This document shows, piece by piece, positions 1-44,055 of a DNA stretch of 44,055 nt. The stretch comes from a virus (Duplodnaviria > Heunggongvirae > Uroviricota > Caudoviricetes). Within the stretch, counting starts at the first letter, position 1; each line of letters starts with the position of its first letter. A model generated the notes under the pieces. That model had not been told where the DNA came from and did no database searches. It was given only the letters and a program-made list of their open reading frames with translations. The stretch spans positions 1 to 44,055 of IMG/VR virus record IMGVR_UViG_2778261667_000008. One strand, given 5' to 3'. The translations under genes were made by a program, and so were the position numbers.

Positions 1-1146
1 GCCATCATCCGGCATCACCACATTACTGCGGTTATAGGTCCACACCTTATCCGACGGTCGGTCCTGCACGAACGTCAGCGTCTGCCCGTTCCATACCGGC
101 ATACAGCGCATCGCCGAGCAGAAATCGCTGAGAACATCCCACGCCTTACGCTGCGTGGTCAGGTAAGCGTTACAGGTGATGCGCGGCTCCGTGCCACCAA
201 AGCCATCCGGCACCGACTGGTCGCAATTCTGGCCGATGACATACAGCGCCCATTTATCCACATCCGCTGCACCAAGACGTTTCCCCATGCCGTAGCGCGG
301 ATGGGTCAGCATATCCCACAGACACCAGGCCATGTTGTTGCTGTATGCCGGTTTAAACGTTCCGTCCCAGATACCGCTGTATTGTCGCGTCTGCGGGTTA
401 TAGTTCGACGGCACCTGCAGAATGCGCCCGCGCAGATGATAATTACGGCTCACCTGCTGGCTGCCGAACTGCTCCGAATCCACCTGCACGCCGACCAGTG
501 CCGTGTTCGGGTAGCACTGTTTCACATCGATGATTTCGGTGTATGACGACCAGAGCGTTTTGTTCTGCAGCTGGTCTGTGGTGCTGTCCGGCGTCATCCT
601 GCGCATCCGGATATTAAACGGGCGCGGCGGCAGGTTACCCACCACCACCGAGGCCAGATACTGCGAGGTGGTTTTGCCTTTAATGGTGATGTCTTTTTCC
701 GTCACCCAGCCACCGTTACGCTGTATCTGAACCAGCAGGCGGACTTCCGATGGATTCCTGTCCCCCTTTGAGGTGGTTTCCACCAGTGCCTGCACACCGA
801 AGGTAAAACGCAGACGGTCGATGTTTGCCGACGTGATGGTCCGGGTGATCGGCGTGTCGTATTTCACTTCCGTACCCAGTACCGTCTCGGAACCTGATGA
901 TTCAAATCCCTCCGGCGGTGTCTGCTCCTGCTCACCTGCCCGGAACACCACCGTGACACCGGAGATGTTGGTATTCCCCTCACTGTCCAGCACCGGTGTA
1001 CTGTTCAGCAACACGCTTTTTAATCCATCCCCCGGACCTTCAATCGGCCCTTCGCTGATGGCATCGATCACACTCAGCAACTGCGTGGATTTCAGGTTGT
1101 CCTTCGCTTCGCGCGGGGTATGCCCCTTACTGCTGCCTTTACCCAT
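1..1146 (-). CDS. J: Tail tip / host-specificity protein J, N-terminal ~380 codons (gene continues beyond left window edge)
   Basis: Not in the ORF track because the stop lies outside the window. Reverse-strand ATG at 1146..1144 preceded by GGAG; hand translation gives MGKGSSKGHTPREAKDNLKSTQ..., which matches my recollection of the lambda J N-terminus. The plus-strand ORFs at 301-1162 are antisense to it. Confidence 0.8.
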   Translation of the reverse strand, partial: MGKGSSKGHTPREAKDNLKSTQLLSVIDAISEGPIEGPGDGLKSVLLNSTPVLDSEGNTNISGVTVVFRAGEQEQTPPEGFESSGSETVLGTEVKYDTPITRTITSANIDRLRFTFGVQALVETTSKGDRNPSEVRLLVQIQRNGGWVTEKDITIKGKTTSQYLASVVVGNLPPRPFNIRMRRMTPDSTTDQLQNKTLWSSYTEIIDVKQCYPNTALVGVQVDSEQFGSQQVSRNYHLRGRILQVPSNYNPQTRQYSGIWDGTFKPAYSNNMAWCLWDMLTHPRYGMGKRLGAADVDKWALYVIGQNCDQSVPDGFGGTEPRITCNAYLTTQRKAWDVLSDFCSAMRCMPVWNGQTLTFVQDRPSDKVWTYNRSNVVMPDDG

Positions 1147-1206
1147 TCGTCATGCTCCATAAACGACAAAACCGCCCGGAGGCGGTTTCACATAAAATAT
1201 TTTGCA

Positions 1207-1854
1207 TCATCGACCAATCACCACAACCTGACCACCATCCCCTTCGTCTGCCGTGCTGATCTCCTGAGATACCACGCGTGACCCCACGCGCATTTCACCG
1301 TACAGAACGGGCAGAACATTCCCCTGGGCAACCATGTTATCCAGTGAGGAGAAATACGTGTTCTGTTTGCCGTTATCCGTTGTCTGTGTGCGGGGAGTTC
1401 TGGCTTTCGGTGCCAGCATCTGCGCCACACCGCCCAGGATCATACTGGCCCCTACCGCATACATACCCGATACAGCCGCGACACCCAGCCAGCCCACAGG
1501 GTTCCACCATGCCACCGCAATCAGCGCAGCCCCCAGCACTGCCTGAAAAACACCGCCACTTTTGGCACCCGCCAGACGCGGTACGATGTGGATCACGGCA
1601 CCATTTGCCAGCGGCTCATTAAGACGGGCAGATAATTCGTTTTCGCCTGCATCACGCCCGGCAATGCGCACCTGATACCAGCCCTCATTCAGTTTCTGAC
1701 GAAACGCCGGGAGCTGCGTGGCCAGCGCCCGGATAGCTTCGGCTCCCGTTTTCACACGAAGGTCGATGCGGTGGCCAAATCGTTGCAAATCCCCGTAAAG
1801 GCAGATGCGTGCCATGCCCGGTGACGCCAGAGGGAGTGTGTGCGTCGCTGCCAT
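1207..1854 (-). CDS. I: Tail assembly protein I-like
   Basis: 215 aa; Gly/Ala-rich hydrophobic middle and C-terminus ...GEMRVGSRVVSQEISTADEGDGGQVVVIGR as in lambda gpI; sits between K and J as in lambda. Confidence 0.8.
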   Translation of the reverse strand: MAATHTLPLASPGMARICLYGDLQRFGHRIDLRVKTGAEAIRALATQLPAFRQKLNEGWYQVRIAGRDAGENELSARLNEPLANGAVIHIVPRLAGAKSGGVFQAVLGAALIAVAWWNPVGWLGVAAVSGMYAVGASMILGGVAQMLAPKARTPRTQTTDNGKQNTYFSSLDNMVAQGNVLPVLYGEMRVGSRVVSQEISTADEGDGGQVVVIGR

Positions 1855-2495
1855 TTGTCGGTATACCTCTCTCGTTTGCTCAGTTGTTCAGGAATATGGT
1901 GCAGCAGCTCGCCGTCGCCGCAGTAAATGGCGGCATGATTCGGCACCGATGAACCAAAGCAGCACAGCAGCACATCGCCCGGCTGCGCCTCTGTCAGTGC
2001 GGCACGGTAAAAACCAGTCGCCTCCATATTGTCAAGATAGAGATTCTGGCCGTTACGCCACCAGTCATCCCCGCGATGAAAATCCGGCATCTCAATTCCC
2101 GCCAGATGGTAAGCGTCCCGGAACAGCGTGTAACAGTCCGTCACCCCGTGCTCAAAGCGCCGCCCGGTGAGATGCGGCACACAGCGGAACTTATGAATCG
2201 CCCCGCGGCAGACCAGCCACCACGGCAAATCACTCTGCACCTGCAGCCGCCGGTCGGCCTCACTCAGCCAGGGCAGACCACCGGGGTGGCTGTGGACCAG
2301 CGCCACAATCTCACCCTGCATCTCTGCCTGCAGCCAGTCCTCCGGAGCCATCCGGAAATACTCCTCCGGCTCACCGGAAATATTCACGCAGGGAAAATAT
2401 CTTTCCCCCTCCGGCGTTCTCACCACGAAGCCGCACGACTCCGCTGGCGCACATCGCCGGGCGTGCGCCAGAATCGCTGATTCTGTCTCTGTCAT
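1752..2495 (-). CDS. K: Tail assembly protein K-like (JAB/MPN + NlpC/P60-type)
   Basis: 247 aa, ATG at 2495..2493; HSHP motif and Cys/His region typical of lambda gpK; 3' end overlaps the start of I. Confidence 0.8.
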   Translation of the reverse strand: MTETESAILAHARRCAPAESCGFVVRTPEGERYFPCVNISGEPEEYFRMAPEDWLQAEMQGEIVALVHSHPGGLPWLSEADRRLQVQSDLPWWLVCRGAIHKFRCVPHLTGRRFEHGVTDCYTLFRDAYHLAGIEMPDFHRGDDWWRNGQNLYLDNMEATGFYRAALTEAQPGDVLLCCFGSSVPNHAAIYCGDGELLHHIPEQLSKRERYTDKWQRRTHSLWRHRAWHASAFTGICNDLATASTFV

Positions 2496-2500
2496 GGGAT

Positions 2501-3199
2501 TTACTGCGAAAGTTTGTTAATGGAAAGGAAGCCGCCAAAGTTGCCGACGTTATTGCGGAACTTACAGCCACTCAGGCATTTGCTGCATTTATCCTTCGTG
2601 ATATTGGACGTCGGCTGGTCATATTCATCCGCGACCGCCGGACCGCTATAACCGCACTCATCACCGCGATAGGTCCAGGTGCAGGTGTTGGCCAGCATGA
2701 TGCGCCCCGGAAAAACAGCACCATCCGTTTCCGTCGGCGTGGACAGCACAAAGGCCGCGCTAACCGCGTTCAGTTCGCTGCACTGCTCGATGCGCCAGCG
2801 GCTGATCACCTCCTGCTCCGGATCGGCTTCGCTGTTTCCGTTGACGAAGTTCACCGCATCCAGAAAACGGGCGTAAACCTTACGCCGGACCACCGTTCCG
2901 CCGACCAGACTCTGCAGATCTTCCGCCATCCCGGTGACCATGCCGTGCAGGTTTGATACCTTAAGTGTGGGACGTGCGCTGCTGCCCTTACCGTTCATCT
3001 CAAAGCCGCTTCCCTGAATGGGGTACGCCTGATACTTTCGCCCCTGCCAGGTAACCGGTTCACCTTTTTCGTTCTGCTCATTGCAGAAAAAGTAACGCTC
3101 CCCACCGACCTCTGTCAGATCAATTTCCCAGAGCACCACGCTGGCCGACTGCTCCGCACGGATACATTCATTCAGTGTTTCCTGTCGTATGTCCTGCAT
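2501..3199 (-). CDS. L: Minor tail protein L-like
   Basis: 232 aa, same length as lambda gpL; Cys cluster near C-terminus (CSKCLSGC); start codon overlaps the M stop. Confidence 0.8.
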   Translation of the reverse strand: MQDIRQETLNECIRAEQSASVVLWEIDLTEVGGERYFFCNEQNEKGEPVTWQGRKYQAYPIQGSGFEMNGKGSSARPTLKVSNLHGMVTGMAEDLQSLVGGTVVRRKVYARFLDAVNFVNGNSEADPEQEVISRWRIEQCSELNAVSAAFVLSTPTETDGAVFPGRIMLANTCTWTYRGDECGYSGPAVADEYDQPTSNITKDKCSKCLSGCKFRNNVGNFGGFLSINKLSQ

Positions 3200-3495
3200 C
3201 AGATCACCACTTCGTCAAACTGACATGAAAAATCGGTATAGGTGATATGTTCTGTCGCTGACCACGTTCGACACACCACTCTGATTTTTCTGTTAATACC
3301 CGGCGGGCGCCAAAAAAAAGATTTATAGCCTCCATGCCGAGCCAGAAACAGTTCAAATGAATTACGTTCATTCGCCTCAACCCTGAAATCACAGGTAAAA
3401 ACACGCAGAGAATGATTAAGTCCGTTTGGGCTTCGTTGTTCATAACCATCGCCAAATCTTACAGTTTTTATCGATGGCTTATTTTCTGTTTTCAT
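3199..3495 (-). CDS. M: Minor tail protein M-like
   Basis: ORF track starts at 3537 with a GTG; the first ATG with an SD (AGAGGATGGA) is at 3495 (MKTENKPSIKTVRFGDGY...), which aligns with the lambda gpM N-terminus (VRFGDGY motif). Confidence 0.7.
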   Translation of the reverse strand: MKTENKPSIKTVRFGDGYEQRSPNGLNHSLRVFTCDFRVEANERNSFELFLARHGGYKSFFWRPPGINRKIRVVCRTWSATEHITYTDFSCQFDEVVI

Positions 3496-3529
3496 TCCAT
3501 CCTCTGGTAACCAGTAAAATTCTTCCGTA

Positions 3530-6500
3530 TTAGCCACTTAACATTCCTCCATCACGTCGCATATTTAACAGAGCGCCCTGCACCCGCTGATCAACCATCC
3601 CCATAAGTGCTTTTATTGCCTGAGGACCAATCTCTCCATTCTGGCCGTCATTTTGAATAGTGATTTGGTATACAGGGGCATAAGTAATATCTCTGCCTCC
3701 ATTACCACTTTTACTATTAATAGCTCTGACACCAAGAGAACCATCGGAAGTTCGCGTTAATGGCATAATAGCTTCCGGTCCAGCCTCACCAAAAACACCA
3801 GCTCCTTTTGCAAAAGCAAAAAATTGCGGGGAGTCATAAATACCGTTCGAATATGTACTCAATGACGGAGACTCATAAACACCGCCCTTTGCATTCGGAA
3901 TAAATTTACTAATAGCACTCCCGATAGTTCCTAAAATACCCCCAGAAGAACTGTTACTAATGCTGTCGAAAATCCCAGTAATTGAAGCCTTTAATGCAAT
4001 TCGACTAAGATCCGAAATCACGGAAGTAGCGAAAGAACGAAAATTTGCCTTGCCTGTCGTGACAAAATCACCTAGCGCATCGGTCATCCCATCAAACATC
4101 TGAGTCGTGGTTGATTTTATCTGCGCACCGATATCCTTAGTGTCATCCAGCCAGTTATTGAATCCCTGGGAGGCACCACTAATCCAGTCTCCTGCCTGAA
4201 TATCGAGCTGCTCGTTTTTCTGGCTGACAATTTCTTTTTCTCGTTCCAGAGCATCATTCAGAGCCTGCATTTTCTCCTGAAAAACATGATTTGACATTCC
4301 ACGGGATTTATCTGCATAGTCACGTTCAAGTTGCAGACGCTGATTGTTATATTCACGTTCAATCCGCAGTAATTCCTGCTGGCGTTGCTGATTTTTATCG
4401 CCAACCCCATAACCAGCAATCTGAATATCATACCCCTGCTGACGATTATCAATCGAAGCCTGCAATGAATCACGCCATGCGGCTATTTCGGCGGATTCTT
4501 TGATTAGCCTGCTATTTTTTTCAATCGCAACATTTTTCTCCATCAACGCGGTTATTTCTTCCCGGTGTAAGAGAAGTGATTTCTGCTCTTGGGTTAATTT
4601 CGATGACGGTCGTGACTCTAGGTCGGCAATCTGCTGACGCCACTTAACCAGTTCCTGTTCAGAGGAACTTAATTTAACGGTCAATTCAGCTTGTGAACTT
4701 AGTAACGCATTCTGTTGATTCAGATGATCAATCATTCGTTGGGCAGCATCATCCGAATAACCTTTCGCCTTTGGTTGCTTTGGATCTTTATAACGCTCAT
4801 TTATTTGAGCGATAAGATTATTATATTCTTCCTTTGAATACTGATTCTTTAGCTTTTCCAGTTTTGCAAGTTCACTAGCTCTCTGCTGCTCCCGGGTCTG
4901 ATATTGTTTTGAAAAAGCATCTGCTCTCTGTCTGAGTTCAATTCCTTCCTGTTGTCGCTTGTTGTAATCGTTTATTGATGAATTTAGTACGTCCTGAGCA
5001 ATTTTTTCTGCTTGAAGTACGCCCAATTGCTGCTTTAATCGTGCCAGCTTTTTATTTTGAGCTCCGCCATCTCCAATGCCACCTAACCCGAAAACTCCGG
5101 GTCGGGTATTTTTTTCTATTTCATCAATTTGACGGAGAACATCTGAGATTTTTTGATCAAGGGAGGCCTCACGGCCAATATCCAGCATGGAATCCCATGC
5201 CCATTTTGCGGAGTCTGCGACAGCTTTCCATGCAGTCTCAAGATAACCAAGATTTTCTTTAATCTGGTTGGTGCGCTGGATCATTGAGGATGAGTATGCT
5301 TCTGTCGCAATGCGGGCGGCCTCCTGCTGGTTCCCTTCATCCTGTAGCGCCTTAATTTGGTTATAAGTCGCAAGTGTCAGAAAATGGTACTGATCATTAA
5401 GTTTTGATATAGCACTGACAGGATCCTTTGCAATTTCATTGAAGTCATTAACCAGTTGTTCGGTTGATATTCCTGTTACTTCGCTCGTTTTTACTATCGC
5501 TGTCGTCACTTGCTCCAGCGAACTGCTCGCTACCTTTCCCGAACGCACAAGCTGGTTTAATACTGCCGCCGCAGCGCCAGTTGTCGAATCAGCCGCATTC
5601 CCGGCACGTTGAGCTATATCGGCCAATTGCCCGCTGGTTGTCCCCAACTGATTTCCGGTAAGAATAAGAGATTTATTAAATTCGTTCTGCTCCTGAGAGC
5701 CTTTATAGTAAGCCAGCCCTAAGACGCCAACGGCTGCTGCGGCCAGGGTAAAAGGATTAATTAATCCCAGCACATAAGAACCAACACCTTTGATCGCCGG
5801 GCCAATCCCACCGAACATATCTTTTAGCTGGCCGCCCTGCTGCATTAACACCATAAAAGGCGACTGACCAGTGGACAACCCAACAACAATATCCGTCATT
5901 TGTGCAGGCAACATGCGCATAGCAAAAGCCGTTTGTTTTGCCGACATTCCGGTTTTGCTTAGTTGCGATTGAGTAGCCTCAAGCTCACTCCGCATAGCAC
6001 GAAGTTTTCCTGAAAGCTCCTCATACATTTCAGGAGAAAGCATCCCCTTGGCTTTTGCTTCGCTGAGTTGCTTTTGCTGCTCTGTCAGGCGGTTAAAAGC
6101 AGTTCCGACAGGGTCAAGTTGAGCAATCAGACGTTGCAAAGCAACAACCTGTTCATCATGCGCTTTTGCTGCTTCTCGCTCTGCCTGAGCCTCTCCGGTA
6201 AGCTCTCGCCGTGTTTCCTGTATTTTTCGGCTATAATTCTCAAACTGAGAACCATTTATTTTCCCGGATGCAAACGCAGCATTAAGTTCATCCTGCTGTT
6301 GTTCAAGATTTCTTAGCGCCGCAGCCAGAGGGTCGATCTTGTCCAGCATTCTTTGAAAGGCCTGAGCCTGCGCTTCCTGCTGGGCGGCAGCAAGTTTTCC
6401 GGCCTTCTCGGCTTCTCTCTGCGCTTGCGCAACCCCGCTCAATTCCTCTGTGGTTTCATTAAGTTTACGGACAAGAAATTCATATTCTTCTTTATCAATA

Positions 6501-6763
6501 AGCCCTTTATCGAAAAATTTCTTTAATTCAGAATAGCGTCGACCGACAGTATCAATTGCGGCACCAACTGGATCAATAGCTGCTTTTAATTTTGCGAGCG
6601 CGTTCTTCTCATCTTCTGTTGCCTTAGTCACTTTCCCTGCGCTATTTGCAGCAGTTTTCCCAGCCTGCGTCATTTTGACTAATGAGGAGGTCAGATTGTC
6701 AGCATTATTTTTCGCTCCAGTGCTATCAATAATTATTGCGAGACGCGAGGTTTGCTCTGCCAT
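3530..6763 (-). CDS. Tail tape measure protein
   Basis: 1077 aa; long coiled-coil-rich Q/E/K/A sequence, Gly-rich hydrophobic segment, position immediately downstream of the G/GT chaperone genes; AGGAG SD before ATG at 6763. Confidence 0.85.
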
Positions 6764-6782
6764 TTATTAAAACTCCTGACAA

Positions 6783-6809
6783 CAAAAAACCCACCGAAGT
6801 GGGTTTCAG
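6783..6809 (-). terminator. Intrinsic terminator-like hairpin between GT chaperone genes and tape measure gene
   Basis: Minus-strand sequence AACCCAC-TTCG-GTGGGTT followed by TTTTGTTG. Confidence 0.45.
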
Positions 6810-6926
6810 GCGACATAATAGTAGATATAGCGATTACGAGGTCACGCAATGCTTTTCTCCAGGAGCATCATCGATTTAATTAAAGACACCATCACATCTC
6901 TGTAACAGAGTGTACGTAATTAACAA

Positions 6927-7247
6927 CTACACACACTGCTCCTGAAAATACTGGTCATCCAGTGCAAAGATCACTGCTTCAAATTCATCGCGCTCAATCA
7001 ATACCGGATGAGTGGCTAAATATTCATTTATCTCTGTCAGAGATAAAGGCAAAGGCACCCCAGTCATTCCAGCATAACGTCGGGCACGGGATATTACCGA
7101 ATAGGCGTACAACAATTCCTTAAGCACCGGGTCTATTTCTGGTTCCGGTATCGGTGGCAACCTGAGTTTTTCTCGCTTCCATCTTGCCTTTTCCCCCCTT
7201 TCTCCCCCGAACTCCGATAACCACCGTTGGGCGGCTATGGCTTTTTT
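6927..7247 (-). CDS. C-terminal extension of tail assembly chaperone (GT-type product reached by -1 frameshift)
   Basis: The -1 frame is open from the slippery heptamer at 7247..7241 through the 77-aa ORF ending at 6927 (hand translation KKAIAAQRWLSEFGGERGEKARWKREKLR then LPPIPEPEID...). Confidence 0.6.
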   Translation of the reverse strand, partial: KKAIAAQRWLSEFGGERGEKARWKREKLRLPPIPEPEIDPVLKELLYAYSVISRARRYAGMTGVPLPLSLTEINEYLATHPVLIERDEFEAVIFALDDQYFQEQCV

Positions 7248-7696
7248 ATCGTATCCTGCTTCTGCTGCTCTTTACCCTGGGCGATGCTGGCTGCTTCTGC
7301 AAGGATCTGCCAGTACAACTCTGGATTCTGCCTAAGCAGCGCGATCCCTCGTTCTGGCGTATATTCCAGTGCAACCTCAACACCATTAACCAGTTCACCA
7401 ACCCCTTTCCAGTCTTTCAGCAGATAACGAGCGGCATTATCAATGAGTAAATCATCAACAGAATCCACCTCGGAAACCTTTGAAATATCAAACTCCTTCG
7501 TTCCGACGTGCAAACTGGCATCCATTTTCTCAATGTGGCGACGGATTAATGCATTACGGGAGCGATACTGATCGTTATCGCTGCTTGCCACCAACAGTTT
7601 TAACCCGTCTACAGGTTTTAAGTCCTTCATTGGCGTAAACCAGCGTTCTCCACCGATGATAATTTTCTGATTAAGAATAAACATCCATAACCTCAT
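7235..7696 (-). CDS. Tail assembly chaperone (G-like)
   Basis: 153 aa, acidic, between major tail protein and tape measure genes; ends at the slippery site. Confidence 0.65.
   Translation of the reverse strand: MRLWMFILNQKIIIGGERWFTPMKDLKPVDGLKLLVASSDNDQYRSRNALIRRHIEKMDASLHVGTKEFDISKVSEVDSVDDLLIDNAARYLLKDWKGVGELVNGVEVALEYTPERGIALLRQNPELYWQILAEAASIAQGKEQQKQDTIKKP
7241..7247 (-). promoter_or_regulatory. Programmed -1 ribosomal frameshift slippery heptamer A AAA AAG
   Basis: Minus-strand AAAAAAG located 2 codons before the stop of the 153-aa chaperone ORF; zero frame reads ATA AAA AAG CCA TAG. Confidence 0.6.
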
Positions 7697-7744
7697 TCAA
7701 TGCGTCCCCCTGTAGTGCAGTACCACAGGGGGAATAACGGAAAA

Positions 7745-8707
7745 TCAACTAATCGCCTCAGCACTGGCTTTTGCGATCACGGCAGCCGGAGAGTTTTTTT
7801 TTCTGGTTATCGTAGGTGCTTCATCTGCTGCGGTAATGCTCAATTGAACCTGGATAATGTCGGTATTACCCCCATCAGGCCATTCACCTGACACCTGAAC
7901 CTTCGGGAAACTGAAAGTGTATGCCCCCTCTCCATTCGAAAGCGTGAAGCTGAACGGAACTGTTTCTCCAGTCAGTGTTTTACTCCAGATTTCCCATGCA
8001 GCTTTAGACCATGAAAGCGTCACCGTACCGGACGGTGTAAAAGTAGTCGGAATATTTGCTCCTGCATAAGGCGAGCCAGTCCCGATACAACGCTGTGTCT
8101 GGAGTTTGTTATCGAACTGAATATCAAAACTGTCGATACAAAAACCGTTACCTCCGGCAACACCATTCAGGCTTACTGCTGAAACCTCCTTAAACGAATA
8201 ACGTAGCTTTCCTGCACTATCCACAGGTTCGCCTTTGATAAAATTCGTATCATCGGCCTTTGATTCCCAGTCCAGTCCGGCAAAGGTTACGGTCGCTGTA
8301 ATATCGCCGTCGTTAGGGATCTGCATTTTCCATGAGCCAACCTGCGCTCCTCTGACGACAGAGGCAATTCCGACATCGGACGCATAGGTCGCCAGAGAAA
8401 ATGTTATTCGCTCATTCCCCATTGTCAGAGAATCGCCTGACCATTCCGCGCCGAAACAGGATGCAAGAAAATCATCATGTTGACCCCAGCGAAATTTGGT
8501 ACCAACATCACCGCCGACATCCACAGTGCCAGGCGTCGCCCCCTGAGCCATCCGGGAGCCACCAATCTCATTATTTTCGCCTTTATTCTGGGTGGGTTTT
8601 ACTCCCCAGCTTGTGCGTTTTAATAAACTCCAGTCACCACTTGCTGGCGTAGTGCCTGCAACCGTCTCCCGGATAAATGCCGAGATAACCTTTGCACCTG
8701 AACTCAC
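7745..8707 (-). CDS. Major tail protein (tube), with C-terminal Ig-like extension
   Basis: 320 aa, Gly/Ser/Thr-rich beta-type composition; position upstream of the G/GT chaperones. Confidence 0.6.
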   Translation of the reverse strand: MSSGAKVISAFIRETVAGTTPASGDWSLLKRTSWGVKPTQNKGENNEIGGSRMAQGATPGTVDVGGDVGTKFRWGQHDDFLASCFGAEWSGDSLTMGNERITFSLATYASDVGIASVVRGAQVGSWKMQIPNDGDITATVTFAGLDWESKADDTNFIKGEPVDSAGKLRYSFKEVSAVSLNGVAGGNGFCIDSFDIQFDNKLQTQRCIGTGSPYAGANIPTTFTPSGTVTLSWSKAAWEIWSKTLTGETVPFSFTLSNGEGAYTFSFPKVQVSGEWPDGGNTDIIQVQLSITAADEAPTITRKKNSPAAVIAKASAEAIS

Positions 8708-8733
8708 AGGAGCCTCCTATGTCATTAATTGCG

Positions 8734-9126
8734 CTAGAGCGCGCGATATGGAATTTGAAGATTAAGCTGGAACCAGCCATTCTTTTCGCCAACGGCTATT
8801 GAGGAAACAGCCTGGTAACTGAGACGATCGTCATCCTGAAACTCAAACAGTCCCCGCAATTTATCGGCTGTCTCAGTAATGAGTTTTGAACCAGAACCTG
8901 CGGGGACAAATAACTGAATAATGATTATCCCCGTGCGATAAACAATCGGCCCCGCGCCAATTTCATTAACTCCAGCCTGCCCGGGAATATTACTTAACCG
9001 CGCCCAGATTAACTTACCGGAAGGATCGAACGTTGGCGCGTTCGGATACAATACGTCTTTTCCATCAATAATCGTCTGTGCCGTCATTCTGGAAATAACC
9101 GTATTTCTGATTTCAGTAAATGTCAT
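8734..9126 (-). CDS. Tail terminator / minor tail protein (U-like position)
   Basis: 130 aa, position between head-tail joining genes and major tail gene. Confidence 0.45.
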   Translation of the reverse strand: MTFTEIRNTVISRMTAQTIIDGKDVLYPNAPTFDPSGKLIWARLSNIPGQAGVNEIGAGPIVYRTGIIIIQLFVPAGSGSKLITETADKLRGLFEFQDDDRLSYQAVSSIAVGEKNGWFQLNLQIPYRAL

Positions 9127-9503
9127 TTGTAAGCCTGTAAAACACCATGAAAAGCGTTGGCATACACGCCAGTTGGCGCTTGTTGTGAATGACCGTTTTC
9201 AAGAGCCTCTGCATAAGGAAGGTTATTCTGGATATAAATAACTCCGTAATTTGCAGCTTTCGAAATAACCCCGATCCCACGCTGAACCGCAATCGTACCG
9301 TTCGGATCCACGTTATCAGATATACCAAAATCGGGATGCTGTAACGACACCAGGTTGTTATTTCTGAAACGTCCGGTATCAACCGGAGCAGCAATATCAA
9401 TAGCAGTAAGAATCTGCATAGCGATGTAGCGAATTTTCAGCCCCACATCTTCCTCAATCATCCCGGCAAATATTGACGGTTCTATATCCCATGCCTTTGC
9501 CAT
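9123..9503 (-). CDS. Head-tail joining / tail completion protein
   Basis: 126 aa, start overlaps the upstream stop (translational coupling), position. Confidence 0.4.
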   Translation of the reverse strand: MAKAWDIEPSIFAGMIEEDVGLKIRYIAMQILTAIDIAAPVDTGRFRNNNLVSLQHPDFGISDNVDPNGTIAVQRGIGVISKAANYGVIYIQNNLPYAEALENGHSQQAPTGVYANAFHGVLQAYK

Positions 9504-9887
9504 TTACGCTCTCCTTAACTGGATAGAGTAAACTGATGCGGAAGGATCTACACTCGCTGTAATTACCTCGTATCGTTGTAACTGCCTTAATACAGGATCA
9601 TAAATCTCAATAATATGGTCGACAGCGGGTTTATCCGTAACCTCGCATACCAGAGCGGTTAATTTAAGGTCACCATGCAAAATATTAATCCCATCAATTC
9701 TGCCCAGCTTATAACGTGTCAACACGCCTCGCCCGGTATAGATTGCGGTGGATTCGCCGCCAGTTTCCGTCACAGGATCCCAGTGCCGGTGCGTAACGTA
9801 AGAACCAGAAAAATCACTCACGGCGTCCGCTAAATCCTCATCAAAAGCAGCGGCAACCTCTGACTGAATCTCTTCACGAAGCCCCAT
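9504..9887 (-). CDS. Head-tail adaptor / head closure protein
   Basis: 127 aa, tightly packed (ATG overlaps the previous stop), position. Confidence 0.4.
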   Translation of the reverse strand: MGLREEIQSEVAAAFDEDLADAVSDFSGSYVTHRHWDPVTETGGESTAIYTGRGVLTRYKLGRIDGINILHGDLKLTALVCEVTDKPAVDHIIEIYDPVLRQLQRYEVITASVDPSASVYSIQLRRA

Positions 9888-10282
9888 TATCCCCCCCTCA
9901 CAACCCTGACTTGTGAGCGACTAAGTCCGTACGGTTTCAGCAGTGCTATCGCAAGCTGTAAATCGGGTTCAAGCAATACAGTGCTGTTTGATGGCAACTC
10001 AGCAAATGATTTCGATACACTGACCCCGTCAGCCGACACGGCTTTACTGATAACAACGCCAGAATCATTTTTCTGCTGAAACAACTTACCGAATGAGGCA
10101 ATTCTGGCTGCATATGCTCCCGCAAGTTTTACCTCTTCCGGAATACGGGATGGGTTAATTTTCAGGTTGAAGCCATTAAGCCAGGCATTAGCCATTAAAA
10201 CAGCTTTATTTTTAGCGTTCTCACTCGTCCAAGCGTTCCCAAACGCATTATCAACGTCATCACAGGTCACGTAAGTGATCAT
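9887..10282 (-). CDS. Head-tail connector / DNA-packaging protein
   Basis: 131 aa, position downstream of the capsid gene. Confidence 0.4.
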   Translation of the reverse strand: MITYVTCDDVDNAFGNAWTSENAKNKAVLMANAWLNGFNLKINPSRIPEEVKLAGAYAARIASFGKLFQQKNDSGVVISKAVSADGVSVSKSFAELPSNSTVLLEPDLQLAIALLKPYGLSRSQVRVVRGG

Positions 10283-10285
10283 GTG

Positions 10286-10462
10286 TTACTCCTGAGTTTT
10301 CCAGCCCATAGCCTTCCAGTTGTCAACTTCATCAGGATGAACATTAGCGATAGTTGGTGCGCCGGGAAACATCTGATAATCGGTCACCATAACCACTAAC
10401 TCAATTTGCGTTTTTTGTGCGGCTTCACGCTGTGCTCTTTGCTCTTTAGTTAATCCGGCCAT
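10286..10462 (-). CDS. Small hypothetical protein (58 aa)
   Basis: Below the ORF-track cutoff. ATG at 10462 preceded by GGAGGG; hand translation MAGLTKEQRAQREAAQKTQIELVVMVTDYQMFPGAPTIANVHPDEVDNWKAMGWKTQE; fills the gap between capsid and connector genes. Confidence 0.35.
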   Translation of the reverse strand: MAGLTKEQRAQREAAQKTQIELVVMVTDYQMFPGAPTIANVHPDEVDNWKAMGWKTQE

Positions 10463-10472
10463 ATGCCCTCCA

Positions 10473-10494
10473 TTAAAAATGGGGCCGAAGCCCC
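10473..10494 (-). terminator. Intrinsic terminator just downstream of the major capsid gene
   Basis: Minus-strand GGGGC-TTCG-GCCCC followed by ATTTTTAAT, immediately after the capsid stop codon. Confidence 0.55.
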
Positions 10495-10504
10495 GTTTGA
10501 ATGT

Positions 10505-11644
10505 TTAACCAAGAATCAGACAACCATGTGCCGGCTTCACTGATGAAACACCCCATGCCAGTCCAACTTCATAGCGCACCTGGCGATACTGACGATACAG
10601 TGCAATCTGGAACGTAATCCCTGAAATCGGGTCCGTAACATTCATTACATCATCAGCATTATCGCCACCTTCCGGCATTGCCGGAGTACGGGATGCCAGC
10701 AGAAACGCGTTGCGATCAAACGCCATATTTGCAGTAAAGGAGCCAACAACTGTGATTGCAGTATCATCGGCCAGATCCTGACGCAGTCCGGGCGCTGCAA
10801 GAGTAATCAGATTGCTGGTCGCTGCTGCCACAACATACTGATTCGGATCGCCAGCGAACGTAACAATCTGACCTGCAGAAATACTCCCCGAACCAGTATC
10901 AATGGAAATAAGAACATCGCCTTCTTTTTTCTCGCCATTCACGAGATAACCAGTTGCAGCAACCTTTGGCGCTCGTTTTACACCTGCCGAACTGTGAATA
11001 TTGAATCCCTCCAGACGCCCCAACACGCCCTCACGCAGTAGCTGTTCAGTGCCGGATTCATTCACTTTAAACAGTACAGACTGTTTTCCGCGCAAATTAG
11101 CAATGGCAGTGGAGCCAAGCACCATCTGCAGATCGGTTGCCGGTGCGCCGTTATCCTCCAGAACCTGACGAGCCAGAGCAGCATCAGAAAGATCATCTTT
11201 AACACCAAACGGCGTTGTCCCTGCGGTTCCCACGGCGCGGGAAGCACCGAAATACAACGCACCAAGATCAGCCTCAACCTCGTTTGCAAGGGCGCGAAAA
11301 GCCTGCTTGAACTGATCAGCCAGAATAGTGTTGTAAGTCCCTGAAGGGCCAAGAGCCAGTTGTTCTTCACCATTCCATTTAACCGGTGCCATTTTGGATT
11401 TAGTAATTTTCACATCAACAGTGCCAATATTTTGATCACCGGTATTCGGAGCTGACGGCCCCGGTACGATATCTTCGGTTTTCGCCTCAGGCGCAACTGG
11501 CGCGGTTACCGTCTGATCTTTTGCTGCGGCGTCAGCTTTTGCGTTTTTTGCTACCGCAGGGATAAAACCTACCTGCTCACGGGATACAACATCCAGGGCG
11601 GTATAAATAGTCGGGATCAACCCGGTCAGGGTATTTCCAGCCAT
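10505..11644 (-). CDS. Major capsid protein
   Basis: ORF track gives 410 aa from 11737; first ATG with SD (AAGGAA) is at 11644 (MAGNTLTGLIPTIY...). Size, position after the scaffold gene and the downstream terminator fit a capsid gene. No family recognised by eye. Confidence 0.55.
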   Translation of the reverse strand: MAGNTLTGLIPTIYTALDVVSREQVGFIPAVAKNAKADAAAKDQTVTAPVAPEAKTEDIVPGPSAPNTGDQNIGTVDVKITKSKMAPVKWNGEEQLALGPSGTYNTILADQFKQAFRALANEVEADLGALYFGASRAVGTAGTTPFGVKDDLSDAALARQVLEDNGAPATDLQMVLGSTAIANLRGKQSVLFKVNESGTEQLLREGVLGRLEGFNIHSSAGVKRAPKVAATGYLVNGEKKEGDVLISIDTGSGSISAGQIVTFAGDPNQYVVAAATSNLITLAAPGLRQDLADDTAITVVGSFTANMAFDRNAFLLASRTPAMPEGGDNADDVMNVTDPISGITFQIALYRQYRQVRYEVGLAWGVSSVKPAHGCLILG

Positions 11645-11742
11645 AATTAAATATTCCTTAAAAATTTGCGTAATTGTGAATAGATGGAGTAATGAGCTAT
11701 CCAGCCCTGACACCAGCTCCCATCCGGAAGCTGACAAATGTG

Positions 11743-12507
11743 TTAATCAACAATTGTGATACCGTCTTTCAATGCGTTTTGCTTACCTGCAACATCCAGT
11801 GCATCAAAAGCAGAGCGTTTCATCGTTTTCTGACCAATATCATGCTGTGTCGGACGGGAGCCGCCGCCATTGTTGCCACTGGCTTTCAGGATGTAGTCTT
11901 TCTGAGGGTAATTTTCGACGAGGAACTCCAGCGCCTCATCAAACTGCGCCAGTTCGCCAGGCTTCGCGCGGGAATAAATTTTGTTGCCGGAAGCGTCATA
12001 AGCAACGATCTTCCCTTCTTCCACTTTGAATGCCTGCCCGAAGCGGGCTTGTAATAAATCTGCCGGGATCGCAATTTTATCGGCAATATATTTTGAACCC
12101 GCAAAACTACCGCCAATCATAGAATCGTAAAGCTGCTTCTCCAGCATCTGAGAGCGTTGCTTTTCTTCATCTAATTGCTGCTGAAAATTTTTCGTAATTT
12201 CAGCCTTAACCTGATCAACCTGTCCCGCATCGATCAGCTTTTTCTGGTCGATTTTTGACAGCATTTCCAGTGCCTCGATCGCCTTCTTCGGGTCTTCGAT
12301 AGCGGCAAACTTAGCCAGTTTTTCCTCTGCAGCTTCTTTAGCCAGGCGATGATTTTTTGCCTCGCCATTAAGTTCTGTAATTTTTTTTGTCGCCAGCGGT
12401 GCATCGAAGCCGATTTCTTTACCATCGTCGTGCACATAAACTGGCAGGCCAGCAGTATCAATTTCTGCGTATTGTTTTCCGTTAATCTCGACCGTTTTCA
12501 GTTTCAT
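11743..12507 (-). CDS. Scaffolding protein
   Basis: Charged, coiled-coil-like (EAAEEKLAKFAA..., QQQLDEEKQRSQMLEKQ); position between head-morphogenesis and capsid genes; probable ATG at 12507 (MKLKTVEING...). Confidence 0.5.
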   Translation of the reverse strand: MKLKTVEINGKQYAEIDTAGLPVYVHDDGKEIGFDAPLATKKITELNGEAKNHRLAKEAAEEKLAKFAAIEDPKKAIEALEMLSKIDQKKLIDAGQVDQVKAEITKNFQQQLDEEKQRSQMLEKQLYDSMIGGSFAGSKYIADKIAIPADLLQARFGQAFKVEEGKIVAYDASGNKIYSRAKPGELAQFDEALEFLVENYPQKDYILKASGNNGGGSRPTQHDIGQKTMKRSAFDALDVAGKQNALKDGITIVD

Positions 12508-12611
12508 ATTAGTACCTGGTTTAAGTCTTCCGACAGTTACGCTGCTCACCATCCGGATCGCAGCAATAAAAAAGGCCACCCGAAGGTAGCCTGTTGTAAT
12601 AAATGATTTAT

Positions 12612-13727
12612 TTAAATCCCTGCTTTTCTGAATACCTGTGCATCACGCTCACGGAGTTGCTTCAGCGTCAGCCATTCGCCTTTATCGGTGTAAAATTCAT
12701 CTGGCGACATACCACCATCCCGAATCAGCTTTGCCCGGGTTTCCCCCACAATCTGTTTTTGTCTGGTGTAAGGCTGACGCAAAAACCATTCCCTGTAGGT
12801 TGTATCTCCGGCTACCACGCCATCCATGCTGGCCCGCTCAGCCGGGGAAATATCACGAACATCAATACCCAGTTCCTTCGCTGATTTCAGAATGAACGTT
12901 TCCGTTGAGCGGCAGCAGAAATGAATTTTTCCCGGCCCCTGCAAATAAGGCACGCTGTGACCTACAGGTTTATTATCCAGCGTATATTTGAGGCGATCCC
13001 TGATTCGACATTGTGGCGTAGTACGATTATCAAGCGTTGATAACCATTGCTTACCCTTAATCAAATCATTATTCGCGCGTGCAAAACTCTCACGAGCAGT
13101 AGCAGCAAGATGTCCAACCGCTGTTTTTGCAATGCTGGCCGCATTAGCCCGGCTCATCTGCAATGCACCATCCTGAAATCCCTTACTGACATGTCCCCGA
13201 ATTTTTCTTGCGATCTGCTCATTGGTATCCCCCAGCAAAAAACCCTGACGCACCGTATTTGTTATGCGTCTGAGCCGATCCGCCTCAAGATCTGAGGCCC
13301 ACTCACTGAGCAGTCGTCCCTGGAATGGTCGCGCCATTGCAGCGGCGTAAAGTGCATCAGAAGAGATACCAACTAGAGGGTGAACATCAGCAACAAAATC
13401 AGGTAGCAGAGAATCAAACAGACTTAACTGATAACCAGCCTCATAAATTGCCAGCTCGTTCAGCTCTCCGGAGAGACTGGTAAACATGCTGTTAATAGCA
13501 GCGCGGTTAACCTCTCTGACACTCGCCAGAAGTGACTCCAGGCGCGTAACGGTAAAACTACCAGGATCGAGGCTGTCCAGTGCTACCAGCAGGCGAGCTG
13601 TAAGCTCCGCATCGCTGTCATTCAGTATTTTCACCATTCTGGCAGCCACACCAGTGCTATAGCGGGATATCCAGACTGCATGAGCAATTGATTCATCACG
13701 CAGCCGTTCATTCACGGTTTGCATCAT
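12612..13727 (-). CDS. Head morphogenesis protein (Mu F / SPP1 gp7-like minor head protein)
   Basis: 371 aa, downstream of portal gene. Confidence 0.55.
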   Translation of the reverse strand: MMQTVNERLRDESIAHAVWISRYSTGVAARMVKILNDSDAELTARLLVALDSLDPGSFTVTRLESLLASVREVNRAAINSMFTSLSGELNELAIYEAGYQLSLFDSLLPDFVADVHPLVGISSDALYAAAMARPFQGRLLSEWASDLEADRLRRITNTVRQGFLLGDTNEQIARKIRGHVSKGFQDGALQMSRANAASIAKTAVGHLAATARESFARANNDLIKGKQWLSTLDNRTTPQCRIRDRLKYTLDNKPVGHSVPYLQGPGKIHFCCRSTETFILKSAKELGIDVRDISPAERASMDGVVAGDTTYREWFLRQPYTRQKQIVGETRAKLIRDGGMSPDEFYTDKGEWLTLKQLRERDAQVFRKAGI

Positions 13728-15114
13728 TGATTTCCATCAGCATTACACTCTGATTTTTTAATTCATCGATCACTTCCTCTGGACGGGAATCCTGATCGAT
13801 AAATTTCAACGCCTGCAACACCCGAACCGCATCAATCTGACGTATATCACCGCCCTGACGCAATGACTGAACAGCCAGCGCGGAGGATGAGTCAAACACC
13901 TGGGCAGATACATCCAGTTCAGTGCGCACATCCACATTGCCACCGCAACTCTCTCCGATCCATTCCGCCATTATCTGGAGAATATTATCGAGGGCATCTT
14001 CGAGGGAGTTCGCCATTGTATAAAGCGGCGAGTGTTCCTGCATCCGCTCTTCATTAGTCTGATCAACAGATTTGGTGGATGTATTTTCAGCCCGCAGAAG
14101 TTTAGCGCCGGCATGACGCATCTGATTTTCCAGCTTCTCAAGTGATGTTTCGCCAGATTCTATCGCTGCGCCACTATGTTCAACATATTCGAGGCCATTT
14201 TTTGTTCTGTCCTCAAAAATCGTAGCGGTGGATGCACCAACCGTCAGTTCTTCATTCCTGTCCAGCCCGTAGGCCACCAGCAATGGAACGCGGGCAACAT
14301 GAAGAATATTGTCCTGCTCGCTCTGGCTTTGCCAGTGCTTGATATTCAGCAAGCCAAGATTAAGCAATGGCGGTGTACCACGCATAAACCCTGTTTTCTT
14401 CGTATACAGTGTTACCAGAGGAATATCATCACGGCTGGTATTCCATGACTCATGAAGCGTCCAGACAGATTCGCCATTAGTACCTTCGCTGCGTCGATAA
14501 ATTTCAACTCGACGGGGCATAATATGGCGGATCTGCTCCACCTTCTTCTGCCCGAAATCATCACCATCAATAATGATGACCTCTTTTATACGCAAATCAG
14601 TGAGAACAACTTTCCCTTTTTCAACTTTCGATTTCCATCCAATAACCTGGCGTGGATTCAGCATCGTAACGTACGGGCGACCACCGGCCGCGTTTTCATC
14701 GGCTTTTGTCCGAATCTCGTTCATATCCGTTCGTGGATAGTCCACCAGCGCATGTGCCACACCATACTGAAATGCGAGACTAAAAAATTGCTGCGCCCAC
14801 ACATCCAGTCGGCTCCCCTCCATGTCGATATTTTCTGCATATTCCCTGATTTTTTCCGGCGTTTCCTCACTCAATACTGTCGGCTCTGCAAATATGCGCC
14901 CAATATTTTGTTTGATGCTTTCTTCATACACAGGAAGTAGCGTAGCCACAGACAGGCGTTTTTTATAAGCGTCTTCATCTTCATTAGGCCATTTGGGGAG
15001 ATAATTTTCCCCCTGCCTGCGCATTTCAAGCGTACCGCCCATCAATGCGTCGTTAATATCCCACGCCTCCAGCATATCGTTATAGTCGAGGTTGGGTGTT
15101 GATATATCAGCCAT
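13708..15114 (-). CDS. Portal protein
   Basis: 468 aa, immediately downstream of terminase large subunit; acidic C-terminal region. Confidence 0.65.
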   Translation of the reverse strand: MADISTPNLDYNDMLEAWDINDALMGGTLEMRRQGENYLPKWPNEDEDAYKKRLSVATLLPVYEESIKQNIGRIFAEPTVLSEETPEKIREYAENIDMEGSRLDVWAQQFFSLAFQYGVAHALVDYPRTDMNEIRTKADENAAGGRPYVTMLNPRQVIGWKSKVEKGKVVLTDLRIKEVIIIDGDDFGQKKVEQIRHIMPRRVEIYRRSEGTNGESVWTLHESWNTSRDDIPLVTLYTKKTGFMRGTPPLLNLGLLNIKHWQSQSEQDNILHVARVPLLVAYGLDRNEELTVGASTATIFEDRTKNGLEYVEHSGAAIESGETSLEKLENQMRHAGAKLLRAENTSTKSVDQTNEERMQEHSPLYTMANSLEDALDNILQIMAEWIGESCGGNVDVRTELDVSAQVFDSSSALAVQSLRQGGDIRQIDAVRVLQALKFIDQDSRPEEVIDELKNQSVMLMEINDANRE

Positions 15115-15116
15115 AA

Positions 15117-16424
15117 TTAAATCCGAAGTGATGTGACTCTTCCGGTCGGTTTGACAATAGGGAATTGCTTAACGATGAAATAACCTCCGGCATCATTCGG
15201 GTGATCATTGCCAGATTTTTTATCAGGCTCCCCCTTATCATCCCAGACCTGTTGCTCCAGAGATTCGGCATATACCGGACAACGCTTCACATTAACTTTA
15301 TAGCGACGCTCACCATTGGCATTGCAGAACATTGCATTCATTGAGTTAACGCGATCTTTTACTGGCGGGTTCGAGCTGTTCACCACAACGTTAAAACCTG
15401 CCTGCTTAAGCTGGGCTATATCCGTCGTACTTGCGTTACTTGATTTTCTGGAATCTCCGGAAGCATCTGGATAAATATAAATCTCCCTCACTTTCCGGTA
15501 ATCATTCCCGTCATACAGCCAGAAGCGTTCTTTAATGATGCGGATCATATCCGGCGTATCGTAAGCATTGATGATTTCAGTTACCGCACATGGAAGCCCC
15601 AAACGCAGCACATGGACGATCCCCGCCATCTTTCCAACGTTAAAATCCATCCCAATATAAATCGGCTCCCCTGGCTGCTCCACTTCTTCGCAATTATTCA
15701 GTTTCCGGTCAAACTGATGGTAAACAGTACCACTTGTCAGGTTAGTAAACTGTCCTCGAAGATAGGCTTTAATCAGCTCTGGAGGGTATGATTCAAGAAG
15801 CGAAGGAATGTAATCTGCTGGCAGGTTCTTTTCATTATCGAAAGTAGATGCCTGCACCAGACCATACAGTGAGGCCAGCTCTGTTTTTTCACGCACGGCT
15901 TTAACAAACTGCTCGTAGACAAATTTGAATCCTTCCGGCGTGGTTGTAACGTCAATACCGTTGCGAAGTCCATCAATCTTATAACGCATACGCGCAATTA
16001 TCTTGCGCCACGCCGTTCTGGCTTTTTCCTTCGGCAAAATGTCCAGTTCATCCACCAGCGCATTACCAATTTTGAAACCGACGATCGTTTGTGGCTTCTC
16101 CATCGATCTGCAGATAGTGGTTCCCCGATACTGGCGTCCGTAATAAAAGTGAACCTCTTTATTTCCCTCATTAATTTTTACGTTCAATCCCCAGTCAGCA
16201 GCAACTTCTTCCACTGTAGGGTAAAAAATATCGCGAATTTGGGGATACGTTGGCGCAAAATATCCCTGATTTATACCTGGATGCTCCCAAATCCCCTTGC
16301 ATATGCCGCCACACCCAACCCATGTTTTGCCCGAGCCAAAACCAGCAATATAGGCTTTAAATTTATGGGGCATTGAAAGAAATCGCGCCTGAGGCACATT
16401 AAGCGTCGGAGAGATCATCTTCAT
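15117..16424 (-). CDS. Terminase large subunit
   Basis: Walker A AGFGSGKT near the N-terminus, size ~435 aa, nuclease-type C-terminal half; track start 16427 is GTG, ATGs at 16424 and 16418. Confidence 0.8.
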   Translation of the reverse strand: MKMISPTLNVPQARFLSMPHKFKAYIAGFGSGKTWVGCGGICKGIWEHPGINQGYFAPTYPQIRDIFYPTVEEVAADWGLNVKINEGNKEVHFYYGRQYRGTTICRSMEKPQTIVGFKIGNALVDELDILPKEKARTAWRKIIARMRYKIDGLRNGIDVTTTPEGFKFVYEQFVKAVREKTELASLYGLVQASTFDNEKNLPADYIPSLLESYPPELIKAYLRGQFTNLTSGTVYHQFDRKLNNCEEVEQPGEPIYIGMDFNVGKMAGIVHVLRLGLPCAVTEIINAYDTPDMIRIIKERFWLYDGNDYRKVREIYIYPDASGDSRKSSNASTTDIAQLKQAGFNVVVNSSNPPVKDRVNSMNAMFCNANGERRYKVNVKRCPVYAESLEQQVWDDKGEPDKKSGNDHPNDAGGYFIVKQFPIVKPTGRVTSLRI

Positions 16425-17493
16425 CACTCCTTAATCTGGCATCAACCACATTAATATTGATCGCCACAGGCTGGGGATGTTCATTATCCTCCACCGTTTC
16501 GATCTCTTTGCGCAGCTTCTGGTTTTCCATTCTGCGCCGTTCAATTTCCAGTTCCTGTAGCCGCTTATCTGCACATAATGCCCCGCCAGCAGAAAGCAAA
16601 CGCAACAATTCACGCCGGGCGGCAGCCTTATCCTCCAGCAGGATCTCAACACCGTATTTTCCGAGCTTTGACCCTGCATATAATTGCCGCGCATCCCCAT
16701 CAAGCAGTGTGGTATCAGCCATATAAAGCTGTCCCGTTCCCTCACCGCAGCACTTCGGGCAATCCGGATTGGGTATGGCGTTATCAACAAAGCCGAGGCC
16801 TCCATATTCCGGCTCGGGTTTACCATCTCTGGAGGCCTGTGCCGCAGCCTTATCGAATTCTGCAATATCACGCCACTGGTAGAGATGATTCTCGCCCCAG
16901 CAATAACGGCAGTTAACACGGCGAAATTGTGCCAACTGATTGGGGTCGGCCTGGACAATGGCCATCAACTGGCTCACCAGTAAATCCAGGTCTGCGGTAT
17001 AGCGTTTCTGGTACTGATTGCGGAAGTAGCTGATAGCACGATAAACCCTGGCATTTCTAAGCATACGGCTGGCGTTGCTGTTAGCTGTCGCACCTTGCCC
17101 CTCATAACCAGCCAGTCGGTATGCCTCTGTCGGCTTTTTCCCCTGAGCAACCAACATGGCGAATTTTGCCTGCTGGTCAGAAATACCGAATTCATCGGGG
17201 CAGAACGAAATTTCTTCCGTGTCCCCCTCAATCAGGAATGCATCGGATACAGCCTTTTTTTTCTGAGATTTTCCGTTCTGCCTTTGCGCAGTCTGCGCAG
17301 TTTTTTTTCGCGCACTTTTTTGCGCAGTTTTGCGCATTTCTTTCTGCGCATTTTTCGGAGTTTTTTTGATGTAACGACGGGCTGTTGCGTAGTTCAGTCC
17401 CCTTGCTTCACACCATGCCACCGGAGATATACCGGAGCGGGTGTATTCAGCAATATACTCCTGCTGCAACGCCCCCCAGTCCGGTCTGCTCAT
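16399..17493 (-). CDS. Terminase small subunit-like DNA-binding protein
   Basis: 364 aa; N-terminal HTH-like segment, lysine-rich low-complexity linker, Cys-rich C-terminal half (CRYCWGE...CPKCCGE); directly upstream of and overlapping the terminase large subunit. Confidence 0.5.
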   Translation of the reverse strand: MSRPDWGALQQEYIAEYTRSGISPVAWCEARGLNYATARRYIKKTPKNAQKEMRKTAQKSARKKTAQTAQRQNGKSQKKKAVSDAFLIEGDTEEISFCPDEFGISDQQAKFAMLVAQGKKPTEAYRLAGYEGQGATANSNASRMLRNARVYRAISYFRNQYQKRYTADLDLLVSQLMAIVQADPNQLAQFRRVNCRYCWGENHLYQWRDIAEFDKAAAQASRDGKPEPEYGGLGFVDNAIPNPDCPKCCGEGTGQLYMADTTLLDGDARQLYAGSKLGKYGVEILLEDKAAARRELLRLLSAGGALCADKRLQELEIERRRMENQKLRKEIETVEDNEHPQPVAININVVDARLRSDEDDLSDA

Positions 17494-17496
17494 CAG

Positions 17497-17748
17497 TTAG
17501 TCCTGATTTTTATCCACCCTGAGTAGTTCGCGCAGAGCAAAGGCATCCCCTTTTCTGGCAAGCTTAAACAATGCCGCTCGTAACTCGGCTTCACCTTTCG
17601 CTCTGCCCTTACGGATGGCCGCATAAAAATCTGTCATTGCTTCCCGATTTTCTTTCAGTCGGTTCAGATCAACATCCAGAACGTCAGCGATTTGTTGTGC
17701 AGTCATCCGGCACGCTGCCAGAGACTCGACTTTCGAATACGGAATCAT
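17497..17748 (-). CDS. Small HTH-type protein coupled to the terminase genes
   Basis: 83 aa; ATG at 17748 with GGGGGTGA SD; its stop and the next start form TAACTGATG. Confidence 0.35.
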   Translation of the reverse strand: MIPYSKVESLAACRMTAQQIADVLDVDLNRLKENREAMTDFYAAIRKGRAKGEAELRAALFKLARKGDAFALRELLRVDKNQD

Positions 17749-18640
17749 TTGTCACCCCCATTGATATGCAGGGTGTCTTCTTCCTGTATTTTTCGTGAAG
17801 GATTTTTACTGCAGCGTTGTTCCAGGTGACCTGATGGTGAATGCGTTTATGGCTGGCACCCATCAGTGAGATTTTTACGCACGACGGCGAATACATGACG
17901 GAGTAAAAACTTTTAACGTAGGTTCCGGAATCCAGATACAGCTCGGTCATTCCGCCGCTGTTTTTCTGCGTCTGTTTCTGCCCTAACTGGACAGCACCGA
18001 TCGTCATAAACAATTCACCACAGCGACCGAGATTCGTGTACGTATTCACATCCTCGTTAATGCGCCCCATGAATGAGAACGGTCGATCAACCGAACAGAT
18101 AAAGCTGTTCATTGCCTTGCGTTTCACCCACGAAGCATGGCCGCCATTGTCACCAAGAAAATCCCCGCCCTGCGACATAGCGATGGAAAGCGCGGGTATT
18201 GATTCGTAATACGCCAGCATTTCAGAAAGGATCGCATCCAGTTTCCTTATCGGGAAATAGGCCTGGTCATAGTTGCGATCCACCCGAAACTGGAACTCGT
18301 GATAATCATCATCGAGCTGAATGAAGTATTTACACCCGACCAGTTTTGCCAGGTCGAAACAGGCATTACGGGCGTAAAAAATTGAGCGGCGGTCACCAAA
18401 ATTATCGGCTTCGTCAAAACGACTGGCAATATCGGCTTTGGAAAATACCAGCACCTGTTCACCAAATTCAGCCATGTACTGATGCCGTGTCTTATCTTCA
18501 TCATCAACAACGATAAAAATTTTCCCGGTATAGCCAGCACGACGCAACGTCCGGTAAGTCAGAACTTTGTCCGGTCGCCCGTGAGTCAGAATAAAGGCGC
18601 AAAAATCATCACGCATATTCCTCCTCCTCCTCCCCGCCAT
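17684..18640 (-). CDS. Hypothetical 318-aa protein (possible nucleotide-sugar-transferase-like fold; function unknown)
   Basis: ATG at 18640 with GGAG SD; acidic motifs FIVVDDEDK and IQLDDDYHEF; follows the ParB-like gene and precedes the terminase genes. Confidence 0.5.
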   Translation of the reverse strand: MAGRRRRNMRDDFCAFILTHGRPDKVLTYRTLRRAGYTGKIFIVVDDEDKTRHQYMAEFGEQVLVFSKADIASRFDEADNFGDRRSIFYARNACFDLAKLVGCKYFIQLDDDYHEFQFRVDRNYDQAYFPIRKLDAILSEMLAYYESIPALSIAMSQGGDFLGDNGGHASWVKRKAMNSFICSVDRPFSFMGRINEDVNTYTNLGRCGELFMTIGAVQLGQKQTQKNSGGMTELYLDSGTYVKSFYSVMYSPSCVKISLMGASHKRIHHQVTWNNAAVKILHEKYRKKTPCISMGVTNDSVFESRVSGSVPDDCTTNR

Positions 18641-19403
18641 GCATGATCTCCACCATGCGCTGCGTCATTCGGACAAATCCATTTTCAATAGCCTGCTGAT
18701 AATCAATGATCACCAGCGCCGACTCCTCGAAAAGGCACTGAATTTCAGCGGGGGCATGAGCGTAATAGTCCGCAATTCTGCTGAAATTAAACACTGTGTG
18801 ACGTTCTGCCGCACACAGGAGGAATTTCTCAATATCAGGATCAAGGGACGCCGAACGTATCCGGCTGATCAGCTCCTGAGTTTTCGTATCGTCGTACAGT
18901 TCACTGATATCCGGTTTACCGCCCGACGGCTCATAAACAGGCGTATCAATTTTCGTCGTATACGGCTCCTCCTCATTTCCTGTACCGGGCAAAACATCCG
19001 TCAACAGTTCATCAATTTCTGTCGGGATGAAGCCTGTCAGGGAGACATCAAAATCAGCATTGATTAGGTCCGACAGCTCCATCCGCAACAGATCTTCATC
19101 CCAGCCAGCATTCATCGGCAGGCGATTATCTGCCAGGCGGTACGCCTTTTTCTGCTCATCCGTCAGGCCAGACAGAACAATGACCGGAACAGAATCCATT
19201 TTGAGCATTTCAGCCGCCATAACACGACCGTGACCCGCAATAATTTCGCCCTTTTCGTCAATCAGCACCGGATTAGTCCAGCCGAATTGCTTAATACTTT
19301 CTACCAGTTGTGCCACCTGCTCAGTACTGTGCGTCCTGGCGTTGTGCGCATACGGTGACAATTCTTGTAATGGGCGATAGACTATCTTTAATTTCTCGCT
19401 CAT
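18609..19403 (-). CDS. ynaK: ParB-like nuclease domain protein
   Basis: 264 aa; N-terminal ParB/Srx-type segment (IDEKGEIIAGHGRVMAAEM...); acidic C-terminus; adjacent to trkG as ynaK is in K-12 Rac. Confidence 0.6.
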   Translation of the reverse strand: MSEKLKIVYRPLQELSPYAHNARTHSTEQVAQLVESIKQFGWTNPVLIDEKGEIIAGHGRVMAAEMLKMDSVPVIVLSGLTDEQKKAYRLADNRLPMNAGWDEDLLRMELSDLINADFDVSLTGFIPTEIDELLTDVLPGTGNEEEPYTTKIDTPVYEPSGGKPDISELYDDTKTQELISRIRSASLDPDIEKFLLCAAERHTVFNFSRIADYYAHAPAEIQCLFEESALVIIDYQQAIENGFVRMTQRMVEIMHGGEEEEEYA

Positions 19404-19540
19404 ACAGCCTTGCTTTATGAATAAAACGCACCCCAGCAGCCAGTGCTACTGGGGGCGGAGGTGTTGCTGGTAAAGTTAGGTATTGGATCAATGAGTGAGT
19501 CAACATAATATTAAACTCACAATTATAAATCAGCCATATA

Positions 19541-20998
19541 TTAGGAGCGCCAAAAAAAACCTGAAAACAATATAATAACAGGATAAATTTCAAGGCGACC
19601 AAGAATCATAGCTATGCACATTAAATATTTTGCAATGTCATTAAGCACTCCGAATGACGATGCAGTAGCCCCAAAACCTAATCCCATATTATTAATACAT
19701 GCAGCCACTGTTGCAAATGATGTAAGAAAATCATATCCCATACCATTTAACACCAGTATAAAAAACACCGTGAAGAGAGTATAAAGAAAAAAGAAACTCC
19801 ATACAGACCTCATTACACGATCTGTAACTATCTTCCCTCCTACATTTACACTCAACAACGCTCTGGGATGAGAAAGTTGATTTATCTCGTGTTTGCTTTG
19901 TTTGAAAAGTATAAGAAATCGAAGTGACTTAATTCCACCACAGGTTGAACCGATACATCCCCCAAAGAAACTTGACAACAGCAAAAACACTATCGTGTGC
20001 GTGGGCCAGTTTGCATAATCCTGCGTAGCTAAACCATTATCAGTGAGCATGGAGCTGGCAAGAAAAAACGAATGAATAAAACTTCCATGCAAGTCATACA
20101 TACCTATATGCCAGACCTGGAAAGAGGTAACAATGATCACCCCTAAGGCTATTAATAGAAAGAAACGAAGTTCAATATCTCTGATTAAAGGTTTTATCGT
20201 TTTTCTGCTAATAACAATATACCAAAGAGTGAAGTTGAAAGCCGATAGCAGGGAAAAAGAACCAGCCACCAGCTCAACCAAATAGTTATTAAAATATCCG
20301 ATACTCTCGCTATGAGTTGAGAAACCACCAAGCGAAACTGTGGAAATCCCGTGACAAATAGCATCAAACAAAGGCATTCCTGCAAGTCTATAACAGACAA
20401 TACAAGCAATACCTAATAAAGAATAAGTTATCCACAGTGTCCGTGACGTATCGGCCAGGCGGGGAGTGAGTTTGTCATCCTTAAATGGCCCCGGCATTTC
20501 TGACTGATAAAGCTTTGCACCACCAATACCCAATAATGGCAATACTGCAACCGCCAGAACAATAACTCCTAAACCACCTATAAAATTTAACTGTGACCGA
20601 TAGTACAAATATGCCCGAGGTAATGAACTAACATCATCAATTACAGTTGCTCCTGTTGTTGTTATTCCAGAAACCCCTTCAAACAGAGCATCAATGAACG
20701 TTAAATTAAGTTCTGAGTCAATCCATAAAGGGAATGCACTAATAACAGAAAACAAAATCCAAAACATTACAATTATAATAAACCCATCACGGGTACGTAA
20801 TTGAATGCCAGATTTCTTAGTTGTATACCACGCTCCGCCACCAATGCAAAAAAATATAACGAAAGTTATAAAGAAAACGAACAGGCTTTTTTCTTTATAA
20901 AACAATGCTACAACCATTGGTGGCAACATTGAAAGACTATAGAGCCAAACCAGGAACCCACACATATGAGTAACAACTCTTACATGAGATGTATTCAT
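19541..20998 (-). CDS. trkG: TrkH/TrkG-family potassium uptake membrane protein
   Basis: Polytopic membrane protein; sequence from MNTSHVRVVTHMCGFLVWLYSLSM... matches my recollection of K-12 TrkG; first ATG at 20998 (the track start at 21016 is TTG); AT-rich gene. Confidence 0.9.
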   Translation of the reverse strand: MNTSHVRVVTHMCGFLVWLYSLSMLPPMVVALFYKEKSLFVFFITFVIFFCIGGGAWYTTKKSGIQLRTRDGFIIIVMFWILFSVISAFPLWIDSELNLTFIDALFEGVSGITTTGATVIDDVSSLPRAYLYYRSQLNFIGGLGVIVLAVAVLPLLGIGGAKLYQSEMPGPFKDDKLTPRLADTSRTLWITYSLLGIACIVCYRLAGMPLFDAICHGISTVSLGGFSTHSESIGYFNNYLVELVAGSFSLLSAFNFTLWYIVISRKTIKPLIRDIELRFFLLIALGVIIVTSFQVWHIGMYDLHGSFIHSFFLASSMLTDNGLATQDYANWPTHTIVFLLLSSFFGGCIGSTCGGIKSLRFLILFKQSKHEINQLSHPRALLSVNVGGKIVTDRVMRSVWSFFFLYTLFTVFFILVLNGMGYDFLTSFATVAACINNMGLGFGATASSFGVLNDIAKYLMCIAMILGRLEIYPVIILFSGFFWRS

Positions 20999-21135
20999 AT
21001 CTAAATATTCTTTCAATTATAACCACCTTGCTGCAATATTATGATTATACTGTATAAAATTTAACTCCTCTTAGATTTTACTTCACTGTTCCTTATGAAA
21101 CAATCATCAAAATGAATCATATTGTAGTTAAGATT

Positions 21136-21615
21136 TTACTTTAAACACTGTTCGGTTATGTATTGCTGAGCACCTTCAAGTTGGGCCTGCATCATTACCA
21201 GTCGTTCCCGGAGGGTGAAATAATCCCGTTCAGCGGTGTCTGCCAGTCTGGGGGAGACTGCATTATCCACGCTGGAGGTGGCGGTGGCTTCACGCACTGA
21301 CTGACAGACTGCTTTGATGCGCAACCGACGACGACCAGCGGCAACATCATCACGCAGAGCATCATTTTCAGCTTTCGCATCAGCTAACTCCTTCAGGTAT
21401 TTTGCATCGAGTGCAGCAACATCACGCTGGCGTATCTGCATGTCAGTAATGATTGCGGTCGCCTGGTTGAGTTTTTCCGTCACATTATCGCGTTGCGCTT
21501 TGTAGGTAATGGCATTATCACGGTAATGATTAACAGCCCATGACAGGCAGACGATGATGCAGATAACCAGAGCATAAATAATCACGGCAACTCTGCTCAC
21601 TGCTCTATCCCCCAA
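21136..21615 (-). CDS. rzpR: Rz-type i-spanin
   Basis: 159 aa, N-terminal TM segment, coiled-coil periplasmic domain; overlaps the endolysin 3' end and contains the embedded Rz1 frame. Confidence 0.75.
21195..21380 (-). CDS. rzoR: Rz1-type o-spanin lipoprotein (embedded in Rz in the +1 frame)
   Basis: 61 aa; lipobox LVVVGC, proline-rich PPPPPAW; matches my recollection of RzoR. Confidence 0.75.
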
Positions 21616-22130
21616 CAGGCTAATGCGCTCTCCTGATCACGACGAATAACCTGACCGTAACAGTTATTTGAACGAAGGCGGCAATCGCGCCCCCTGTCCT
21701 TAATCCACCAGCGAATCGCCTCGCAGGCACCTTTACGATCACCTGCATTCAGCCGCTTATAAAATGTCGACGGAAAACACTTAGCGGGGCCAATGTTATA
21801 GGGACAAAATGACGCGATACCCGCTTTTTGTGGTTCGGTCAGTGTTACTTTAATATTGCGATCCACCCATGCCAGCGCCTTATCACGCTCAATGGCATTA
21901 ACCTGATCGCATTTTTCCTTCGTCAGTGTCATGCCCGGAATAACAGGTTTACCATCTACTATCGTGGCACCGCGACAGATGGTCCATATGCCGGAACCAT
22001 CGCGGTATGCCGTAGTGTGGTTACCCTCTTTTTCATCCAGAAACTGGTCAAGTATCTCAGGAGCAGATGCGCCTGCTCCAATCAGCGCCAGAACGGCCGC
22101 TGACAGGCCGTATTTGGTTTTTGCGTTCAT
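21597..22130 (-). CDS. SAR-type endolysin (phage lysozyme, T4-lysozyme fold)
   Basis: 177 aa; N-terminal Gly/Ala-rich signal-anchor-release segment ([21 protein letters not shown]); phage-21 R-like. Confidence 0.8.
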
Positions 22131-22235
22131 GGATATTTATCAGGATTTATCGGTTTCTGAACCCTGGATATGTTTATCTGCCCCGGCCTGTTGAATCAGG
22201 CGGGGAAAAGGTAAATACAATCAAGAGGATTATTT

Positions 22236-22508
22236 ATGGACAATAACACCATTTCTCTACAGGAGTTGCTCGACTGCATTTCCAGGCTTCGGGATGATGT
22301 AAATGCCCTCACTGTTGCATTTTCATATCTGGCCTTATCAATTCCCAGAGAACAAATGCAACCAACACTGGCATCGCTCCTGCTTGAATCACGCAACCCC
22401 AAATGGTCCCAGGAACAACAAAATTCTTTTAAGTGGCTGGCGACATTACTGGAAGAAAAATATGCTGGTAAAATTACCATTTCGGTGGAGTCTTCAGAAA
22501 ATCAGTAA
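22236..22508 (+). CDS. Hypothetical 90-aa protein encoded antisense inside the lysis cassette
   Basis: ATG at 22236 with AAGAGG SD 7 nt upstream; its 3' end overlaps the 3' end of the 114-aa minus-strand gene by 35 nt. Confidence 0.4.
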   Translation: MDNNTISLQELLDCISRLRDDVNALTVAFSYLALSIPREQMQPTLASLLLESRNPKWSQEQQNSFKWLATLLEEKYAGKITISVESSENQ

Positions 22509-22818
22509 TTCTTCCTGGTAGCTTTCCTTTGTAGGTTATCCACACATTCTGCGCCTCTAAAATTACGGGGCGCTTTTCCGGCGACTGCTCATCCCCTTCA
22601 CATAACCCGGCAGCAACATCCAGGAAGACCTGTCTGATGCTCCTTCTGGCTGCAGCCTCATAAAACTCCAGCGCAGCACCTTCAACACGGTCCAGCGAGA
22701 TGTCCAGGTCAAAAATTTCACCGTCAAAGCGTTTTTTGTCTTGTAATGCTACAGTTACCGCAACTTTATTCTCAAAATTGCGGATCCCTTTCACAATCAG
22801 TTCATAGTCTTGGGTCAT
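22474..22818 (-). CDS. Hypothetical 114-aa protein translationally coupled to the holin gene
   Basis: ATG at 22818 preceded by GAGAGGAGAG SD, 4 nt after the holin stop; no family recognised. Confidence 0.55.
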   Translation of the reverse strand: MTQDYELIVKGIRNFENKVAVTVALQDKKRFDGEIFDLDISLDRVEGAALEFYEAAARRSIRQVFLDVAAGLCEGDEQSPEKRPVILEAQNVWITYKGKLPGRITDFLKTPPKW

Positions 22819-22822
22819 TATA

Positions 22823-23038
22823 TTACTCTCCTCTCGCAGCCTTTCTTCTGTCTTCTCTGATTTTGAAGTACAGATTTGTCAGATAAGTCAAAAAGCCCAG
22901 AACCAGACTTCCCAGCACACCAATTGCAGCCCACTGTGACGAACTGACCTGATCCAGCCACTGTAAAAACCAGTATCCAGCACTGCCTGCGGAGGTGCCG
23001 TAGGCAATGCCCGTTGTTAACTTGTCCATGGATTTCAT
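22823..23038 (-). CDS. Class II holin (phage 21 S / pinholin type) with dual-start motif
   Basis: 71 aa starting MKSMDK (Met1 and Met4 starts at 23038 and 23029), two TM segments, charged C-terminus; GGAGG SD. Confidence 0.85.
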
Positions 23039-23254
23039 AGCCTCACCTCCGAGAATTCGGATGGTGCTAAACGTAGGGTCCAGGCTCTCAGATTTACTAA
23101 CAAGAAGTCAGAGATGTTATCCGTAGCCTGACAATGAAAAAGCCCTGGTACATGCAAGGGCCTGATGAAGTACCAGATTAAGAATCTGGCGGCATAACCT
23201 CGCACTTGATATCGTTACATCGCCAAAAGTAACAACTATCAATGGAGAAAATGA

Positions 23255-23767
23255 ATGGAACTATTTTTGGTTGATCGCCGAGGAATATACTCAACTGGCG
23301 ATATTGTTACACCAAAGCGATTCTCCGATATAAGTCCTGTCGAAATGTCATCTCTGGTAGACAAACTTTTTCCGTGCGGGCTTGCACCACATGGCGAGGG
23401 ATACCTTATTAACAATGCGGCAAAAAATTATAATAAAAACGAATTCATCGACTGGGGGTTAGAGTTTTACCGAAGAGGAGTTTACCCGCAAAAACCTTCT
23501 CGCTATACGTCACTCTTCGCATGGGGTAACCTGGAGGAGGCTAAACATTTTCGACTTACAGACGGGAAACCATCAGATAAAATCTTCATAATACAAACAG
23601 ATAGTTATCATCGCGGAGATATGTCATTATTAAGAAATGATACATCAGTACTGGAATTCACCTACAGAATGGAACTTTACTGGGCAGGTAAAACCTTTAA
23701 CCCTGATCCAGTCTGGGAATACATTTGTCCGCTACCAGTAACTATCGGTGAACAAGTCCTTGCTTAA
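23255..23767 (+). CDS. Hypothetical 170-aa protein (moron between Q-like gene and lysis cassette)
   Basis: ATG at 23255 with GGAG SD; AT-rich; antisense to the late-operon direction; no family recognised. Confidence 0.55.
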   Translation: MELFLVDRRGIYSTGDIVTPKRFSDISPVEMSSLVDKLFPCGLAPHGEGYLINNAAKNYNKNEFIDWGLEFYRRGVYPQKPSRYTSLFAWGNLEEAKHFRLTDGKPSDKIFIIQTDSYHRGDMSLLRNDTSVLEFTYRMELYWAGKTFNPDPVWEYICPLPVTIGEQVLA

Positions 23768-24021
23768 TCCCCTTCATCCCAATAAAGACCTTTCGCGACA
23801 CAATGGGGGCGGTAAGGATAGCAATAACTTGCTCTGACGTTACCAACCAGCGTACCACTTTCTTTGAATGCCTTATCTCCGTTCCTGAGCTGTGATAAGG
23901 CCTTTTCAAGTTCAGCTATCGCGACAGCCACGTCTTCGCTTTCTACATACAGTGAAAAACCTTTAATGGGTGAACTCATGGTAAGTTGGCTCATAGATAT
24001 TTGATGATGGTGTGAGTGCAT
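23764..24021 (-). CDS. Hypothetical 85-aa protein
   Basis: Track ORF 23764..24066; the best start is the ATG at 24021 (MHSHHHQISM...) preceded by GGGAGA; its stop overlaps the stop of the convergent 170-aa gene. Confidence 0.4.
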   Translation of the reverse strand: MHSHHHQISMSQLTMSSPIKGFSLYVESEDVAVAIAELEKALSQLRNGDKAFKESGTLVGNVRASYCYPYRPHCVAKGLYWDEGD

Positions 24022-24410
24022 AAATAGTCTCCCAGTGAAAGAAAATTCGAGTTGTGCTGTTACCATATCAAGGATGCTACTTATTTCTATATGAAAACAA
24101 TAATAATCATTTAATATGCATAATTATAATTAGCCATCAAGCATTCAAGAAACCATCAAGATATTGATATAAATCACCACAAAACCAATATCGCCTCATA
24201 AAATACCTACGATTCTTTGTCTGTCGGAATCTTTTGTAAATCCTTGTTCTTCTCACCATGAATTTTCACGGGCTCCTCTTCCGGGGAGCTATTTTTTATC
24301 GTAAATAACCACTCATTACAGATGAATTGACCAAAATCAATATCCGTCACAGACATAGAGCAATAGAATTAATAACGTACGCGGTTACTTATATACTTCC
24401 TTTATTCACA

Positions 24411-24438
24411 AGCGACTCTTTAACGGGTCGCTTTTTTT
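24411..24438 (+). terminator. Intrinsic terminator-like hairpin
   Basis: AGCGAC-TCTTTAACGG-GTCGCT followed by TTTTTTT. Confidence 0.5.
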
Positions 24439-24566
24439 CGGACTATCACCGACACAATGTCAAAAAAAAGATCTGCATCACAAAAAAACTTATAAAAAAA
24501 TCACAAAATCCAAAACTCCACTACATAAACACTAATAAATATTGCTTCACATATTTTCATACTAGT

Positions 24567-24588
24567 GCCCTCGCAAGAGGGCTTTTTT
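24567..24588 (+). terminator. Intrinsic terminator-like hairpin
   Basis: GCCCTC-GCAA-GAGGGC followed by TTTTTT. Confidence 0.55.
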
Positions 24589-24728
24589 ATCTGGATGAAA
24601 AACAATCAACCATTAATAATGACATAGTAATATTGACTAAGGTCAAGGAAAAACAAATCATGACACCTAAAGATATAAGAGTTTTTCTGGAGGCGAATTT
24701 TAAAATGCATTAGATTTTACGGCTCTTT

Positions 24729-24755
24729 CACGGGCCGTTTTTTTGCCTGAAATTA
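24729..24755 (+). terminator. Intrinsic terminator-like hairpin
   Basis: ACGGC-TCTTTCACGG-GCCGT followed by TTTTTTT; loop nearly identical to the hairpin at 24411. Confidence 0.5.
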
Positions 24756-24864
24756 TGCCAGAAGCCGTGCTGCATCATCTCACCAACATCAACGTCTCCT
24801 CAGTCCTGAATTAAGACTACGTGGTGATTTTTAGCCTAAAATCCCTGCCAAATACTTTCTATAT

Positions 24865-24890
24865 AAACAAAAAACCGCCCGTCAAGGCGG
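24865..24890 (-). terminator. Intrinsic terminator downstream of the Q-like gene (second of two)
   Basis: Minus-strand CCGCC-TTGACG-GGCGG followed by TTTTTTGTTT. Confidence 0.6.
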
Positions 24891-25155
24891 TAAAAAGATG
24901 GTTAGCTAAAGAGGTCATTATTATTATGATCTGAGGCGTCGGGTGCCTCCCGAAGTATATCAGCTCCTGACTAATACACTGTGGCTTCCCTCCCGCTAAA
25001 CAGTTATACCTTGCCACCCCCGCCCTGGGGAACACCTCAAGATCCTTAACAGATTAAAATACAGCATTAATAATATAAGTGATCTACATCACATTATTTA
25101 GGCATAGAAATATGCATCAAAACAACAACAATATATCAACACTAATATCTCATTT

Positions 25156-25185
25156 CTTACAGATACAAAAAAACCACCTTTAGGT
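25156..25185. terminator. Bidirectional intrinsic terminator just downstream of the Q-like gene (candidate tR')
   Basis: ACCACC-TTTA-GGTGGT flanked by an A-run on one side and a T-run on the other, so it reads as stem plus U-tail on either strand. Confidence 0.6.
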
Positions 25186-25270
25186 GGTTTTTTTGTATCC
25201 GTGGGATTGTTCGCCTCGCGATACAGCTTTGCGAAGCATAGCGAAATTGAAGCAGTTTATACGTAAGAAA

Positions 25271-25933
25271 TCAAGCCATTTTCTCAGCAAATGATTCACG
25301 CATGGGAATATATAGGACATACTCAGCAACAGCTAACCAATTAGCAATCCGTTTTTCGCATGTGCTAAAACACCACTCTGGGTGTGCATCATGTAGCAAT
25401 TCAGCCATTTTACGCTTAGTCATCCCCCGCCCTTCATAGCGTTGCCGGAGAATGCAAATCAATCCTGGATGCTCTGCCAGCACCTCACTTATGACTCGAT
25501 CAATACATAACGCCTCTGCATCAGTACAATGCGCCAGCCAGCTCTTTTGCTTGCCGTTGATCATCTCTCTCAAAAACGCTTCCAGCTCAGCTTTCTCTAT
25601 TCCCGCTTTTTTCATTCTGCGCAGGGCTTCATTGATGGCTGTTTTCGTCAATTTTTGGGATGCCAACAACTGATTGAACATATTTCCTGACCTGCCACCG
25701 CCAATATACGACCAGCGCCCCCACATACGCAGTTTGCCCTGAATCCAGACACTTTCCAGCGTGGCGAGACGAAGGTGTTCTCCGCTTTTTCCTGTATTCG
25801 TTGGGTAAATCACAAATATCCCTCCTTTCTCCAGATTTCTTGTGTGCGAAAAACACCTTCTGCATGCATCAGGCGTAATTCTTCTTTGGTGTAATCGCTG
25901 GTTTTTACCCGCCCGTCGATTAGATCGTGGCAT
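25271..25933 (-). CDS. Putative late-gene antiterminator (Q-like by position)
   Basis: Last gene before two tandem terminators and about 2.2 kb upstream of the lysis cassette; Cys/His-containing. The track start at 25933 overlaps the upstream gene by 124 nt; alternative ATGs at 25726 and 25681 would give a 151- or 137-aa product. Family not recognised by eye. Confidence 0.45.
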   Translation of the reverse strand: MPRSNRRAGKNQRLHQRRITPDACRRCFSHTRNLEKGGIFVIYPTNTGKSGEHLRLATLESVWIQGKLRMWGRWSYIGGGRSGNMFNQLLASQKLTKTAINEALRRMKKAGIEKAELEAFLREMINGKQKSWLAHCTDAEALCIDRVISEVLAEHPGLICILRQRYEGRGMTKRKMAELLHDAHPEWCFSTCEKRIANWLAVAEYVLYIPMRESFAEKMA

Positions 25934-26100
25934 GAGCTACAGGCAATCGCCGCCTGCATATCGTGTGGTTTTGTCGCTATTCCGCACGTTCCCGCCAGTC
26001 GGTAATGCGCCAGCACAGACGTTTCCGGATCGTGATTGCAGTAGCCAGGAATTCTGACGGTGCACATCTGCCCCCGCGCCGCTTTACGTAAATCCACCAT
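25810..26100 (-). CDS. YbcO-like (DUF1364) zinc-binding phage protein
   Basis: 96 aa with CxVRIPGxC...C..C pattern resembling my recollection of DLP12 YbcO; ATG overlaps the upstream stop (TAATG). Confidence 0.55.
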   Translation of the reverse strand: MVDLRKAARGQMCTVRIPGYCNHDPETSVLAHYRLAGTCGIATKPHDMQAAIACSSCHDLIDGRVKTSDYTKEELRLMHAEGVFRTQEIWRKEGYL

Positions 26101-26699
26101 TACGCAAACTCCAGCAGCTGCGCGGCCACATTTTCGACTTGTTCCGGAGAGGAAAATTTACGGAACAGAATCCTGTTCCACAGCACATTCAGAACAGATT
26201 TATAAACCTGCTGAAACTCGGTTTCGTCCATATTCGCAAAAGCGATGGATTTCGCCCGACGCCCATGGCTACCGTCCGGATAAAAATGTTCGGTGTAAAA
26301 TCCAGCCTGAATGGTTACCCACTCGCGAAAAGCCTCAAACGACTTTAGCAATGCCGTATCCCGGGTTCTGCGTGTCGCAACTGTATTCAGATATTGCTCT
26401 GCGGCATCACTCAGGGCTGGCGTGTGTTCCCGACCAACTGATTCGCACAGGTAATCAACGAAACCAGACAGCAGTTCTCGTTCGCGAGGCGTGATCGCCC
26501 CACCGACCGGAGTCCAGTAATCGAATCCCAGTTGCAGGAGTTTGAAAAAACGCTTGTGGAATGCGTAGTTACGCACACGCTTAAAGTCTGCGTGTATCCA
26601 CTCACCTATTTTGATTTGATGCAGAAAATCGCAACTCTCCGGCGTCGCCGGGAGAAGTAAACCAGAAGAAGTTTGTTTGACCAGTTGTATATGCGCCAT
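26100..26699 (-). CDS. Nin-region hypothetical protein (DUF1367-like)
   Basis: 199 aa, ATG at 26699; position between the cargo region and the Q-like gene. Confidence 0.45.
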   Translation of the reverse strand: MAHIQLVKQTSSGLLLPATPESCDFLHQIKIGEWIHADFKRVRNYAFHKRFFKLLQLGFDYWTPVGGAITPRERELLSGFVDYLCESVGREHTPALSDAAEQYLNTVATRRTRDTALLKSFEAFREWVTIQAGFYTEHFYPDGSHGRRAKSIAFANMDETEFQQVYKSVLNVLWNRILFRKFSSPEQVENVAAQLLEFA

Positions 26700-26973
26700 T
26701 TCTCAATCTCTCGATGGCGCAGTGCAGCAGATGCCAGTTGTTCAGGCTGACGTATAAAGTATAAATAAACTGGTTCCAGTGTAAAGCCCCCACATTGATG
26801 GAATAAAAATCAAACAATAGATTGCTGGGATAAAATACAACGCTTATTATTAAAAGCGGTTAGACAAATTAAATTTTAATGTTATGCAAATCTGCCAGAT
26901 CAGCATAATATCTCATTTGAAAACCGCTGAAATAACAATCCTATCAGGATTAATCATATTAAGGTGAGTAAAT

Positions 26974-27060
26974 ATGGAAAACAACAAATCTGCACATTAC
27001 GCTCCTTTTTTATCTGTAATACTTTTTGTTTTTTGCTGTGTATGGGCATTATTTTTATAA
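26974..27060 (+). CDS. Small hydrophobic peptide (28 aa), candidate membrane peptide
   Basis: Below the ORF-track cutoff. AAGGTGAG SD 5 nt before ATG; hand translation MENNKSAHYAPFLSVILFVFCCVWALFL; AT-rich setting. Confidence 0.3.
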   Translation: MENNKSAHYAPFLSVILFVFCCVWALFL

Positions 27061-27168
27061 AAATATTCACAGATAAAATAAACTCGCCGAATCAGGTTAA
27101 GTGTGGGTGCGTTGAGGATGCCTGACACATCAGAGGCGGCGAGGGATTTCTCCCTCGCCTGGTCACTC

Positions 27169-27324
27169 TTACTCCTCAGGTTCGTAAGCTGTGAAGACAG
27201 CGACCTCCGTCTGACCGGTTCGGATTCGCACCTCGCAGAGGTCTTTCCTCGTTACCAGTGCCGTCACTATGACGGTTAAACAGATGACAATCAGTGCGAC
27301 TAACATCGCCTTTTGCTGCTTCAT
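27169..27324 (-). CDS. hokD: Hok/Gef-family type I toxin
   Basis: MKQQKAMLVALIVICLTVIVTALVTRKDLCEVRIRTGQTEVAVFTAYEPEE is near-identical to my recollection of HokD (RelF); AAGGAGAAG SD; the track ORF extends 19 codons upstream in frame; perfect 9-bp stem-loop (27138..27159) in the 3' region. Confidence 0.8.
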   Translation of the reverse strand: MKQQKAMLVALIVICLTVIVTALVTRKDLCEVRIRTGQTEVAVFTAYEPEE

Positions 27325-27955
27325 AGCCTGCTTCTCCTTGCCTTCCGGCGCGTAAGAGGCTAACCTACATGTGCAAAGCATGAAATTGGCCTCAGATTAA
27401 TGTTAAGCGTCTTGCCGGACGCGTAATGTTATCTGGGGCTTTTCTCTATCTGCCGTTGGTGTTCATGCCCGAGGCAGATAGCCTCAAGCACCCGCAGCAA
27501 TTCTACTTAACCCCCGTCACCTCGCCAATATAAAATCAATCAGAAAGGCGATCCATAAGAACAACAGCAAGACAATAAATTGCCATTACAGCCGCAATAG
27601 CTAGCGCACATTTGAGAACCAGCACGACAACCTCCTGTATTGGGCGTACACCAGTCCTGATAAATATGAGGATGTCTCGTCAGTGATTCAATGCAACTAT
27701 TGGGTATAGTTTCTGTGATTTTGTTCTGTAGAAATGGAACACAACAACCAGTCACCATCCGCTCTTCTTTAAATGCGCTAAGTCAGACACAAGCCAACAT
27801 TTTAGTTGGCTTTGAGCGTTCTGGAGATGCGACATTGCTAACAGCCTTTTGAATGAACTAATCGGGGGCTAGTCATAACGGGCATAGCAGTCTCCAAGTA
27901 AGCAAGACTTTGCCATACAGAATGGAGCTAAGTTATTCATCAAATCTCCTTAAAT

Positions 27956-28933
27956 TCATAAAGTTAAATGCGGCCCTAAATACGCCACATATATCCGCTG
28001 ATTTACTGCGTCAGCATAAAAATGTAGGCGGTAACCGTCAGGTAGTTTTACATGATTCTCGCAATAGACCTGCCGTCCATCATCTAACCAAAATATGCGC
28101 TCTTTCTTCTTTTTGGGGGCATTATTTACACTGTCCGATTCACCGCTAACTTCAGCAGCCAAACCCAAATCTCTTAAATATTCATGACGGTACTCTACAT
28201 ACTCACCTGAACGCCATTTCTCACTAAACGATTCCAACACATTTAGCGCATCTCGTGCCTTGAACAAGACATTTTGCCTAGCAGACCAACCTTGTAGACT
28301 TGTACCTATTTGATTTGACAACAAAGTGAGATGAGGAAACAAATCTGCTCTTTTCAGCCAGATATCCTTAGCAGTACTTAACAACGTATTACGATGTTGT
28401 TTGAGTTCATCTCCATGCACATCCAAGCTCGCAGAATTACTCAGATTTAAAATCGTTTCATCCCTTTGTTCTGGTATTGCATCAAGCTCGAAAACCCATA
28501 CTTTAAAATGGCTATTTGTCCAAGTAGCTAAAGCCGTAAAACTAGCAAGAAAAGTTTTAAAATAAAACGCTGCTAATAGCACCGCTTTACCTGTATCTTC
28601 CCCTGGCAAGCCAACTTCTAATACATCACCTAAAGTTTCAATATCCACGGTTTCAAAGAGAGGCTGTTTCGTTTCAAGAGACTTTAGAAATCGACACCAA
28701 TCCGCAAGTTCTGCAACTTTGCTCGCAGAGGCAAGCCAATTGCGCACAAAATATCCGTTAGCCAGCTCCAATCCCATTAGCGACTTGTCTTGATCTTCAT
28801 CGATGAGCAAAATTTTCAGCCCAGCAGTTCGGCAGACCTTAAGAACAGTAAAGAAAGCCAATAGTCCTTCATCTGCATCCTCTTTGCTAGCAAATGGCAA
28901 AGAATGATGGTTCAACACAATTCCATTACTCAT
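27956..28933 (-). CDS. Hypothetical 325-aa protein, third gene of the DUF262/ATPase operon
   Basis: ATG overlaps the stop of the upstream ATPase gene (ATGA); AT-rich; no domain recognised by eye. Confidence 0.7.
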   Translation of the reverse strand: MSNGIVLNHHSLPFASKEDADEGLLAFFTVLKVCRTAGLKILLIDEDQDKSLMGLELANGYFVRNWLASASKVAELADWCRFLKSLETKQPLFETVDIETLGDVLEVGLPGEDTGKAVLLAAFYFKTFLASFTALATWTNSHFKVWVFELDAIPEQRDETILNLSNSASLDVHGDELKQHRNTLLSTAKDIWLKRADLFPHLTLLSNQIGTSLQGWSARQNVLFKARDALNVLESFSEKWRSGEYVEYRHEYLRDLGLAAEVSGESDSVNNAPKKKKERIFWLDDGRQVYCENHVKLPDGYRLHFYADAVNQRIYVAYLGPHLTL

Positions 28934-30039
28934 AACAGATGATCCAACTCCTTATCCCATTGGTCAAAGAAGCCTTCCGGCCAACAGTCTATTCGTCCCT
29001 CATCATCAATATTGGGGTACATGACTTCTGAGGCGTGAATGGAGTTATGAACATCTCGCTGTAAGAAAAAGACTTTGACATCGTCAGCTGCAACCACTTT
29101 CTGCTTCACCGCAACCCGTATACCGTTGAGAAAATGATCAGAATGAGATTCAACGATTAATTGCACGCCATTATTCGCAGCAATGGAGCACAATTTACCC
29201 ATCAAGGATTGCCCAGCGGGATGCAAGTGTGATTCTGGGTTTTCAATAATCAGCAAATCACCTTTTGCCGCACTTAGTATACTGGTTACGACAGGTAACA
29301 CATAACTTAATCCAAACCCCACATTCTGTGGTTTAAAGTCTTCGGTGGTGTCTTTCCCTTGGTTAAAAGAGTAACTAAGACTCACCGAATTAAACTGAGG
29401 CTGCGCTACTGCTTTAATTTTTAACCCTGGCGTAATATCCGACATCCATGCTTCAATATTAGAAAGCAAAGTCCCTGAAACAGCCTTTTGATGGCGTAAC
29501 GCTTCTATTTCCAGGTCTTTAGCGCCATTAACCGCGATAAAATGAACTGCAAATTCGCCATGATGACCAAGTGATTTTAAATCACGGATATGAAACTCAG
29601 ACAACTGGTGATGGCTTTGTGGGCCTAACCTATCGGCACATAAATACTGAAAATTAGAGTTAAATAAGCTTAATAATTCTGAATCACCGTCAATACCAGA
29701 TTTACGCAGCGGCAGCAGATCTGAGTCATGTTGATAATCAAACTCAAACCGTGTTGGCTGTTCTTTCTCGAGCCATTTAATGGTAAAAATAATCTCTTCT
29801 TGTTCACTAAAACTAGAGAGCGCGTCTTTACCCGTACCGATATTGACATAATCACCATTTAACAGCAAACCCTTAGTTTTAAGGGTATTGCGTTCATAAG
29901 ACTGCCTTAAAAGCAATAAACTTTGCACAAGCGTTGATTTTCCCATGCCATTAAGGCCTGAGAACAGATTCAGATTACCCAGTGGAAAACTGGCATTTAA
30001 CAAGGTTTTAAAGTTTTGAATATTAATAAACTCAATCAT
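28930..30039 (-). CDS. AAA_21/ABC-type ATPase (OLD/AriA/PtuA-like ATPase architecture, no nuclease domain evident)
   Basis: Walker A GLNGMGKST near the N-terminus; LLIIENPESHLHP (DEPExxLHP-type Walker B/D-loop signature); C-terminal ...CWPEGFFDQW; start overlaps the upstream gene's stop by 8 nt. Confidence 0.8.
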   Translation of the reverse strand: MIEFINIQNFKTLLNASFPLGNLNLFSGLNGMGKSTLVQSLLLLRQSYERNTLKTKGLLLNGDYVNIGTGKDALSSFSEQEEIIFTIKWLEKEQPTRFEFDYQHDSDLLPLRKSGIDGDSELLSLFNSNFQYLCADRLGPQSHHQLSEFHIRDLKSLGHHGEFAVHFIAVNGAKDLEIEALRHQKAVSGTLLSNIEAWMSDITPGLKIKAVAQPQFNSVSLSYSFNQGKDTTEDFKPQNVGFGLSYVLPVVTSILSAAKGDLLIIENPESHLHPAGQSLMGKLCSIAANNGVQLIVESHSDHFLNGIRVAVKQKVVAADDVKVFFLQRDVHNSIHASEVMYPNIDDEGRIDCWPEGFFDQWDKELDHLL

Positions 30040-31159
30040 TAAGCATCTCTTTAATCAAAGCATTGACTTTTTCATACCGTATTTCCACATGCTCTTTTCG
30101 CTGAGTGGAGTAGCTAATAACATTAATAAATTCAGCATCTTCCAATAACGTCTGCACCTTTTTTTGAAACTTTTTTTGATTATAAACCAAGCGGTTAAAC
30201 TCGTTTTCAGTTAATTTCACCAACATAACCATCCAGACTTCAAATAGTGTTGCATTTTTTGACCGTCTTCTTGATGCAGGGTTTTTTTCAAAACCCTTTT
30301 CTCCTAACAGTTGGTAACAGCGCTCTATTGCAGTTGAATACTTAGCTTTAAACTCTGCACGGTAGGCATCATCACCTTTTTTGATATCTTCCATGGCTTT
30401 ATCTAAAAACGAAGAAATTTCTTTTTTGTTTTTAGGGTCTAAATAATCAAAGCGATAGAACGCCCAGAATCGCAATACCAGTTCCTGATCCTTCATACGT
30501 TTGGAAAGGTCACCTAGCATGGCTTTCGAGCATGCTGAATTGGCTAACTCTTCGAGCAATTCTCTGTCTCTTGGCTTAGCGAGCGCATTACGGATCTCTT
30601 GATTATTTAGAGTTAAGCCACCTGTATTGATCCGGCGAAACACCGAATACTTAACGTCCTCAGGCGTACCCGGCTTAATCATGTACACAGTAACAGGACA
30701 TTCTTCAATACGGCGTTGATATTGACGATGTAATTTATCGAAGGTTTTACCATTAAGGTCTGTTAAGAACTCCAGTCCATTGAGACGAAGCTTTTTATCT
30801 AACACAAACTTGCGAATCGTAGATAACCGCTGCAAGCCATCCACAATTAGCCAATTATTTTCATCGGACGCATCGAAGTAGAAAGCAGGTAATGGGAACC
30901 GAATCAAAATTGATTCGATTAATCGGCTCATCTTGCGGTTATCCCATAACTCCGCATGGCGCTGAAAATCGGTATTCATGTCGATCTCATTGTGCTGAAT
31001 TCGCTTAATCAAGGCATCCAACGACTTCGGTTCAACGACGATATCAATATCAGTCGGGTTGAACGGGTGCATCACCTCATCAAGCAGTTCCGGCTCTTCC
31101 TCTTCCGCACCTGGCGCAACCAACTCTTCATCAAGCTCGGTTTCTTGATAATCAACCAT
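30032..31159 (-). CDS. DUF262-like (ParB/Srx-fold, GmrSD N-domain-like) protein
   Basis: 375 aa; FQR...W...IVDGLQRLSTI matches the DGQQR signature region of DUF262; acidic N-terminal tail; ATG at 31159 with AAGGGGAAG SD. Confidence 0.7.
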   Translation of the reverse strand: MVDYQETELDEELVAPGAEEEEPELLDEVMHPFNPTDIDIVVEPKSLDALIKRIQHNEIDMNTDFQRHAELWDNRKMSRLIESILIRFPLPAFYFDASDENNWLIVDGLQRLSTIRKFVLDKKLRLNGLEFLTDLNGKTFDKLHRQYQRRIEECPVTVYMIKPGTPEDVKYSVFRRINTGGLTLNNQEIRNALAKPRDRELLEELANSACSKAMLGDLSKRMKDQELVLRFWAFYRFDYLDPKNKKEISSFLDKAMEDIKKGDDAYRAEFKAKYSTAIERCYQLLGEKGFEKNPASRRRSKNATLFEVWMVMLVKLTENEFNRLVYNQKKFQKKVQTLLEDAEFINVISYSTQRKEHVEIRYEKVNALIKEMLND

Positions 31160-31342
31160 GTTCTTCCCCTTTTATTAATCGTGTCTTACCTGTAAGCAAC
31201 TCTTGTATCATACCTTGTTTGATTTGGCGGATTCTACCTAGCGGCTACCGCTTTTGGCACAAAACAGACAATCACGCTAGCTCTGCTCTGTCCGTGCCAT
31301 GAAAATGGCAATTTATATCTGAGCTAATGCTCTTTAATCTCG

Positions 31343-31765
31343 TCACTTCAATAAATACCGAACATCTCCCTGATAAAACGACAATATGCGCTGCATAACT
31401 TCGCTTTTACGGCACTCGCGACAGATTATGTTCAGACGCCTGTCGTAGCGGCGTATTTCTCCGTCTGGTAATGACCAGATAAGGTCCGGATCAACCACAG
31501 ATGGTTTCTTCACCTTTGCCCTAGATAGTTTTTTGCGGGCATTTTGCCAGTCCTTACGAGCCTGTTCAGACGGGAATAACCCGTAACCAGAGTTGTATAC
31601 ATCGCCACTGGCAACCAGCTCTCTGGCGAGAACGCTCATCAGATATCTTGTCGCACCTGTCTTGGCTTCCAGTTGCCGTAACGTCTCGCGCCCACTCCGG
31701 CGTACTAGTTCAACAACCTGCCCTTTAATTTTTTCCCGCTCTTCTTGTGTAAATACTTTTGCCAT
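31343..31765 (-). CDS. Hypothetical protein (YdaW-position)
   Basis: Track start at 31780 is TTG; first ATG at 31765 (MAKVFTQEEREKIKG...) with GGAGG SD; Cys pair CRECRK near the C-terminus. Confidence 0.5.
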   Translation of the reverse strand: MAKVFTQEEREKIKGQVVELVRRSGRETLRQLEAKTGATRYLMSVLARELVASGDVYNSGYGLFPSEQARKDWQNARKKLSRAKVKKPSVVDPDLIWSLPDGEIRRYDRRLNIICRECRKSEVMQRILSFYQGDVRYLLK

Positions 31766-31780
31766 AAGCGCCTCCGGCAA

Positions 31781-32542
31781 TCACTTTTCCGATACAACAC
31801 GGCGGGAAGAATCAGTAATCTGTCGAACAATATCCCGGTGCTTGTTCAGCTCCCGCAGCGCGGCGCAGACTCGCTCCCACTTCTGGACATGATTTTTCGC
31901 CCGACGCAGTTCACGGTTTGCCATATGCAGCGATGGTAAAATCAGGTTATCCGCTTGCGTTTCAGTAAACGATGGCAACGACTGCACAATGTCCGCCACA
32001 GTTTCTGTTTTAATATCTTCCTGTGTTGCAGCTTCCTGTACTGGTAACGCAACACCGGCTAGCTGAGGAAAGGCTTTACCATCTGTTTCCGCTACCGATG
32101 CAGCTTTCGGCTCTGCTGGTAAATTACCGCCCGGCATGCAGTAACGAAATTTACCGTTCTGATTAACGCGAATCAGACGAGCTTTGCTGATTGCCATTGC
32201 CAGCGTTGAAGCCACTTTGCGGGATGTGGTACCGAACAACGTAGCCAGTTCATCCGCAGTTAGTGGACCACGTTGTTCAATCGTCGCAGTTAAATCGCTC
32301 TCTGAAATTTTCGCGACTGTTGCCGTGGTAGTTTCTTCCGGCAGTTCTGCCGGCGCTGGCTGTTCCTGCTGAGCGTTGTTATCAGCCACACGCCAGGTGT
32401 ACGCGCTTTTATCAACGAAACCAGCCTTTTTCAGTTCCCATAGTTCGTTCAGCACTTCTTCACGGCTGATATCAAGTCGCGCAGCAAGTTCTATGGATGT
32501 GGCTTTTCCCATTGCTTTCAGTGCGTCAAAAACAGTCTCCAT
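31781..32542 (-). CDS. Hypothetical protein with N-terminal winged-helix-like segment
   Basis: Track start at 32575 is TTG; ATG at 32542 ([30 protein letters not shown]...) with GGGAGA SD; downstream of ydaV. Confidence 0.5.
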
Positions 32543-32564
32543 TAAATTTTTCTCCCGGTAAAAA

Positions 32565-33311
32565 TTACTTCGCAATTCCTAGCTGGACGACATTCGGACG
32601 CCAGCTCTCCCAGTTAAAATTCACCCATCGCCCGCCGTTCATGGTCATGCGATCCATAATCCTCTCGCCGAGCAATGTTTTCATGGCCTCATAATTCAGG
32701 TTTGTCAGCATCCCCACGCTGCGCATCGACGCTGTCCGGCGATCAACAATCTGGTGCAGCACCACCTGCTCGTTTTTTGTCTCGCGCTGAATGCCAATTT
32801 CATCAAGAACCAGCAGATCCACTTGGCACAGTTCCCGCAAAAATTTTTCGCCTGATTGCCCGTCGTCATAGCTGGCGTGTAGGGCACTCATGACATCAGC
32901 CACGGTAACCACAATCACTGTCTGGCCATCTTTCAGCAGGCGATTCCCGATAGCCGCCGCCAGATGGTTTTTTCCGGTACCAGGTTTTCCGCTGAACGCA
33001 AAATTTGTACACCCGGTCATCAGTTCATCAGCGATGGATTTCGCCTGACTCAACGCGTATCGCTGCCCTTCGTTCTGCACCTGGTAATTCGAAAACGAGC
33101 ATTTGCGGTGCAATGGCTGGATGCCAGAGCGATTCAGAATTTTTTCCACCCGCAACTGACGATTCTGACGGTTGATCTCCTCACAACGTTTCTGGCCTTC
33201 GGAAAGTTGCCACTCGCGCCACTCCGCTACCGTCTTGAATGGCGCGGTTACATGTGACGGGGCCAGTCTGCGGATACGTTCAAGAACATCGCCTGTCGCA
33301 ACATTTTTCAT
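32565..33311 (-). CDS. ydaV: DnaC/IstB-like replication ATPase
   Basis: Walker [16 protein letters not shown], Walker B LLVLDEIG; follows ydaU as in Rac. Confidence 0.85.
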
Positions 33312-33317
33312 GGTCAG

Positions 33318-34175
33318 TTACCCCCTGAAGCCTGGCGGGATCGCACTATCCGGTAACGAGACGGTGTTAACCTGTCGGAGTAACGTCTCAGGTCGAACAC
33401 CTTTCGGCGCGAACAAGCCCTGGTATTCATTGGCGATGCTGTGTCGAATCACCTGCTCAGGTGAAAAACCCTGCTGGCGGAATTTTTCCAGCTCCCGTAT
33501 CGCCCCGTTAGCGCCCTGCTCCGTTCGAATCGGTTTTCGCAATGCCTGGCGAAATTCAACCCACTCACGCCAAAGCGAGACAGAAATCCAGTTCGGCAAA
33601 GCAATATCCAGAGGGTCAAACTTTTTGACACCTCGATTCCCCCGGGGGGGATTTAGGGGGGGATCTGTTTTTAGATCTTTATCTGTATCTTTATTAGTTG
33701 CCTTTGTGTTGACATCATGTTCAAACACCACTTCAACATCTGTTTGAACACCTGTTAAATTTCTCTCTTGTTTTGTTTGAACATCTGCTTCCTTTCTGCT
33801 TCTTCTGGCCTGAACAGATGCTTTTCCTGCGGCTGATTTTTTGGTTAATTTTTCCCTGACTGATGCCAGATCTTCCTCAATCCGAAGATGCACCCATTCC
33901 TCGCCGTTATCGCAAAAAAACTCCTGCAAGGATGGTTCAACATCAGCCCATCGCTCGTTAGTCAGACGGGCAATTTTTGCCAGCCTGTTTTTAGGTATTG
34001 GCTTTCCTGTTTGCCAGTAATTGAACATCAGCAACAAATACGCACCATGCTCCTCTGCTGACAAATGCATGGTGTCAGCCAGGTAATCAGCTATGTACAG
34101 TTGCATGTATGGTAATGCGGCCATAATTGCCCCGTATGATGCTGCCCGGTGGCTTAGAATAAGCACAAACAGCAT
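33318..34175 (-). CDS. ydaU: Replication initiation protein (O-like, YdaU family)
   Basis: 285 aa, paired with DnaC-like ydaV; true start may be the internal ATG near 34124 (MAALPYMQLYIADY...). Confidence 0.7.
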   Translation of the reverse strand: MLFVLILSHRAASYGAIMAALPYMQLYIADYLADTMHLSAEEHGAYLLLMFNYWQTGKPIPKNRLAKIARLTNERWADVEPSLQEFFCDNGEEWVHLRIEEDLASVREKLTKKSAAGKASVQARRSRKEADVQTKQERNLTGVQTDVEVVFEHDVNTKATNKDTDKDLKTDPPLNPPRGNRGVKKFDPLDIALPNWISVSLWREWVEFRQALRKPIRTEQGANGAIRELEKFRQQGFSPEQVIRHSIANEYQGLFAPKGVRPETLLRQVNTVSLPDSAIPPGFRG

Positions 34176-34187
34176 GGAAACTTTTGC

Positions 34188-34610
34188 TTAATGAACAATG
34201 ACAGAATCGTCGGAAGAACCGCCGCCGCTGAAATGCGCTTTCCGGTAAACGGCTTGGACTGCATCATCATGCGCATCAATTGCCGTACTTAACGCTTCCT
34301 GCGCCGCCAGTAATGCACGGCGTTCCAGGGTATCGAAGATGCAGAGTCGGTGACGCAGCTCGCGCGGAAGGATTGCCAGAATTGCTGGGATCAGCTTCTG
34401 AATTTTTTCTCTTTGCGTTTTCGTTTCACCTTTCAACCAACGGTGATAGATATTCTGCTGATTGTTCCAGTCCTTGCCTGGAACCAGGGGCAATTCGCCG
34501 CCCCCCTGGCGCAGATATTCTTCAGTAATTGCATTGGCTACCCATGCCTGCCCTTTTTCGGCTGCTAGGGCAAACAACACTGATTCGATGTGCTCATGCT
34601 TGATTTTCAT
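34188..34610 (-). CDS. ydaT: YdaT (cI-repressed early protein, toxic when derepressed)
   Basis: 140 aa, follows ydaS in the leftward early operon; matches my recollection of Rac YdaT. Confidence 0.75.
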   Translation of the reverse strand: MKIKHEHIESVLFALAAEKGQAWVANAITEEYLRQGGGELPLVPGKDWNNQQNIYHRWLKGETKTQREKIQKLIPAILAILPRELRHRLCIFDTLERRALLAAQEALSTAIDAHDDAVQAVYRKAHFSGGGSSDDSVIVH

Positions 34611-34632
34611 GAATCATTTGCCTCTTGATGTT

Positions 34633-34929
34633 TCAGGTATGATCAAATGAGGATTTGTTACTGTCATTTAGTTGCTTCACTGACATATTCTGCGAACAAC
34701 ATGCCGAACGTCGTAAATATGACCAGTCAATATCAGGACGAAGTTCTTCGCACAGAACCTCACCTCTTGTTGCACGTTCAATTGCTGGACATCTCTCGGC
34801 AGGCAATTGACGTACCCCTTTGATCCATTGATTTACGCTTGGAGGTGATACACCTAAAAGCCTAGCCATTGCTGATTGCCCACCGACAACAGCACAAGCT
34901 TGCTTGAATGAATAGTTCTCTTTTTTCAT
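34633..34929 (-). CDS. ydaS: Cro-like HTH regulator YdaS
   Basis: 98 aa with HTH (QACAVVGGQSAMARLLGVSPPSVNQWIKG); divergent from racR across an operator-containing intergenic region. Confidence 0.8.
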   Translation of the reverse strand: MKKENYSFKQACAVVGGQSAMARLLGVSPPSVNQWIKGVRQLPAERCPAIERATRGEVLCEELRPDIDWSYLRRSACCSQNMSVKQLNDSNKSSFDHT

Positions 34930-34958
34930 CGAATGAACTCCAAAAACACACAGAAATA

Positions 34959-35023
34959 TTAGGCGACGCCTAACGCAATTGTCAATAGGCTGTGCCTAAT
35001 GCGGTAAGGGTAGGGATTGCCTA
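34959..35023. promoter_or_regulatory. Operator cluster in the ydaS-racR divergent promoter region (three TAGGC-N3-GCCTA palindromes)
   Basis: TTAGGCGACGCCTAA at 34959..34973, TAGGCTGTGCCTA at 34986..34998, TAGGGATTGCCTA (one mismatch) at 35011..35023. Confidence 0.6.
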
Positions 35024-35052
35024 ATGTAATGCGCATAGGAGAATATTAAGCA

Positions 35053-35529
35053 ATGCTTAGTGGTAAAGACTTAGGCCGAGCGATAGAGCAGGCCATTAAC
35101 AAAAAAATCGCATCGGGATCCGTCAAATCAAAGGCGGAGGTCGCACGCCACTTCAAAGTCCAACCACCATCAATTTATGACTGGATTAAGAAAGGCTCTA
35201 TAAGTAAAGATAAACTTCCAGAATTATGGCGTTTCTTTTCTGATGTTGTTGGTCCAGAGCATTGGGGGCTTAACGAATACCCCATACCAACCCCCACCAA
35301 TTCAGATACAAAAAGTGAACTTTTAGATATAAACAACCTTTATCAAGCAGCCTCTGATGAAATAAGAGCGATTGTAGCTTTCCTGTTATCTGGAAATGCT
35401 ACAGAACCAGATTGGGTTGACCACGATGTTCGCGCCTATATAGCAGCGATGGAAATGAAAGTGGGTAAGTATCTGAAAGCTCTAGAATCTGAACGGAAAA
35501 GCCAGAACATCACAAAAACTGGAACTTAA
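35053..35529 (+). CDS. racR: Prophage repressor RacR (HTH)
   Basis: 158 aa; HTH near the N-terminus; divergent from the cro-like ydaS; sequence consistent with my recollection of K-12 RacR. Confidence 0.85.
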   Translation: MLSGKDLGRAIEQAINKKIASGSVKSKAEVARHFKVQPPSIYDWIKKGSISKDKLPELWRFFSDVVGPEHWGLNEYPIPTPTNSDTKSELLDINNLYQAASDEIRAIVAFLLSGNATEPDWVDHDVRAYIAAMEMKVGKYLKALESERKSQNITKTGT

Positions 35530-35626
35530 ACTTATATGGTCTGACGGAAAACTCCTGGATTCCGTTATTTAACCCCCCCATCACTTTCTGCTGTCGCCAT
35601 CACCTATTAGGTTACGCTCAAAACAT

Positions 35627-35664
35627 TAGGCATAGCCTATTGACAATCAATTAGGCATTACCTA
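35627..35664. promoter_or_regulatory. Second operator cluster downstream of racR (OL-like)
   Basis: TAGGCATAGCCTA at 35627..35639 and TAGGCATTACCTA (one mismatch) at 35652..35664, same 13-bp palindrome family as in the ydaS-racR region. Confidence 0.5.
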
Positions 35665-35837
35665 TAGTTCCAGCATACCACCCACCCCGCCCCACAGAAC
35701 GCCGGGCAATACTTCGAGTTACCAGGCAGTGGTAAGGGGTTAAGTAGCCAGCCCGAGGCGTATGAACATGACGGCGGGATTCAAATTTTGCAGTGCAGCA
35801 GTTAGTTCCGCCACCCGGCGTTAAGGGGAGAGATAAG

Positions 35838-35972
35838 ATGGTGCATTACGAAGTAGTTCAGTATTTGATGGATTGTTGCGGTATCACTTACAACCAGGCT
35901 GTGCAGGCTTTACGCAGCAACGACTGGGATCTCTGGCAGGCAGAAGTCGCTATACGTAGCAACAAGATGTGA
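35838..35972 (+). CDS. ydaG: Small early protein (44 aa)
   Basis: Below the ORF-track cutoff. ATG at 35838 with AAGGGGAGAG SD; hand translation MVHYEVVQYLMDCCGITYNQAVQALRSNDWDLWQAEVAIRSNKM; name assigned by synteny and length. Confidence 0.5.
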   Translation: MVHYEVVQYLMDCCGITYNQAVQALRSNDWDLWQAEVAIRSNKM

Positions 35973-35982
35973 GATTCGCAAA

Positions 35983-36138
35983 ATGCAAAAAATCGACCTC
36001 GGCAACAACGAATCCCTGGTGTGCGGCGTGTTCCCCAACCAGGATGGAACGTTCACTGCCATGACGTATACCAAAAGCAAAACATTTAAAACCGAAACTG
36101 GTGCGCGCCGATGGTTGGAGAAGCACACAGTAAGCTAA
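35983..36138 (+). CDS. ydaF: Small early protein (51 aa)
   Basis: Below the ORF-track cutoff. Hand translation MQKIDLGNNESLVCGVFPNQDGTFTAMTYTKSKTFKTETGARRWLEKHTVS; stop overlaps the sieB 3' end; name by synteny and length. Confidence 0.5.
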   Translation: MQKIDLGNNESLVCGVFPNQDGTFTAMTYTKSKTFKTETGARRWLEKHTVS

Positions 36139-36623
36139 CGATTAAAACGTCTACTCCTGCTGTTCCAGAATAACTTCATAAAATGGGAGTATTTTTCGGT
36201 GACGAGATAATAAGAACAGTTTGCGCTATCACTCTGATGTTGAATGATGCCCTTCCGTTCTAATTTTTTCATAACCGGGTTACGGCAAGGAGAAGTGATA
36301 ATAAGATTTCCTGTTTTAAGGAAATCTTTAAATACAGCGATTTCTTTCTCAGATAAACGAAGCAATACTCGTTGCTCTGGTAGTAATGAATAATGCTTTT
36401 GAATATGTGCTCGCAATCTTGAGAAGGAAATGGCGACCACGAAAGAAAAGGCAAAAACGATAATCTGAAAGAGCCAAGGTATTTCAGTATAAGCATTGAA
36501 TGCGACAGTAAACTCTTTCGGTATCAGCCAGAGAGTGAGACCAAAAATGATAATCGTATACATAAGTCTTTCGAGTGGCTCGTTAGCAAAAAGTTTCAAC
36601 AATGGAGTAAATACATCCAACAT
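36135..36623 (-). CDS. sieB: Superinfection exclusion protein B
   Basis: From the ATG at 36623 (MLDVFTPLLKLFANEPLERLMYTIIIFGLTLWLIP...) the sequence matches my recollection of Rac SieB; TM segments; the track ORF extends upstream to 36746. Confidence 0.8.
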   Translation of the reverse strand: MLDVFTPLLKLFANEPLERLMYTIIIFGLTLWLIPKEFTVAFNAYTEIPWLFQIIVFAFSFVVAISFSRLRAHIQKHYSLLPEQRVLLRLSEKEIAVFKDFLKTGNLIITSPCRNPVMKKLERKGIIQHQSDSANCSYYLVTEKYSHFMKLFWNSRSRRFNR

Positions 36624-37064
36624 ATCAATAACTCTCAACTGTAAGGGTATTGAAATGTTAACACAAGCTCTCGCTGTAGGGGTATAGCCGAGACCACCGA
36701 AGCCCGGAGGTGGTGAAATAAAACCGGGCACAACACGAAGGCGCATTTCCGATATCCATAAAGAGTCGGTCTTGTCTGTTAAATTTAAATGGTGGGAGTG
36801 CGCCTCCGGTTGTAAATAACGACATTGCTGTGTGTAGTCCTGGCGGCATCAGTTTTTTTCTTGAAGTTCGGCTGATGTCCGCCCTTTTTAAAGTGAATTT
36901 TGTGATGCGGTGAATGCGGCTAAGCGCACGTGGCACAGTTAAAAGTCATGTTAGTCCTTATTGGTTTGGGTGGGAAAGCCGACTGTAATTGTTAACTGGT
37001 TGCAGTCACCTGGAGGCACCAGGCACCGCATCAACAAAGTTCATTTGTAAAAATGGAGATAATT

Positions 37065-37286
37065 ATGATTGCACATCACTTCGGAACTGATGAAATACCA
37101 CGTCAGTGTGTGACTCCTGGCGATTATGTTCTTCATGAAGGCCGGACATATATTGCCTCGGCAAACAATATTAAAAAGCGAAAACTATATATTCGTAACC
37201 TGACCACAAAAACATGCATTACTGACCGCATGATTAAAGTCTTCCTCGGTCGTGATGGTTTACCTGTAAAGGCGGAGTCATGGTGA
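37065..37286 (+). CDS. kilR: Cell-division (FtsZ) inhibitor KilR
   Basis: 73 aa from the ATG at 37065 with GGAGAT SD ([14 protein letters not shown]...); matches my recollection of KilR. Confidence 0.8.
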
Positions 37287-37456
37287 TGACTAAGAAAATA
37301 AAATGTGCTTACCACCTTTGCAAAAAAGACGTTGAAGAAAGCAAAGCTATTGAAAGAATGCTTCACTTCATGCACGGGATTTTATCAAAAGACGAACCGA
37401 GAAAATATTGCAGTGAAGCTTGTGCCGAAAAAGACCAGATGGCACATGAACTTTAA
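37286..37456 (+). CDS. ydaE: Small zinc-ribbon protein
   Basis: Below the ORF-track cutoff. 56 aa, [14 protein letters not shown]...CSEACAEKDQMAHEL with two Cys pairs; start overlaps the kilR stop (TGATG). Confidence 0.6.
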   Translation: MTKKIKCAYHLCKKDVEESKAIERMLHFMHGILSKDEPRKYCSEACAEKDQMAHEL

Positions 37457-37530
37457 TTAATTGACTATTCGAAACTGAATTTATGCCAGAAATGGCAGGT
37501 ATTCGCTCAACCTTAATTAAGGAGAAAAAC

Positions 37531-37806
37531 ATGATTACCAATTATGAAGCCACTGTTGTAACTACCGATGACATTGTTCACGAGGTGAATCTGGAAGGAA
37601 AGCGCATTGGCTACGTAATTAAAACAGAAAATAAAGAAACCCCATTCACTGTGGTTGATATCGATGGTCCATCAGGCAACGTAAAAACACTTGATGAAGG
37701 TGTCAAAAAAATGTGCCTGGTGCATATCGGAAAGAATCTGCCCACAGAAAAAAAAGCCGAATTTCTGGCAACTCTAATTGCAATGAAATTAAAAGGTGAA
37801 ATCTGA
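37531..37806 (+). CDS. racC: RacC
   Basis: 91 aa from the ATG at 37531 with AAGGAG SD (MITNYEATVVTTDDIVHEV...); immediately upstream of recE. Confidence 0.75.
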   Translation: MITNYEATVVTTDDIVHEVNLEGKRIGYVIKTENKETPFTVVDIDGPSGNVKTLDEGVKKMCLVHIGKNLPTEKKAEFLATLIAMKLKGEI

Positions 37807-37907
37807 AAGAAATAGCCTGCGTATGGCGCAGGCTATGAACAGTGTGTATCCGGCAAGATCATTCACTGAACAAAACGAATTTTAATCTGAGTTGAGGTTA
37901 AAAAACA

Positions 37908-40900
37908 ATGAGCACAAAACCACTCTTCCTGTTACGGAAAGCGAAAAAATCATCCGGTGAACCTGACGTCGTCCTGTGGGCAAGCAACGATTTTGAATCG
38001 ACCTGTGCCACTCTGGACTACCTGATCGTTAAGTCAGGTAAAAAACTGAGCAGCTATTTTAAAGCTGTTGCCACGAATTTTCCTGTCGTTAATGACCTGC
38101 CCGCTGAAGGTGAGATCGATTTTACCTGGAGTGAACGCTATCAACTCAGCAAAGACTCCATGACATGGGAACTAAAACCGGGAGCAGCACCAGACAACGC
38201 TCACTATCAAGGCAATACCAACGTCAACGGCGAAGACATGACTGAGATTGAGGAGAATATGCTACTCCCAATTTCTGGCCAGGAACTGCCCATTCGTTGG
38301 CTTGCTCAACACGGCAGCGAAAAACCGGTAACGCACGTTTCACGCGACGGACTCCAGGCATTACACATTGCTCGGGCTGAAGAACTACCGGCTGTTACTG
38401 CCCTGGCTGTTTCCCACAAAACCAGCCTGCTCGACCCGCTGGAAATTCGCGAACTCCACAAACTGGTTCGTGACACTGACAAAGTTTTCCCTAATCCTGG
38501 TAATTCAAACCTGGGACTGATAACTGCTTTTTTCGAAGCATACCTGAACGCTGACTACACCGATCGAGGACTGCTGACAAAAGAGTGGATGAAGGGTAAT
38601 CGTGTTTCACACATCACTCGCACGGCTTCCGGTGCTAATGCTGGCGGCGGAAACCTCACCGATCGCGGCGAAGGTTTCGTACACGATCTGACGTCACTGG
38701 CGCGCGACGTAGCCACTGGCGTACTGGCCCGTTCAATGGATCTGGACATCTATAACCTTCATCCGGCACACGCTAAACGCATTGAGGAAATTATCGCTGA
38801 AAATAAACCGCCCTTTTCTGTTTTCCGCGACAAATTCATCACCATGCCTGGCGGGCTGGATTATTCCCGCGCCATCGTGGTTGCGTCCGTAAAAGAAGCA
38901 CCAATTGGGATCGAGGTCATCCCCGCGCACGTCACTGAATATCTGAACAAAGTACTGACTGAAACCGATCATGCCAACCCTGATCCGGAAATCGTGGATA
39001 TTGCCTGCGGTCGCTCCTCTGCCCCGATGCCGCAGCGAGTAACAGAAGAAGGAAAACAGGATGATGAAGAAAAACCGCAACCATCTGGAACAACGGCAGT
39101 TGAACAGGGAGAGGCTGAAACAATGGAACCGGACGCAACTGAACATCATCAGGACACGCAGCCGCTGGATGCTCAGTCACAGGTAAATTCTGTTGATGCG
39201 AAATATCAGGAACTGCGGGCAGAACTCCATGAAGCCCGGAAAAACATTCCATCAAAAAATCCTGTCGATGCCGATAAATTGCTTGCTGCATCACGTGGTG
39301 AATTTGTTGACGGAATTAGCGACCCGAACGATCCGAAATGGGTAAAGGGGATCCAGACTCGCGACTCTGTGTACCAGAACCAGCCAGAAACGAAACAAAA
39401 CACGCCAGAAACTGTAAAAACCAGCCCGGATGTGAAACAACCTGAGCCAGTAGTGCAACAGAAACCGGAAATAGTCTGCAATGCCTGCGGTCAGACTGGC
39501 GGGGATAACTGCCCTGACTGTGGTGCGGTGATGGGCGACGCAACATACCAGGAAACATTCGATGAAGAGAATCAGGTTGAAGCTAAGGAAAATGATCCGG
39601 AGGAAATGGAAGGCGCTGAACATCCGCACAAGGAGAACGCTAGCAACCATCCGCATCACGATTGCAGTGATGAAACTGGTGAAGCGTCAGCTCATGTAGC
39701 AACTGAAATCATGTGGCCGTCATATTTCGAGCCTGGCCGCTATGAAAACCTCCCGAACGAGGTTTATCACTCCGCCAACGGAATAAGCAGCACAATGCTG
39801 AAGGATGCCCGCATCAGTCTGATGTATTACCACGGGCGGCACATTGCCGGAACTATTCCGAACGAGGAAAGTGATGCATTGCTGCGTGGGCGGATCATTC
39901 ACAGCTATGTTCTGGAAACGGATAAATTCGCTGATGAATATGCCATTCCGGTACCGGTTCCTGAATATGTGGTTACTACTTCTAACGAACTGATCACCAT
40001 CATTAAAAAACACAATGCCAGTCTGCCATCACTGATGACACCAGAGCAGATGAAAGAGTGGATCGAAAGCTACAACAGCACTCTTATACAGCCACTGTCG
40101 GTAAGCGCTGGGGCCGAAGAAACAGGCATCCTTTACGGTTCGCTTCCGGAGGAATTTCGGCGTATTCCTGAGGGGGAAAAACACACAGCATCAGCAATGA
40201 AAGCCTGTATTAAAGAATACAACGCAAGCCTCCCTCCTCTGCTGAAAACCAGTGGAACACGGGAGCAGCTTCTGGAGCAAATTGAAACTGTAGATCCAGA
40301 ACTGGCAAAAAAAGAACGTGCTAAATCGTTGCCTTACAACATCAGTGGCACAAAAGAGCAATTAACCGAAATCGCCCGGAAAATTCGCCCGGAACTGGTA
40401 ACACTGGAGGACTGGCAAAAACGCCAGCAAGAAGAAAATGCAGGAAAAACGTTTATCAGTCCAGATATGTATGAACAGGCAAAAAATATTCACGCGGCAC
40501 TGCAAAACAATACTGACGCGGCAAGACTACTCAACCACCCGGATCGCAAATCTGAAATCAGCTATTTCGGGTTTGATGAAGAAACCGGGCTGGAAATCAG
40601 AGTCCGCCCTGATATCGAAATCCGACTGCCATACGAAAGCATCTGCGCCGACGTGAAATCAGTAAGCCTCGGTTATGTGCGGCAAGAACGACTAAAAGAT
40701 CGCTTACACCGTGAAATTATTGAACGTGATTATCACCTGAGCGCCGCAATGTACTGCGATGTGGCAAACCTGGACAAATTTTTCTGGATCTTCGTCAACA
40801 AAGATGCTGGCTATCACTGGGTGGCTGTCGTGGAAGCCTCGCAGGAACTCCTGGAACTTGGTCGACAGGAATATCGCCGGACGCTACGACAGATAAACGA

Positions 40901-41000
40901 AGCGCTGGAGACAAACAACTGGCCAGCACCGATTACCGAAAGTTATACCGACGAATTAAACGACTTTGATCTTCGTCGTCTTGAAGCACTGAGCATCTGA
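37908..41000 (+). CDS. recE: Exodeoxyribonuclease VIII (RecE), full-length 1030-aa form
   Basis: N-terminus [46 protein letters not shown]... matches my recollection of RecE; internal Cys cluster [16 protein letters not shown]; nuclease-type C-terminal third. Confidence 0.85.
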
Positions 41001-41011
41001 GGAAGGACACA

Positions 41012-42064
41012 ATGAACGAATTAACTCAACAAGAAAATATTAACTCTAATGTTGCGGTTTTCAGCCCTCAGTCTCTGGCTGCAATTCAGACGTTTTCTCA
41101 GGTAATGGCTTCCGGCATGGCTACTGTACCGGAACACCTCCGAGGAAATCCATCAGACTGCATGGCCATCACCATGCAGGCGATGCAGTGGCAAATGAAC
41201 CCTTACGCAGTAGCTCAGAAAACTTTCGTTGTGAATGGTGTGCTCGGATATGAAGCGCAACTGGTTAATGCCGTAATCAGTACTCGTGGGCCGCTAACCG
41301 GGCGTATTGAATATGACTGGTTCGGGCCGTGGGAAAAAATTATCGGGAAATTTGAAATCAGGAAGAACGACAAAGGGAAAGAATATCGTGTACCTGGCTG
41401 GAAGCTGGCCGATGAAAACGGGATCGGAGTTCGCGTCCAGGCAACACTACGCGGAGAGAGCAAACCACGCGTACTGGAGTTACTTCTGGCGCAGGCCAGA
41501 ACACGTAACTCAACGTTATGGGCCGATGATCCTCGTCAGCAGCTTGCCTATCTGGCACTGAAACGCTGGGCGCGCCTTTATTGCCCTGAAGTGATTCTTG
41601 GAGTGTACACCCGGGACGAACTGGACGAACCACAGGAAAAAATCATTAATCCGGTTCAGGAACATAAAAACACATCCGCCTGCCGTGCGGAACGTGAAAC
41701 AACAATTATTGAGCAGGATGCAGGGGAAAACTGGATCAGTGCTTTCCGTGAACGTATTGAGCAGGCACAAAGCACCGGAGAAACAACAGCACTTCGGCAG
41801 GAAGTGGAAGAGCATAAAAATACACTTGGCGTTCTCTATACGGAACTTAAAGGAAAAGTGGTTCAGCGTCATCACCGTCTCAATGCTATTGCCCGTATTG
41901 AGAAGATGATAAATGAGCTGACTTCATCAGGTGATCCGGAAGCAGAACAAAAATTTACTGCTCTGGAAAATGCGTTGAATGCTGCACGACCACATCTGGG
42001 AGAATTATATGAGGCGTATAAAACGACACTGACAGATATGAAACCAGAATATATCGGCTCCTGA
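41012..42064 (+). CDS. Single-strand annealing protein partner of RecE (Red-beta-like rather than RecT-like by my reading)
   Basis: 350 aa immediately after recE; the N-terminal half (NPYAVAQKTFVVNGVLGYEAQ..., ...LWADDPRQQLAYLALKRWARLYCPEV) loosely resembles lambda Bet and does not resemble my recollection of K-12 RecT. Confidence 0.5.
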   Translation: MNELTQQENINSNVAVFSPQSLAAIQTFSQVMASGMATVPEHLRGNPSDCMAITMQAMQWQMNPYAVAQKTFVVNGVLGYEAQLVNAVISTRGPLTGRIEYDWFGPWEKIIGKFEIRKNDKGKEYRVPGWKLADENGIGVRVQATLRGESKPRVLELLLAQARTRNSTLWADDPRQQLAYLALKRWARLYCPEVILGVYTRDELDEPQEKIINPVQEHKNTSACRAERETTIIEQDAGENWISAFRERIEQAQSTGETTALRQEVEEHKNTLGVLYTELKGKVVQRHHRLNAIARIEKMINELTSSGDPEAEQKFTALENALNAARPHLGELYEAYKTTLTDMKPEYIGS

Positions 42065-42127
42065 TATTTACTATGGCGGCGTAGCCTCACCGCCATAACA
42101 AAACTTTATTTTATGAGAGAAAATACA

Positions 42128-42322
42128 ATGCGGTATGAAAAAGTCAAACCATGTCCATTTTGTGGTTGTTCATCAGTAACGGTGAAAGCCATCTCAGGAT
42201 ATTACCGAGCGAAGTGTAACGGATGCGAATCCCGAACCGGTTATGGTGGAAGTGAAAAAGAAGCACTCGAAAGATGGAATAAACGAACCACTGGAAATAA
42301 TAATGGAGGTGTTCATGTATAA
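42128..42322 (+). CDS. ralR: Restriction alleviation protein RalR (Lar)
   Basis: 64 aa from the ATG at 42128, MRYEKVKPCPFCGC..., zinc-ribbon Cys pairs; matches my recollection of RalR. Confidence 0.8.
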   Translation: MRYEKVKPCPFCGCSSVTVKAISGYYRAKCNGCESRTGYGGSEKEALERWNKRTTGNNNGGVHV

Positions 42323-42503
42323 AATTACCGCCACTATTGAAAAGGAAGGTGGCACTCCTACTAACTGGACAAGATATTCAAAATCTAAACTAACGAAATC
42401 AGAATGCGAAAAAATGCTCTCAGGTAAAAAAGAAGCAGGCGTTTCCAGAGAGCAGAAAGTAAAACTGATAAATTTTAATTGCGAGAAACTTCAGTCCTCG
42501 TGA
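42315..42503 (+). CDS. ydaC: Small protein YdaC-like
   Basis: Reading frame MYKITATIEKEGGTPTNW... with GGAGGT just upstream; overlaps the ralR 3' end; an alternative ATG lies at 42303. Name by synteny. Confidence 0.45.
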   Translation: MYKITATIEKEGGTPTNWTRYSKSKLTKSECEKMLSGKKEAGVSREQKVKLINFNCEKLQSS

Positions 42504-42602
42504 ATTGCACTGTATTCAAATTAAAACTTCATAGCTGATTATTAATAATCAACATCGGGCGTCAATTTCAGTCTAACATTGGCGCCTGCCAGAGGTGATG
42601 CG

Positions 42603-42818
42603 ATGGCACAAGTAATCTTTAATGAAGAGTGGATGGTTGAATACGGCCTAATGCTTCGCACTGGTCTGGGGGCCAGACAAATTGAAGCATACCGCCAGAA
42701 CTGTTGGGTGGAGGGCTTCCACTTCAAACGAGTATCTCCTTTAGGTAAGCCAGACAGCAAACGAGGGATTATCTGGTACAACTATCCAAAGATAAATCAG
42801 TTTATCAAAGACTCATGA
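42603..42818 (+). CDS. xisR: Excisionase
   Basis: 71 aa from the ATG at 42603 ([32 protein letters not shown]...); directly upstream of the integrase (stop and start form TGATATG). Confidence 0.8.
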
Positions 42819-42819
42819 T

Positions 42820-44055
42820 ATGTCTAAATTACCAACAGGTGTCGAGATTAGAGGTAGATACATTCGCATCTGGTTCATGTTTCGAGGAAAACGATGTCGG
42901 GAAACATTAAAAGGCTGGGAGATTACAAACAGTAATATTAAAAAGGCCGGAAATTTAAGAGCGCTGATAGTTCATGAAATAAACTCTGGTGAATTTGAGT
43001 ATTTAAGACGTTTTCCCCAGTCCAGCACTGGGGCAAAAATGGTGACAACGAGAGTCATAAAAACGTTCGGAGAACTTTGTGATATCTGGACAAAAATTAA
43101 AGAGACAGAGTTAACAACAAACACAATGAAGAAAACGAAATCACAATTAAAAACACTCAGAATAATAATTTGTGAAAGTACCCCGATATCACATATTCGT
43201 TATAGCGATATCTTAAACTACCGGAATGAACTGCTGCATGGAGAAACGCTTTACCTGGATAATCCAAGATCCAACAAAAAAGGAAGAACCGTGCGCACAG
43301 TTGATAACTATATCGCCCTGCTCTGTTCGCTGTTGCGTTTTGCGTATCAGTCGGGATTTATATCAACCAAACCATTTGAAGGAGTAAAAAAATTACAGCG
43401 AAACAGAATAAAGCCTGATCCGTTATCTAAAACAGAATTCAATGCATTAATGGAAAGTGAAAAAGGACAGAGCCAGAACTTGTGGAAATTTGCCGTTTAC
43501 TCAGGACTTCGTCACGGGGAACTGGCAGCTCTGGCGTGGGAGGATGTGGATCTCGAAAAGGGAATAGTGAATGTCAGAAGAAACCTGACGATACTTGATA
43601 TGTTCGGTCCCCCAAAAACAAATGCCGGGATCCGGACAGTAACACTACTGCAGCCTGCTCTTGAAGCACTGAAGGAGCAATACAAACTGACCGGGCATCA
43701 TCGCAAAAGCGAAATCACTTTTTATCATCGGGAGTACGGCAGAACCGAAAAGCAAAAACTGCATTTTGTTTTCATGCCCAGAGTGTGTAACGGAAAACAG
43801 AAACCTTATTACTCGGTAAGCAGTTTGGGTGCGAGATGGAATGCAGCAGTAAAACGTGCTGGTATTCGCCGCCGTAATCCGTACCATACGCGGCATACTT
43901 TTGCCTGCTGGCTGTTGACGGCAGGAGCGAACCCGGCGTTTATAGCCAGCCAGATGGGGCATGAAACTGCGCAGATGGTGTATGAAATTTACGGTATGTG
44001 GATTGATGACATGAACGACGAACAGGTAGCCATGTTGAATGCGCGGTTATCGTAG
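42820..44055 (+). CDS. intR: Tyrosine-type site-specific integrase
   Basis: 411 aa; C-terminal catalytic region with R...HTRHTF...Y-type motifs (NPYHTRHTFACWLL...YEIYGMW); stop codon TAG is the last 3 bases of the window. Confidence 0.9.
   Translation: MSKLPTGVEIRGRYIRIWFMFRGKRCRETLKGWEITNSNIKKAGNLRALIVHEINSGEFEYLRRFPQSSTGAKMVTTRVIKTFGELCDIWTKIKETELTTNTMKKTKSQLKTLRIIICESTPISHIRYSDILNYRNELLHGETLYLDNPRSNKKGRTVRTVDNYIALLCSLLRFAYQSGFISTKPFEGVKKLQRNRIKPDPLSKTEFNALMESEKGQSQNLWKFAVYSGLRHGELAALAWEDVDLEKGIVNVRRNLTILDMFGPPKTNAGIRTVTLLQPALEALKEQYKLTGHHRKSEITFYHREYGRTEKQKLHFVFMPRVCNGKQKPYYSVSSLGARWNAAVKRAGIRRRNPYHTRHTFACWLLTAGANPAFIASQMGHETAQMVYEIYGMWIDDMNDEQVAMLNARLS

Follow-up and report, generated by a model that had tools for sequence, protein, structure and literature searches.

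Where does late transcription begin in an intact Rac-type prophage, and which terminator would its antiterminator have to override? The question arises from two minus-strand hairpins that follow the Q-like gene of the window analysed here, a 44,055-nt stretch of DNA. A first-pass annotation had read both hairpins as tandem terminators controlled by the late antiterminator and had placed a possible short constitutive leader RNA between them. The window is an intact lambdoid prophage of the Rac type. In a near-identical E. coli genome, the prophage adjoins ttcA and carries intR, xisR, ralR, recET, kilR, sieB, ydaT and ydaV, and the lysis, terminase, head and tail region that comes next is complete; the Rac prophage of E. 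coli K-12 has lost its late-control part. The late genes of the window lie on the minus strand, and around the Q-like gene the order is hok/sok (sok identified by an Rfam match of 111 bits), a DUF1367 gene, a YbcO/DUF1364 gene and finally the Q-like DUF1133 gene itself at 25813-25271. The roughly 2.2 kb on its 3′ side hold a single annotated gene, on the opposite strand, before the S21-type holin gene (23038-22823, minus strand) and the adjacent lysis genes are reached. No tRNA genes such as those found 3′ of the Q gene in Stx phages were detected in the window. Four plus-strand terminators also lie near the Q-like gene; a search for tandem repeat units among them found none, and they have no Rfam match. 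Taking the evidence described below together, we regard the region as the probable cassette for late-gene control in this prophage, with an unrelated small-RNA module behind it.

The 180-residue product of the Q-like gene (stop codon 25273-25271, minus strand) belongs to the DUF1133/AntQ type. Pfam DUF1133 (PF06576) matches it with 352 bits (E = 4.6e-106, cut-off 23.1) over model positions 1-175 of 176, and PHROG 753, 'anti-termination protein Q-like', with 9e-78. The score against PF06530, Phage_antitermQ, the model for Q proteins of the phage 21 type, lies just above its cut-off (26.4 bits, cut-off 26). When 31 relatives with identities of 47-98% were combined into a profile and this was compared with the Q21 structures (PDB 6p18/6jnx), the match reached E = 1.1e-7 and comprised two colinear stretches, Q21 residues 8-31 and 56-154, one of them being the N-terminal W..G.L..WG.W.Y motif. 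The AlphaFold model of the protein is poor, with a shallow alignment and a mean pLDDT of 61.5; the Foldseek ranking of PDB entries obtained with it places four Q21 chains on top (E 0.008-0.026, TM 0.43-0.58), followed by a fifth entry at E = 1.8. Because of the Pfam and PHROG matches, the Q21 profile match and the fact that Q21 chains are the only credible structural neighbours, the name 'Q-like' given in the first-pass annotation is justified, and the protein represents a remote branch within the Q21 family. A literature search on DUF1133 and on the sequence of the transcribed block described below found no papers.

For the DNA that follows the gene, we collected 113 loci that encode relatives of the protein, taken from species genomes and viral contigs, and compared the surroundings of their stop codons, which comprise 66 distinct sequences. 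A skeleton of the form TTGNNN-17-T[TA]NA[AC]T-5-TAN[GC]CT recurs with invariant spacing in 58 of these 66 distinct downstream regions. Its carriers are Escherichia, Salmonella, Citrobacter, Enterobacter, Klebsiella and others, at protein identities of 54-100%. Among these relatives, the position of the skeleton relative to the stop codon varies between -27 and +16, and because this offset shifts by 43 nt, the skeleton must be conserved at the DNA level and not by coding.

In the window, the -35-like hexamer TTGATT (25274-25269, minus strand) includes the TGA stop of the Q-like gene. It is separated by the 17-nt spacer TCTTACGTATAAACTGC (25268-25252, minus strand) from the -10-like hexamer TTCAAT (25251-25246, minus strand), which conforms to the fixed-spacing pattern T[TA]NA[AC]T of the relatives. 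Five nucleotides further on lies TATGCT (25240-25235, minus strand), a candidate sigma-dependent pause element, which appears in DUF1133 relatives as TATGCT, TACGCT, TAAGCT or TAGGCT. The -10-like hexamer is weak: it has T for A at -11, a position where A is usually essential in -10 elements, and a generic promoter scan did not report the TTGATT/TTCAAT site. In alignments, TTCAAT corresponds to the TATATT of isrK-type relatives and to the annotated weak -10 of phage 21, AACACT. The possibility that TAnGCT is the true -10 was ruled out, as type A relatives have no fitting -35 or TG extension for it. The skeleton pattern, which was drawn partly from the window's own subtype, occurs once in the 44 kb, at the Q-like stop codon, with 0.02 occurrences expected by chance; a pattern derived solely from the more distant type B relatives reaches the same site with two mismatches, and with two such sites in the window versus 0.54 expected it gives weak independent support. 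The comparison points to a candidate sigma-70 late promoter, PR′, overlapping the stop codon of the Q-like gene, with transcription predicted to start at 25239-25241. The promoter-like element (25274-25246) and the pause hexamer fall within 25190..25280, the interval in which a late promoter had been anticipated from the sequence of the window.

This arrangement can be compared with that of phage 21, for which the annotated genome OL657228, whose parts are marked with citations of structural papers, served as reference. There, the -35 TTGACA lies 6 nt past the Q stop and is accompanied by the weak -10 AACACT, with the start site 7 nt later. The Q-binding element (QBE; ATTGAGCA AATGAGCA) sits inside the 17-nt spacer, the pause element (SDPE) TAAGCT(G) starts 1 nt after the transcription start and the terminator ends about 50 nt from the start. 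Everything from the -35 through the terminator is contained within at most 90 nt of the Q stop, and tRNA genes and the S21 holin gene come after the terminator. That the Q21 binding element lies between -35 and -10, and that the initial transcribed region holds a -10-like pause element, has been described (PMC6606751; bioRxiv 10.1101/651190). The window and phage 21 have in common the succession of Q stop, -35, 17-nt spacer, weak -10, start, TAnGCT at about +1..+7 and a terminator within 50-75 nt, as well as a detectably homologous Q protein and a class II (S21-type) holin downstream.

The two systems nevertheless differ in several respects. In a structural alignment the window protein shares only about 15% identity with Q21, and it belongs to a separate Pfam family, DUF1133. 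The gap from the -10 to the pause element is 5 nt in the window and 7 nt in phage 21, phage 21 has nothing that corresponds to the 25-nt block conserved between pause hexamer and terminator, and the leader is predicted at about 73 nt as against about 50 nt. Moreover, the window spacer lacks the TGAGCA direct repeat of the QBE, of which some more distant relatives have a single TGAGCA or TGAGCC in their spacer. Q binding specificity is therefore expected to differ, and the spacer is not a site of the phage 21 immunity type. We infer from its position, equivalent to that of the spacer filled by the phage 21 QBE, that the segment 25268-25252 is the candidate QBE of the window. It is kept among close relatives despite being non-coding and is swapped as a block in other subtypes.

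The first of the two hairpins, T1 (25200-25161, minus strand), reads GGATACAAAAAAACCACC-TAAA-GGTGGTTTTTTTGTATCT and forms a perfect 18-bp stem with arms at 25200-25183 and 25178-25161. Its core consists of ACCACC (25188-25183), the loop (25182-25179) and GGTGGT (25178-25173), flanked by A7 and T7, and the U run extends to 25167. The first-pass annotation had recognized the ACCACC/GGTGGT core and its distance from the gene (83-104 nt past the stop codon) correctly, whereas the coordinates it gave, 25156..25185, were off by about 10-15 nt. With a folding energy of -25.3 kcal/mol (z = -8.45), T1 was equalled by none of 200 shuffles. As an A run precedes the stem and a T run trails it, T1 is terminator-like on both strands. 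A consensus scan of 23500-26500 reported six terminator-like sites (2.4 +/- 1.6 in shuffles) and missed T1, because its stem runs into the A and T tracts. At the equivalent position, 46-93 nt past the stop codon, 62 of the 66 relatives have a hairpin with a T run; these stems represent at least six unrelated sequences, the position being kept and the sequence not. Since the skeleton followed by a terminator recurs in the relatives and the phage 21 layout matches, T1 is most likely tR′, as judged by sequence comparison.

Further information on this layout comes from relatives with a different downstream region. At 81-86% identity, loci from Salmonella and Shigella/E. coli carry TTGACT-18-TATATT over the stop codon, in the same register as in the window, and an Rfam isrK match starts 33 nt past the stop codon, exactly 7 nt past TATATT. 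Two relatives, L006 and L008, score 67-76 bits for isrK at the equivalent place. In Gifsy-1, antQ, which encodes a Q-like antiterminator, is immediately followed by isrK; the IsrK transcript stops at an intrinsic terminator of its own, though some read-through occurs, and AntQ hampers this termination (PMC4825925). IsrK has been described as arising from a phage promoter that is regulated by antitermination, and short late-promoter RNAs are given for lambda, 21, phi80, 82 and P22 (PMC7547250). It is in the Gifsy-1 work on AntQ and IsrK that the layout proposed here comes closest, by analogy, to being supported by experiment. The window resembles Gifsy-1 in the protein family, with an 81%-identical Salmonella relative followed by an isrK match, in the candidate promoter over the stop codon and in the predicted short RNA that runs to an intrinsic terminator with read-through into the next genes. 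It differs in that isrK, C4 and anrP sequences are absent; Rfam RF01394 (isrK) gave no match in 23000-27500 of the window even at E <= 1. Furthermore, its -10 is weak in comparison with TATATT, and the TAnGCT hexamer at the transcript start is absent from the isrK type.

These relatives bear on another explanation, according to which the 62 nt behind the gene and T1 would be a mere 3′ untranslated region and terminator, contributing to stability or insulation; there would be no promoter, and the late genes would be driven from elsewhere or the cassette would be defunct. Such a region would account for the non-canonical -10-like hexamer; terminators are common after the last gene of an operon, and a bidirectional T1 together with four nearby plus-strand terminators points to convergent transcription. 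However, invariant spacings of 17 nt and 5 nt are the signature of a promoter and not of a 3′ untranslated region, the more so as the skeleton shifts by 43 nt relative to the coding sequence. In addition, phage 21, in which the order of the parts is identical, has TAAGCT annotated as its pause element, and in the Salmonella-type relatives a canonical promoter stands in register and the isrK match begins there (PMC4825925). We therefore consider the absence of a promoter improbable and retain PR′ over the stop codon, followed by T1 as tR′, as the preferred interpretation.

From the predicted start to the U run of T1, the late-leader RNA would measure about 73 nt (25240-25167, minus strand). Its computed fold (-30.5 kcal/mol, z = -6.0) comes mostly from T1. 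Two candidate assignments were discarded: an Rfam STnc50/STnc40 match over T1 (27.7 bits) is due chiefly to the terminator, STnc40 being described as the mutT attenuator (PMC5391140), and the abundant EDL933 ncRNAs ncR1085800 and ncR1481381, considered as leader RNAs, adjoin STAXI elements and not Q genes. A further candidate for the identity of the leader is HnrS, a prophage sRNA of 66 nt (PMC13502914). The predicted leader would be analogous to IsrK, lambda 6S RNA and StxS (PMC4825925, PMC7547250). With the lambda and StxS systems the window would share a constitutive late promoter after Q that gives a short RNA in lysogens and is read through once Q is made (PMC7547250). In contrast, the Q families are unrelated, lambda Q belonging to PF03589 and the Q21-family model being PF06530, and lambda 6S RNA (194 nt) and StxS (258 nt) are longer than the roughly 73 nt predicted here. 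StxS is processed and binds Hfq, the 258 nt being the length of its unprocessed transcript (PMC7547250).

Directly behind the pause hexamer, the initial transcribed block TCGCAAAGCTGTATCGCGAGGCGAA (25234-25210, minus strand) is at least 90% conserved among 22 non-redundant type A relatives. Its first 15 nt or so persist even with another spacer type, and the first 20-30 transcribed nucleotides (TAnGCT TCGCAAAGCTGTATC...) are kept across genera and spacer (Q-binding) types. RNAalifold detected only a 4-bp invariant stem in the block (-0.95 kcal/mol) and no covariation. A role in pausing or in Q loading is our guess. When positions 25300-24700 were compared with complete E. coli genomes by megablast, the gene end plus about 62 nt, up to about 25209, was present in 1,518 of 5,426, while the full 601 nt was found in only six. 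The promoter module accordingly occurs in about 28% of these genomes, and the module between T1 and T2, the second hairpin, in 6-7 of the 5,426. The stop of homology at about 25209 fits a Q gene and its loading site travelling as one module, with the later DNA being exchangeable. One could go further and regard DUF1133/AntQ cassettes as a distinct, widespread Q subclass, in which the block TAnGCT TCGCAAAGCTGTATC... would be either a new pausing or loading signal or the 5′ seed of a trans-acting leader of about 70 nt; we hold this extension to be rather unlikely. If it were true, a trans-acting leader would resemble IsrK, StxS and HnrS.

What, then, is the second hairpin? The first-pass annotation had reported a further minus-strand terminator about 380 nt past the stop codon, and this is borne out by T2 (24891-24868, minus strand), which consists of ACCGCCT-TGAC-GGGCGGT (24891-24874) and TTTTTT (24873-24868), lies 380 nt past the Q-like stop and is a hit of the consensus scan. 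Its fold (-11.2 kcal/mol, z = -2.7) was equalled by 3 of 200 shuffles and is marginal by energy alone; its ACCGCC arm is kept in three related elements of other prophages (L118-L120). T2 closes a divergent STnc100-like structured RNA element at 25065-24865 (minus strand; core approximately 24925-25045), located between the Q-like gene and the holin gene on the late-gene strand. Rfam RF02076 matches the element over its full length with 25.7 bits, below the gathering score of 47, at E values from 0.0008 (351-nt search) to 0.01. With bona fide STnc100, the element shares an identical 13-nt CGGGAGGCACCCG hairpin and a C-rich CCCC..GGGG hairpin. In each of the eight sequences compared, 6-7 pairs of a 7-bp closing helix can form, with both-sided, compensatory changes at four positions, and across the same eight sequences the pair closing the CGGGAGGCACCCG hairpin changes from C-G to U-A. 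BLAST further revealed a clade of elements about 70% identical to it, found on plasmids and, in other prophages, between the Q and holin genes; two of them reach 35.5-36 bits for STnc100.

STnc100 is a multicopy, expressed prophage RNA with 11 copies in EDL933, one of which was confirmed by Northern blot (PMC5331693); one copy lies 75 nt after the stx2 operon, in the late region (PMC12370729), and STnc100 has been reported to be structurally related to the PasD sRNAs (bioRxiv 10.64898/2026.05.13.724894). Like STnc100 and PasD, the window element is positioned between Q and the lysis genes of a lambdoid prophage on the late strand, and it has in common with STnc100 the closing helix as well as the C-rich and CGGGAGGCACCCG hairpins. 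It deviates from STnc100 in the 5′ arm, which in its clade is UGAGGUG and not CAUGGUG, in its central region and in having its own strong terminator, T2. Bona fide STnc100 copies are also found 3′ of members of the same gene family (L002, L019, L039, L049 and L084). In the Klebsiella relative L019, about 80 nt separate the T1 equivalent from the start of a bona fide STnc100 (79 bits), an arrangement as in the window, and other copies are found 750-2300 nt past the Q-like gene. On account of the Rfam match, the shared hairpins, the ACCGCC clade and the arrangement in L019, we assign T2 to the STnc100-like element: by its sequence relationships it is the putative terminator of this RNA and lies outside the Q-specific cassette. 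Hence, of the proposal that Q overrides tandem terminators, the part concerning T1 is supported, as T1 occupies the tR′ position both by comparison with phage 21 and in 62 of 66 relatives, whereas the reading of T2 as a duplicate of tR′ is not. Nor is the placing of the late leader in the interval between the hairpins supported: this interval is taken up by the STnc100-like element, which is unlinked to the gene, and the predicted leader lies upstream of T1.

One may ask whether there is an RNA gene in front of T2 at all. The likeness to STnc100 could be due to chance or be a decayed remnant, with T2 as an isolated terminator or a chance hairpin. In line with this, the Rfam match, at 25.7 bits, falls far short of the gathering score, the whole element folds no better than shuffled sequences do (z = -1.6 to -1.9) and T2 alone reaches z = -2.7. 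The promoter equivalent is weak as well: the promoter before true STnc100, TTGAAA/TTGACT-17-TAAATT/TAAAGT, is degenerate in the window, reading TTAATG-17-AAGGAT. Yet the STnc100 match spans the full model, the 13-nt CGGGAGGCACCCG hairpin is identical and the closing helix is kept through compensatory changes at four positions in eight sequences. The clade of about 70% identity, with its scores of 35.5-36 bits and its ACCGCC arm, moreover occurs between Q and holin genes elsewhere. We thus regard a chance or decayed likeness as unlikely and continue to treat the segment as a divergent STnc100-like element.

The AT-rich spacer behind T1 also contains the best sigma-70 match of the minus strand near the gene, TTGATG-16-AATAAT (25120-25093, minus strand; 9/12 matches), a possible promoter of the downstream RNA. 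A CRP-like site at 25078-25093 was rejected, being at chance level (one found, 1.58 expected) and absent from relatives. If the sigma-70 match were the late promoter, T1 would end the early operon, T2 would be the true tR′ and the STnc100-like RNA of about 215 nt would be the constitutive leader and counterpart of 6S RNA. The length of such a transcript is like that of lambda 6S RNA and of the 258-nt unprocessed StxS (PMC7547250), and T1, being bidirectional, could serve as an operon boundary. But TTGATG-16-AATAAT is not conserved in relatives, and promoter-like matches in the region are at chance, with six found versus 6.0 expected. The segment 25160-24865 is unlinked to the Q-like gene, as the 98%-identical gene L049 has unrelated DNA past the terminator, and the module is rare (6-7 of 5,426 genomes), yet a Q protein cannot do without the loading site cognate to it. 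It is in front of T1 that the conserved skeleton of promoter and pause elements, like that of phage 21, is situated, and canonical STnc100 is found far from Q, either 75 nt past the stx2 operon (PMC12370729) or 750-2300 nt past the Q-like gene. There is accordingly little to recommend a late promoter behind T1, and we maintain the assignment of PR′ to the stop codon of the Q-like gene and of tR′ to T1.

On the basis of these comparisons, we propose the following model. The Q-like gene (25813-25271) would encode an antiterminator of the DUF1133/AntQ type, distantly akin to phage 21 Q. PR′, lying over its stop codon, would comprise the -35 TTGATT, a 17-nt spacer with the Q-binding site and the weak -10 TTCAAT. 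Transcription would start near 25240, and TATGCT at +1..+6 would hold sigma-70 and cause an early pause of the polymerase. Without Q, termination at T1 (tR′) would release the leader RNA of about 73 nt. Once loaded at the pause, Q would render the polymerase resistant to terminators, allowing it to pass T1, T2 and about 1.8 kb of cargo and to reach the holin and lysis genes from 23038 onwards. Since T1 and T2 both stand between the late promoter and the holin gene at 23038, the Q-modified polymerase would have to pass both, although only T1 would belong to the Q cassette. The T1-T2 interval would constitute a separate, rare cargo module with an STnc100-like RNA ending at T2.

The region is thus most likely an ordinary, previously undescribed example of the textbook Q/PR′/tR′ arrangement, of the phage 21 kind, from the little-studied DUF1133/AntQ branch. 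It shows where, in an intact prophage of the Rac type, the lysis-lysogeny output switch would lie. The position of the predicted leader is corrected, and the leader is set apart from the STnc100-like cargo RNA. The label 'DUF1133 family protein' gains a concrete predicted role, that of an antiterminator related to Q21 whose promoter, pause site and terminator can be recognised. A short constitutive leader RNA is predicted for about 1,500 of the 5,426 complete E. coli genomes, and leader RNAs of a similar kind have proved to be regulators in other prophages.

Immediately after the pause hexamer TATGCT (25240-25235), a candidate sigma-dependent pause element, a 25-nt block on the minus strand (25210-25234) is conserved across genera, but phage 21 is without a counterpart of it. 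No covariation supporting an RNA fold was found in these 25 nt. In type B relatives, the more distant ones (L010, L013, L014, L021, L024 and L026-L030), the spacer between the -35 and -10 elements carries TGAGCA or TGAGCC, a half-site of the Q-binding element of phage 21, and the same motif recurs where their conserved transcribed block ends (…GAACTGAGCA). The loci L032 and L017 join a type B spacer to a transcribed block of the window's own type, so spacer and block are exchangeable. In Salmonella/Shigella-type relatives, the DUF1133 gene, which encodes the Q-like antiterminator, is followed by isrK and a C4-type antisense RNA (isrK/C4 at 308-494 and 3606-3786 of L008 and at 3593-3794 of L006); L008 has an extra isrK/C4 pair 2.6 kb upstream of its DUF1133 gene.

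Between T1, the intrinsic terminator proposed as tR', and the STnc100-like element, a divergent structured RNA candidate, lies a near-consensus CRP-type palindrome with one mismatch (TGTGATGTAGATCACT, 25078-25093). Across the window, one CRP-type site was found versus 1.58 expected, which is chance level, and the palindrome is absent upstream of elements related to the STnc100-like RNA. Downstream of the plus-strand gene 23255-23767, four terminator-like plus-strand hairpins (24271-90, 24410-33, 24567-82 and 24719-38) are packed into approximately 470 nt of AT-rich, unannotated DNA; neither repeats around them nor an Rfam match was found for this interval (24271-24738). The 1.4-kb module 23770-25160 is confined to 6-7 of 5426 E. 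coli genomes.

Directly upstream of the DUF1367, YbcO and Q-like genes, the minus strand carries a hok/sok region (27169-27493) with a hok-type toxin ORF (27169-27381) and a full-length match to sok antisense RNA (Rfam RF01794, 111 bits); hok/sok occupies the equivalent place in most related loci. The KK19-02 prophage, near-identical elsewhere, has a P-loop NTPase gene in place of three neighbouring minus-strand ORFs of the nin region (27956-31159). These ORFs match NsnC (PADLOC 1.1e-89), NsnB (PADLOC 8.9e-122; Pfam AAA_15 and DUF3696) and NsnA (PADLOC 3.5e-123; Pfam GmrSD_N), and as a set they appear to make up a complete NsnABC system, a candidate for anti-phage defence.

Follow-up and report, generated by a model that had tools for sequence, protein, structure and literature searches.

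The locus and its start signals

The window, by which we mean the whole 44,055-nt stretch of phage DNA that was analysed, carries an AT-rich gap of 469 nt between two minus-strand genes, one encoding a DUF1367 protein and the other being hokD, and this gap holds a 28-codon ORF on the plus strand (Table 1). Most of what can be seen there had been described in the first-pass annotation, made from the letters of this DNA, and the description stands. Read directly from the sequence, the Shine–Dalgarno (SD)-like motif precedes the ATG by a spacer of 5 nt (TAAAT), and the last 18 residues of the 28-residue peptide are indeed hydrophobic, with a mean Kyte–Doolittle hydropathy of 2.61 for residues 11–28. 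The site is AT-rich and intergenic, as had been stated, the GC content of the ORF and its leader being 0.28–0.29 versus 0.50–0.51 in the flanking DUF1367 gene and hokD. The gene is also unannotated: a 471-nt query from the window is 100% identical to a prophage of Escherichia coli TUM9757, and the RefSeq annotation of this identical record has no feature in the gap. A longer N-terminus is ruled out by an in-frame TGA three codons upstream of the ATG (26965–26967).

One part of the early description has to be toned down. The ribosome-binding site had been called strong, which overstates it. AAGGTG is found in most classes of copies (the TAAGGTG core is retained in the window and in the L002, L018, L004 and L190 classes), but the motif is weakened to AAAGTG or AAAGCG in the L003 and L013 classes, and thus in the commonest, Qin-type, class. 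The ATG is invariant among copies, and no gap column falls within the SD motif and spacer (26961–26973) across 72 distinct modules.

Table 1. Features in and around the gap, in window coordinates. Percentages and gap counts refer to alignment columns across 72 distinct modules.
Feature	Positions	Strand	Remarks
DUF1367 gene	26100–26699	minus	Left neighbour of the gap
Left extension	26724–26842	minus	Common to all nin-region copies, absent in L190
Upstream block as aligned	26839–26889		27% of columns variable, 0 with gaps
Minimal mobile cassette	about 26843–27060		About 220 nt: invariant AT-rich block, variable leader, SD, ORF
Nearly invariant AT-rich block, CTTATTATTAAAAGYGRTTAGAYAAATTAMATTTTAATGTTATGMAA	26843–26889		47 nt; left end of the minimal cassette; kept in L190
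Variable AT-rich leader, presumed 5′ UTR	26890–26960	plus	69% of columns variable, 10 with gaps; almost unalignable in L190
SD-like motif, AAGGTGAG	26961–26968	plus	5-nt spacer, then ATG
28-codon small ORF	26974–27060	plus	ATG 26974–26976, stop TAA 27058–27060; peptide MENNKSAHYAPFLSVILFVFCCVWALFL; 40% of columns variable, largely synonymous, 1 with gap
Downstream segment	27061–27105		88% of columns variable, 6 with gaps
Hairpin region past the ORF	27080–27098		Degenerate in the window (AAACTCGCCGAATCAGGTT), intact in other classes (AAACCCGCCGAAGCGGGTT)
hokD	27169–27324	minus	Right neighbour of the gap

The chance model consisted of 3,000 dinucleotide-preserving shuffles of positions 26700–27168. 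Some ATG-initiated ORF of at least 28 codons was present in 93% of these shuffles, and one preceded by an SD-like motif in 21%; the combination of an SD motif, an ORF of at least 28 codons and an 18-residue stretch with a hydropathy of at least 2.3 occurred in 0.3%, a figure uncorrected for the choice of this gap among many intergenic regions. The comparative evidence for a gene is much stronger than this single-sequence figure.

Conservation of the reading frame

The first-pass annotation had made its proposal depend on conservation of the frame among related prophages, and the ORF passes this test. A total of 259 loci (some contigs being fetched twice) was collected from E. coli genomes, phage records, one E. 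ruysiae genome, one Shigella genome and IMG/VR viral contigs. In every genuine homologous copy (about 245 locus copies, in which some contigs again count twice) the frame is open and exactly 28 codons long, and these copies correspond to 23 nucleotide versions encoding 19 peptide variants. Only seven collected segments were without the ORF, and these turned out to be unrelated DNA in which the 18-nt search patterns had matched by chance.

Half of the 34 variable sites in the ORF fall in codon position 3 (17 sites), the others being distributed between position 2 (10) and position 1 (7). On a minimum-spanning network of the haplotypes, 25 of the 55 changes are synonymous, whereas changes placed at random under the observed transition bias would give 14.8 (P = 0.0024), and none of them introduces a stop (P = 0.09), which together with the synonymous excess gives a joint P of 4e-4. 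Comparison of three deep lineages yields pN/pS values of about 0.11–0.25 in the frame of the ORF (0.11 for the window versus L190, 0.12 for L004 versus L190 and 0.24 for the window versus L004; one-sided Fisher P from below 1e-4 to 0.006), versus 0.7–1.5 in frames 2 and 3. In a six-frame control, the ORF frame is the only one that combines the top synonymous count with an absence of stop-involving changes, five of which are seen in the minus-strand frame sharing its third positions. This substitution test also ruled out two other candidates for the true frame, a 53-codon ORF starting with GTG (26964–27125) and a 38-codon ORF on the minus strand (26954–27070). As the diversity is confined to one genus, no more than a few dozen substitutions underlie the selection tests.

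The most telling case for coding is L190. Its leader is almost unalignable to that of the window, whereas the two ORFs differ by nine synonymous and four non-synonymous changes, the latter conservative. In L004/L005, the most divergent class found in the nin region, homology to the window ends exactly at the stop codon. The lone gap column that the alignment places in the ORF most likely reflects the way the aligner positioned a one-base deletion in the A-run past the stop codon, and all the ORFs were checked and are intact and free of indels. Frame-specific purifying selection and a constant length of 28 codons thus indicate that it is the protein product for which the frame has been kept, and, judged by the substitutions among its copies, the ORF is a protein-coding gene under purifying selection.

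Properties of the peptide

The peptide consists of 10 polar N-terminal residues (MENNKSAHYA) followed by a hydrophobic segment of 18 residues that reaches its very last residue. The hydrophobicity of this segment varies little (mean hydropathy of 2.3–2.7 across the 19 variants), and the replacements found in it swap V, I, A, L, F and C for one another. In an alignment of five sequences representing the classes, M1, E2, N4, A7, H8, P11–F18, C21 and W24–L28 are invariant; among the 19 variants, rare single replacements are A7V, F12S, L13I, V15I, C21F and L26V. Nearly all variants have a pair of adjacent cysteines. The polar N-terminus contains a single lysine, which, combined with a hydrophobic C-terminal end, predicts by the positive-inside rule a single helix with the N-terminus in the cytoplasm. 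A stretch of 18 hydrophobic residues is short for a full membrane span.

The conservation of E2, N4, H8, P11, the cysteine pair and the WALFL end suggests a specific interaction rather than generic membrane damage. As for the origin of the gene, which is now under selection, a recent de novo birth from T-rich DNA is possible.

A small mobile cassette

The ORF belongs to a unit with sharp edges. To the left, homology with the window breaks off at 26724 in about 70 of 87 loci and continues through the DUF1367 gene in the rest, while to the right it breaks off at 27061 or 27087, other loci continuing through hok. The upstream neighbours are DUF1367 or a 92-residue ORF followed by ydfU. Downstream there are several hok variants, in L018 a convergent gene for a 754-residue subtilisin-like (S8-protease-like) protein, and in L004 a DUF1971 gene region. 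This amounts to at least three unrelated contexts downstream and at least two upstream, among them a tail-fibre locus: in L190, the cassette lies outside the nin region, beyond the 3′ end of a gene for a 992-residue tail-fibre-like protein. Since homology of L190 to the window starts only at CTTATTATTAAAAG (window position 26843), the minimal mobile unit extends from about this position to 27060.

The left extension carried by the nin-region copies contains a promoter-like site on the minus strand (TTTACA-16-TATACT, 26785–26758) and weak terminator-like hairpins facing DUF1367 or the ydfU-side genes. On the other side, the hok module begins at about 27070–27087, and thousands of genomes match the window from there only, without the small ORF; conversely, hok is missing beside the cassette in the L004, L018 and L190 contexts. 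The U-tract of the hairpin past the ORF is on the minus strand in hok-linked copies, which identifies this hairpin as the terminator of the hok mRNA. In the L018 class, a strong hairpin with a 15-bp stem, a putative terminator, is found 14 nt past the stop codon of the small ORF.

In every locus in which annotation or ORFs were read, the small ORF points against the flanking phage genes. The cassette is usually at the edge of a region of variable cargo, which includes hok, a DUF262/AAA ATPase, a YobI-type NTPase and the S8-protease-like gene. In lambdoid phages, the hallmarks of a moron are a foreign composition, discrete boundaries, changing contexts and an orientation opposite to that of the surrounding genes. 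With a GC content of 0.28 versus 0.50 in the flanks, discrete breakpoints, changing neighbours and opposite orientation, the cassette behaves like such a moron.

Transcription, mRNA structure and the question of an antitoxin RNA

The nearly invariant block at the left end of the cassette is the best candidate for a promoter or regulatory region. It is constrained at least as much as the non-synonymous sites of the ORF, which argues that it is functional, and it could be read as an UP-like tract followed by TAGACA, a 16-nt spacer and TGtTATGCA. The candidate –10 element in this arrangement (TATGCA) has no canonical final T, and the candidate –35 hexamer coincides with some of the block's more variable positions. 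Since no plus-strand sigma-70 site exceeded the threshold of the consensus scan, we infer a promoter here rather than read one off. The block also contains an imperfect inverted repeat (26842–26855/26874–26887).

The putative mRNA is not unusually structured, its minimum free energy being –21.3 kcal/mol versus a shuffle mean of –25.1 kcal/mol (z = +1.22), and its consensus fold of –5.7 kcal/mol (about –5 to –6 overall) is likewise weak. A conserved RNA structure in the leader was considered and given up for both strands, the only constant element being an 8-bp stem (ATGTTATG/CATAAYAT) with weak energies; variants of this stem keep pairing on the plus strand only.

These properties bear directly on a possibility raised in the first-pass annotation, which had likened the peptide to type I toxins. 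The gene would then encode a new toxin that depolarises or permeabilises the inner membrane and is kept silent by an antisense RNA, transcribed from the opposite strand of the leader or divergently from the invariant block, that blocks translation. The size and hydrophobicity of the peptide fit this idea, as does its location in an AT-rich intergenic site of a prophage beside hok/sok, and several features of the minus strand could be enlisted in its favour: a –10 element that, L190 excepted, ends in every class about 72 nt before the ATG, a recurrent TTTCCA-16-TATGAT site overlapping the start codon, a weak terminator-like hairpin (26858–26841) that could end an RNA of about 60 nt made from the block, and a leader that on this strand folds somewhat better than shuffles (z = –2.3). 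However, promoter-like hexamers are expected by chance at 28% GC and the scans found them at shuffle level, while both the minus-strand –10 and the U-tail are missing from L190. A divergent antitoxin RNA of about 60 nt made from the block, of the istR, orzO or ohsC kind, was a candidate that had to be rejected, for its pairing with the mRNA is no better than that of shuffled RNAs in seven classes (z from –0.4 to +1.6). No covarying structure was found on either strand, and Rfam has no RNA family in 26700–27100, its only match being sok (27319–27493), which belongs to hok. There is thus no evidence for an RNA antitoxin in the Rfam matches, in pairing or in the promoter-like sites, by which a perfectly complementary cis-antisense RNA could have gone unseen.

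The mRNA itself points the same way. The hok, tisB, zorO and ldr mRNAs are structured, with a sequestered SD, unlike the putative mRNA of the small ORF, in which the SD is not sequestered. Moreover, searches of NCBIfam, Pfam, PHROGs and PADLOC matched the peptide to no toxin family, and the gene, which is single-copy, moves about independently of hok. With no antitoxin RNA detected, no sign of a translationally closed mRNA, no family homology and a single copy per genome, we have not filed the gene as a type I toxin, a reading that now looks unlikely. It is improbable that the peptide is the toxin of an RNA-controlled toxin–antitoxin pair; the other option given in the first-pass annotation, a small membrane protein, here with a non-toxin role, would fit better.

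Distribution and novelty

The minimal module (26843–27062) is present in 752 of 5,426 complete E. coli genomes (about 14%, or about one in seven), almost always on the chromosome and with a median of one copy per carrier genome. A plasmid location was suggested by some matches and rejected, as the "plasmids" in question are mislabelled chromosomes of 4.8–4.9 Mb. In a scan for the peptide pattern in one genome for each of 185,579 species, only E. ruysiae and Shigella flexneri were found, and as far as these searches reach the family is thus confined to prophages of Escherichia/Shigella.

The gene has left almost no trace in annotation. It is annotated in none of the 40 matches listed from complete E. 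coli genomes, and the records matched by tblastn (four phage records and the two chromosomes mislabelled as plasmids) are likewise without annotation. None of 10 peptide variants was present in an exact look-up in about 15 billion predicted proteins, and profile libraries contain no matching family, the best E-values of 0.046 (NCBIfam), 0.36 (Pfam) and 0.18 (PHROGs) all failing the cut-offs and PADLOC giving none. Gene callers of the Prodigal type have a minimum of 90 nt, and the gene is missing from annotation because it is only 87 nt long. A literature search with the peptide string returned no paper with the sequence. The small-protein catalogues of E. coli K-12 are inapplicable since its Qin prophage shares only the 3′ end of hok with this locus and rem is not homologous. 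The text of a Ribo-seq preprint on strain CFT073 (10.64898/2026.09.28.754932) reports novel small membrane proteins, and gives no sequences for them. The best reading of the similarity searches and of the predicted topology is that the peptide represents a new sequence family, that of a prophage-encoded small putative inner-membrane peptide.

Small membrane peptides are systematically missed by annotation, and here is a case in which the gene is widespread and purifying selection is clear. Similar small prophage genes are now being found in numbers, and nothing in this one runs against expectation. With its length of about 220 nt, the cassette can be cloned whole, which makes it a compact test case. 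Should the peptide turn out to influence the physiology of the membrane, the exclusion of phages or the induction of the prophage, it would count as a lysogenic-conversion factor that is widespread and has so far escaped notice; should it have no phenotype, the gene would still be a well-supported benchmark for small-gene finders.

A possible function, and explanations that do without one

Besides the toxin discussed above, another reading that we regard as doubtful makes the peptide the effector of some prophage function that has gone unrecognised, located at the border of the variable cargo (defence) region. It is prompted by a peptide that is conserved, membrane-directed, linked to a strongly conserved block and always positioned beside cargo. 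Two versions can be imagined, a toxin family controlled otherwise than classical type I systems, for example by two overlapping and mutually exclusive promoters in the block, or a membrane peptide that keeps superinfecting phages out or sets off abortive infection.

Less probable still is that the act of translation or transcription matters and not the peptide, for instance through interference with hok transcription from the opposite direction or with early-right operon read-through. The ORF does converge on hok in the window and most other copies, with about 10 nt between its stop codon and the U-tract where hok transcription would terminate, it is antisense to the phage early operon, and a 20-nt inverted repeat links the interior of the ORF (27008–27027) to the sequence past its stop codon (27059–27078). 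However, a purely cis-acting ORF would have no need for the selection seen on its amino acid sequence, nor for invariant polar residues at the N-terminus and an invariant WALFL at the C-terminus, and the cassette is found in three contexts from which hok is absent. Finally, it is very improbable that there is no gene at all and that a DNA or RNA element, or the recent spread of one sequence, has been conserved with a fortuitous open frame: plain ORFs of this length are commonplace in shuffles, the copies are mostly close kin (23 haplotypes among about 245) and the peptide is absent from the protein collection looked up and annotated in none of the records examined, but the synonymous excess is frame-specific and the substitutions have a three-base periodicity, indels are absent from the ORF and many in both flanks, the stop codon coincides exactly with a mosaic breakpoint, the L190 ORF differs from that of the window mostly by synonymous changes behind an almost unalignable leader, and the lack of annotation has a simpler cause in the size limit of gene callers.

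What explains the observations best overall, and what we consider rather probable, is a real gene for a membrane peptide carried on a cassette that is probably a moron, the peptide being probably not half of an RNA-controlled toxin–antitoxin pair. On this explanation, a promoter of its own inside the invariant block would probably transcribe the gene independently of the phage early-right operon, and it would probably be expressed in the lysogen as a result of this independent transcription. The peptide would probably insert in the inner membrane as a single helix with its N-terminus in the cytoplasm, and its target there would probably be a membrane partner or the integrity of the membrane. 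Keeping other phages out or modulating a host membrane protein are examples of how such an action could serve the lysogen or the prophage. We infer this putative cellular role from likeness to other prophage morons and to small membrane proteins.

Comparison with known systems

The type I toxins (Hok/Sok, Ibs/Sib, ShoB/OhsC, ZorO/OrzO, TisB/IstR-1 and Ldr/Rdl) are the systems that come to mind first. Like the peptide described here, they are short (19–50 residues) with one hydrophobic helix, and they are encoded at AT-rich intergenic spots, often in mobile elements, where gene callers miss them. However, the peptide has no sequence relationship to any of them and no detectable antitoxin RNA, its mRNA leader is short, unstructured and poorly conserved whereas theirs are long and folded and hide the SD, its gene is single-copy, and its hydrophobic segment is C-terminal without a polar or charged tail. 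The closest of them in space is the neighbouring Hok/Gef toxin (hokD) with its mok and sok: although it too is a hydrophobic peptide and its gene is in the same intergenic cargo region, it has no sequence similarity to the small ORF and forms a separate mosaic unit.

Small inner-membrane proteins whose targets are larger membrane proteins (MgtS, MgrB, PmrR, AcrZ, KdpF and CydX), and the uncharacterised peptides of the YohP type, offer a second comparison. They are similar in size, with a single predicted helix; the few conserved polar residues by the helix of the peptide would be suited to a specific protein contact, and the accessible SD of the small ORF is compatible with a non-toxic product. 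There is no homology, and the small ORF is on a prophage cassette instead of belonging to the core genome or to a partner's operon; because its neighbours change between contexts, no candidate partner is linked to it.

In its packaging, the cassette as a whole resembles phage morons, such as bor and lom of lambda or gp15 of HK97. It is far smaller than the morons that have been described, and its promoter is a candidate deduced from the sequence. Like them, nevertheless, it is an autonomous insert of distinct composition, set between phage genes and opposed to them in orientation, found at different sites in different phages and followed by a putative terminator in some contexts.

Features surrounding the 28-codon ORF

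A second small hydrophobic ORF lies on the other side of the toxin-antitoxin genes from the 28-codon ORF (see the table below). It starts with a GTG codon preceded at 5 nt by AGGAGG and encodes a product of 29 residues, (M)LVLKCALAIAAVMAIYCLAVVLMDRLSD. Fifteen nucleotide variants of it occur among the fetched loci, several of which encode an identical peptide; the reading frame is intact in all but one (14/15), these 14 differing by conservative replacements only, and the single frameshifted variant is represented by four copies. The RefSeq record of the identical prophage carries no annotation for this ORF.

The adjacent hok/mok/sok locus (27169-27493, minus strand) is complete, the 70-codon ORF that overlaps hokD being consistent with mok. 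Its terminator hairpin is degenerate in the window when compared with other classes. The hok terminator U-tract coincides, on the opposite strand, with one arm (27059-27078) of an inverted repeat, which is located directly 3' of the stop of the 28-codon ORF, while the other arm falls in the middle of that ORF. This repeat may be an effect of AT-richness.

On the DUF1367 side, a segment (26724-26790, minus strand) is strongly conserved and is common to the copies adjoining DUF1367 and to those adjoining the ydfU-side ORF. It contains a promoter-like site, which in L018 is also overlapped by a terminator-like hairpin. The segment could be a promoter or terminator governing entry to the nin/Q genes. 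Beyond the Q-like DUF1133 gene on the window side, a tRNA pair is annotated in the identical RefSeq prophage between the antiterminator-like gene and the holin.

Coordinates of the features (window positions, except those prefixed L001, the identical RefSeq prophage)
Feature	Position	Strand	Remarks
Promoter-like site	26785..26758	minus	TTTACA-16-TATACT; 10/12 matches
Inverted repeat	27008-27027 / 27059-27078		20 nt, 80% complementary
hokD	27169-27324	minus	
70-codon ORF	27169-27381	minus	
sok	27319-27493		Rfam match, 111 bits
Second small ORF	27536-27625	minus	immediately upstream of hok/sok
Its SD (AGGAGG)	27632-27637	minus	
Cargo region	27956-28933 and beyond (L001 4257-6471)		between replication side and hok
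Gly and Thr tRNA genes	L001 1056-1209		annotated in RefSeq

Genes annotated by RefSeq in the cargo region are those for an AAA family ATPase, a DUF262 protein and a hypothetical protein 325 residues long. In other copies, this prophage position is taken by a gene for a YobI-type P-loop NTPase, by an S8-protease-like gene or by DUF1971, and this region next to hok looks like a variable defence-type hotspot.

What the first reader, a model, noticed from the sequence alone, without database searches (positions are those of the whole stretch)
27100..27540. hok-family type I toxin gene directly downstream of the candidate defence operon, in the slot where Qin carries relBE-hokD
Seen: a 51-codon ORF near-identical to my recollection of HokD, with a good SD, an in-frame upstream extension of 19 codons (mok-like leader frame of 70 codons), a perfect 9-bp stem-loop in the 3' region (27138..27159) and a long inverted repeat in the 5' leader (about 27440..27480). 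It lies on the same strand, about 0.6 kb downstream of the three-gene operon. Established: in K-12 Qin, hokD sits downstream of relB-relE. Inference: the same hok gene is here linked to a different upstream module, suggesting a cassette-exchange hotspot in which toxin-antitoxin and defence modules replace one another upstream of hok.
Basis: partly seen in the sequence, partly recalled or inferred. Interest (0 to 1): 0.5.

Follow-up and report, generated by a model that had tools for sequence, protein, structure and literature searches.

The report
Intact hok/sok toxin locus in prophage
This is a complete, ordinary copy of the well-known hok/mok/sok RNA-controlled toxin locus (the untruncated form of E. 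coli hokD, 93% identical to the tested hokW-sokW of Shiga-toxin phages), and it sits beside a slot in Rac/Qin-type prophages where different cargo genes, here the Menshen defence system, are swapped in and out.

Summary
The minus strand at 27095..27528 holds a complete hok/mok/sok type I toxin-antitoxin unit:
- a Hok ORF identical to K-12 HokD at 50 of 51 residues;
- an in-frame 70-codon mok;
- the hok 5' leader (Rfam 111 bits, threshold 59);
- a 5'-3' tac/fbi pairing;
- the 3' hairpin;
- a 71-nt antisense Sok gene whose promoter hexamers match sokW.

[quoted passage not shown] A full-length copy occurs in 4020 of 5426 complete E. coli genomes. The locus is therefore already known.

The cassette idea is partly right. 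Between the DUF977 (Ren-like) gene and hok, related prophages carry very different cargo:
- Menshen NsnABC here;
- DUF5677, RelA/SpoT, DUF4209 and QueH genes;
- ATPase plus Dcm;
- transporters;
- IetAS, which in its locus has also displaced hok.

Six of these cargos share the junctions at about 31248 and 27818.

Qin's relBE is not an alternative cassette in that slot. It lies in a roughly 4.5-kb insertion inside the hok locus that removed the leader and sok from K-12 hokD. Nothing ties hok functionally to Menshen. Interest is low to moderate.

The parts
27500..27528 (-). hok promoter: -35 TTGGCG (27523..27528), 17-nt spacer, -10 TAGAAT (27500..27505); inferred +1 at about 27493
   Evidence: The consensus scan scores it 9 of 12. 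The -10 and the sequence downstream are conserved in 933W hokW and K-12 hokC. The +1 is taken from the start of the Rfam leader model.
27095..27493 (-). Predicted full-length hok mRNA, about 399 nt. Together with its promoter it forms the 417-bp portable unit 27095..27511.
   Evidence: Homology to 933W hokW spans exactly 27095..27511 at 92.8%. The MFE fold has a z-score of -6.4. RNAalifold on 12 loci predicts 106 pairs, 17 with compensatory changes.
27482..27493 (-). tac element (GGGUGCUUGAGG) at the 5' end of the mRNA
   Evidence: It pairs with fbi in the full-length fold and with the ucb in the 3'-shortened fold. It is invariant in 11 related loci.
27446..27481 (-). Leader stem-loop (CTATCTGCC ...
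   Evidence: Compensatory changes keep the stem: A-U becomes G-C in L014, A-U becomes U-A in R1-type, and C-G becomes U-A in L020.
27435..27441 (-). ucb / anti-SD (AAGCCCC). It pairs with the mok SD in the full-length mRNA and with tac in the truncated mRNA.
   Evidence: ViennaRNA folds of the 399-nt and 361-nt forms. GCCCC is invariant in all 12 aligned loci, including R1-type.
27373..27443 (+). Sok antisense RNA gene, 71 nt: a 15-nt single-stranded 5' tail, a long hairpin and a UUUU tail. It is complementary to the mok start region.
   Evidence: Coordinates are transferred from the annotated sokW of 933W, which starts 9 nt inside mokW (there are no indels in the alignment). Fold: -29 kcal/mol, z-score -4.75. 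K-12 sokC lies in the same relative position.
27338..27366 (+). Sok promoter: -35 TTGCCT (27338..27343), 17-nt spacer, -10 TAACCT (27361..27366)
   Evidence: Both hexamers are identical in 933W, where mutating the sokW promoter unleashed HokW toxicity (PMC8621323). The generic scan did not flag it, because the -10 matches only 3 of 6.
27169..27381 (-). mok reading frame, 70 codons, in frame with hok; SD GAGG at 27390..27393
   Evidence: It has the same length and frame as mokW. K-12 mokC and hokC share a stop. The exact 70-aa product is seen on 716 contigs.
27169..27324 (-). hok toxin ORF, 51 aa; SD AAGGAG at 27334..27339
   Evidence: Pfam HOK_GEF 1.6e-23. PHROG 251 'MokW-like host killing' 1.6e-32. 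Identity is 50/51 to HokD and 46/51 to HokW. PGAP names it HokD.
27138..27159 (-). 3' hairpin directly after the stop codon; the expected protective 3' end of the processed mRNA of about 361 nt
   Evidence: One of its pairs occurs as four different standard pairs across the aligned loci: AU 6, GC 3, GU 2, CG 1. Its role as the last stem-loop of the truncated hok mRNA is taken from PMC9841398.
27105..27117 (-). fbi element (CCUCAACGCACCC), complementary to tac
   Evidence: 12 base pairs with one bulge in the MFE fold and in the consensus fold.
27512..27818 (-). 307-bp conserved block that usually travels with hok and forms the left flank of the cargo site. It contains a 29-codon hydrophobic ORF (27536..27625) and a boundary hairpin (about 27790..27812).
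   Evidence: Shared at 92-97% by L002, L007, L008, L012, L017 and L018, which carry different cargos. It is present without hok in L019.
27819..31246 (-). Variable cargo segment, here Menshen: nsnA 30032..31159, nsnB 28930..30039, nsnC 27956..28933. GC is 40.8% against about 50% in the flanks.
   Evidence: PADLOC HMMs: NsnA 3.5e-123, NsnB 8.9e-122, NsnC 1.1e-89. Junctions. GC content. Only 16 genomes carry this arrangement.
31247..31780 (-). Right flank of the cargo site: the DUF977 / Ren-like gene (31343..31780) plus about 95 bp ending in a (here degenerate) hairpin
   Evidence: PHROG 142 'Ren-like exclusion protein' 2.5e-45. In six loci the homology ends at 31247..31252. The hairpin GTCCGCTTT/AAAGCGGAC is seen in relatives.

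Best explanation
The locus is an intact, autonomous hok/mok/sok type I toxin-antitoxin unit carried by a Rac-site (ttcA) lambdoid prophage. It is the untruncated form of K-12 hokD and an orthologue of hokW-mokW-sokW of Stx phages 933W/Sp5.

The mechanism below follows the R1 and hokW models. Only the sequence and the predicted folds are shown here.

1. A weak constitutive promoter makes a stable hok mRNA of about 399 nt.
2. That mRNA is locked shut by pairing of its 5' end (tac) with its 3' end (fbi). The mok Shine-Dalgarno is held by an upstream CCCC box.
3. Slow 3' trimming to the hairpin at 27138..27159 lets tac pair with that box instead. This opens mok, whose translation is coupled to hok.
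4. The short-lived 71-nt Sok RNA, made from the opposite strand, binds the mok start region of the opened mRNA. It blocks translation and triggers RNase III cleavage.
5. When Sok synthesis stops, Hok is made and depolarises the inner membrane. Sok synthesis stops on prophage induction, which was shown for hokW-sokW. In principle it could also stop on loss of the element, or when an infecting phage shuts off host transcription.

The most likely role in a prophage is to speed growth arrest and lysis and so raise phage release on induction. Prophage retention and abortive infection are secondary possibilities.

The unit is not part of the neighbouring Menshen system. It is one conserved flank of a cargo-exchange site between the Ren-like DUF977 gene and the nin/Q region.
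For: **Toxin and reading frames**
- Toxin family membership and near-identity to HokD and HokW.
- PGAP annotates it as hokD.
- The mok frame matches mokW and mokC in length and frame.

**RNA elements**
- Full-length match to the Rfam hok-leader model, 111 bits against a threshold of 59.
- The hok promoter is found by the consensus scan.
- The Sok promoter hexamers, the Sok hairpin and the U-tail are as in the annotated sokW.
- The folds reproduce the two-state model. In the full-length form tac pairs with fbi and the mok SD pairs with the CCCC box; in the 361-nt form tac pairs with the CCCC box.
- 17 of 106 consensus pairs carry compensatory changes.

**Relation to a tested system**
- 92.8% nucleotide identity over 27095..27511 to hokW-sokW.
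- For hokW-sokW, published experiments show toxicity and Sok-promoter-dependent protection. They also show RecA/induction-dependent loss of sokW RNA, HokW in the inner membrane, and halved phage release on deletion (PMC8621323).

**Maintenance and autonomy**
- A full-length unit is present in 4020 of 5426 E. coli genomes.
- The same unit occurs with many different neighbours and at other positions: beyond att in 933W, next to repL in a P1-like element, and next to paa.
Against: - No expression data exist for this window.
- The Sok promoter has a poor -10 (TAACCT) and was missed by the generic scan. Its activity rests on homology to sokW.
- The truncated-form fold depends on the 3' end I chose.
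- The lysis-assisting role was shown for a copy at a different prophage position (beyond att in Sp5), and the effect there was only about two-fold.
- All five K-12 chromosomal hok loci are usually regarded as inactive (my recollection of Pedersen and Gerdes 1999, not checked here). Presence of a locus therefore does not guarantee activity.
Confidence: 0.9

Rival explanations
1. One reading: hok marks a cassette-exchange hotspot where toxin-antitoxin and defence modules replace one another upstream of it. On this view the hok block mainly serves as a conserved recombination flank, and perhaps as an anti-deletion 'lock' for the adjacent cargo.
For: - Many unrelated cargos lie between DUF977 and hok.
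- Six different cargos share both junctions.
- In relatives the junctions carry hairpins with the same stem, GTCCGCTTT/AAAGCGGAC.
- The cargo has foreign GC content, 40.8%.
- Some cargos are known defence systems: Menshen and IetAS.
Against: - This does not compete with the toxin-antitoxin mechanism. It describes the neighbourhood.
- The left junction is not fixed. It falls at 27818, 27668, 27558, 27511, 27347, 27279 or 27087. Hok is sometimes truncated or lost.
- The 307-bp block, not hok itself, abuts the cargo, and it can occur without hok.
- Qin's relBE is an insertion inside hok rather than a cassette in the slot.
- Cargo also includes QueH, transporters and a methylase.
- A published survey found no enrichment of hok near defence systems.
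- The anti-deletion role is pure inference.
Confidence: 0.6
2. Hok is a functional part, effector or back-up of the upstream Menshen system, co-transcribed with it.
For: Same strand, 632 bp downstream of nsnC, with no canonical terminator detected between them.
Against: - Hok has its own promoter and complete regulatory unit.
- The identical unit occurs with a dozen other cargos and with none.
- Only 16 of 5426 genomes pair it with Menshen.
- PADLOC has no Hok component.
Confidence: 0.03
3. The locus is a decayed, silent remnant like the hok loci of K-12.
For: K-12 hokD is truncated. Related loci L010 and L011 are also truncated. The Sok -10 is weak.
Against: - Every element is intact and aligns without disruption to the experimentally active hokW-sokW.
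- Base pairs are kept through compensatory changes.
- There is no IS element or frameshift.
Confidence: 0.07

Closest known systems
hokW-mokW-sokW of Stx2 phages 933W / Sakai Sp5
   Same: 92.8% nucleotide identity over the whole 417-bp unit. The Sok promoter hexamers, tac and fbi are identical. mok has 70 codons in the same frame. Hok is identical at 46 of 51 residues.
   Different: The position differs. hokW lies beyond att at the far end of the prophage, on the pL strand. Here hok lies in the pR early-right operon between the Ren-like gene and the nin/Q genes. The Hok C-terminus is TAYEPEE here and VDYESEK in HokW. The -35 region and the sequence past fbi also differ.
hokD (relF) of E. coli K-12 cryptic prophage Qin
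   Same: Hok is identical at 50 of 51 residues, and the 3' UTR is the same. The general position between the early region and the Q region of a lambdoid prophage is also the same.
   Different: K-12 keeps only window-equivalent 27080..27338. It has no hok promoter, tac, mok start or sok, and relE abuts the hok SD. The window has the complete locus.
hok/sok (parB) of plasmid R1 and hokC(gef)/mokC/sokC of K-12
   Same: The architecture and regulatory logic are the same: tac, leader stem, CCCC box, mok SD, CAAGGAGAAG, a hairpin after the stop codon and fbi.
   Different: Only the conserved boxes align with R1-type. The Sok hairpin is longer here, with an 18-nt insert relative to hokC and R1-type. 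In the R1-type plasmid I read, the mok ATG is also in frame with hok. From memory, in R1 itself mok is out of frame with hok.
Defence hotspots of P2-like phages and P4-like satellites (Rousset 2022; Vassallo 2022)
   Same: Conserved flanking genes in one phage family, highly variable cargo between them, and known defence systems among the cargo.
   Different: This is a different phage family (Rac/Qin-type lambdoid) at a different position (Ren-like gene to hok). The cargo is mixed rather than clearly defence-enriched. I found no paper describing this site.

Membership tests
[quoted passage not shown] | Small Hok/Gef-family membrane toxin ORF of about 50 aa | tested here: met
   Pfam HOK_GEF 82.4 bits against a cut-off of 22. 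PHROG 251, 1.6e-32. 50/51 identical to HokD.
[quoted passage not shown] | Overlapping upstream mok frame with its own SD, through which hok translation is coupled | tested here: met
   70-codon frame 27169..27381 with GAGG 8 nt upstream. It has the same length and frame as mokW and the same design as mokC. The coupling itself was not tested.
[quoted passage not shown] | Conserved structured 5' leader of hok mRNA | tested here: met
   RF01794 matches positions 1-157 of 157 on the hok-sense strand, 111.4 bits against a gathering score of 59. The leader stem shows three compensatory variants.
[quoted passage not shown] | cis-encoded antisense Sok RNA with promoter and terminator-like hairpin, overlapping the mok start | tested here: met
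   The sequence is collinear with the annotated sokW and has identical -35 and -10 hexamers. It forms a hairpin plus U-tail, z-score -4.75. Transcription cannot be tested with these tools.
[quoted passage not shown] | Long-range tac/fbi pairing that closes the full-length mRNA | tested here: met
   12 bp between 27482..27493 and 27105..27117 in the MFE fold and the consensus fold. Both elements are invariant in this clade, so there is no covariation within it.
[quoted passage not shown] | Refolding after 3' processing (tac pairs with ucb, mok SD released) | tested here: inconclusive
   In the 361-nt fold tac pairs with AAGCCCC. That is a prediction with an assumed 3' end, and in it the mok SD pairs with the new 3' tail.
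[quoted passage not shown] | Hok toxicity neutralised by Sok | not testable with these tools
   Shown for the 93%-identical hokW-sokW (PMC8621323).
K-12 Qin-type relBE-hokD arrangement | relBE fused directly upstream of the hok SD, with the leader and sok absent | tested here: not met
   The window has the full leader and sok, with Menshen 0.6 kb upstream.
Prophage cargo / defence hotspot (in the sense of the P2/P4 hotspots) | Conserved flanks with variable cargo across related elements | tested here: met
   About 15 sampled loci. Six different cargos share the junctions at about 31248 and about 27818.
Prophage cargo / defence hotspot (in the sense of the P2/P4 hotspots) | Cargo enriched in anti-phage systems | tested here: inconclusive
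   Menshen and IetAS are known systems. RelA/SpoT, DUF5677, DUF4209, Sll1717-type ATPase and ATPase+Dcm cargos are only suggestive by name. QueH, transporters and an acetyltransferase are not defence. No statistics were done.
Menshen defence system (the upstream operon) | NsnA, NsnB and NsnC encoded together | tested here: met
   Full-length PADLOC hits at 3.5e-123, 8.9e-122 and 1.1e-89 for three overlapping or abutting genes.

The most novel reading that the evidence does not exclude
The interval between the Ren-like DUF977 gene and hok in Rac/Qin-type lambdoid prophages may be an undescribed cargo and defence hotspot. Its recombination junctions recur and are marked by hairpins, and the hok/sok unit is its usual downstream end.

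The orientation of hok may also be functional. In every sampled locus hok is co-directional with the N-antiterminated early operon: pR here, and pL after excision in 933W/Sp5. Read-through on induction would then run head-on into the Sok promoter. That would account for the induction-dependent loss of Sok RNA, which the hokW study left unexplained.
Probability: 0.25. Interest if true: 0.5.

Novelty: already known. Interest (0 to 1): 0.22.

Why it matters
The locus itself adds nothing new. It is annotated as hokD in thousands of genomes, and its close orthologue hokW-sokW has been characterised.

Three modest points come out of the check:
- K-12 hokD, the textbook copy, is a broken version of this unit, so the window shows what the intact ancestor looks like.
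- The stretch between the Ren-like gene and hok is a recurrent cargo site in a very common prophage family. It could be mined for defence candidates much as the P2/P4 hotspots were.
- The constant orientation of hok within antiterminated early operons suggests a testable link between induction and Sok loss.

Tried and rejected
- **72-aa Cys-rich ORF, 27540..27758 (-):** rejected as a gene, because it is frameshifted in L008 and L012.
- **29-aa ORF:** no hit in NCBIfam or PHROGs.
- **Sok promoter and hok terminator:** the generic scan did not flag the Sok promoter and found no canonical terminator for hok. The Sok promoter therefore rests on homology to sokW, and the mRNA 3' end on where the 933W homology stops.
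- **Empty cargo site:** a chimeric flank query found none. The smallest interval has a 230-bp filler, in strain A20.
- **tac/fbi covariation:** none within the hokD/hokW clade, because both elements are invariant there. MAFFT misaligns the R1-type fbi, so the apparent 'broken' pairs for that row are an alignment artefact.
- **Hok as a Menshen component:** rejected (see rival explanations).
- **Literature:** searches for a described Ren-like/DUF977-to-hok hotspot found nothing. The library is incomplete, so this is not proof of novelty.
- **tRNA genes:** the Gly and Thr tRNA genes annotated in the near-identical genome are not found in window 23500..26000.
- **Searches not run:** I did not run the large protein or structure searches. 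Identity to known proteins made them unnecessary.

Full report
**1. What is at the coordinates**

- A 51-codon ORF lies at 27169..27324, and a 70-codon in-frame extension starts at 27381.
- The short ORF is a Hok/Gef family protein: Pfam 82.4 bits against a cut-off of 22, E=1.6e-23, and PHROG 251 'MokW-like host killing' at 1.6e-32.
- It differs from K-12 HokD at one residue (I9V) and from HokW of phage 933W at five.
- The 9-bp hairpin at 27138..27159 and the leader inverted repeat (27473..27481 with 27446..27454) are exactly as described.
- NCBI's pipeline annotates the same sequence as hokD in near-identical genomes.
- The exact 51-aa and 70-aa products are on record from about a thousand and about 700 contigs respectively.

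**2. It is a complete hok/mok/sok unit, not only a toxin gene**

- The Rfam model RF01794 is named 'sok' but matches the hok-sense strand and ends at the hok AUG, so it models the hok mRNA leader. It aligns end to end at 27319..27493 with 111 bits against a gathering score of 59.
- Just upstream is a promoter, TTGGCG-17-TAGAAT, at 27500..27528.
- On the opposite strand, TTGCCT-17-TAACCT (27338..27366) precedes a 71-nt stretch (27373..27443) that is collinear with the annotated sokW RNA of 933W. K-12 sokC lies in the same relative position.
- That stretch folds into a 15-nt free 5' tail, a long hairpin and a U-tail, with a z-score of -4.75.
- The 5' end GGGUGCUUGAGG (tac, 27482..27493) is complementary to CCUCAACGCACCC (fbi, 27105..27117), about 375 nt downstream.

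ViennaRNA reproduces the published two-state model of the R1 hok mRNA as summarised in PMC9841398.
- In the 399-nt form the two ends pair, and the mok Shine-Dalgarno (27390..27393) pairs with a CCCC box (27435..27441).
- In a 361-nt form ending after the 3' hairpin, tac pairs with that box instead.
- The full-length fold is much more stable than shuffled sequences, z-score -6.4.
- In an alignment of 12 loci, 17 of 106 consensus pairs keep pairing through changes on both sides. Three independent variants of the leader stem do this, as do several in the 3' hairpin.

**3. Closest relatives**

- Over 27095..27511 the window is 92.8% identical to hokW-mokW-sokW of phage 933W. The homology stops at both ends of that 417-bp unit.
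- The orthologous locus of Sakai prophage Sp5 has been tested (PMC8621323). HokW is toxic, and protection needs the sokW promoter. sokW RNA disappears and HokW appears in the inner membrane on RecA-dependent induction. Deleting the locus delays growth arrest by about 40 minutes and halves phage release.
- At megablast level the unit is found at 10,966 places in 4725 of 5426 complete E. coli genomes, and 4020 genomes hold a full-length copy.
- It also occurs in a P1-like phage-plasmid next to repL and in another prophage next to paa.
- A recent survey already reports that hok genes are common, toxic and enriched in prophages (bioRxiv 10.1101/2025.08.07.668861).

The locus is therefore already known.

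**4. Relation to K-12 hokD**

- K-12 aligns with the window only from the hok Shine-Dalgarno to the 3' end (27080..27338). Everything upstream is replaced by relE.
- In strain EC26 the missing leader with sok is still present about 4.5 kb upstream of hokD. The intervening relBE-ydfV-flxA segment is flanked by a 15-bp direct repeat, GGAGAAGCAGGCTAT.
- The Qin arrangement is therefore an insertion into the hok unit, as the literature already holds (PMC6379469). It is not an alternative cassette upstream of hok.

**5. The neighbourhood**

The window is a lambdoid prophage of the Rac type. In a nearly identical genome it sits at ttcA.

The gene order, all on the minus strand, is: ydaS, ydaT, ydaU, ydaV, DUF1627, DUF977 (PHROG 'Ren-like exclusion protein'), three cargo genes, the hok unit, then DUF1367, DUF1364 and DUF1133 towards the lysis genes.

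The three cargo genes are the Menshen system. PADLOC scores NsnA at 3.5e-123, NsnB at 8.9e-122 and NsnC at 1.1e-89, all full length. Their GC content is 40.8% against about 50% around them.

**6. Is it a cassette site?**

A spread sample of matches to 25200..34200, plus annotated loci, shows the following between DUF977 and hok:
- Menshen (16 genomes);
- DUF5677;
- a RelA/SpoT-domain protein;
- DUF4209;
- QueH;
- DUF551 plus a small ORF;
- an ATPase with a Dcm methylase;
- a five-gene block of transporters and a regulator;
- an acetyltransferase with a regulator (phage Evi);
- a methyltransferase with hypothetical genes (phage HannyBb);
- others, on either strand.

Two further cargos do not leave hok intact. 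The Sll1717-type ATPase locus lacks the DUF977 gene and truncates hok, and the IetAS cassette has displaced hok altogether.

Homology on the DUF977 side ends at 31247..31252 in six loci. On the hok side it ends at 27817/27818 in five loci that carry five different cargos. In those relatives both junctions are hairpins with the same stem, GTCCGCTTT/AAAGCGGAC. The window's own copies have diverged.

The site is not tidy. Other left ends fall at 27668, 27558 and 27511. Two cargos cut into hok: at 27347 the leader and sok are lost, and at 27279 the ORF is truncated. The IetAS cassette has replaced hok altogether, with homology ending at 27087. The 307-bp block at 27512..27818 that abuts the cargo can also occur without hok.

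No truly empty site was found. The smallest interval holds a 230-bp filler.

The evidence does not show that cargo is mainly defence. It also does not show that hok has any functional tie to the cargo. The published survey found hok no more often near defence systems than expected, 12% against 9.4%.

**7. Most likely function, and what is inferred**

- **Shown here:** sequence, reading frames, predicted folds, conservation and context.
- **Taken from published work on close relatives:** toxicity, Sok control, and the role in lysis on induction.
- **Inferred:** that this copy is expressed and does the same.

Rival readings are a silent remnant, a Menshen component, and a mere recombination flank. 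Each is weighed in its own section of this report.

One speculative point follows from orientation. Hok is co-directional with the pR operon in every sampled locus of this type. In 933W, hokW lies on the pL strand just beyond att, so it would join the pL operon only after excision. Antiterminated read-through would meet the Sok promoter head-on. This could explain the induction-dependent loss of sokW RNA that the Sp5 study left open. It has not been tested.

**8. Verdict**

- The feature is already known.
- Interest is low to moderate, carried by the cargo site rather than by hok.

Noticed in passing
window 27536..27625 (-): An unannotated 29-codon hydrophobic ORF (MLVLKCALAIAAVMAIYCLAVVLMDRLSD) with a GTG start 5 nt after AGGAGG, ending 8 nt before the hok -35. 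It is intact in 7 related loci. In frame there are 6 synonymous against 3 non-synonymous codon variants; in the other two frames the count is 2 against 7. It has no family hit. The exact peptide has been called once as a hypothetical protein and is seen on 146 contigs.
   Followed up: partly
window 27790..27818 and 31246..31270; L017 4715..4760 and 6130..6175: In related loci the two cargo junctions are hairpins that share the stem GTCCGCTTT/AAAGCGGAC, so the cargo is bracketed by a repeated palindromic element. In the window the right copy is degenerate, and the left is a different hairpin, AAGCCAAC/GTTGGCTT. Whether these are terminators, recombination sites or both is unknown.
   Followed up: partly
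window 27956..31159 (-): The 'candidate defence operon' upstream is a full Menshen system, NsnA, NsnB and NsnC, by PADLOC HMMs. GC is 40.8%. At this site it is found in only 16 of 5426 E. coli genomes.
   Followed up: partly
window 27184..27186 (-), hok codon 47: The Tyr codon TAC lies in a UACGAA motif that is invariant from R1-type hok to this locus. It falls in a predicted hairpin loop. It fits the TadA A-to-I editing (Tyr to Cys) reported for hok genes, as cited in the introduction of bioRxiv 10.1101/2025.08.07.668861.
   Followed up: no
L009 2757..7292 (E. coli EC26, Qin): The relBE-ydfV-flxA segment is flanked by a 15-bp direct repeat, GGAGAAGCAGGCTAT. The detached hok promoter, leader and sok remain about 4.5 kb upstream of hokD. 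No such leader copy is present in the 10-kb stretch of K-12 MG1655 Qin that I fetched (1641000..1651000).
   Followed up: partly
L015 and L023 (phage 933W); L020 (P1-like); L021/L022: The same 417-bp hok unit sits at quite different places: beyond att on the pL strand in 933W, next to repL in a P1-like phage-plasmid, and next to the adhesin gene paa in another prophage. It therefore moves as a discrete module.
   Followed up: partly
L001 1313..2749 (near-identical prophage in strain TUM9757): PGAP annotates an 'anti-CBASS protein Acb1 family protein' among the head and terminase genes of the near-identical prophage. I did not map or check it in the window.
   Followed up: no
window 23500..26000: The near-identical genome has tRNA-Gly and tRNA-Thr genes between the Q-like gene and the lysis genes. 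ARAGORN finds no tRNA in the corresponding part of the window, so the two prophages differ there.
   Followed up: no

Follow-up and report, generated by a model that had tools for sequence, protein, structure and literature searches.

Three adjacent minus-strand genes in the 44,055-nt stretch of viral DNA analysed here (hereafter the window) very probably constitute a complete, prophage-borne Menshen defence cassette, NsnA-NsnB-NsnC. The cassette belongs to Type I Menshen and forms a moron of a lambdoid prophage of the Rac type, which is integrated at ttcA. The initial annotation had interpreted it as an NTP-dependent sensor/effector module for phage defence, carried as cargo that occupies a moron slot of the prophage, and this interpretation is supported, as are the domain calls behind it (DUF262, OLD-type ATPase and DUF3696). 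By contrast, the accompanying proposal of a possibly undescribed system is refuted, because profile searches match all three proteins, over their full lengths, to a named system of the same architecture. The defence cassette is thus real but not new: Menshen, an anti-phage system, was named already in 2022 (Millman 2022) and was later dissected by Li et al. (2025; PMC12065111). Phage resistance has been demonstrated only for the system of Solibacillus silvestris.

Identity of the three-gene cassette

The PADLOC models NsnA, NsnB and NsnC match genes 1–3 end to end and in identical order (Table 1). The alignments cover residues 16-374 of gene 1 (model positions 22-384 of 385), residues 1-369 of gene 2 and residues 1-324 of gene 3 (model positions 1-304 of 305), and every PADLOC match to gene 3 is to an NsnC model. 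The three ORFs, which had been delimited exactly in the initial annotation, are adjacent on one strand and joined by overlapping codons, with an 8-nt stop/start overlap at the nsnA/nsnB junction (ATGATTGA) and a 4-nt overlap, ATGA, at the nsnB/nsnC junction; the Shine-Dalgarno sequence noted ahead of the first gene and the elevated AT content of the block (GC 0.408 versus 0.469 in the rest of the window) are likewise confirmed. Between lineages, dN/dS equals 0.07 for NsnA, 0.03 for NsnB and 0.13 for NsnC, indicating purifying selection. HMM E-values of 1e-90 to 1e-123 combined with dN/dS of 0.03-0.13 rule out chance ORFs.

The Menshen archetype, from S. silvestris StLB046 (Type I, with an inPIN + BECR NsnC), agrees with this cassette in all three genes and their order, with an NsnA consisting of DUF262 and a C-terminal domain, an NsnB with the EN Walker B, GxG and DUF3696 tail, and an NsnC that joins a dead PIN to a YafQ-like BECR RNase domain in which the His/Arg/His set is conserved. 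The cassette described here differs from the archetype in its gammaproteobacterial lineage, its residence in a Rac-type prophage, the QRx4W form of motif I and the hsdS remnant upstream of nsnA.

Table 1. Features of the Menshen cassette and its borders (window coordinates)
Feature	Position	Strand	Basis or remark
nsnA, predicted sensor, 375 aa	30032..31159	-	PADLOC NsnA PDLC03877, E = 3.5e-123
nsnA Shine-Dalgarno	31163-31171	-	AAGGGGAAG 5 nt before first ATG; inside hsdS remnant
DUF262 (ParB/Srx-fold NTPase) domain, NsnA residues 60-193	30581..30982	-	Pfam PF03235
nsnB, OLD-class ABC-type ATPase, predicted transducer, 369 aa	28930..30039	-	PADLOC NsnB PDLC03878, E = 8.9e-122
C-terminal DUF3696 helix (tail), NsnB residues 317-368	28936..29091	-	Pfam PF12476, 3.9e-19
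nsnC, predicted effector, 325 aa	27956..28933	-	PADLOC NsnC PDLC03879, E = 1.1e-89
N-terminal PIN-like domain without catalytic acidic residues (inPIN), NsnC ~residues 1-165	28439..28933	-
C-terminal BECR-fold (YafQ/RelE/YoeB-like) RNase domain, NsnC ~residues 265-325	27959..28141	-
hsdS 3'-end remnant (type I R-M specificity gene), 29 codons	31152..31238	-	translation GRIRQIKQGMIQELLTGKTRLIKGEEHG up to the stop; stop codons upstream
Promoter-like site GTGCCA, 18-nt spacer, TAGAAT	31231..31260	-	consensus scan, 9/12 matches
Cassette-side 3' flank, absent from most related prophages	27819..27955	-	homology limits

The three proteins and their proposed interplay

NsnA comprises an acidic N-terminal tail (~residues 1-55), the ParB-like DUF262 domain and a C-terminal domain, over which the NsnA model extends. 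The assignment of gene 1 to DUF262 stands (Pfam GmrSD_N/DUF262, 1.4e-21; 78 bits versus a cut-off of 33.2), and the motif on which it was based, DGLQR, is found at residue 107, along with FRRIN at 174 and motif I, FQRHAELW, a QRx4W that is one residue longer than QRxxxW, a minor deviation. Given that the model spans ~180 residues past DUF262, the C-terminal ParB-associated DNA-binding (ParBDB) domain is predicted to be present as well. An N-terminal DUF262 NTPase sensor with the DGxQR and FxxxN motifs is shared with the DUF262-DUF1524 enzymes GmrSD, BrxU and SspE, the middle DNA-binding domain of which has been described as a homologue of the NsnA C-domain. Unlike in these enzymes, however, no DUF1524 is fused to the sensor; an ATPase provides the link to the effector, which is a protein of its own with an RNase fold. 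No match to the DUF1524 (HNH-like) nuclease was found in any of the three proteins (Pfam, E up to 0.1), and a GmrSD-like enzyme was therefore rejected. PD-T4-2 (Vassallo 2022) and Dazbog are other DUF262 defence systems without DUF1524, and their DUF262 protein is a relative of NsnA. Among the PADLOC matches of gene 1, PD-T4-2_A ranks second (E = 5.1e-40) but is ~270 bits weaker than NsnA (135.6 versus 409.7 bits), and the neighbouring genes are nsnB and nsnC, so that PD-T4-2 was rejected, too.

Gene 2 had been described as an AAA_21/OLD-type ATPase without a nuclease, which agrees with the Pfam matches to AAA_15, AAA_21 and DUF3696 and with the failure of the same search to find a TOPRIM or HNH domain. 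The Walker A motif (GLNGMGKS) lies at residue 28 and the Walker B motif (LLIIEN) at 262, where it continues as LLIIEN-PESHLHP, both as quoted in the initial annotation; the EN dyad, in place of DE, is NsnB-specific, and GxG, in place of SGG, is represented by GFG at 241. The ATPase family is common to the OLD-class ABC ATPase defence systems Gabija GajA, PARIS AriA-AriB, Septu PtuA-PtuB and P2 Old. Accordingly, PADLOC also matches NsnB to AriA (7.8e-26), GajA (7.7e-13) and Old (1.8e-09), and its sole sequence relative in the PDB is the ATPase part of the OLD nuclease 6p74, but GajA, Old and 6p74 align only to the ATPase segments of NsnB. In contrast to GajA/Old-type systems, NsnB lacks TOPRIM, the partner effector is PIN-like + BECR, and there is an extra DUF262 sensor; an OLD/Gabija-like system was rejected given the missing TOPRIM and the termination of NsnB in DUF3696 at residue 368. 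A further point in common is that published models feature an ATPase oligomer that holds a toxin. For Menshen itself, AlphaFold 3 models predict a tetramer of NsnB with NsnC bound at DUF3696, the surface of which clamps the NsnC N-domain (PMC12065111).

The initial annotation recognized no motif in gene 3, and indeed NsnC has no match in Pfam, NCBIfam or PHROGs; sequence and profile searches against the PDB returned chance-level matches only, and 56 NsnC homologues scanned with Pfam showed no consistent family. The structure prediction proposed at that stage was more informative: the AlphaFold2 model (pLDDT 95.3) has the fold and architecture of the published NsnC, including the RNase fold (PMC12065111). 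Its N-terminal domain is PIN-like and lacks the catalytic D-E-D-D residues (35 such inPIN families have been published), whereas the last ~60-80 residues adopt the BECR fold, carry the conserved H-R-H set and represent the best-conserved part of the protein. The C-terminal toxin/nuclease domain of NsnC in Menshen is most often of this kind, BECR with the H-R-H set.

To our knowledge, no mechanism has been demonstrated experimentally for Menshen. Drawing on the literature on Menshen and related systems, we lean, with somewhat better than even confidence, towards a sensor-ATPase-RNase relay. NsnA would recognize incoming phage DNA via the ParB-like DUF262 NTPase domain and the C-terminal DNA-binding domain, and NsnB, as an ABC-ATPase tetramer that holds NsnC by the dead-PIN domain, between paired DUF3696 tails, would change its nucleotide state in response. 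NsnC would then be set free or activated allosterically, and the YafQ/RelE-like domain would cleave RNA, most likely mRNA, whereupon translation would stop and the infection would be aborted.

Prophage setting, borders and origin

The cassette occupies a slot between the Ren-like gene and hokD, where sibling prophages carry other cargo. On one side are replication genes (ydaU/ydaV-like, DUF1627 and the Ren-like DUF977) and, on the other, hokD, NinB and a Q-like DUF1133 protein, as expected from the proposed site between the replication genes and the late regulator. Of 5,426 complete E. coli genomes, 17 contain the cassette, E. coli W among them; W is a laboratory and industrial strain, and KO11FL and LY180, which derive from it, carry the cassette as well. 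In 16 E. coli genomes, the identity is 99.9% or higher. This sparse distribution and the variable-cargo slot led us to reject the possibility that the three genes are ordinary conserved phage genes. Megablast of the cassette against 50,697 GenBank phage records produced no match. A sibling prophage in E. coli strain 700462 is 97.7-99.3% identical to the window and differs from it at 21600-25208 and 39694-42108. The trio is horizontally mobile: the gene neighbourhood comparison proposed in the initial annotation uncovered the same arrangement in Pseudomonas, Vibrio and E. coli C10.

The cassette originated inside a type I R-M operon, from which it was evidently lifted, given the 29-codon hsdS remnant upstream of nsnA. 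The stop codon of the remnant overlaps the nsnA start (ATGGTTGA), and the remnant shares its register with the intact HsdS of E. coli C10, which ends in KTRQIKQSMMQELLTGKTRLIKGEAHG followed by the stop codon. In C10, the trio is located between hsdS and hsdR, and the hsdS stop also overlaps the nsnA start; the Pseudomonas copy is preceded by a degenerate hsdS remnant. Homology to the C10 and Vibrio cassettes spans 27947/27950..31186/31237, stopping 6-9 nt past the nsnC stop, and the prophage backbone homology resumes at 31252. nsnC is followed by the 3' flank and then by the hokD/sok killer locus. Backbone matches in other E. coli extend to window position 27818 and, in a few, to 27857; a 397-bp 3' flank was rejected as cassette DNA because it is mostly prophage backbone.

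Alternative readings and significance

The transfer from an R-M operon raises the question of expression. It is conceivable, although unlikely, that the cassette is a silent or crippled passenger, excised from hsdS-nsnABC-hsdR with the loss of the promoter or the R-M partner, which would leave the lysogen undefended and confine expression, if any, to prophage induction. The hsdS remnant does attest to past co-transcription and translational coupling with the R-M operon, and no convincing promoter was found: the promoter-like site that straddles the junction of the prophage backbone and the cassette carries little weight because the upstream region contains fewer such sites than shuffled sequence (5 versus 9.3). 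Nor was a terminator-like hairpin with a T-run seen between the cassette and the Ren-like gene. However, the three ORFs are intact with conserved catalytic residues, the cassette is nearly invariant among its E. coli carriers, the Vibrio and Pseudomonas copies likewise lack adjacent R-M genes, and the transplanted S. silvestris system functions without an R-M partner. Purifying selection also argues against silence, but it is seen between lineages and is no proof of function in this host.

Two related readings grant the R-M operon a more active role. We consider it rather improbable that this Menshen clade evolved within type I R-M operons (hsdM-hsdS-nsnABC-hsdR, coupled to hsdS) as a PrrC-like second line, set off by the evasion or inhibition of restriction, with the Rac copy and its 29-codon stump representing a naturally uncoupled version. 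Also improbable is that a type I R-M complex holds members of the clade latent and that they fire once restriction has been disabled by a phage; the trigger would then be the loss of R-M, not phage DNA itself. The coupled arrangement in C10, the remnants retained in the Rac and Pseudomonas copies and the proximity of ~28% of Menshen loci to R-M or BREX systems are compatible with such guarding. The prrC gene is similarly placed, hsdM-hsdS-X-hsdR, and its product is also an ABC-ATPase-controlled RNase. Nevertheless, adjacent R-M genes are absent from most copies, this one included, the archetype Menshen protects alone, and the DNA-sensing domain of NsnA would be superfluous.

There is very little to recommend the view of the cassette as an addiction module, a toxin with its regulators that stabilizes the prophage rather than counters phages, even though the effector domain has the fold of the RelE/YafQ toxins of toxin-antitoxin systems and the cassette adjoins the hokD/sok killer locus. 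Sequence identity to the type II mRNA interferases RelE, YafQ, YoeB and HigB is only 6-17% and, unlike in the ~90 aa stand-alone RelE/YafQ toxins, the BECR domain is part of the 325-aa NsnC, fused to a regulatory domain within a three-gene sensor system, where control would come from NsnB. Furthermore, no antitoxin gene or small partner ORF is present beside nsnC, the trio is found, too, at places in the chromosome that offer no element to stabilize, and an anti-phage function has been shown for homologous systems. Finally, practically no probability remains for an undescribed system or for a new variant that falls outside every named system: the generic RefSeq labels (DUF262 protein, AAA ATPase and hypothetical protein) and the lack of family or PDB sequence matches for gene 3 are outweighed by the full-length PADLOC matches, by the NsnC fold, which equals the published one, and by the agreement of the gene order, overlaps and motif variants with Li et al. 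(2025; PMC12065111).

As a discovery, the Menshen cassette carries little weight, given that PADLOC or DefenseFinder would label it automatically, Menshen has been catalogued in E. coli genomes before (PMC10121019) and E. coli pan-genome surveys already count it. It has some practical value, being convenient for testing the proposed sensor-ATPase-RNase relay because it occurs naturally in E. coli, is small and belongs to the most frequent type. How a defence module passes out of an R-M operon to become a phage moron is documented by the hsdS stump together with the intact hsdS-nsnABC-hsdR locus of C10, and the Rac copy and its C10 sibling form a natural pair for addressing a functional link between Menshen and type I R-M. 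If the R-M-embedded reading is true, comparison of the two would separate direct sensing of phage DNA from sensing of the state of the R-M complex.

Identity of the three-gene cassette

The initial annotation raised the possibility that the three genes constitute an undescribed defence operon. This is excluded by the matches in the PADLOC profile library, where a single named system, Menshen, covers all three proteins from end to end. For gene 1, the runner-up match, PD-T4-2_A, lies ~270 bits below NsnA. Millman et al. (2022) discovered this system, whose components are NsnA, NsnB and NsnC, and Li et al. (2025; PMC12065111) examined it in detail; all family-specific features given in the latter study are found in the trio. 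NsnA contains the DGxQR (DGLQR at residue 107) and FxxxN motifs, with a motif I, QRHAELW, that exceeds the canonical QRxxxW by one residue. NsnB displays a Walker A motif (GLNGMGKS, residue 28), a Walker B motif with the unusual EN dyad (LLIIEN at residue 262, followed by PESHLHP), GFG at the position where the ABC signature has SGG, and a DUF3696 tail. Because the N-terminus of NsnA consists only of a ~55-residue tail, with no added sensor domain, the cassette belongs to the common Type I Menshen. Residues 1–35 of this tail include 13 D/E and no K/R; the tail could be autoinhibitory or DNA-mimicking. The assignment to Menshen is nearly certain; the defence cassette is genuine and intact, was acquired horizontally, and has the textbook Type I architecture.

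The initial description of the operon holds in its particulars. The coordinates of the three minus-strand ORFs are exact, genes 1 and 2 overlap by 8 nt (ATGATTGA on the coding strand, comprising the end of the former and the start of the latter), ATGA is common to the stop of gene 2 and the start of gene 3, and the ribosome-binding site proposed for the first gene, AAGGGGAAG, is located 5 nt 5' of the nsnA ATG. The cassette is AT-rich, as had been claimed, with a GC content of 0.408 versus 0.469 in the remaining window. All quoted motifs of genes 1 and 2 are present, and Pfam bears out the domain calls, namely, GmrSD_N/DUF262 in gene 1 and a nuclease-free AAA_15/AAA_21 ATPase in gene 2, with a C-terminal DUF3696 and neither TOPRIM nor HNH.

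Features of the cassette and its surroundings (window positions unless stated otherwise)
Feature	Position	Strand	Details
nsnA (gene 1)	30032..31159	-	375 aa; PADLOC NsnA (PDLC03877), E = 3.5e-123, query 16-374, model 22-384 of 385
nsnB (gene 2)	28930..30039	-	369 aa; PADLOC NsnB (PDLC03878), E = 8.9e-122, query 1-369, model 1-343 of 345
nsnC (gene 3)	27956..28933	-	325 aa; PADLOC NsnC (PDLC03879), E = 1.1e-89, query 1-324, model 1-304 of 305
NsnA acidic tail, residues 1-35	31055-31159	-	
hsdS stump	31152..31238	-	29 codons (87 nt)
Interval paired with the hsdS stump	12203-12361 of L002 (C10 locus)		
Promoter-like site	31231-31260		
Ren-like (DUF977)-to-hokD interval	27559-31342		
hokD (mok/hok-type) toxin ORF + sok antisense RNA	27169-27493	-	Rfam RF01794, 111 bits
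RalA antitoxin sRNA (RalR/RalA type I toxin-antitoxin)	42321-42499	-	Rfam RF02694, 225 bits
Q-like DUF1133 antiterminator	25271-25813		
Lowest-GC patch	23255-24713		GC 0.36
trkG-like TrkH potassium transporter	within 18609-21016	-	491 aa; low-GC stretch
recT, strain 700462 prophage	2829-3637 of L003		marked as frameshifted in RefSeq
HK97 gp10 head-tail gene, strain 700462 prophage	32836-33216 of L003		internal stop marked in RefSeq

NsnC, selection and spread

Gene 3, in which no motif had been recognized, indeed has no match in Pfam, and NsnC lacks sequence-detectable relatives in NCBIfam, PHROGs and PDB as well. An exhaustive HMMER search yielded 433 relatives, from which 56 full-length members (21–56% identity) were aligned. 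In this alignment, N8, R279, H294 and R302 are invariant, and E265, S266, K296, Y318, G320 and H322 are at least 95% conserved. No acidic position is invariant within residues 1–165, the best being ~80% D/E, and the end of beta-1 carries an invariant Asn where catalytic PIN domains have Asp; by these residues, the N-terminal PIN-like domain is a dead PIN.

Comparison with the 87%-identical copies of Escherichia coli C10 and Vibrio parahaemolyticus gave dN/dS values of 0.07 for nsnA, 0.03 for nsnB and 0.13 for nsnC; therefore, selection maintains all three genes at the protein level. The fastest-evolving product is NsnC, in agreement with the published family pattern. Trios with identical gene lengths and overlaps are found in Pseudomonas (72% nucleotide identity), in Vibrio, where they adjoin tyrosine-recombinase trios, and on a contig carrying TraC/TraG conjugation genes. 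Most of the near homologues of NsnC belong to aquatic Gammaproteobacteria such as Vibrio, Shewanella and Plesiomonas, consistent with the low GC content of the cassette. Among 5,426 complete E. coli genomes, only 17 have the cassette; in 16 of these, including W, KO11FL and LY180, it is at least 99.9% identical and has the prophage flanks of the window. The RefSeq entry NZ_CP026085.1 (4.83 Mb), labelled E. coli DH5alpha, has the cassette and flank at 99.7–99.9% identity, like W and its derivatives, and its strain label looks doubtful.

Prophage cargo slot and origin of the cassette

The window is a lambdoid prophage of the Rac type, located at ttcA, in which intR, xisR, recET, kilR, sieB, racR and ydaSTUV precede the cassette, and hokD/sok, immediately downstream, NinB, the Q-like DUF1133 protein, lysis genes, trkG and terminase-to-tail genes follow it. 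Backbone homology to cassette-free relatives stops at ~27818 (27857 in a few) and restarts at 31252. The Ren–hokD interval is a variable-cargo hotspot across E. coli prophages, so that the position, proposed initially as a moron or defence slot, proves to be one: siblings carry unrelated cargo there, including QueH, a Sll1717-family P-loop ATPase, and a SMEK-domain protein with a methyltransferase. Further cargo comprises DUF4209, sce7726/beta-family proteins, DUF7167, an alpha/beta hydrolase and a KwaB-like protein. Taking the cargo of this slot as a whole, several genes may have defence functions not yet characterised.

Elsewhere in the prophage, the lowest-GC patch, between the antiterminator and the lysis genes, occupies the classical post-Q moron position. 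Its three ORFs encode 170, 100 and 128 aa, two of them lie on the opposite strand, and none is matched in Pfam or PADLOC. The patch is missing from the strain 700462 prophage, which is near-identical otherwise but is a sibling with a different sequence (97.7–99.3% identical). Given the lesions that RefSeq marks in its recT and in a head-tail gene, the strain 700462 copy may be defective. Adjoining the trkG-like gene is a 264-aa ParB_N protein, the N-terminus of which matches part of PADLOC MTase_II (type II methyltransferase; positions 13–151 of 436), and RalA lies near the integrase end.

The 17th carrier, C10, harbours its copy in a type I restriction-modification (R-M) operon, hsdM-hsdS-nsnABC-hsdR; the island that holds this operon also encodes three tyrosine recombinases. 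In the classical prr locus, prrC has the same placement. In the window, an hsdS stump is located directly 5' of nsnA; it translates to GRIRQIKQGMIQELLTGKTRLIKGEEHG before its stop, which overlaps the nsnA start, and further stops lie upstream. The intact C10 HsdS ends with KTRQIKQSMMQELLTGKTRLIKGEAHG, its stop overlapping the nsnA start likewise, indicating that the prophage cassette was captured from an R-M-embedded Menshen. The sole promoter-like site is weak and spans the insertion junction. That the cassette is now a silent passenger, having lost the promoter or partner of the R-M operon, appears unlikely. A PrrC-like guard of type I R-M is suggested by the hsdS-nsnABC-hsdR layout and by the ~28% of Menshen loci that are associated with R-M or BREX, but is somewhat less probable still, since most copies, like the functional archetype, have no such partner. 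A pure addiction module is highly improbable.

Predicted mechanism and significance

For the cassette as a Menshen defence system, family membership, intact catalytic-type residues, folds, selection and mobility are established. Solibacillus silvestris Menshen defends against T2, T4, T6 and Fado, and loss of its DUF262 gene abolishes defence. DUF262 domains of GmrSD and SspE are NTP-dependent sensors of phage DNA, and AlphaFold 3 models predict a GajA-like NsnB tetramer that clamps the PIN-like domain of NsnC between the DUF3696 tails, resembling PARIS and Septu (PMC12065111). By analogy, NsnA would detect phage DNA, the nucleotide cycle of NsnB would then release or activate NsnC, and the YafQ/RelE-like domain of NsnC would cleave RNA, leading to translation arrest. 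We lean slightly towards this relay being right in outline; the literature yielded no experimental mechanistic work on Menshen.

Given its textbook Type I architecture, the cassette is of a kind already known, and Menshen in E. coli had been catalogued earlier (PMC10121019). The additions are modest: an hsdS stump marking the capture out of an R-M operon, a delineated Ren–hokD cargo slot, and a native E. coli copy, in strain W, usable for mechanistic work on Menshen.

Follow-up and report, generated by a model that had tools for sequence, protein, structure and literature searches.

A predicted RacR operator pair over a PL-like promoter downstream of racR in the Rac prophage

The DNA analyzed here, hereafter called the window, is a stretch of 44,055 bases in which the repressor gene racR stands between the divergent regulator gene ydaS and a co-directional series of early genes that begins with ydaG and ydaF and ends with intR (table 1). 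The order of these early genes was taken from E. coli 789, in which the region is identical and annotated; sieB lies within their span on the opposite strand. The case for the mechanism presented below credits all genes from the right cluster to intR to the + strand, with sieB listed as the opposite-strand exception. The hairpin that follows the racR stop gains one more G:C pair in both arms in an 87%-identical variant of the locus (L001), and the leader preceding ydaG is 100% identical in K-12-derived strains. Analysis of this conserved leader with RNAalifold gave 0 compensatory pairs, and a search of positions 34000-37000 against Rfam, with E values up to 1, returned only a sub-threshold match to DicF and none at the operators or the leader. 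On both sides of racR there are copies of a 13-bp palindrome, TAGGC-N3-GCCTA, which are the subject of this analysis.

Table 1. Features of the racR region, with positions in the window.
Feature	Position	Strand	Basis or remark
RacR-type immunity cassette: ydaS, left operators, racR, right operators, PL core	34617..35675		homology breakpoints
ydaS, Cro-like regulator, 98 aa, divergent from racR	34633..34929	-	Pfam YdaS_toxin E 2.6e-31, P22_Cro E 3.4e-9
PydaS (PR-like) promoter: -35 TTGACA 34985..34980, 18-nt spacer, -10 TAATAT 34961..34956	34956..34985	-	promoter scan 10/12
Operator site TAGGCGACGCCTA, perfect	34960..34972		in PydaS spacer, 2 bp over its -10; published O1
Operator site TAGGCTGTGCCTA, perfect	34986..34998		abuts PydaS -35; within published footprinted intergenic region
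Operator site TAGGGATTGCCTA, 1 mismatch	35011..35023		racR promoter region; all homologues keep TAGG(G/A)ATTGCCTA
Weak operator site TAAGCAATGCTTA, 2 symmetric mismatches	35047..35059		spans racR ATG; published operator over start codon
racR, prophage repressor, 158 aa	35053..35529	+	N-terminal HTH and C-terminal oligomerisation domain, without S24 peptidase
Hairpin ACGGAA-n10-TTCCGT after racR stop, without T-tract	35544..35565	+	fold -11 kcal/mol
Doubtful degenerate third right-hand site TAGGTTACGCTCA, 3 mismatches	35608..35620		
Predicted operator site TAGGCATAGCCTA, perfect	35627..35639		right cluster, abuts -35 of PL-like promoter
Predicted PL-like sigma-70 promoter, near-consensus: TTGACA, 17-nt spacer, TATAGT, facing ydaG	35640..35668	+	promoter scan 11/12, best of the region
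Predicted operator site TAGGCATTACCTA, 1 mismatch	35652..35664		right cluster, in promoter spacer, 2 bp over -10
Conserved leader of PL-like transcript	35671..35837	+	common to many immunity types
ydaG	35838..35972	+	
ydaF	35983..36138	+	
Co-directional early operon, presumed PL-like-driven	35838..43294	+	ydaG, ydaF, kilR, ydaE, racC, recE, recT, ralR, rcbA, xisR, intR

Exact copies of TAGGCNNNGCCTA occur three times in the window (the sites called perfect in table 1), against 0.01 expected from shuffled sequences, none of 100 of which contained at least three. When one mismatch is allowed there are exactly five matches, the additional ones being TAGGGATTGCCTA and TAGGCATTACCTA; shuffling predicts 0.79 in 44 kb, and five were reached in 0 of 100 shuffles. 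These counts and positions bear out the preliminary description of this DNA, which had listed three perfect copies and two imperfect ones. The five palindromes span 705 bp in all, with three in the ydaS-racR intergenic region (34930-35052) and two between the racR stop (35529) and the start of ydaG (35838). A scan of the whole window with two mismatches showed no enrichment (10 found vs 12.6 expected), so that weak sites are not callable from statistics alone. The site over the racR start codon is supported by its retention at the ATG in every homologue and by a published footprint (PMC9638921). The sequence TAGGTTACGCTCA, considered as a third right-hand site, has two mismatches in three related loci (L001, L006 and L018); it was set aside on account of its three mismatches here, its off-register spacing of 19 bp (not 25) and its absence from distant homologues, and is kept only as a doubtful weak candidate. 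In a 17-bp logo built from 51 sites, the arm positions T, A, G, G and their mirror partners are 90-100% conserved and the spacer is variable.

The left cluster is the known set of RacR operators, experimentally established earlier, and is not new: it is the same element as the published operators of K-12 Rac, with which it agrees in motif, in the positions over PydaS and the racR ATG and in the surrounding sequence. RacR forms three complexes with the 123-bp intergenic region in EMSA, is also found there by ChIP-qPCR and represses PydaS (Krishnamurthi 2017, PMC5700373). Wisniewska 2022 (PMC9638921) gave DNase I footprints, the consensus (T/A)TAGGC-n3-GCCTA(T/A), a mapping by primer extension and mutagenesis of the same PydaS hexamers that were scanned here, protection of the O1 / PydaS region at the lowest RacR concentration and a further, weaker site, the fourth, at the racR start codon (35047). 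A subsequent paper counts four inverted repeats and reports RacR to be an octamer in solution by size-exclusion chromatography (Wisniewska 2023, PMC11014345). The published EMSA, ChIP and footprints agree with the earlier proposal that this cluster is a divergent OR-like operator; the three sites then listed stand, but their total does not, since there are four sites when that at 35047 is included. These papers cover only the sites upstream of racR or within its start, and they assign the octamer to the four intergenic sites. The literature on RacR operators that we found makes no mention of the sites downstream of racR (35627, 35652) or of their promoter, nor did we find the right cluster described, assayed for binding, fused to a reporter or mapped for transcription starts in published work; its undescribed status is therefore provisional.

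The two right-hand sites are 25 bp apart and bracket the predicted promoter at 35640-35668, one abutting its -35 hexamer and the other filling the spacer and reaching 2 bp into the -10. The arrangement is the mirror image of the PydaS module, in which a site likewise abuts TTGACA and is followed, after 6-7 nt, by a site extending 2 bp over the -10. Compared with the footprint-derived consensus, the site at 35627 reads TTAGGCATAGCCTAT and is perfect, and that at 35652 reads TTAGGCATTACCTAT and has one mismatch. As in an OL/PL region, the recognition sequence of the OR-like region is thus repeated in a second cluster, the sites of which lie, judging from sequence, over the core of a predicted sigma-70 promoter directed away from racR.

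Of eight independent distant loci with a RacR-type repressor, seven carry the paired module downstream of that gene; the module is conserved together with the DNA-binding domain of the repressor across bacterial orders. It has the form TAGGC-N3-GCCTA, TTGAC(A), 6 nt, TAGGC-N3-GCCTA, (A/T)TAT, with TTGACA of the homologues in the same register relative to the sites, and it is present in Mixta, Morganella and Proteus within unrelated flanks, in Klebsiella phage KpF5 at 1.4 kb downstream of the RacR homologue, in Pseudomonas phage SC_8_H2H8_2017 and, among Burkholderiales, in Achromobacter (about 1 kb downstream) and Pigmentiphaga (about 1.2 kb beyond the stop codon of the repressor gene). The distance from repressor gene to module ranges overall from 70 bp to 1.4 kb. 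The Pigmentiphaga repressor has a RacR-type N-terminal domain fused to an S24 peptidase (Pfam), and the long repressor of Achromobacter aligns with it. The homology between Rac and heteroimmune E. coli prophages is interrupted from 34616-34618 to 35671-35677; since these breaks lie outside both clusters, the two clusters travel with racR. They are exchanged together with the repressor in these relatives, four other immunity types, that of CP-933P among them, carrying their own repeat at both positions.

We consider that the palindromes are RacR operators of lambdoid style, right-hand silencing of the early operon included, with a probability of about 0.85. A single RacR dimer would recognize each 13-bp site, in the extended form (A/T)T-TAGGC-N3-GCCTA-A(T/A), via its N-terminal helix-turn-helix. 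On the left, as established in published work, four sites extend over the racR promoters and the promoter of the divergent ydaS. On the right, with one site against the -35 and the other reaching into the -10, bound RacR would exclude RNA polymerase and silence the whole series from ydaG to intR. The right pair is very probably an undescribed left operator by which RacR would silence the kil, recombination, excision and integration genes. A drop in RacR increases expression of ydaG, ydaF, kilR, racC, ydaE, ydaC and ralA by 40- to 70-fold and that of xisR and intR by about 100-fold (PMC6765115, PMC11014345), in published RNA-seq and qRT-PCR data that do not separate direct from indirect effects. 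Loss of RacR would open both promoters at once, which would explain why ydaS/ydaT and kilR, xisR and intR are induced together. The right cluster had already been proposed to be OL-like, and this proposal is now strongly supported by the promoter overlap, the mirror-image module, its conservation, the limits of the immunity cassette and the published transcripts.

Several observations weigh against this explanation. The induction of downstream genes may be partly indirect, via YdaS/YdaT, excision or read-through from racR. Shashni et al. (PMC4150792) attribute kil expression to transcripts that start at the racR promoter and read through, with a Rho-dependent terminator restraining them, and invoke no separate promoter. 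The locus of Klebsiella sp. R390 (L009), which is the exception among the distant loci, has no downstream pair within 2.5 kb, and the proximal right site of Rac carries a mismatch (ACCTA).

A loop between the two clusters that encloses racR, as between OL and OR of lambda, is plausible if speculative, given that RacR is an octamer in solution and that only about 0.65 kb separates the clusters. In its most elaborate form, which we regard as rather doubtful, octamers would bridge the clusters in a loop of about 0.65 kb round racR, and the right pair would serve simultaneously as early-left operator, as anchor for ydaS repression and, because racR lacks an intrinsic terminator, as a roadblock acting with Rho before kilR. 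Were this so, the octamer would consist of two dimers at each end of the loop and not of four aligned side by side, and racR would be transcribed inside its own repression loop, with a geometry much tighter than in lambda. The lambda repression loop is 2.3 kb.

It is unlikely, if compatible with operator function, that the right pair is mainly a roadblock and looping anchor instead of a classical promoter operator, with RacR bound there stopping racR read-through into kilR while an octamer bridge to the left cluster tightens ydaS repression and racR autoregulation. The hairpin after racR, devoid of a T-tract where other immunity types have clear intrinsic terminators, would suit such a role, as would the Rho-limited read-through from the racR promoter toward kil (PMC4150792), the octameric state of RacR in solution (PMC11014345) and the distance of about 640-690 bp between the clusters. 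However, the fixed register with near-consensus -35 and -10 hexamers in every homologue would be needless for a pure roadblock or anchor, and the variable distance between module and repressor gene (70 bp to 1.4 kb) also speaks against it. We find it quite improbable that the right cluster is an inert relic, namely a duplicated promoter-operator module out of use. Rac is defective and the literature yielded no experiment on this cluster, but its sites show little or no change in the diverged RacR-type loci of E. coli and E. ruysiae that were compared, in E. coli phage vB_EcoS-683R6 and in Klebsiella phage KpF5; moreover, the variant L001 keeps the arms while flanks and spacers drift, and the downstream genes respond strongly to the level of RacR.

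Still less credible is exclusive binding of the right sites by the Cro-like YdaS. In CP-933P, PL933P is repressed by both its repressor and YdaS, as measured with gfp fusions (Jurenas 2021, PMC8630535), and YdaS has been described as a competitor of RacR at the left operators; nevertheless, the right sites of Rac fit the RacR consensus, one of them perfectly, and the motif accompanies the RacR N-terminal domain also where the flanks are unrelated and the C-terminal domain is a different one. The notion that the palindromes act as nucleic-acid hairpins, either a racR terminator or an RNA element, has the least to commend it and was rejected on the conservation pattern of arms and loop: two palindromes were flagged by the terminator scan and a 56-nt region folds better than its shuffles (z about -3.4), an effect of the repeated half-sites, but the stems are of 5 bp only, no T-run follows on the racR strand, the arms are conserved with uncompensated mismatches (TAGGG/GCCTA, TAGGC/ACCTA) around a variable loop, which is the signature of protein recognition, and RacR footprints have been published for this very motif (PMC9638921).

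Operator function of both clusters would give the region an ordinary lambdoid OR/OL layout, of which one half was already known and the other would be an expected new instance, in keeping with the lambda-like organization previously suggested for it. As with CI in lambda, the repressor gene lies between two clusters of one palindromic operator, each over a strong early promoter directed away from the repressor (the right-hand one of Rac being predicted), and the leftward operon comprises kil, recombination, xis and int genes. The spacing from site to site is 25-26 bp, comparable to the 23-24 bp of lambda. The differences are that RacR, with 158 aa, is unrelated in its C-terminal domain and lacks the S24 autocleavage domain; that sites number four plus two rather than three plus three; that the Rac operator is 5-N3-5 and not 17 bp; that the right cluster lies only about 100 bp past the repressor stop, without a rexAB-like insert; that YdaS is reportedly no repressor of racR; and that neither an N gene nor a nut site is evident after the PL-like promoter. 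Both repressors are octameric, and the racR transcript is leaderless as is that of cI (PMC9638921).

The right cluster offers a testable route for a published effect that has lacked a mechanism, namely the rise of kilR, recET, xisR and intR, far from racR, and the subsequent excision of Rac; the RacR regulon, ydaFG included, has been called uncharacterised (PMC11014345). It also implies that kil expression need not come solely from racR read-through, as assumed in the work on Rho-dependent silencing, and suggests that the RacR octamer is worth reconsidering as a candidate bridge between OL and OR. From the comparative set emerges a promoter-operator module that is compact, portable and tied to a single HTH domain, and the association of this domain with two kinds of C-terminal region, one without self-cleavage and the other a LexA-like S24 peptidase, is a neat case of domain shuffling in repressors. 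The type without a self-cleavage domain is thought to depend on an antirepressor (PMC3121763). Apart from these points, the layout is that of the lambdoid textbook.

Two other prophage systems may be compared with Rac. CP-933P of E. coli O157:H7, with PaaR2, YdaS, PR933P, PRM933P, PL933P and OL1-3 (PMC8630535), has the same gene order and homologous ydaT and downstream flanks, and its PL precedes a Rac-type conserved leader (L023); from these shared features and the repression of PL933P, we infer that this promoter is the positional homologue of the right cluster of Rac. CP-933P differs in having another repressor and operator, with AACAGTTTTT-type repeats, a toxin-antitoxin pair between repressor and PL, and three reported OL sites as opposed to the two clear sites of Rac. 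The dicA/dicC/dicBp region of Qin has a different repressor specificity, and the routes by which Qin is known to be induced (the Rem antirepressor, urea and heat) are not known for Rac. It similarly combines a short repressor of the antirepressor type with operator sets at the dicC promoter and at dicBp (PMC10448788), and the latter drives ydfA (DUF1391, the YdaF family), dicF and a division inhibitor, paralleling ydaF, the DicF-like sequence and kilR of Rac.

At ~34,600-36,200, the window carries the Rac prophage immunity region; over 2.5 kb the sequence here is 100% identical to E. coli strain 789, and at least 80% of this 2.5-kb stretch occurs in one place in ~545 complete genomes. The palindrome TAGGCNNNGCCTA has three exact matches in the 44-kb window, where 0.01 are expected from shuffles and none of 100 shuffles reached three. 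Allowing one mismatch adds two copies, and the resulting five are the only such matches in the 44 kb (0.79 expected), so that the five palindromes reported to flank racR in the preliminary description are correct as written. A symmetric copy with two mismatches lies across the racR start codon, while a three-mismatch copy is doubtful as an operator site.

Features of the Rac immunity region and adjacent genes (window positions)
Feature	Position	Strand	Remarks
ydaS	34633-34929	-	Pfam YdaS and P22_Cro matches
Palindrome	34960-34972		exact
Palindrome	34986-34998		exact
Palindrome	from 35011		one mismatch
Palindrome	35047-35059		two mismatches, TAAGCAATGCTTA
racR	35053-35529	+	158 aa
Hairpin	35544-35565	+	3' of racR stop; ACGGAA-n10-TTCCGT, -11 kcal/mol
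Palindrome	35608-35620		three mismatches, doubtful
Palindrome	35627-35639		exact
-35 hexamer, PL-like promoter	35640-35645	+	TTGACA
Palindrome	35652-35664		one mismatch
-10 hexamer, PL-like promoter	35663-35668	+	TATAGT
Leader	35671-35837	+	~155 nt
ydaG	35838-35972	+	44 aa; first gene after PL-like promoter
ydaF	35983-36138	+	DUF1391
sieB	after ydaF	opposite
DicF-like sequence	36829-36884	+	between sieB and kilR
kilR, ydaE, racC, recE, recT, ralR, rcbA, xisR, intR	after sieB, up to 43294	all +

The TAGGC-N3-GCCTA motif itself is not new, and the left cluster, namely the copies between ydaS and racR, has already been published and characterised by experiment. Krishnamurthi et al. (2017; PMC5700373) described three variant GCCTAA/TTAGGC repeats in the 123-bp intergenic region, found three RacR-DNA complexes in EMSA with this region and one with a single-repeat fragment, and reported RacR enrichment there by ChIP, together with a ydaS promoter fusion whose repression depended on RacR. 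Wisniewska et al. (2022; PMC9638921) then mapped the ydaS promoter, hereafter PydaS, as TTGACA-18-TAATAT, together with three racR promoters, obtained RacR footprints over the intergenic region, derived the consensus (T/A)TAGGC-n3-GCCTA(T/A) and named the operators, one of which has the racR ATG in its spacer. A 2023 follow-up recognised four inverted repeats and found RacR to be an octamer by gel filtration (PMC11014345). The interpretation of this cluster as OR-like was thus already established by EMSA, ChIP, footprints and PydaS repression (PMC5700373, PMC9638921).

The right cluster, between racR and ydaG, consists of two sites with a centre-to-centre spacing of 25 bp, placed on the best promoter-scan match of the region (17-nt spacer, 11 of 12 consensus positions). 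The upstream site abuts the -35 hexamer; the downstream one fills the spacer and reaches two bases into the -10 hexamer. When reverse-complemented, the PydaS region follows the same plan: the site at 34986 abuts TTGACA and, 7 nt further, the site at 34960 overlaps TAATAT by two bases. On the two sides of racR, PydaS and the right-cluster promoter repeat a single promoter-operator module in mirror image, and a repressor dimer bound at one or the other of its sites must collide with RNA polymerase.

We collected loci encoding RacR relatives and measured site centres relative to the repressor stop codon or, otherwise, the spacing between sites. The downstream pair lies at +94 and +119 in Mixta mediterraneensis (62% RacR identity), +68 and +93 in Morganella morganii (57%), +154 and +179 in Proteus mirabilis (60%) and, past inserted genes, +1403 and +1428 in Klebsiella phage KpF5 (56%). 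A 25-bp pair is also found ~1 kb downstream of the start of the repressor gene in Achromobacter (L011; 75% identity over the N-terminal 77 aa), ~1.2 kb beyond the repressor stop in Pigmentiphaga (L012; 74% over the same length) and in the downstream flank of Pseudomonas phage SC_8_H2H8_2017 (L017; 42.5% over 109 aa). All seven loci have TTGAC(A/T) or TTTACA plus 6 nt between the sites, followed by (A/T)TAT, within unrelated flanks; the pair is absent only at Klebsiella sp. R390, within a 2.5 kb flank. In a set of 51 sites, T, A, G and G in one arm and the bases mirroring them in the other show 90-100% conservation; the three-base spacer is variable and rich in A/T, and mismatched sites show no compensation on the other arm, a pattern predicted by protein recognition and not by a hairpin function of the palindromes.

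In the repressors of Pigmentiphaga and the Pseudomonas phage, the N-terminal domain is of RacR type and is joined to a LexA-like S24 peptidase (Pfam E 3.6e-15 and 8.7e-18, respectively), and that of Achromobacter is likewise long and aligns with the Pigmentiphaga protein. In these fused repressors of ~290-300 aa, from two Burkholderiales and the phage, the HTH domain of ~75 aa is up to 75% identical to that of RacR, and TAGGC-N3-GCCTA operators are kept on both sides. Operator sequence thus tracks the DNA-binding domain whatever the C-terminal domain, and these loci represent a natural domain swap between repressors without a self-cleavage domain and self-cleaving ones. In distant homologues (L007, L008, L010 and L016) the left-hand sites number three, their centres lying at -60, -35 and 0 relative to the ATG; in E. 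coli Rac there are four (-87, -61, -36 and 0), indicating that in Rac the PR-type module has moved outward by one site, with an extra operator inserted between PydaS and racR. (A RacR with 100% identity to the E. coli protein is also encoded on one 5.2 kb contig, L005 or JARKOR010000130.1, whose label is that of a metagenome-assembled genome of Candidatus Nanosynbacter, almost certainly a binning contamination).

A lambdoid immunity region is classically defined as a block exchanged as a unit. Many E. coli prophages have the ydaT side and the ydaG/ydaF or ydfA side in common with Rac and a different repressor. In pairwise BLAST with such heteroimmune prophages, homology to the window ends at 34616-34618 (ydaT/ydaS border) and restarts at 35671-35677, three to nine bases past the -10 hexamer, which places both clusters inside a ~1.06-kb block swapped as a unit. 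At both cluster positions, every alternative block carries a repeat of its own: AGTACAT-type in locus L002, GGTAAC...GTTACC in a LexA-family immunity type, TTTAGATT/AATCTAAA in another type and AACAGTTTTT-type in the CP-933P type. The earlier reading of the right cluster as OL-like is strongly supported by its sharing of motif and geometry on a near-consensus promoter, its retention with the DNA-binding domain and its position inside the immunity cassette, from which we infer RacR binding.

The right cluster is the positional homologue of PL933P in CP-933P, which is followed by the same conserved leader and is repressed by PaaR2 and YdaS in gfp fusions (Jurenas et al. 2021; PMC8630535), YdaS acting at the corresponding PL sites. 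The layout is the ordinary lambdoid OR/OL design, its closest examples being lambda, CP-933P and Qin dicA/dicC/dicBp. Rac differs from lambda in its 5-N3-5 operator, its 4 + 2 sites, a right cluster lying close to the repressor gene and a short repressor that lacks a self-cleavage domain and belongs to a class thought to be antirepressor-dependent (PMC3121763). In the literature examined, we found no published description of the right cluster. Hence, half of the finding, the left cluster, was already known and the other half is a new, expected instance of the OR/OL design, correct and helpful for interpreting recent Rac papers even if a specialist would not be surprised.

Lowering of RacR by the Csp231I C protein raised ydaC, kilR and ralA over 70-fold and ydaF, ydaG, ydaE and racC ~40-fold (PMC6765115), as well as xisR and intR ~100-fold (PMC11014345); the authors of these studies considered xisR and intR far from racR, and the RacR regulon and ydaFG operon uncharacterised (PMC11014345). 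That a repressor controls recE has long been implied by the zygotic induction of rac recombination functions (Low 1973, cited in PMC5917428). A RacR-controlled promoter at 35640-35668, heading the co-directional block to xisR-intR, would directly explain the rises seen when RacR is lowered: RacR would bind the right pair and occlude RNA polymerase, and upon derepression the PL-like promoter would be the main source of ydaG...intR transcripts. More speculatively, the RacR octamer might bridge OL and OR in a loop of ~0.65 kb.

The hairpin following racR has no T-tract, so that racR transcripts may read into the PL region, in line with the Rho-dependent 'trac' story of the Sen laboratory, in which racR-to-kil read-through is under Rho-dependent control (PMC4150792). 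In L001, the 87%-identical variant, this hairpin has an extra G:C pair in both arms, and the heteroimmune relatives L020, L023 and L024 have obvious intrinsic terminators at the same position. The missing T-tract, the terminators of the other immunity types and the Rho-dependent read-through control together suggest, again speculatively, that the right pair might serve as a roadblock against racR read-through.

The leader begins 3-17 nt after the PL-like -10 hexamer, a few bases from the predicted start site. Of 5426 complete E. coli genomes, 3767 carry it (up to 7 copies each), as do sequenced E. coli phages (Evi, Tritos, vB_Eco series), and it is annotated in none of these. Between six immunity types it averages 82% identity; its core (GGGCAATACTTCGAGTTACCAGGCAGTGGT.AGGGGTTAAGTAGCCAGCCCGAGGCGTA) is nearly invariant, and its C-rich 5' end (ACCACCCACCCCGCCCCACAG) could load Rho. 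It has no Rfam match, nor covariation support or compensatory pairs for a fold; synonymous changes occur in a possible short ORF (ATGAACATGACGGCG...), which is, however, frameshifted in one variant. This striking element merits study. YdaG matches a UBA-like domain (Pfam UBA_4, E 3e-5, 24.1 bits vs cutoff 21.8), which is unusual for an early protein of a phage. Finally, the DicF-like sequence matches the full-length Rfam model RF00039 with 39.1 bits, below the gathering score of 48 (E 2.5e-6), and its placement corresponds to that of dicF ahead of dicB in Qin.

Follow-up and report, generated by a model that had tools for sequence, protein, structure and literature searches.

Two adjacent genes, recE and a downstream annealase gene, occupy the recombination locus of a 44,055-nucleotide stretch of Caudoviricetes DNA (IMG/VR record IMGVR_UViG_2778261667_000008; hereafter, the window), and we asked what has been exchanged here relative to the Rac prophage of Escherichia coli K-12. 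A preliminary description had proposed a long RecE with a zinc-ribbon-like Cys cluster beside a swapped annealase with loose Red-beta-like features, as an illustration of modular exchange. Its basic observations hold: RecE is 164 aa longer than the K-12 protein (1030 aa vs 866 aa), the 350-aa protein encoded after it is unlike K-12 RecT (best BLASTP E = 0.38), and the two are an exonuclease/annealase pair, with a RecE-type nuclease domain and a PF03837 annealase, respectively. The locus encodes neither a standard RecT nor a RecE of canonical length, the combination which that description had named as counter-evidence.

Because blastn identity to K-12 Rac (99.1% over window positions 34295–39684) extends only up to recE codon 592, and similarity is regained (98.6%) shortly before ralR, the exchanged unit is the nuclease domain plus the annealase rather than the annealase alone. 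On the left, the breakpoint splits recE between codons 592 and 593 (K-12 residue 585/586), 16 residues before the crystallised K-12 nuclease chain begins (265 residues, 602–866); on the right, it falls directly after the annealase stop codon. At the sequence level, a single clean 2.4-kb cassette sets the locus apart from K-12 Rac; it is exactly the nuclease domain and the annealase, both of the type known from the Salmonella prophages Gifsy-1 and Gifsy-2. This coincidence of breakpoints with domain boundaries is the notable feature of an otherwise ordinary module swap. The proposed exchange relative to K-12 Rac is borne out; its restriction to the annealase is not, since the 2,424 bp include the nuclease domain. 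At its right edge, the cassette has a GC-rich hairpin. In a promoter/terminator consensus scan, sites were no more numerous than in a shuffled control sequence, and this hairpin was not called a terminator. Sequence comparison showed K-12 recT to be trailed by a similar hairpin as well.

The gene order in the window is that of K-12 Rac (kilR-ydaE-racC-recE-recT-ralR-rcbA-xisR-intR), and in the prophage around the cassette the set of structural genes is complete, with 97% identity to isolated phages. The same cassette is present in the Rac-site prophage of strain A30, where the element adjoins ttcA (99.3% identity). The exact RecE and annealase proteins are in RefSeq as WP_105283050.1 and WP_105283051.1, the latter named 'RecT family recombinase'. 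We put at about 0.85 the probability of the following explanation, taken as a whole: the element is a near-complete Rac-family lambdoid prophage, recE and the annealase gene form its early-left recombination module, and the locus encodes a two-component recombinase, with enzymatic activities that are predicted from homology, the nearest tested relatives (Gifsy-1/-2) being 45–52% identical. Synteny suggests that expression of the pair would be under prophage repressor control.

Table 1. Features of the recombination locus, in window coordinates.
Feature	Position	Strand	Remarks
recE (exodeoxyribonuclease VIII)	37908..41000	+	1030 aa ORF; NCBIfam NF007259, PF06630, PF12684; chimeric allele relative to K-12
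RecE N-terminal region, codons 1–592, Rac/K-12 type	37908..39683	+	protein near-identical to K-12 save a 7-aa insert
Cys cluster, RecE residues 524–539	39477..39524	+	16 residues, CxxC-x8-CxxC; identical in K-12 RecE residues 517–532
PD-(D/E)XK 5'-3' exonuclease domain (predicted), RecE fold, Gifsy type, residues 593–1030	39684..41000	+	catalytic H665, D902, D915, K917
All-helical insertion, 161 aa, residues 685–845	39960..40442	+	absent in K-12 RecE, present in Gifsy-1 RecE (four-way alignment)
Replacement cassette	39685..42108	+	2,424 bp without DNA similarity to K-12 Rac; K-12 has 1,687 bp there
Annealase, single-strand annealing protein, RecT/Red-beta superfamily, Gifsy/EHAP1 clade	41012..42064	+	350 aa; PF03837, PHROG 561
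N-terminal DNA-annealing domain (predicted), residues 17–205	41060..41626	+	Pfam RecT; 61% identical to phiV10 gp37 residues 296–503; best solved annealase structure match 7UJL
C-terminal helical bundle, residues 238–350	41723..42061	+	AlphaFold2 helices pLDDT ~80–90; putative partner-coupling domain
GC-rich hairpin	42075..42094	+	just past annealase stop; marks cassette right edge; predicted fold energy -14 kcal/mol

RecE ends in a PD-(D/E)XK domain with the RecE fold (PF12684, E = 1.7e-13), and its four catalytic residues align with K-12 H652, D748, D759, and K761 and are invariant in a 13-sequence alignment. The domain is ~25–29% identical to that of K-12, compared with 45–52% to that of Gifsy-1, and is under purifying selection (dN/dS of 0.06 vs diverged alleles). 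It measures 438 aa against 281 aa in K-12; the extra length of RecE is made up of the 161-aa helical insertion in this domain and the 7-aa insert upstream. AlphaFold2 predicted the helices of the insertion at pLDDT 80–93, in a RecE model (mean pLDDT 68) whose nuclease core is less confident than the insertion. RecE proteins are characterised by a toroidal tetramer, as in 3H4R, and by processive 5'-3' degradation of dsDNA; the insertion could change RecE oligomerisation. When searched alone against Pfam, it gave only sub-threshold matches of the SAP/HeH type (SAP_new25 at 0.075 and Ish1 at 0.19 among the isolated segments tested), and self-BLAST of its 161 aa detected no significant internal repeat. 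By eye only, three NASLP/'SGTKEQL'-type repeats can be made out, faintly resembling SAP/HeH DNA-binding motifs.

Upstream of the breakpoint, RecE is of the Rac type. PF06630 (Exonuc_VIII) matched residues 2–178 at E = 7.6e-98, the whole protein scored 1514 bits against the NF007259 equivalog (cut-off 1269), and protein alignment placed the 7-aa insert relative to K-12 at residues 496–502. The function of this N-terminal region is described as unknown in a review. The zinc-ribbon-like Cys cluster singled out earlier is indeed present but is not distinctive for this allele, since K-12 RecE has the same 16 residues; Gifsy-1 RecE lacks the cluster. Matches of the region to Pfam zinc ribbons all stayed below cut-off (DZR E = 0.056, Zn_Ribbon_TF 0.43, Zn_ribbon_3 0.82).

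HMM assignment placed the annealase in the RecT/Red-beta superfamily: PF03837 (RecT) matched residues 30–209 (148 bits, cut-off 24; E = 3.4e-43), and no other Pfam family reached E ≤ 0.01. The same profile matches K-12 RecT, lambda Bet, and Gifsy-1 RecT. The annealase fell into PHROG 561 ('RecT-like ssDNA annealing protein', E = 4.2e-142), as did Gifsy-1 RecT (4.8e-177), with which it shares 48% identity over its full length (340 residues), and not into PHROG 148, the K-12-type RecT. No match to NF007351 or TIGR00616 was obtained even at E ≤ 10, while the K-12 RecT control scored 464 and 416 bits. An hhalign comparison of the annealase family alignment with K-12 RecT returned a probability of 0.3, a null result without information value, as the template consisted of a single sequence. 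Likewise, the annealase gave no match to TIGR01913 (bet_lambda) at E ≤ 10, for which the lambda Bet control scored 169.5 bits; lambda Bet/Red-beta is PHROG 252. ERF, Sak, and Rad52-type annealases were matched in neither Pfam nor PHROG, where only RecT-like PHROGs were found.

The loose Red-beta-like features proposed earlier find weak support. BLASTP linked the annealase to Bet at E = 0.021 over 34 residues and phrog_10056 did so at E = 3e-4, and a profile of the annealase family detected lambda Bet at E = 1.4e-4, compared with E = 0.06 for K-12 RecT. A sequence search of the PDB returned no solved relative. The top Foldseek match was Red-beta 7UJL at E = 0.03, for a model of moderate confidence (mean pLDDT 68). 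On its profile and sequence matches, the annealase belongs to the Pfam RecT family, within the Gifsy/'enterohemolysin' (EHAP1) clade, and is neither Red-beta, ERF, nor Sak. The EHAP1 family reportedly goes back to Iyer et al. in 2002. Here, the clade is equated with EHAP1 through the 'enterohemolysin' name and PMC8093625.

Between the predicted annealing domain and the C-terminal bundle lies a disordered linker (residues 206–237, pLDDT <50). The isolated C-terminal domain gave only sub-threshold Pfam matches, and the annealase is under purifying selection (dN/dS of 0.20 vs diverged alleles). In strain BCE049, the annealase beta core resembles that of Gifsy, whereas its C-terminal domain and the nuclease domain resemble those of the window; the C-terminal domain is 80% identical to that of the window, as against 42% for the beta core. 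In phiV10 gp37, a DUF3799 nuclease is fused to an annealase N-terminal domain of the same type in one polypeptide. Both the BCE049-type intragenic swap and the phiV10 fusion suggest that it is the C-terminal bundle that provides the coupling, and by analogy with Red-beta and lambda Exo, together with co-variation in only three alleles, this bundle may couple the annealase to its partner. That the nuclease domain and the annealase travel together fits the partner specificity of such exonuclease/annealase pairs, as reportedly described by Muyrers et al. in 2000. In the proposed mechanism, the RecE-fold PD-(D/E)XK domain would resect the 5' strand at a dsDNA end, the annealase N-terminal domain would coat the exposed 3' single strand and then anneal it to complementary ssDNA, and the C-terminal bundle would hold the annealase on its cognate nuclease and probably also on the SSB of the host.

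Compared with known systems, the locus shares with K-12 Rac RecE/RecT (b1350/b1349; 3H4R) the prophage family, the flanks, RecE 1–592, the RecE fold, the H/D/D/K residues, and the exonuclease-annealase logic. However, the K-12 nuclease domain is 157 aa shorter owing to the helical insertion in the window, and K-12 RecT has 269 aa against 350 aa for the window annealase, whose 113-aa C-terminal helical bundle is a feature of its own. Gifsy-1/Gifsy-2 RecE/RecT (STM2632/STM2633), reportedly studied by Lemire et al. in 2008, have the same nuclease type with the helical insertion (45–52% identity) and a 48% identical annealase of PHROG 561, and they likewise pair a long RecE with an annealase and have no anti-RecBCD gene. 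Their RecE N-terminal region, by contrast, is only ~41% identical to the Rac type, and both prophage backbone and host genus are different. When derepressed, the Gifsy recET orthologues suppress recB recombination defects and are in that sense genetically proven recombination genes, according to PMC3121763.

Lambda Exo/Bet resembles the window pair in its two-component mechanism. [quoted passage not shown] The RecE-RecT fusion phiV10 gp37 (epsilon15-like) combines its DUF3799 nuclease with an annealase N-terminal domain 61% identical to that of the window, but as a single 586-aa polypeptide without the long RecE N-terminal region, the helical insertion, or a window-type annealase C-terminal domain. 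Closest are Escherichia phage Rac-SA53 (KU052037), whose Rac backbone contains the same cassette (87% identity, 89% coverage), and A30-like Rac-site prophages; in these the genes are annotated recE and recT or 'RecT family recombinase', and only allelic differences separate them from the window. BCE049-like alleles, in addition to their swapped annealase beta core, have a different integrase and attachment site. Literature searches on 'enterohemolysin' with RecT and on Rac-SA53 found nothing useful.

The cassette is present as a unit in 159 of the 5,426 complete E. coli genomes (~3%), compared with 1,729 (32%) for the K-12-type cassette, and also in the sequenced phages PP818812 and Rac-SA53. 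In some ETEC genomes the locus is broken by IS insertions.

Might the annealase alone have been swapped, next to a Rac-type RecE that is unusually long and carries an extra zinc-ribbon-like element? An annealase without detectable similarity to K-12 RecT and 164 additional RecE residues would suit such a history. K-12 DNA identity, however, ends inside recE rather than at the recE/recT junction, the nuclease domain resembles Gifsy-1 more closely than K-12, and K-12 RecE has the Cys cluster in identical form. We rejected this explanation, which breakpoint mapping refutes and to which we give hardly any weight.

Somewhat less implausible, though still improbable, is that the prophage is cryptic and both genes are decaying, no longer encoding a working recombinase. 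K-12 Rac is defective and its recET is silent unless activated, many database relatives are annotated 'partial', and the IS insertions in ETEC fit the same picture. Yet both open reading frames are full length with intact catalytic residues, dN/dS is 0.06–0.20 against diverged alleles, the surrounding structural genes are complete and nearly identical to those of isolated phages, and sequenced phages carry the same cassette. Least credible of all is an 'enterohemolysin' virulence factor in place of a recombination protein: several close homologues of the 350-aa protein were so named by their sources, but the strong Pfam RecT and PHROG 561 matches, the conserved position downstream of a RecE nuclease, the fusion to that nuclease in phiV10, and the lack of a signal peptide or toxin domain in any library searched all speak against it.

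The explanation that we favor, a Gifsy-type nuclease domain and annealase in the position of their K-12 counterparts in a Rac-family prophage, makes the cassette an already catalogued case of phage module swapping, as Gifsy-type Rec modules and their shuffling have been described before. With its helical insertion, its extended C-terminal bundle, and an annealase of a third lineage slightly nearer to Red-beta, the Gifsy-type pair may conceivably be a mechanistically distinct RecET pair, a suggestion we regard as rather unlikely. If it were true, oligomeric state, DNA-end tethering, or annealase loading might differ, recombineering properties might be unlike those of both K-12 RecET and lambda Red, and the portable Rac N-terminal region might serve any such pair as a general accessory module.

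For recombineering, the pair is a candidate alternative to RecET and Red that is native to enterobacteria. Its practical and conceptual value is modest, and current understanding is not overturned. With one breakpoint just upstream of the nuclease domain and the other past the end of the annealase gene, the RecE N-terminal region of 592 aa can be carried over between nuclease/annealase types. This natural chimera thus marks the boundaries of the modules, of which the nuclease domain and the annealase move together.

Breakpoints with the Rac prophage of K-12 MG1655 were mapped by blastn. Window positions 34295–39684 and 42109–44055 are 99.1% and 98.6% identical to K-12 Rac, respectively, and no similarity to it was detectable by blastn for the intervening 39685–42108. 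The differing span measures 2,424 bp in the window versus 1,687 bp in K-12. Its left breakpoint lies within recE, at E592/A593 (K-12 E585/V586); since the crystallized RecE chain comprises 265 residues (602–866), K-12 585/586 lies shortly before the start of the structural nuclease domain. The right breakpoint falls after the annealase stop codon (42064), in the short stretch before ralR, and adjoins a GC-rich hairpin with an equivalent 3′ of K-12 recT. The preliminary description had proposed a modular exchange of the annealase. An exchange is borne out, but the unit is the nuclease domain plus the annealase, with one breakpoint inside recE.

Both ORFs of that description, of 1030 and 350 aa, are present exactly as located there (see table). 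Their exact RefSeq matches, WP_105283050.1 ('exodeoxyribonuclease VIII') and WP_105283051.1 ('RecT family recombinase'), are both from Escherichia sp. MOD1-EC6153. On the strength of these matches the window is assigned to that organism, which accounts for complete E. coli genomes reaching at best ~97% identity to the window across the 7-kb region. The ORF order (KilR/YdaE/RacC homologues, recE, annealase gene, ralR, rcbA, xisR, intR) matches the early-left operon of K-12 Rac. K-12 Rac is a 23-kb remnant, whereas the window contains a lambdoid relative of Rac that is close to complete, with structural genes ~97% identical to those of isolated Escherichia phages.

Features of the recombination module and its surroundings (window coordinates)
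Feature	Position (nt)	Strand	Remark
recE	37908–41000	+	1030-aa ORF
Cys cluster	39477–39524		RecE residues 524–539; in the K-12-conserved part of RecE
Insertion versus K-12	39960–40442		161 residues, RecE 685–845
Annealase gene	41012–42064	+	350-aa ORF
RalA antitoxin sRNA	42321–42499		Rfam match
intR	42820–44055		ORF in Rac-like early-left operon

RecE residues 1–592 are near-identical to K-12 except for a 7-residue insert (beginning KQNTPET, residues 496–502); beyond residue 592, identity falls to ~25–29%. The 164 extra residues are accounted for by this insert and by a nuclease domain of 438 aa versus 281 in K-12. The Cys cluster (CxxC-x8-CxxC), previously pointed out as zinc-ribbon-like in the long RecE, is identical in K-12 RecE residues 517–532 and, lying in the conserved part, is therefore a canonical Rac RecE feature rather than an allele-specific one. 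It sits in the N-terminal region of RecE in the window and K-12 alike, scores only below threshold against zinc-ribbon families, and is absent from Gifsy-1 RecE.

Residues 593–1030 match Pfam DUF3799/PDDEXK (E = 1.7e-13) and the sequence of the RecE crystal structure 3H4R (E = 3.4e-7). H665, D902, D915 and K917 align with K-12 H652, D748, D759 and K761, and are invariant among homologues. An AlphaFold2 model of the domain, with 13 sequences as input, had a mean pLDDT of 67.8; within it, the insertion is predicted to be an all-helical, confident module (pLDDT 80–93). Gifsy-1 RecE also carries this insertion. Searches of the insertion against SAP/HeH-type families gave sub-threshold matches only, and self-BLAST revealed no significant internal repeat.

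Residues 30–209 of the annealase match Pfam RecT (PF03837, E = 3.4e-43). K-12 RecT, lambda Bet and Gifsy-1 RecT are recognized by this model too, hence the match shows superfamily membership only. As had been suspected, the protein is unlike K-12 RecT: BLASTP gave E = 0.38, and the NCBIfam RecT and Bet models found no match even at E ≤ 10, while the positive controls scored 416–464 bits (K-12 RecT) and 170 bits (Bet). It falls with Gifsy-1 RecT (48% identical over the whole length) in PHROG 561, whereas K-12 RecT belongs to PHROG 148 and Bet to PHROG 252. The suggested Red-beta-like features hold only weakly: a family HMM slightly favored Bet (1.4e-4 versus 0.06 for RecT) and BLASTP against Bet gave E = 0.021 across the conserved C-terminal helix of the core, but neither the NCBIfam nor the PHROG assignment is that of Bet. 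The annealase model (mean pLDDT 68.4) has an N-terminal domain of alpha/beta type, followed by a disordered linker (residues 193–237) and, at the C-terminus, a helical bundle predicted with confidence (residues 238–348). Its homologues, numerous in enterobacteria, go by the names 'RecT family recombinase' or 'enterohemolysin'. We noted that several 64-aa RalR toxin sequences are also members of the annealase's 90%-identity protein cluster, apparently through faulty clustering in the collection rather than for a biological reason.

Elsewhere in the prophage, three adjacent minus-strand ORFs of 375, 369 and 325 aa (27956–31159), flanked by the replication genes and the Q region, matched NsnA (E = 3.5e-123), NsnB (8.9e-122) and NsnC (1.1e-89) in PADLOC and carry the Pfam domains GmrSD_N and AAA_15/AAA_21/DUF3696; they are a candidate prophage-borne anti-phage defence system. 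At 17684–19403, also on the minus strand, a 318-aa ORF matching TAGT (Pfam, TET-associated glycosyltransferase, E = 6e-35) lies beside a 264-aa ORF with a ParB_N domain and a PADLOC MTase_II match (1.7e-38). The adjoining gene (19541–21016) is trkG-like, and the two ORFs may together constitute a module for DNA modification next to trkG, the potassium transporter gene of Rac. A sok antitoxin RNA match (27319–27493, minus strand; Rfam 111 bits, with a gathering threshold of 59) points to a prophage hok/sok-type (hokD-like) type I toxin-antitoxin locus.

Both genes of the cassette are under purifying selection, measured against diverged alleles: dN/dS for the nuclease domain was 0.06 versus E. 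coli BCE049 and 0.17 versus Gifsy-1, and for the annealase it was 0.20 versus BCE049. Their orthologues, recET of Gifsy-1/-2, are under repression in the lysogen; mutations that turn these genes on allow them to suppress recB recombination defects (PMC3121763). In phage phiV10, gp37 (L007, the phiV10 locus, 1550–3310) is a 586-aa single chain that joins a DUF3799 nuclease domain to an annealase domain with 61% identity to that of the window, though without a window-type C-terminal bundle. Such fusions form the basis of PHROG 561 (633 profile positions), and this explains the match of the K-12 RecE nuclease domain to it as well. In BCE049, the nuclease domain is ~98% identical to that of the window and the annealase C-terminal domain 80% identical, with near-identity over its final ~50 residues; the beta core (window residues 90–160) is only 42% identical and resembles Gifsy-1. 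This allele (L005, the BCE049 locus, 3834–4922, versus window 41012–42064) is a second, intragenic mosaic, in a prophage located near yebY that has a different integrase. Fusion and co-variation support, without proving, that the cassette may be a co-adapted functional unit and that the C-terminal bundle may be its coupling element.

Among 5,426 complete E. coli genomes, 159 carry the window-type cassette over ≥80% of its length and 193 carry it at ≥90% identity; the K-12 type is found in 1,729. PGAP labels it 'recE: exodeoxyribonuclease VIII' and 'RecT family recombinase'. Strain A30 carries it at the Rac site, adjoining ttcA, and it also occurs in the sequenced phages PP818812 (97.8%) and Rac-SA53 (87%), with more distant relatives in Gifsy-1/-2, HK225, mEp237, SPN3UB and Klebsiella phages. 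Gifsy-1 is the prototype of a 'nuclease plus annealase, no anti-RecBCD' class in a 2025 survey of lambdoid Rec modules, which mentions partner-interaction domain shuffling without analyzing it (PMC12315714). The locus represents a RecET cassette of the Gifsy/EHAP1 type, already known and catalogued, within a Rac backbone; its remaining interest lies in the breakpoints at domain boundaries, the helical insertion and the recombineering potential of the pair.
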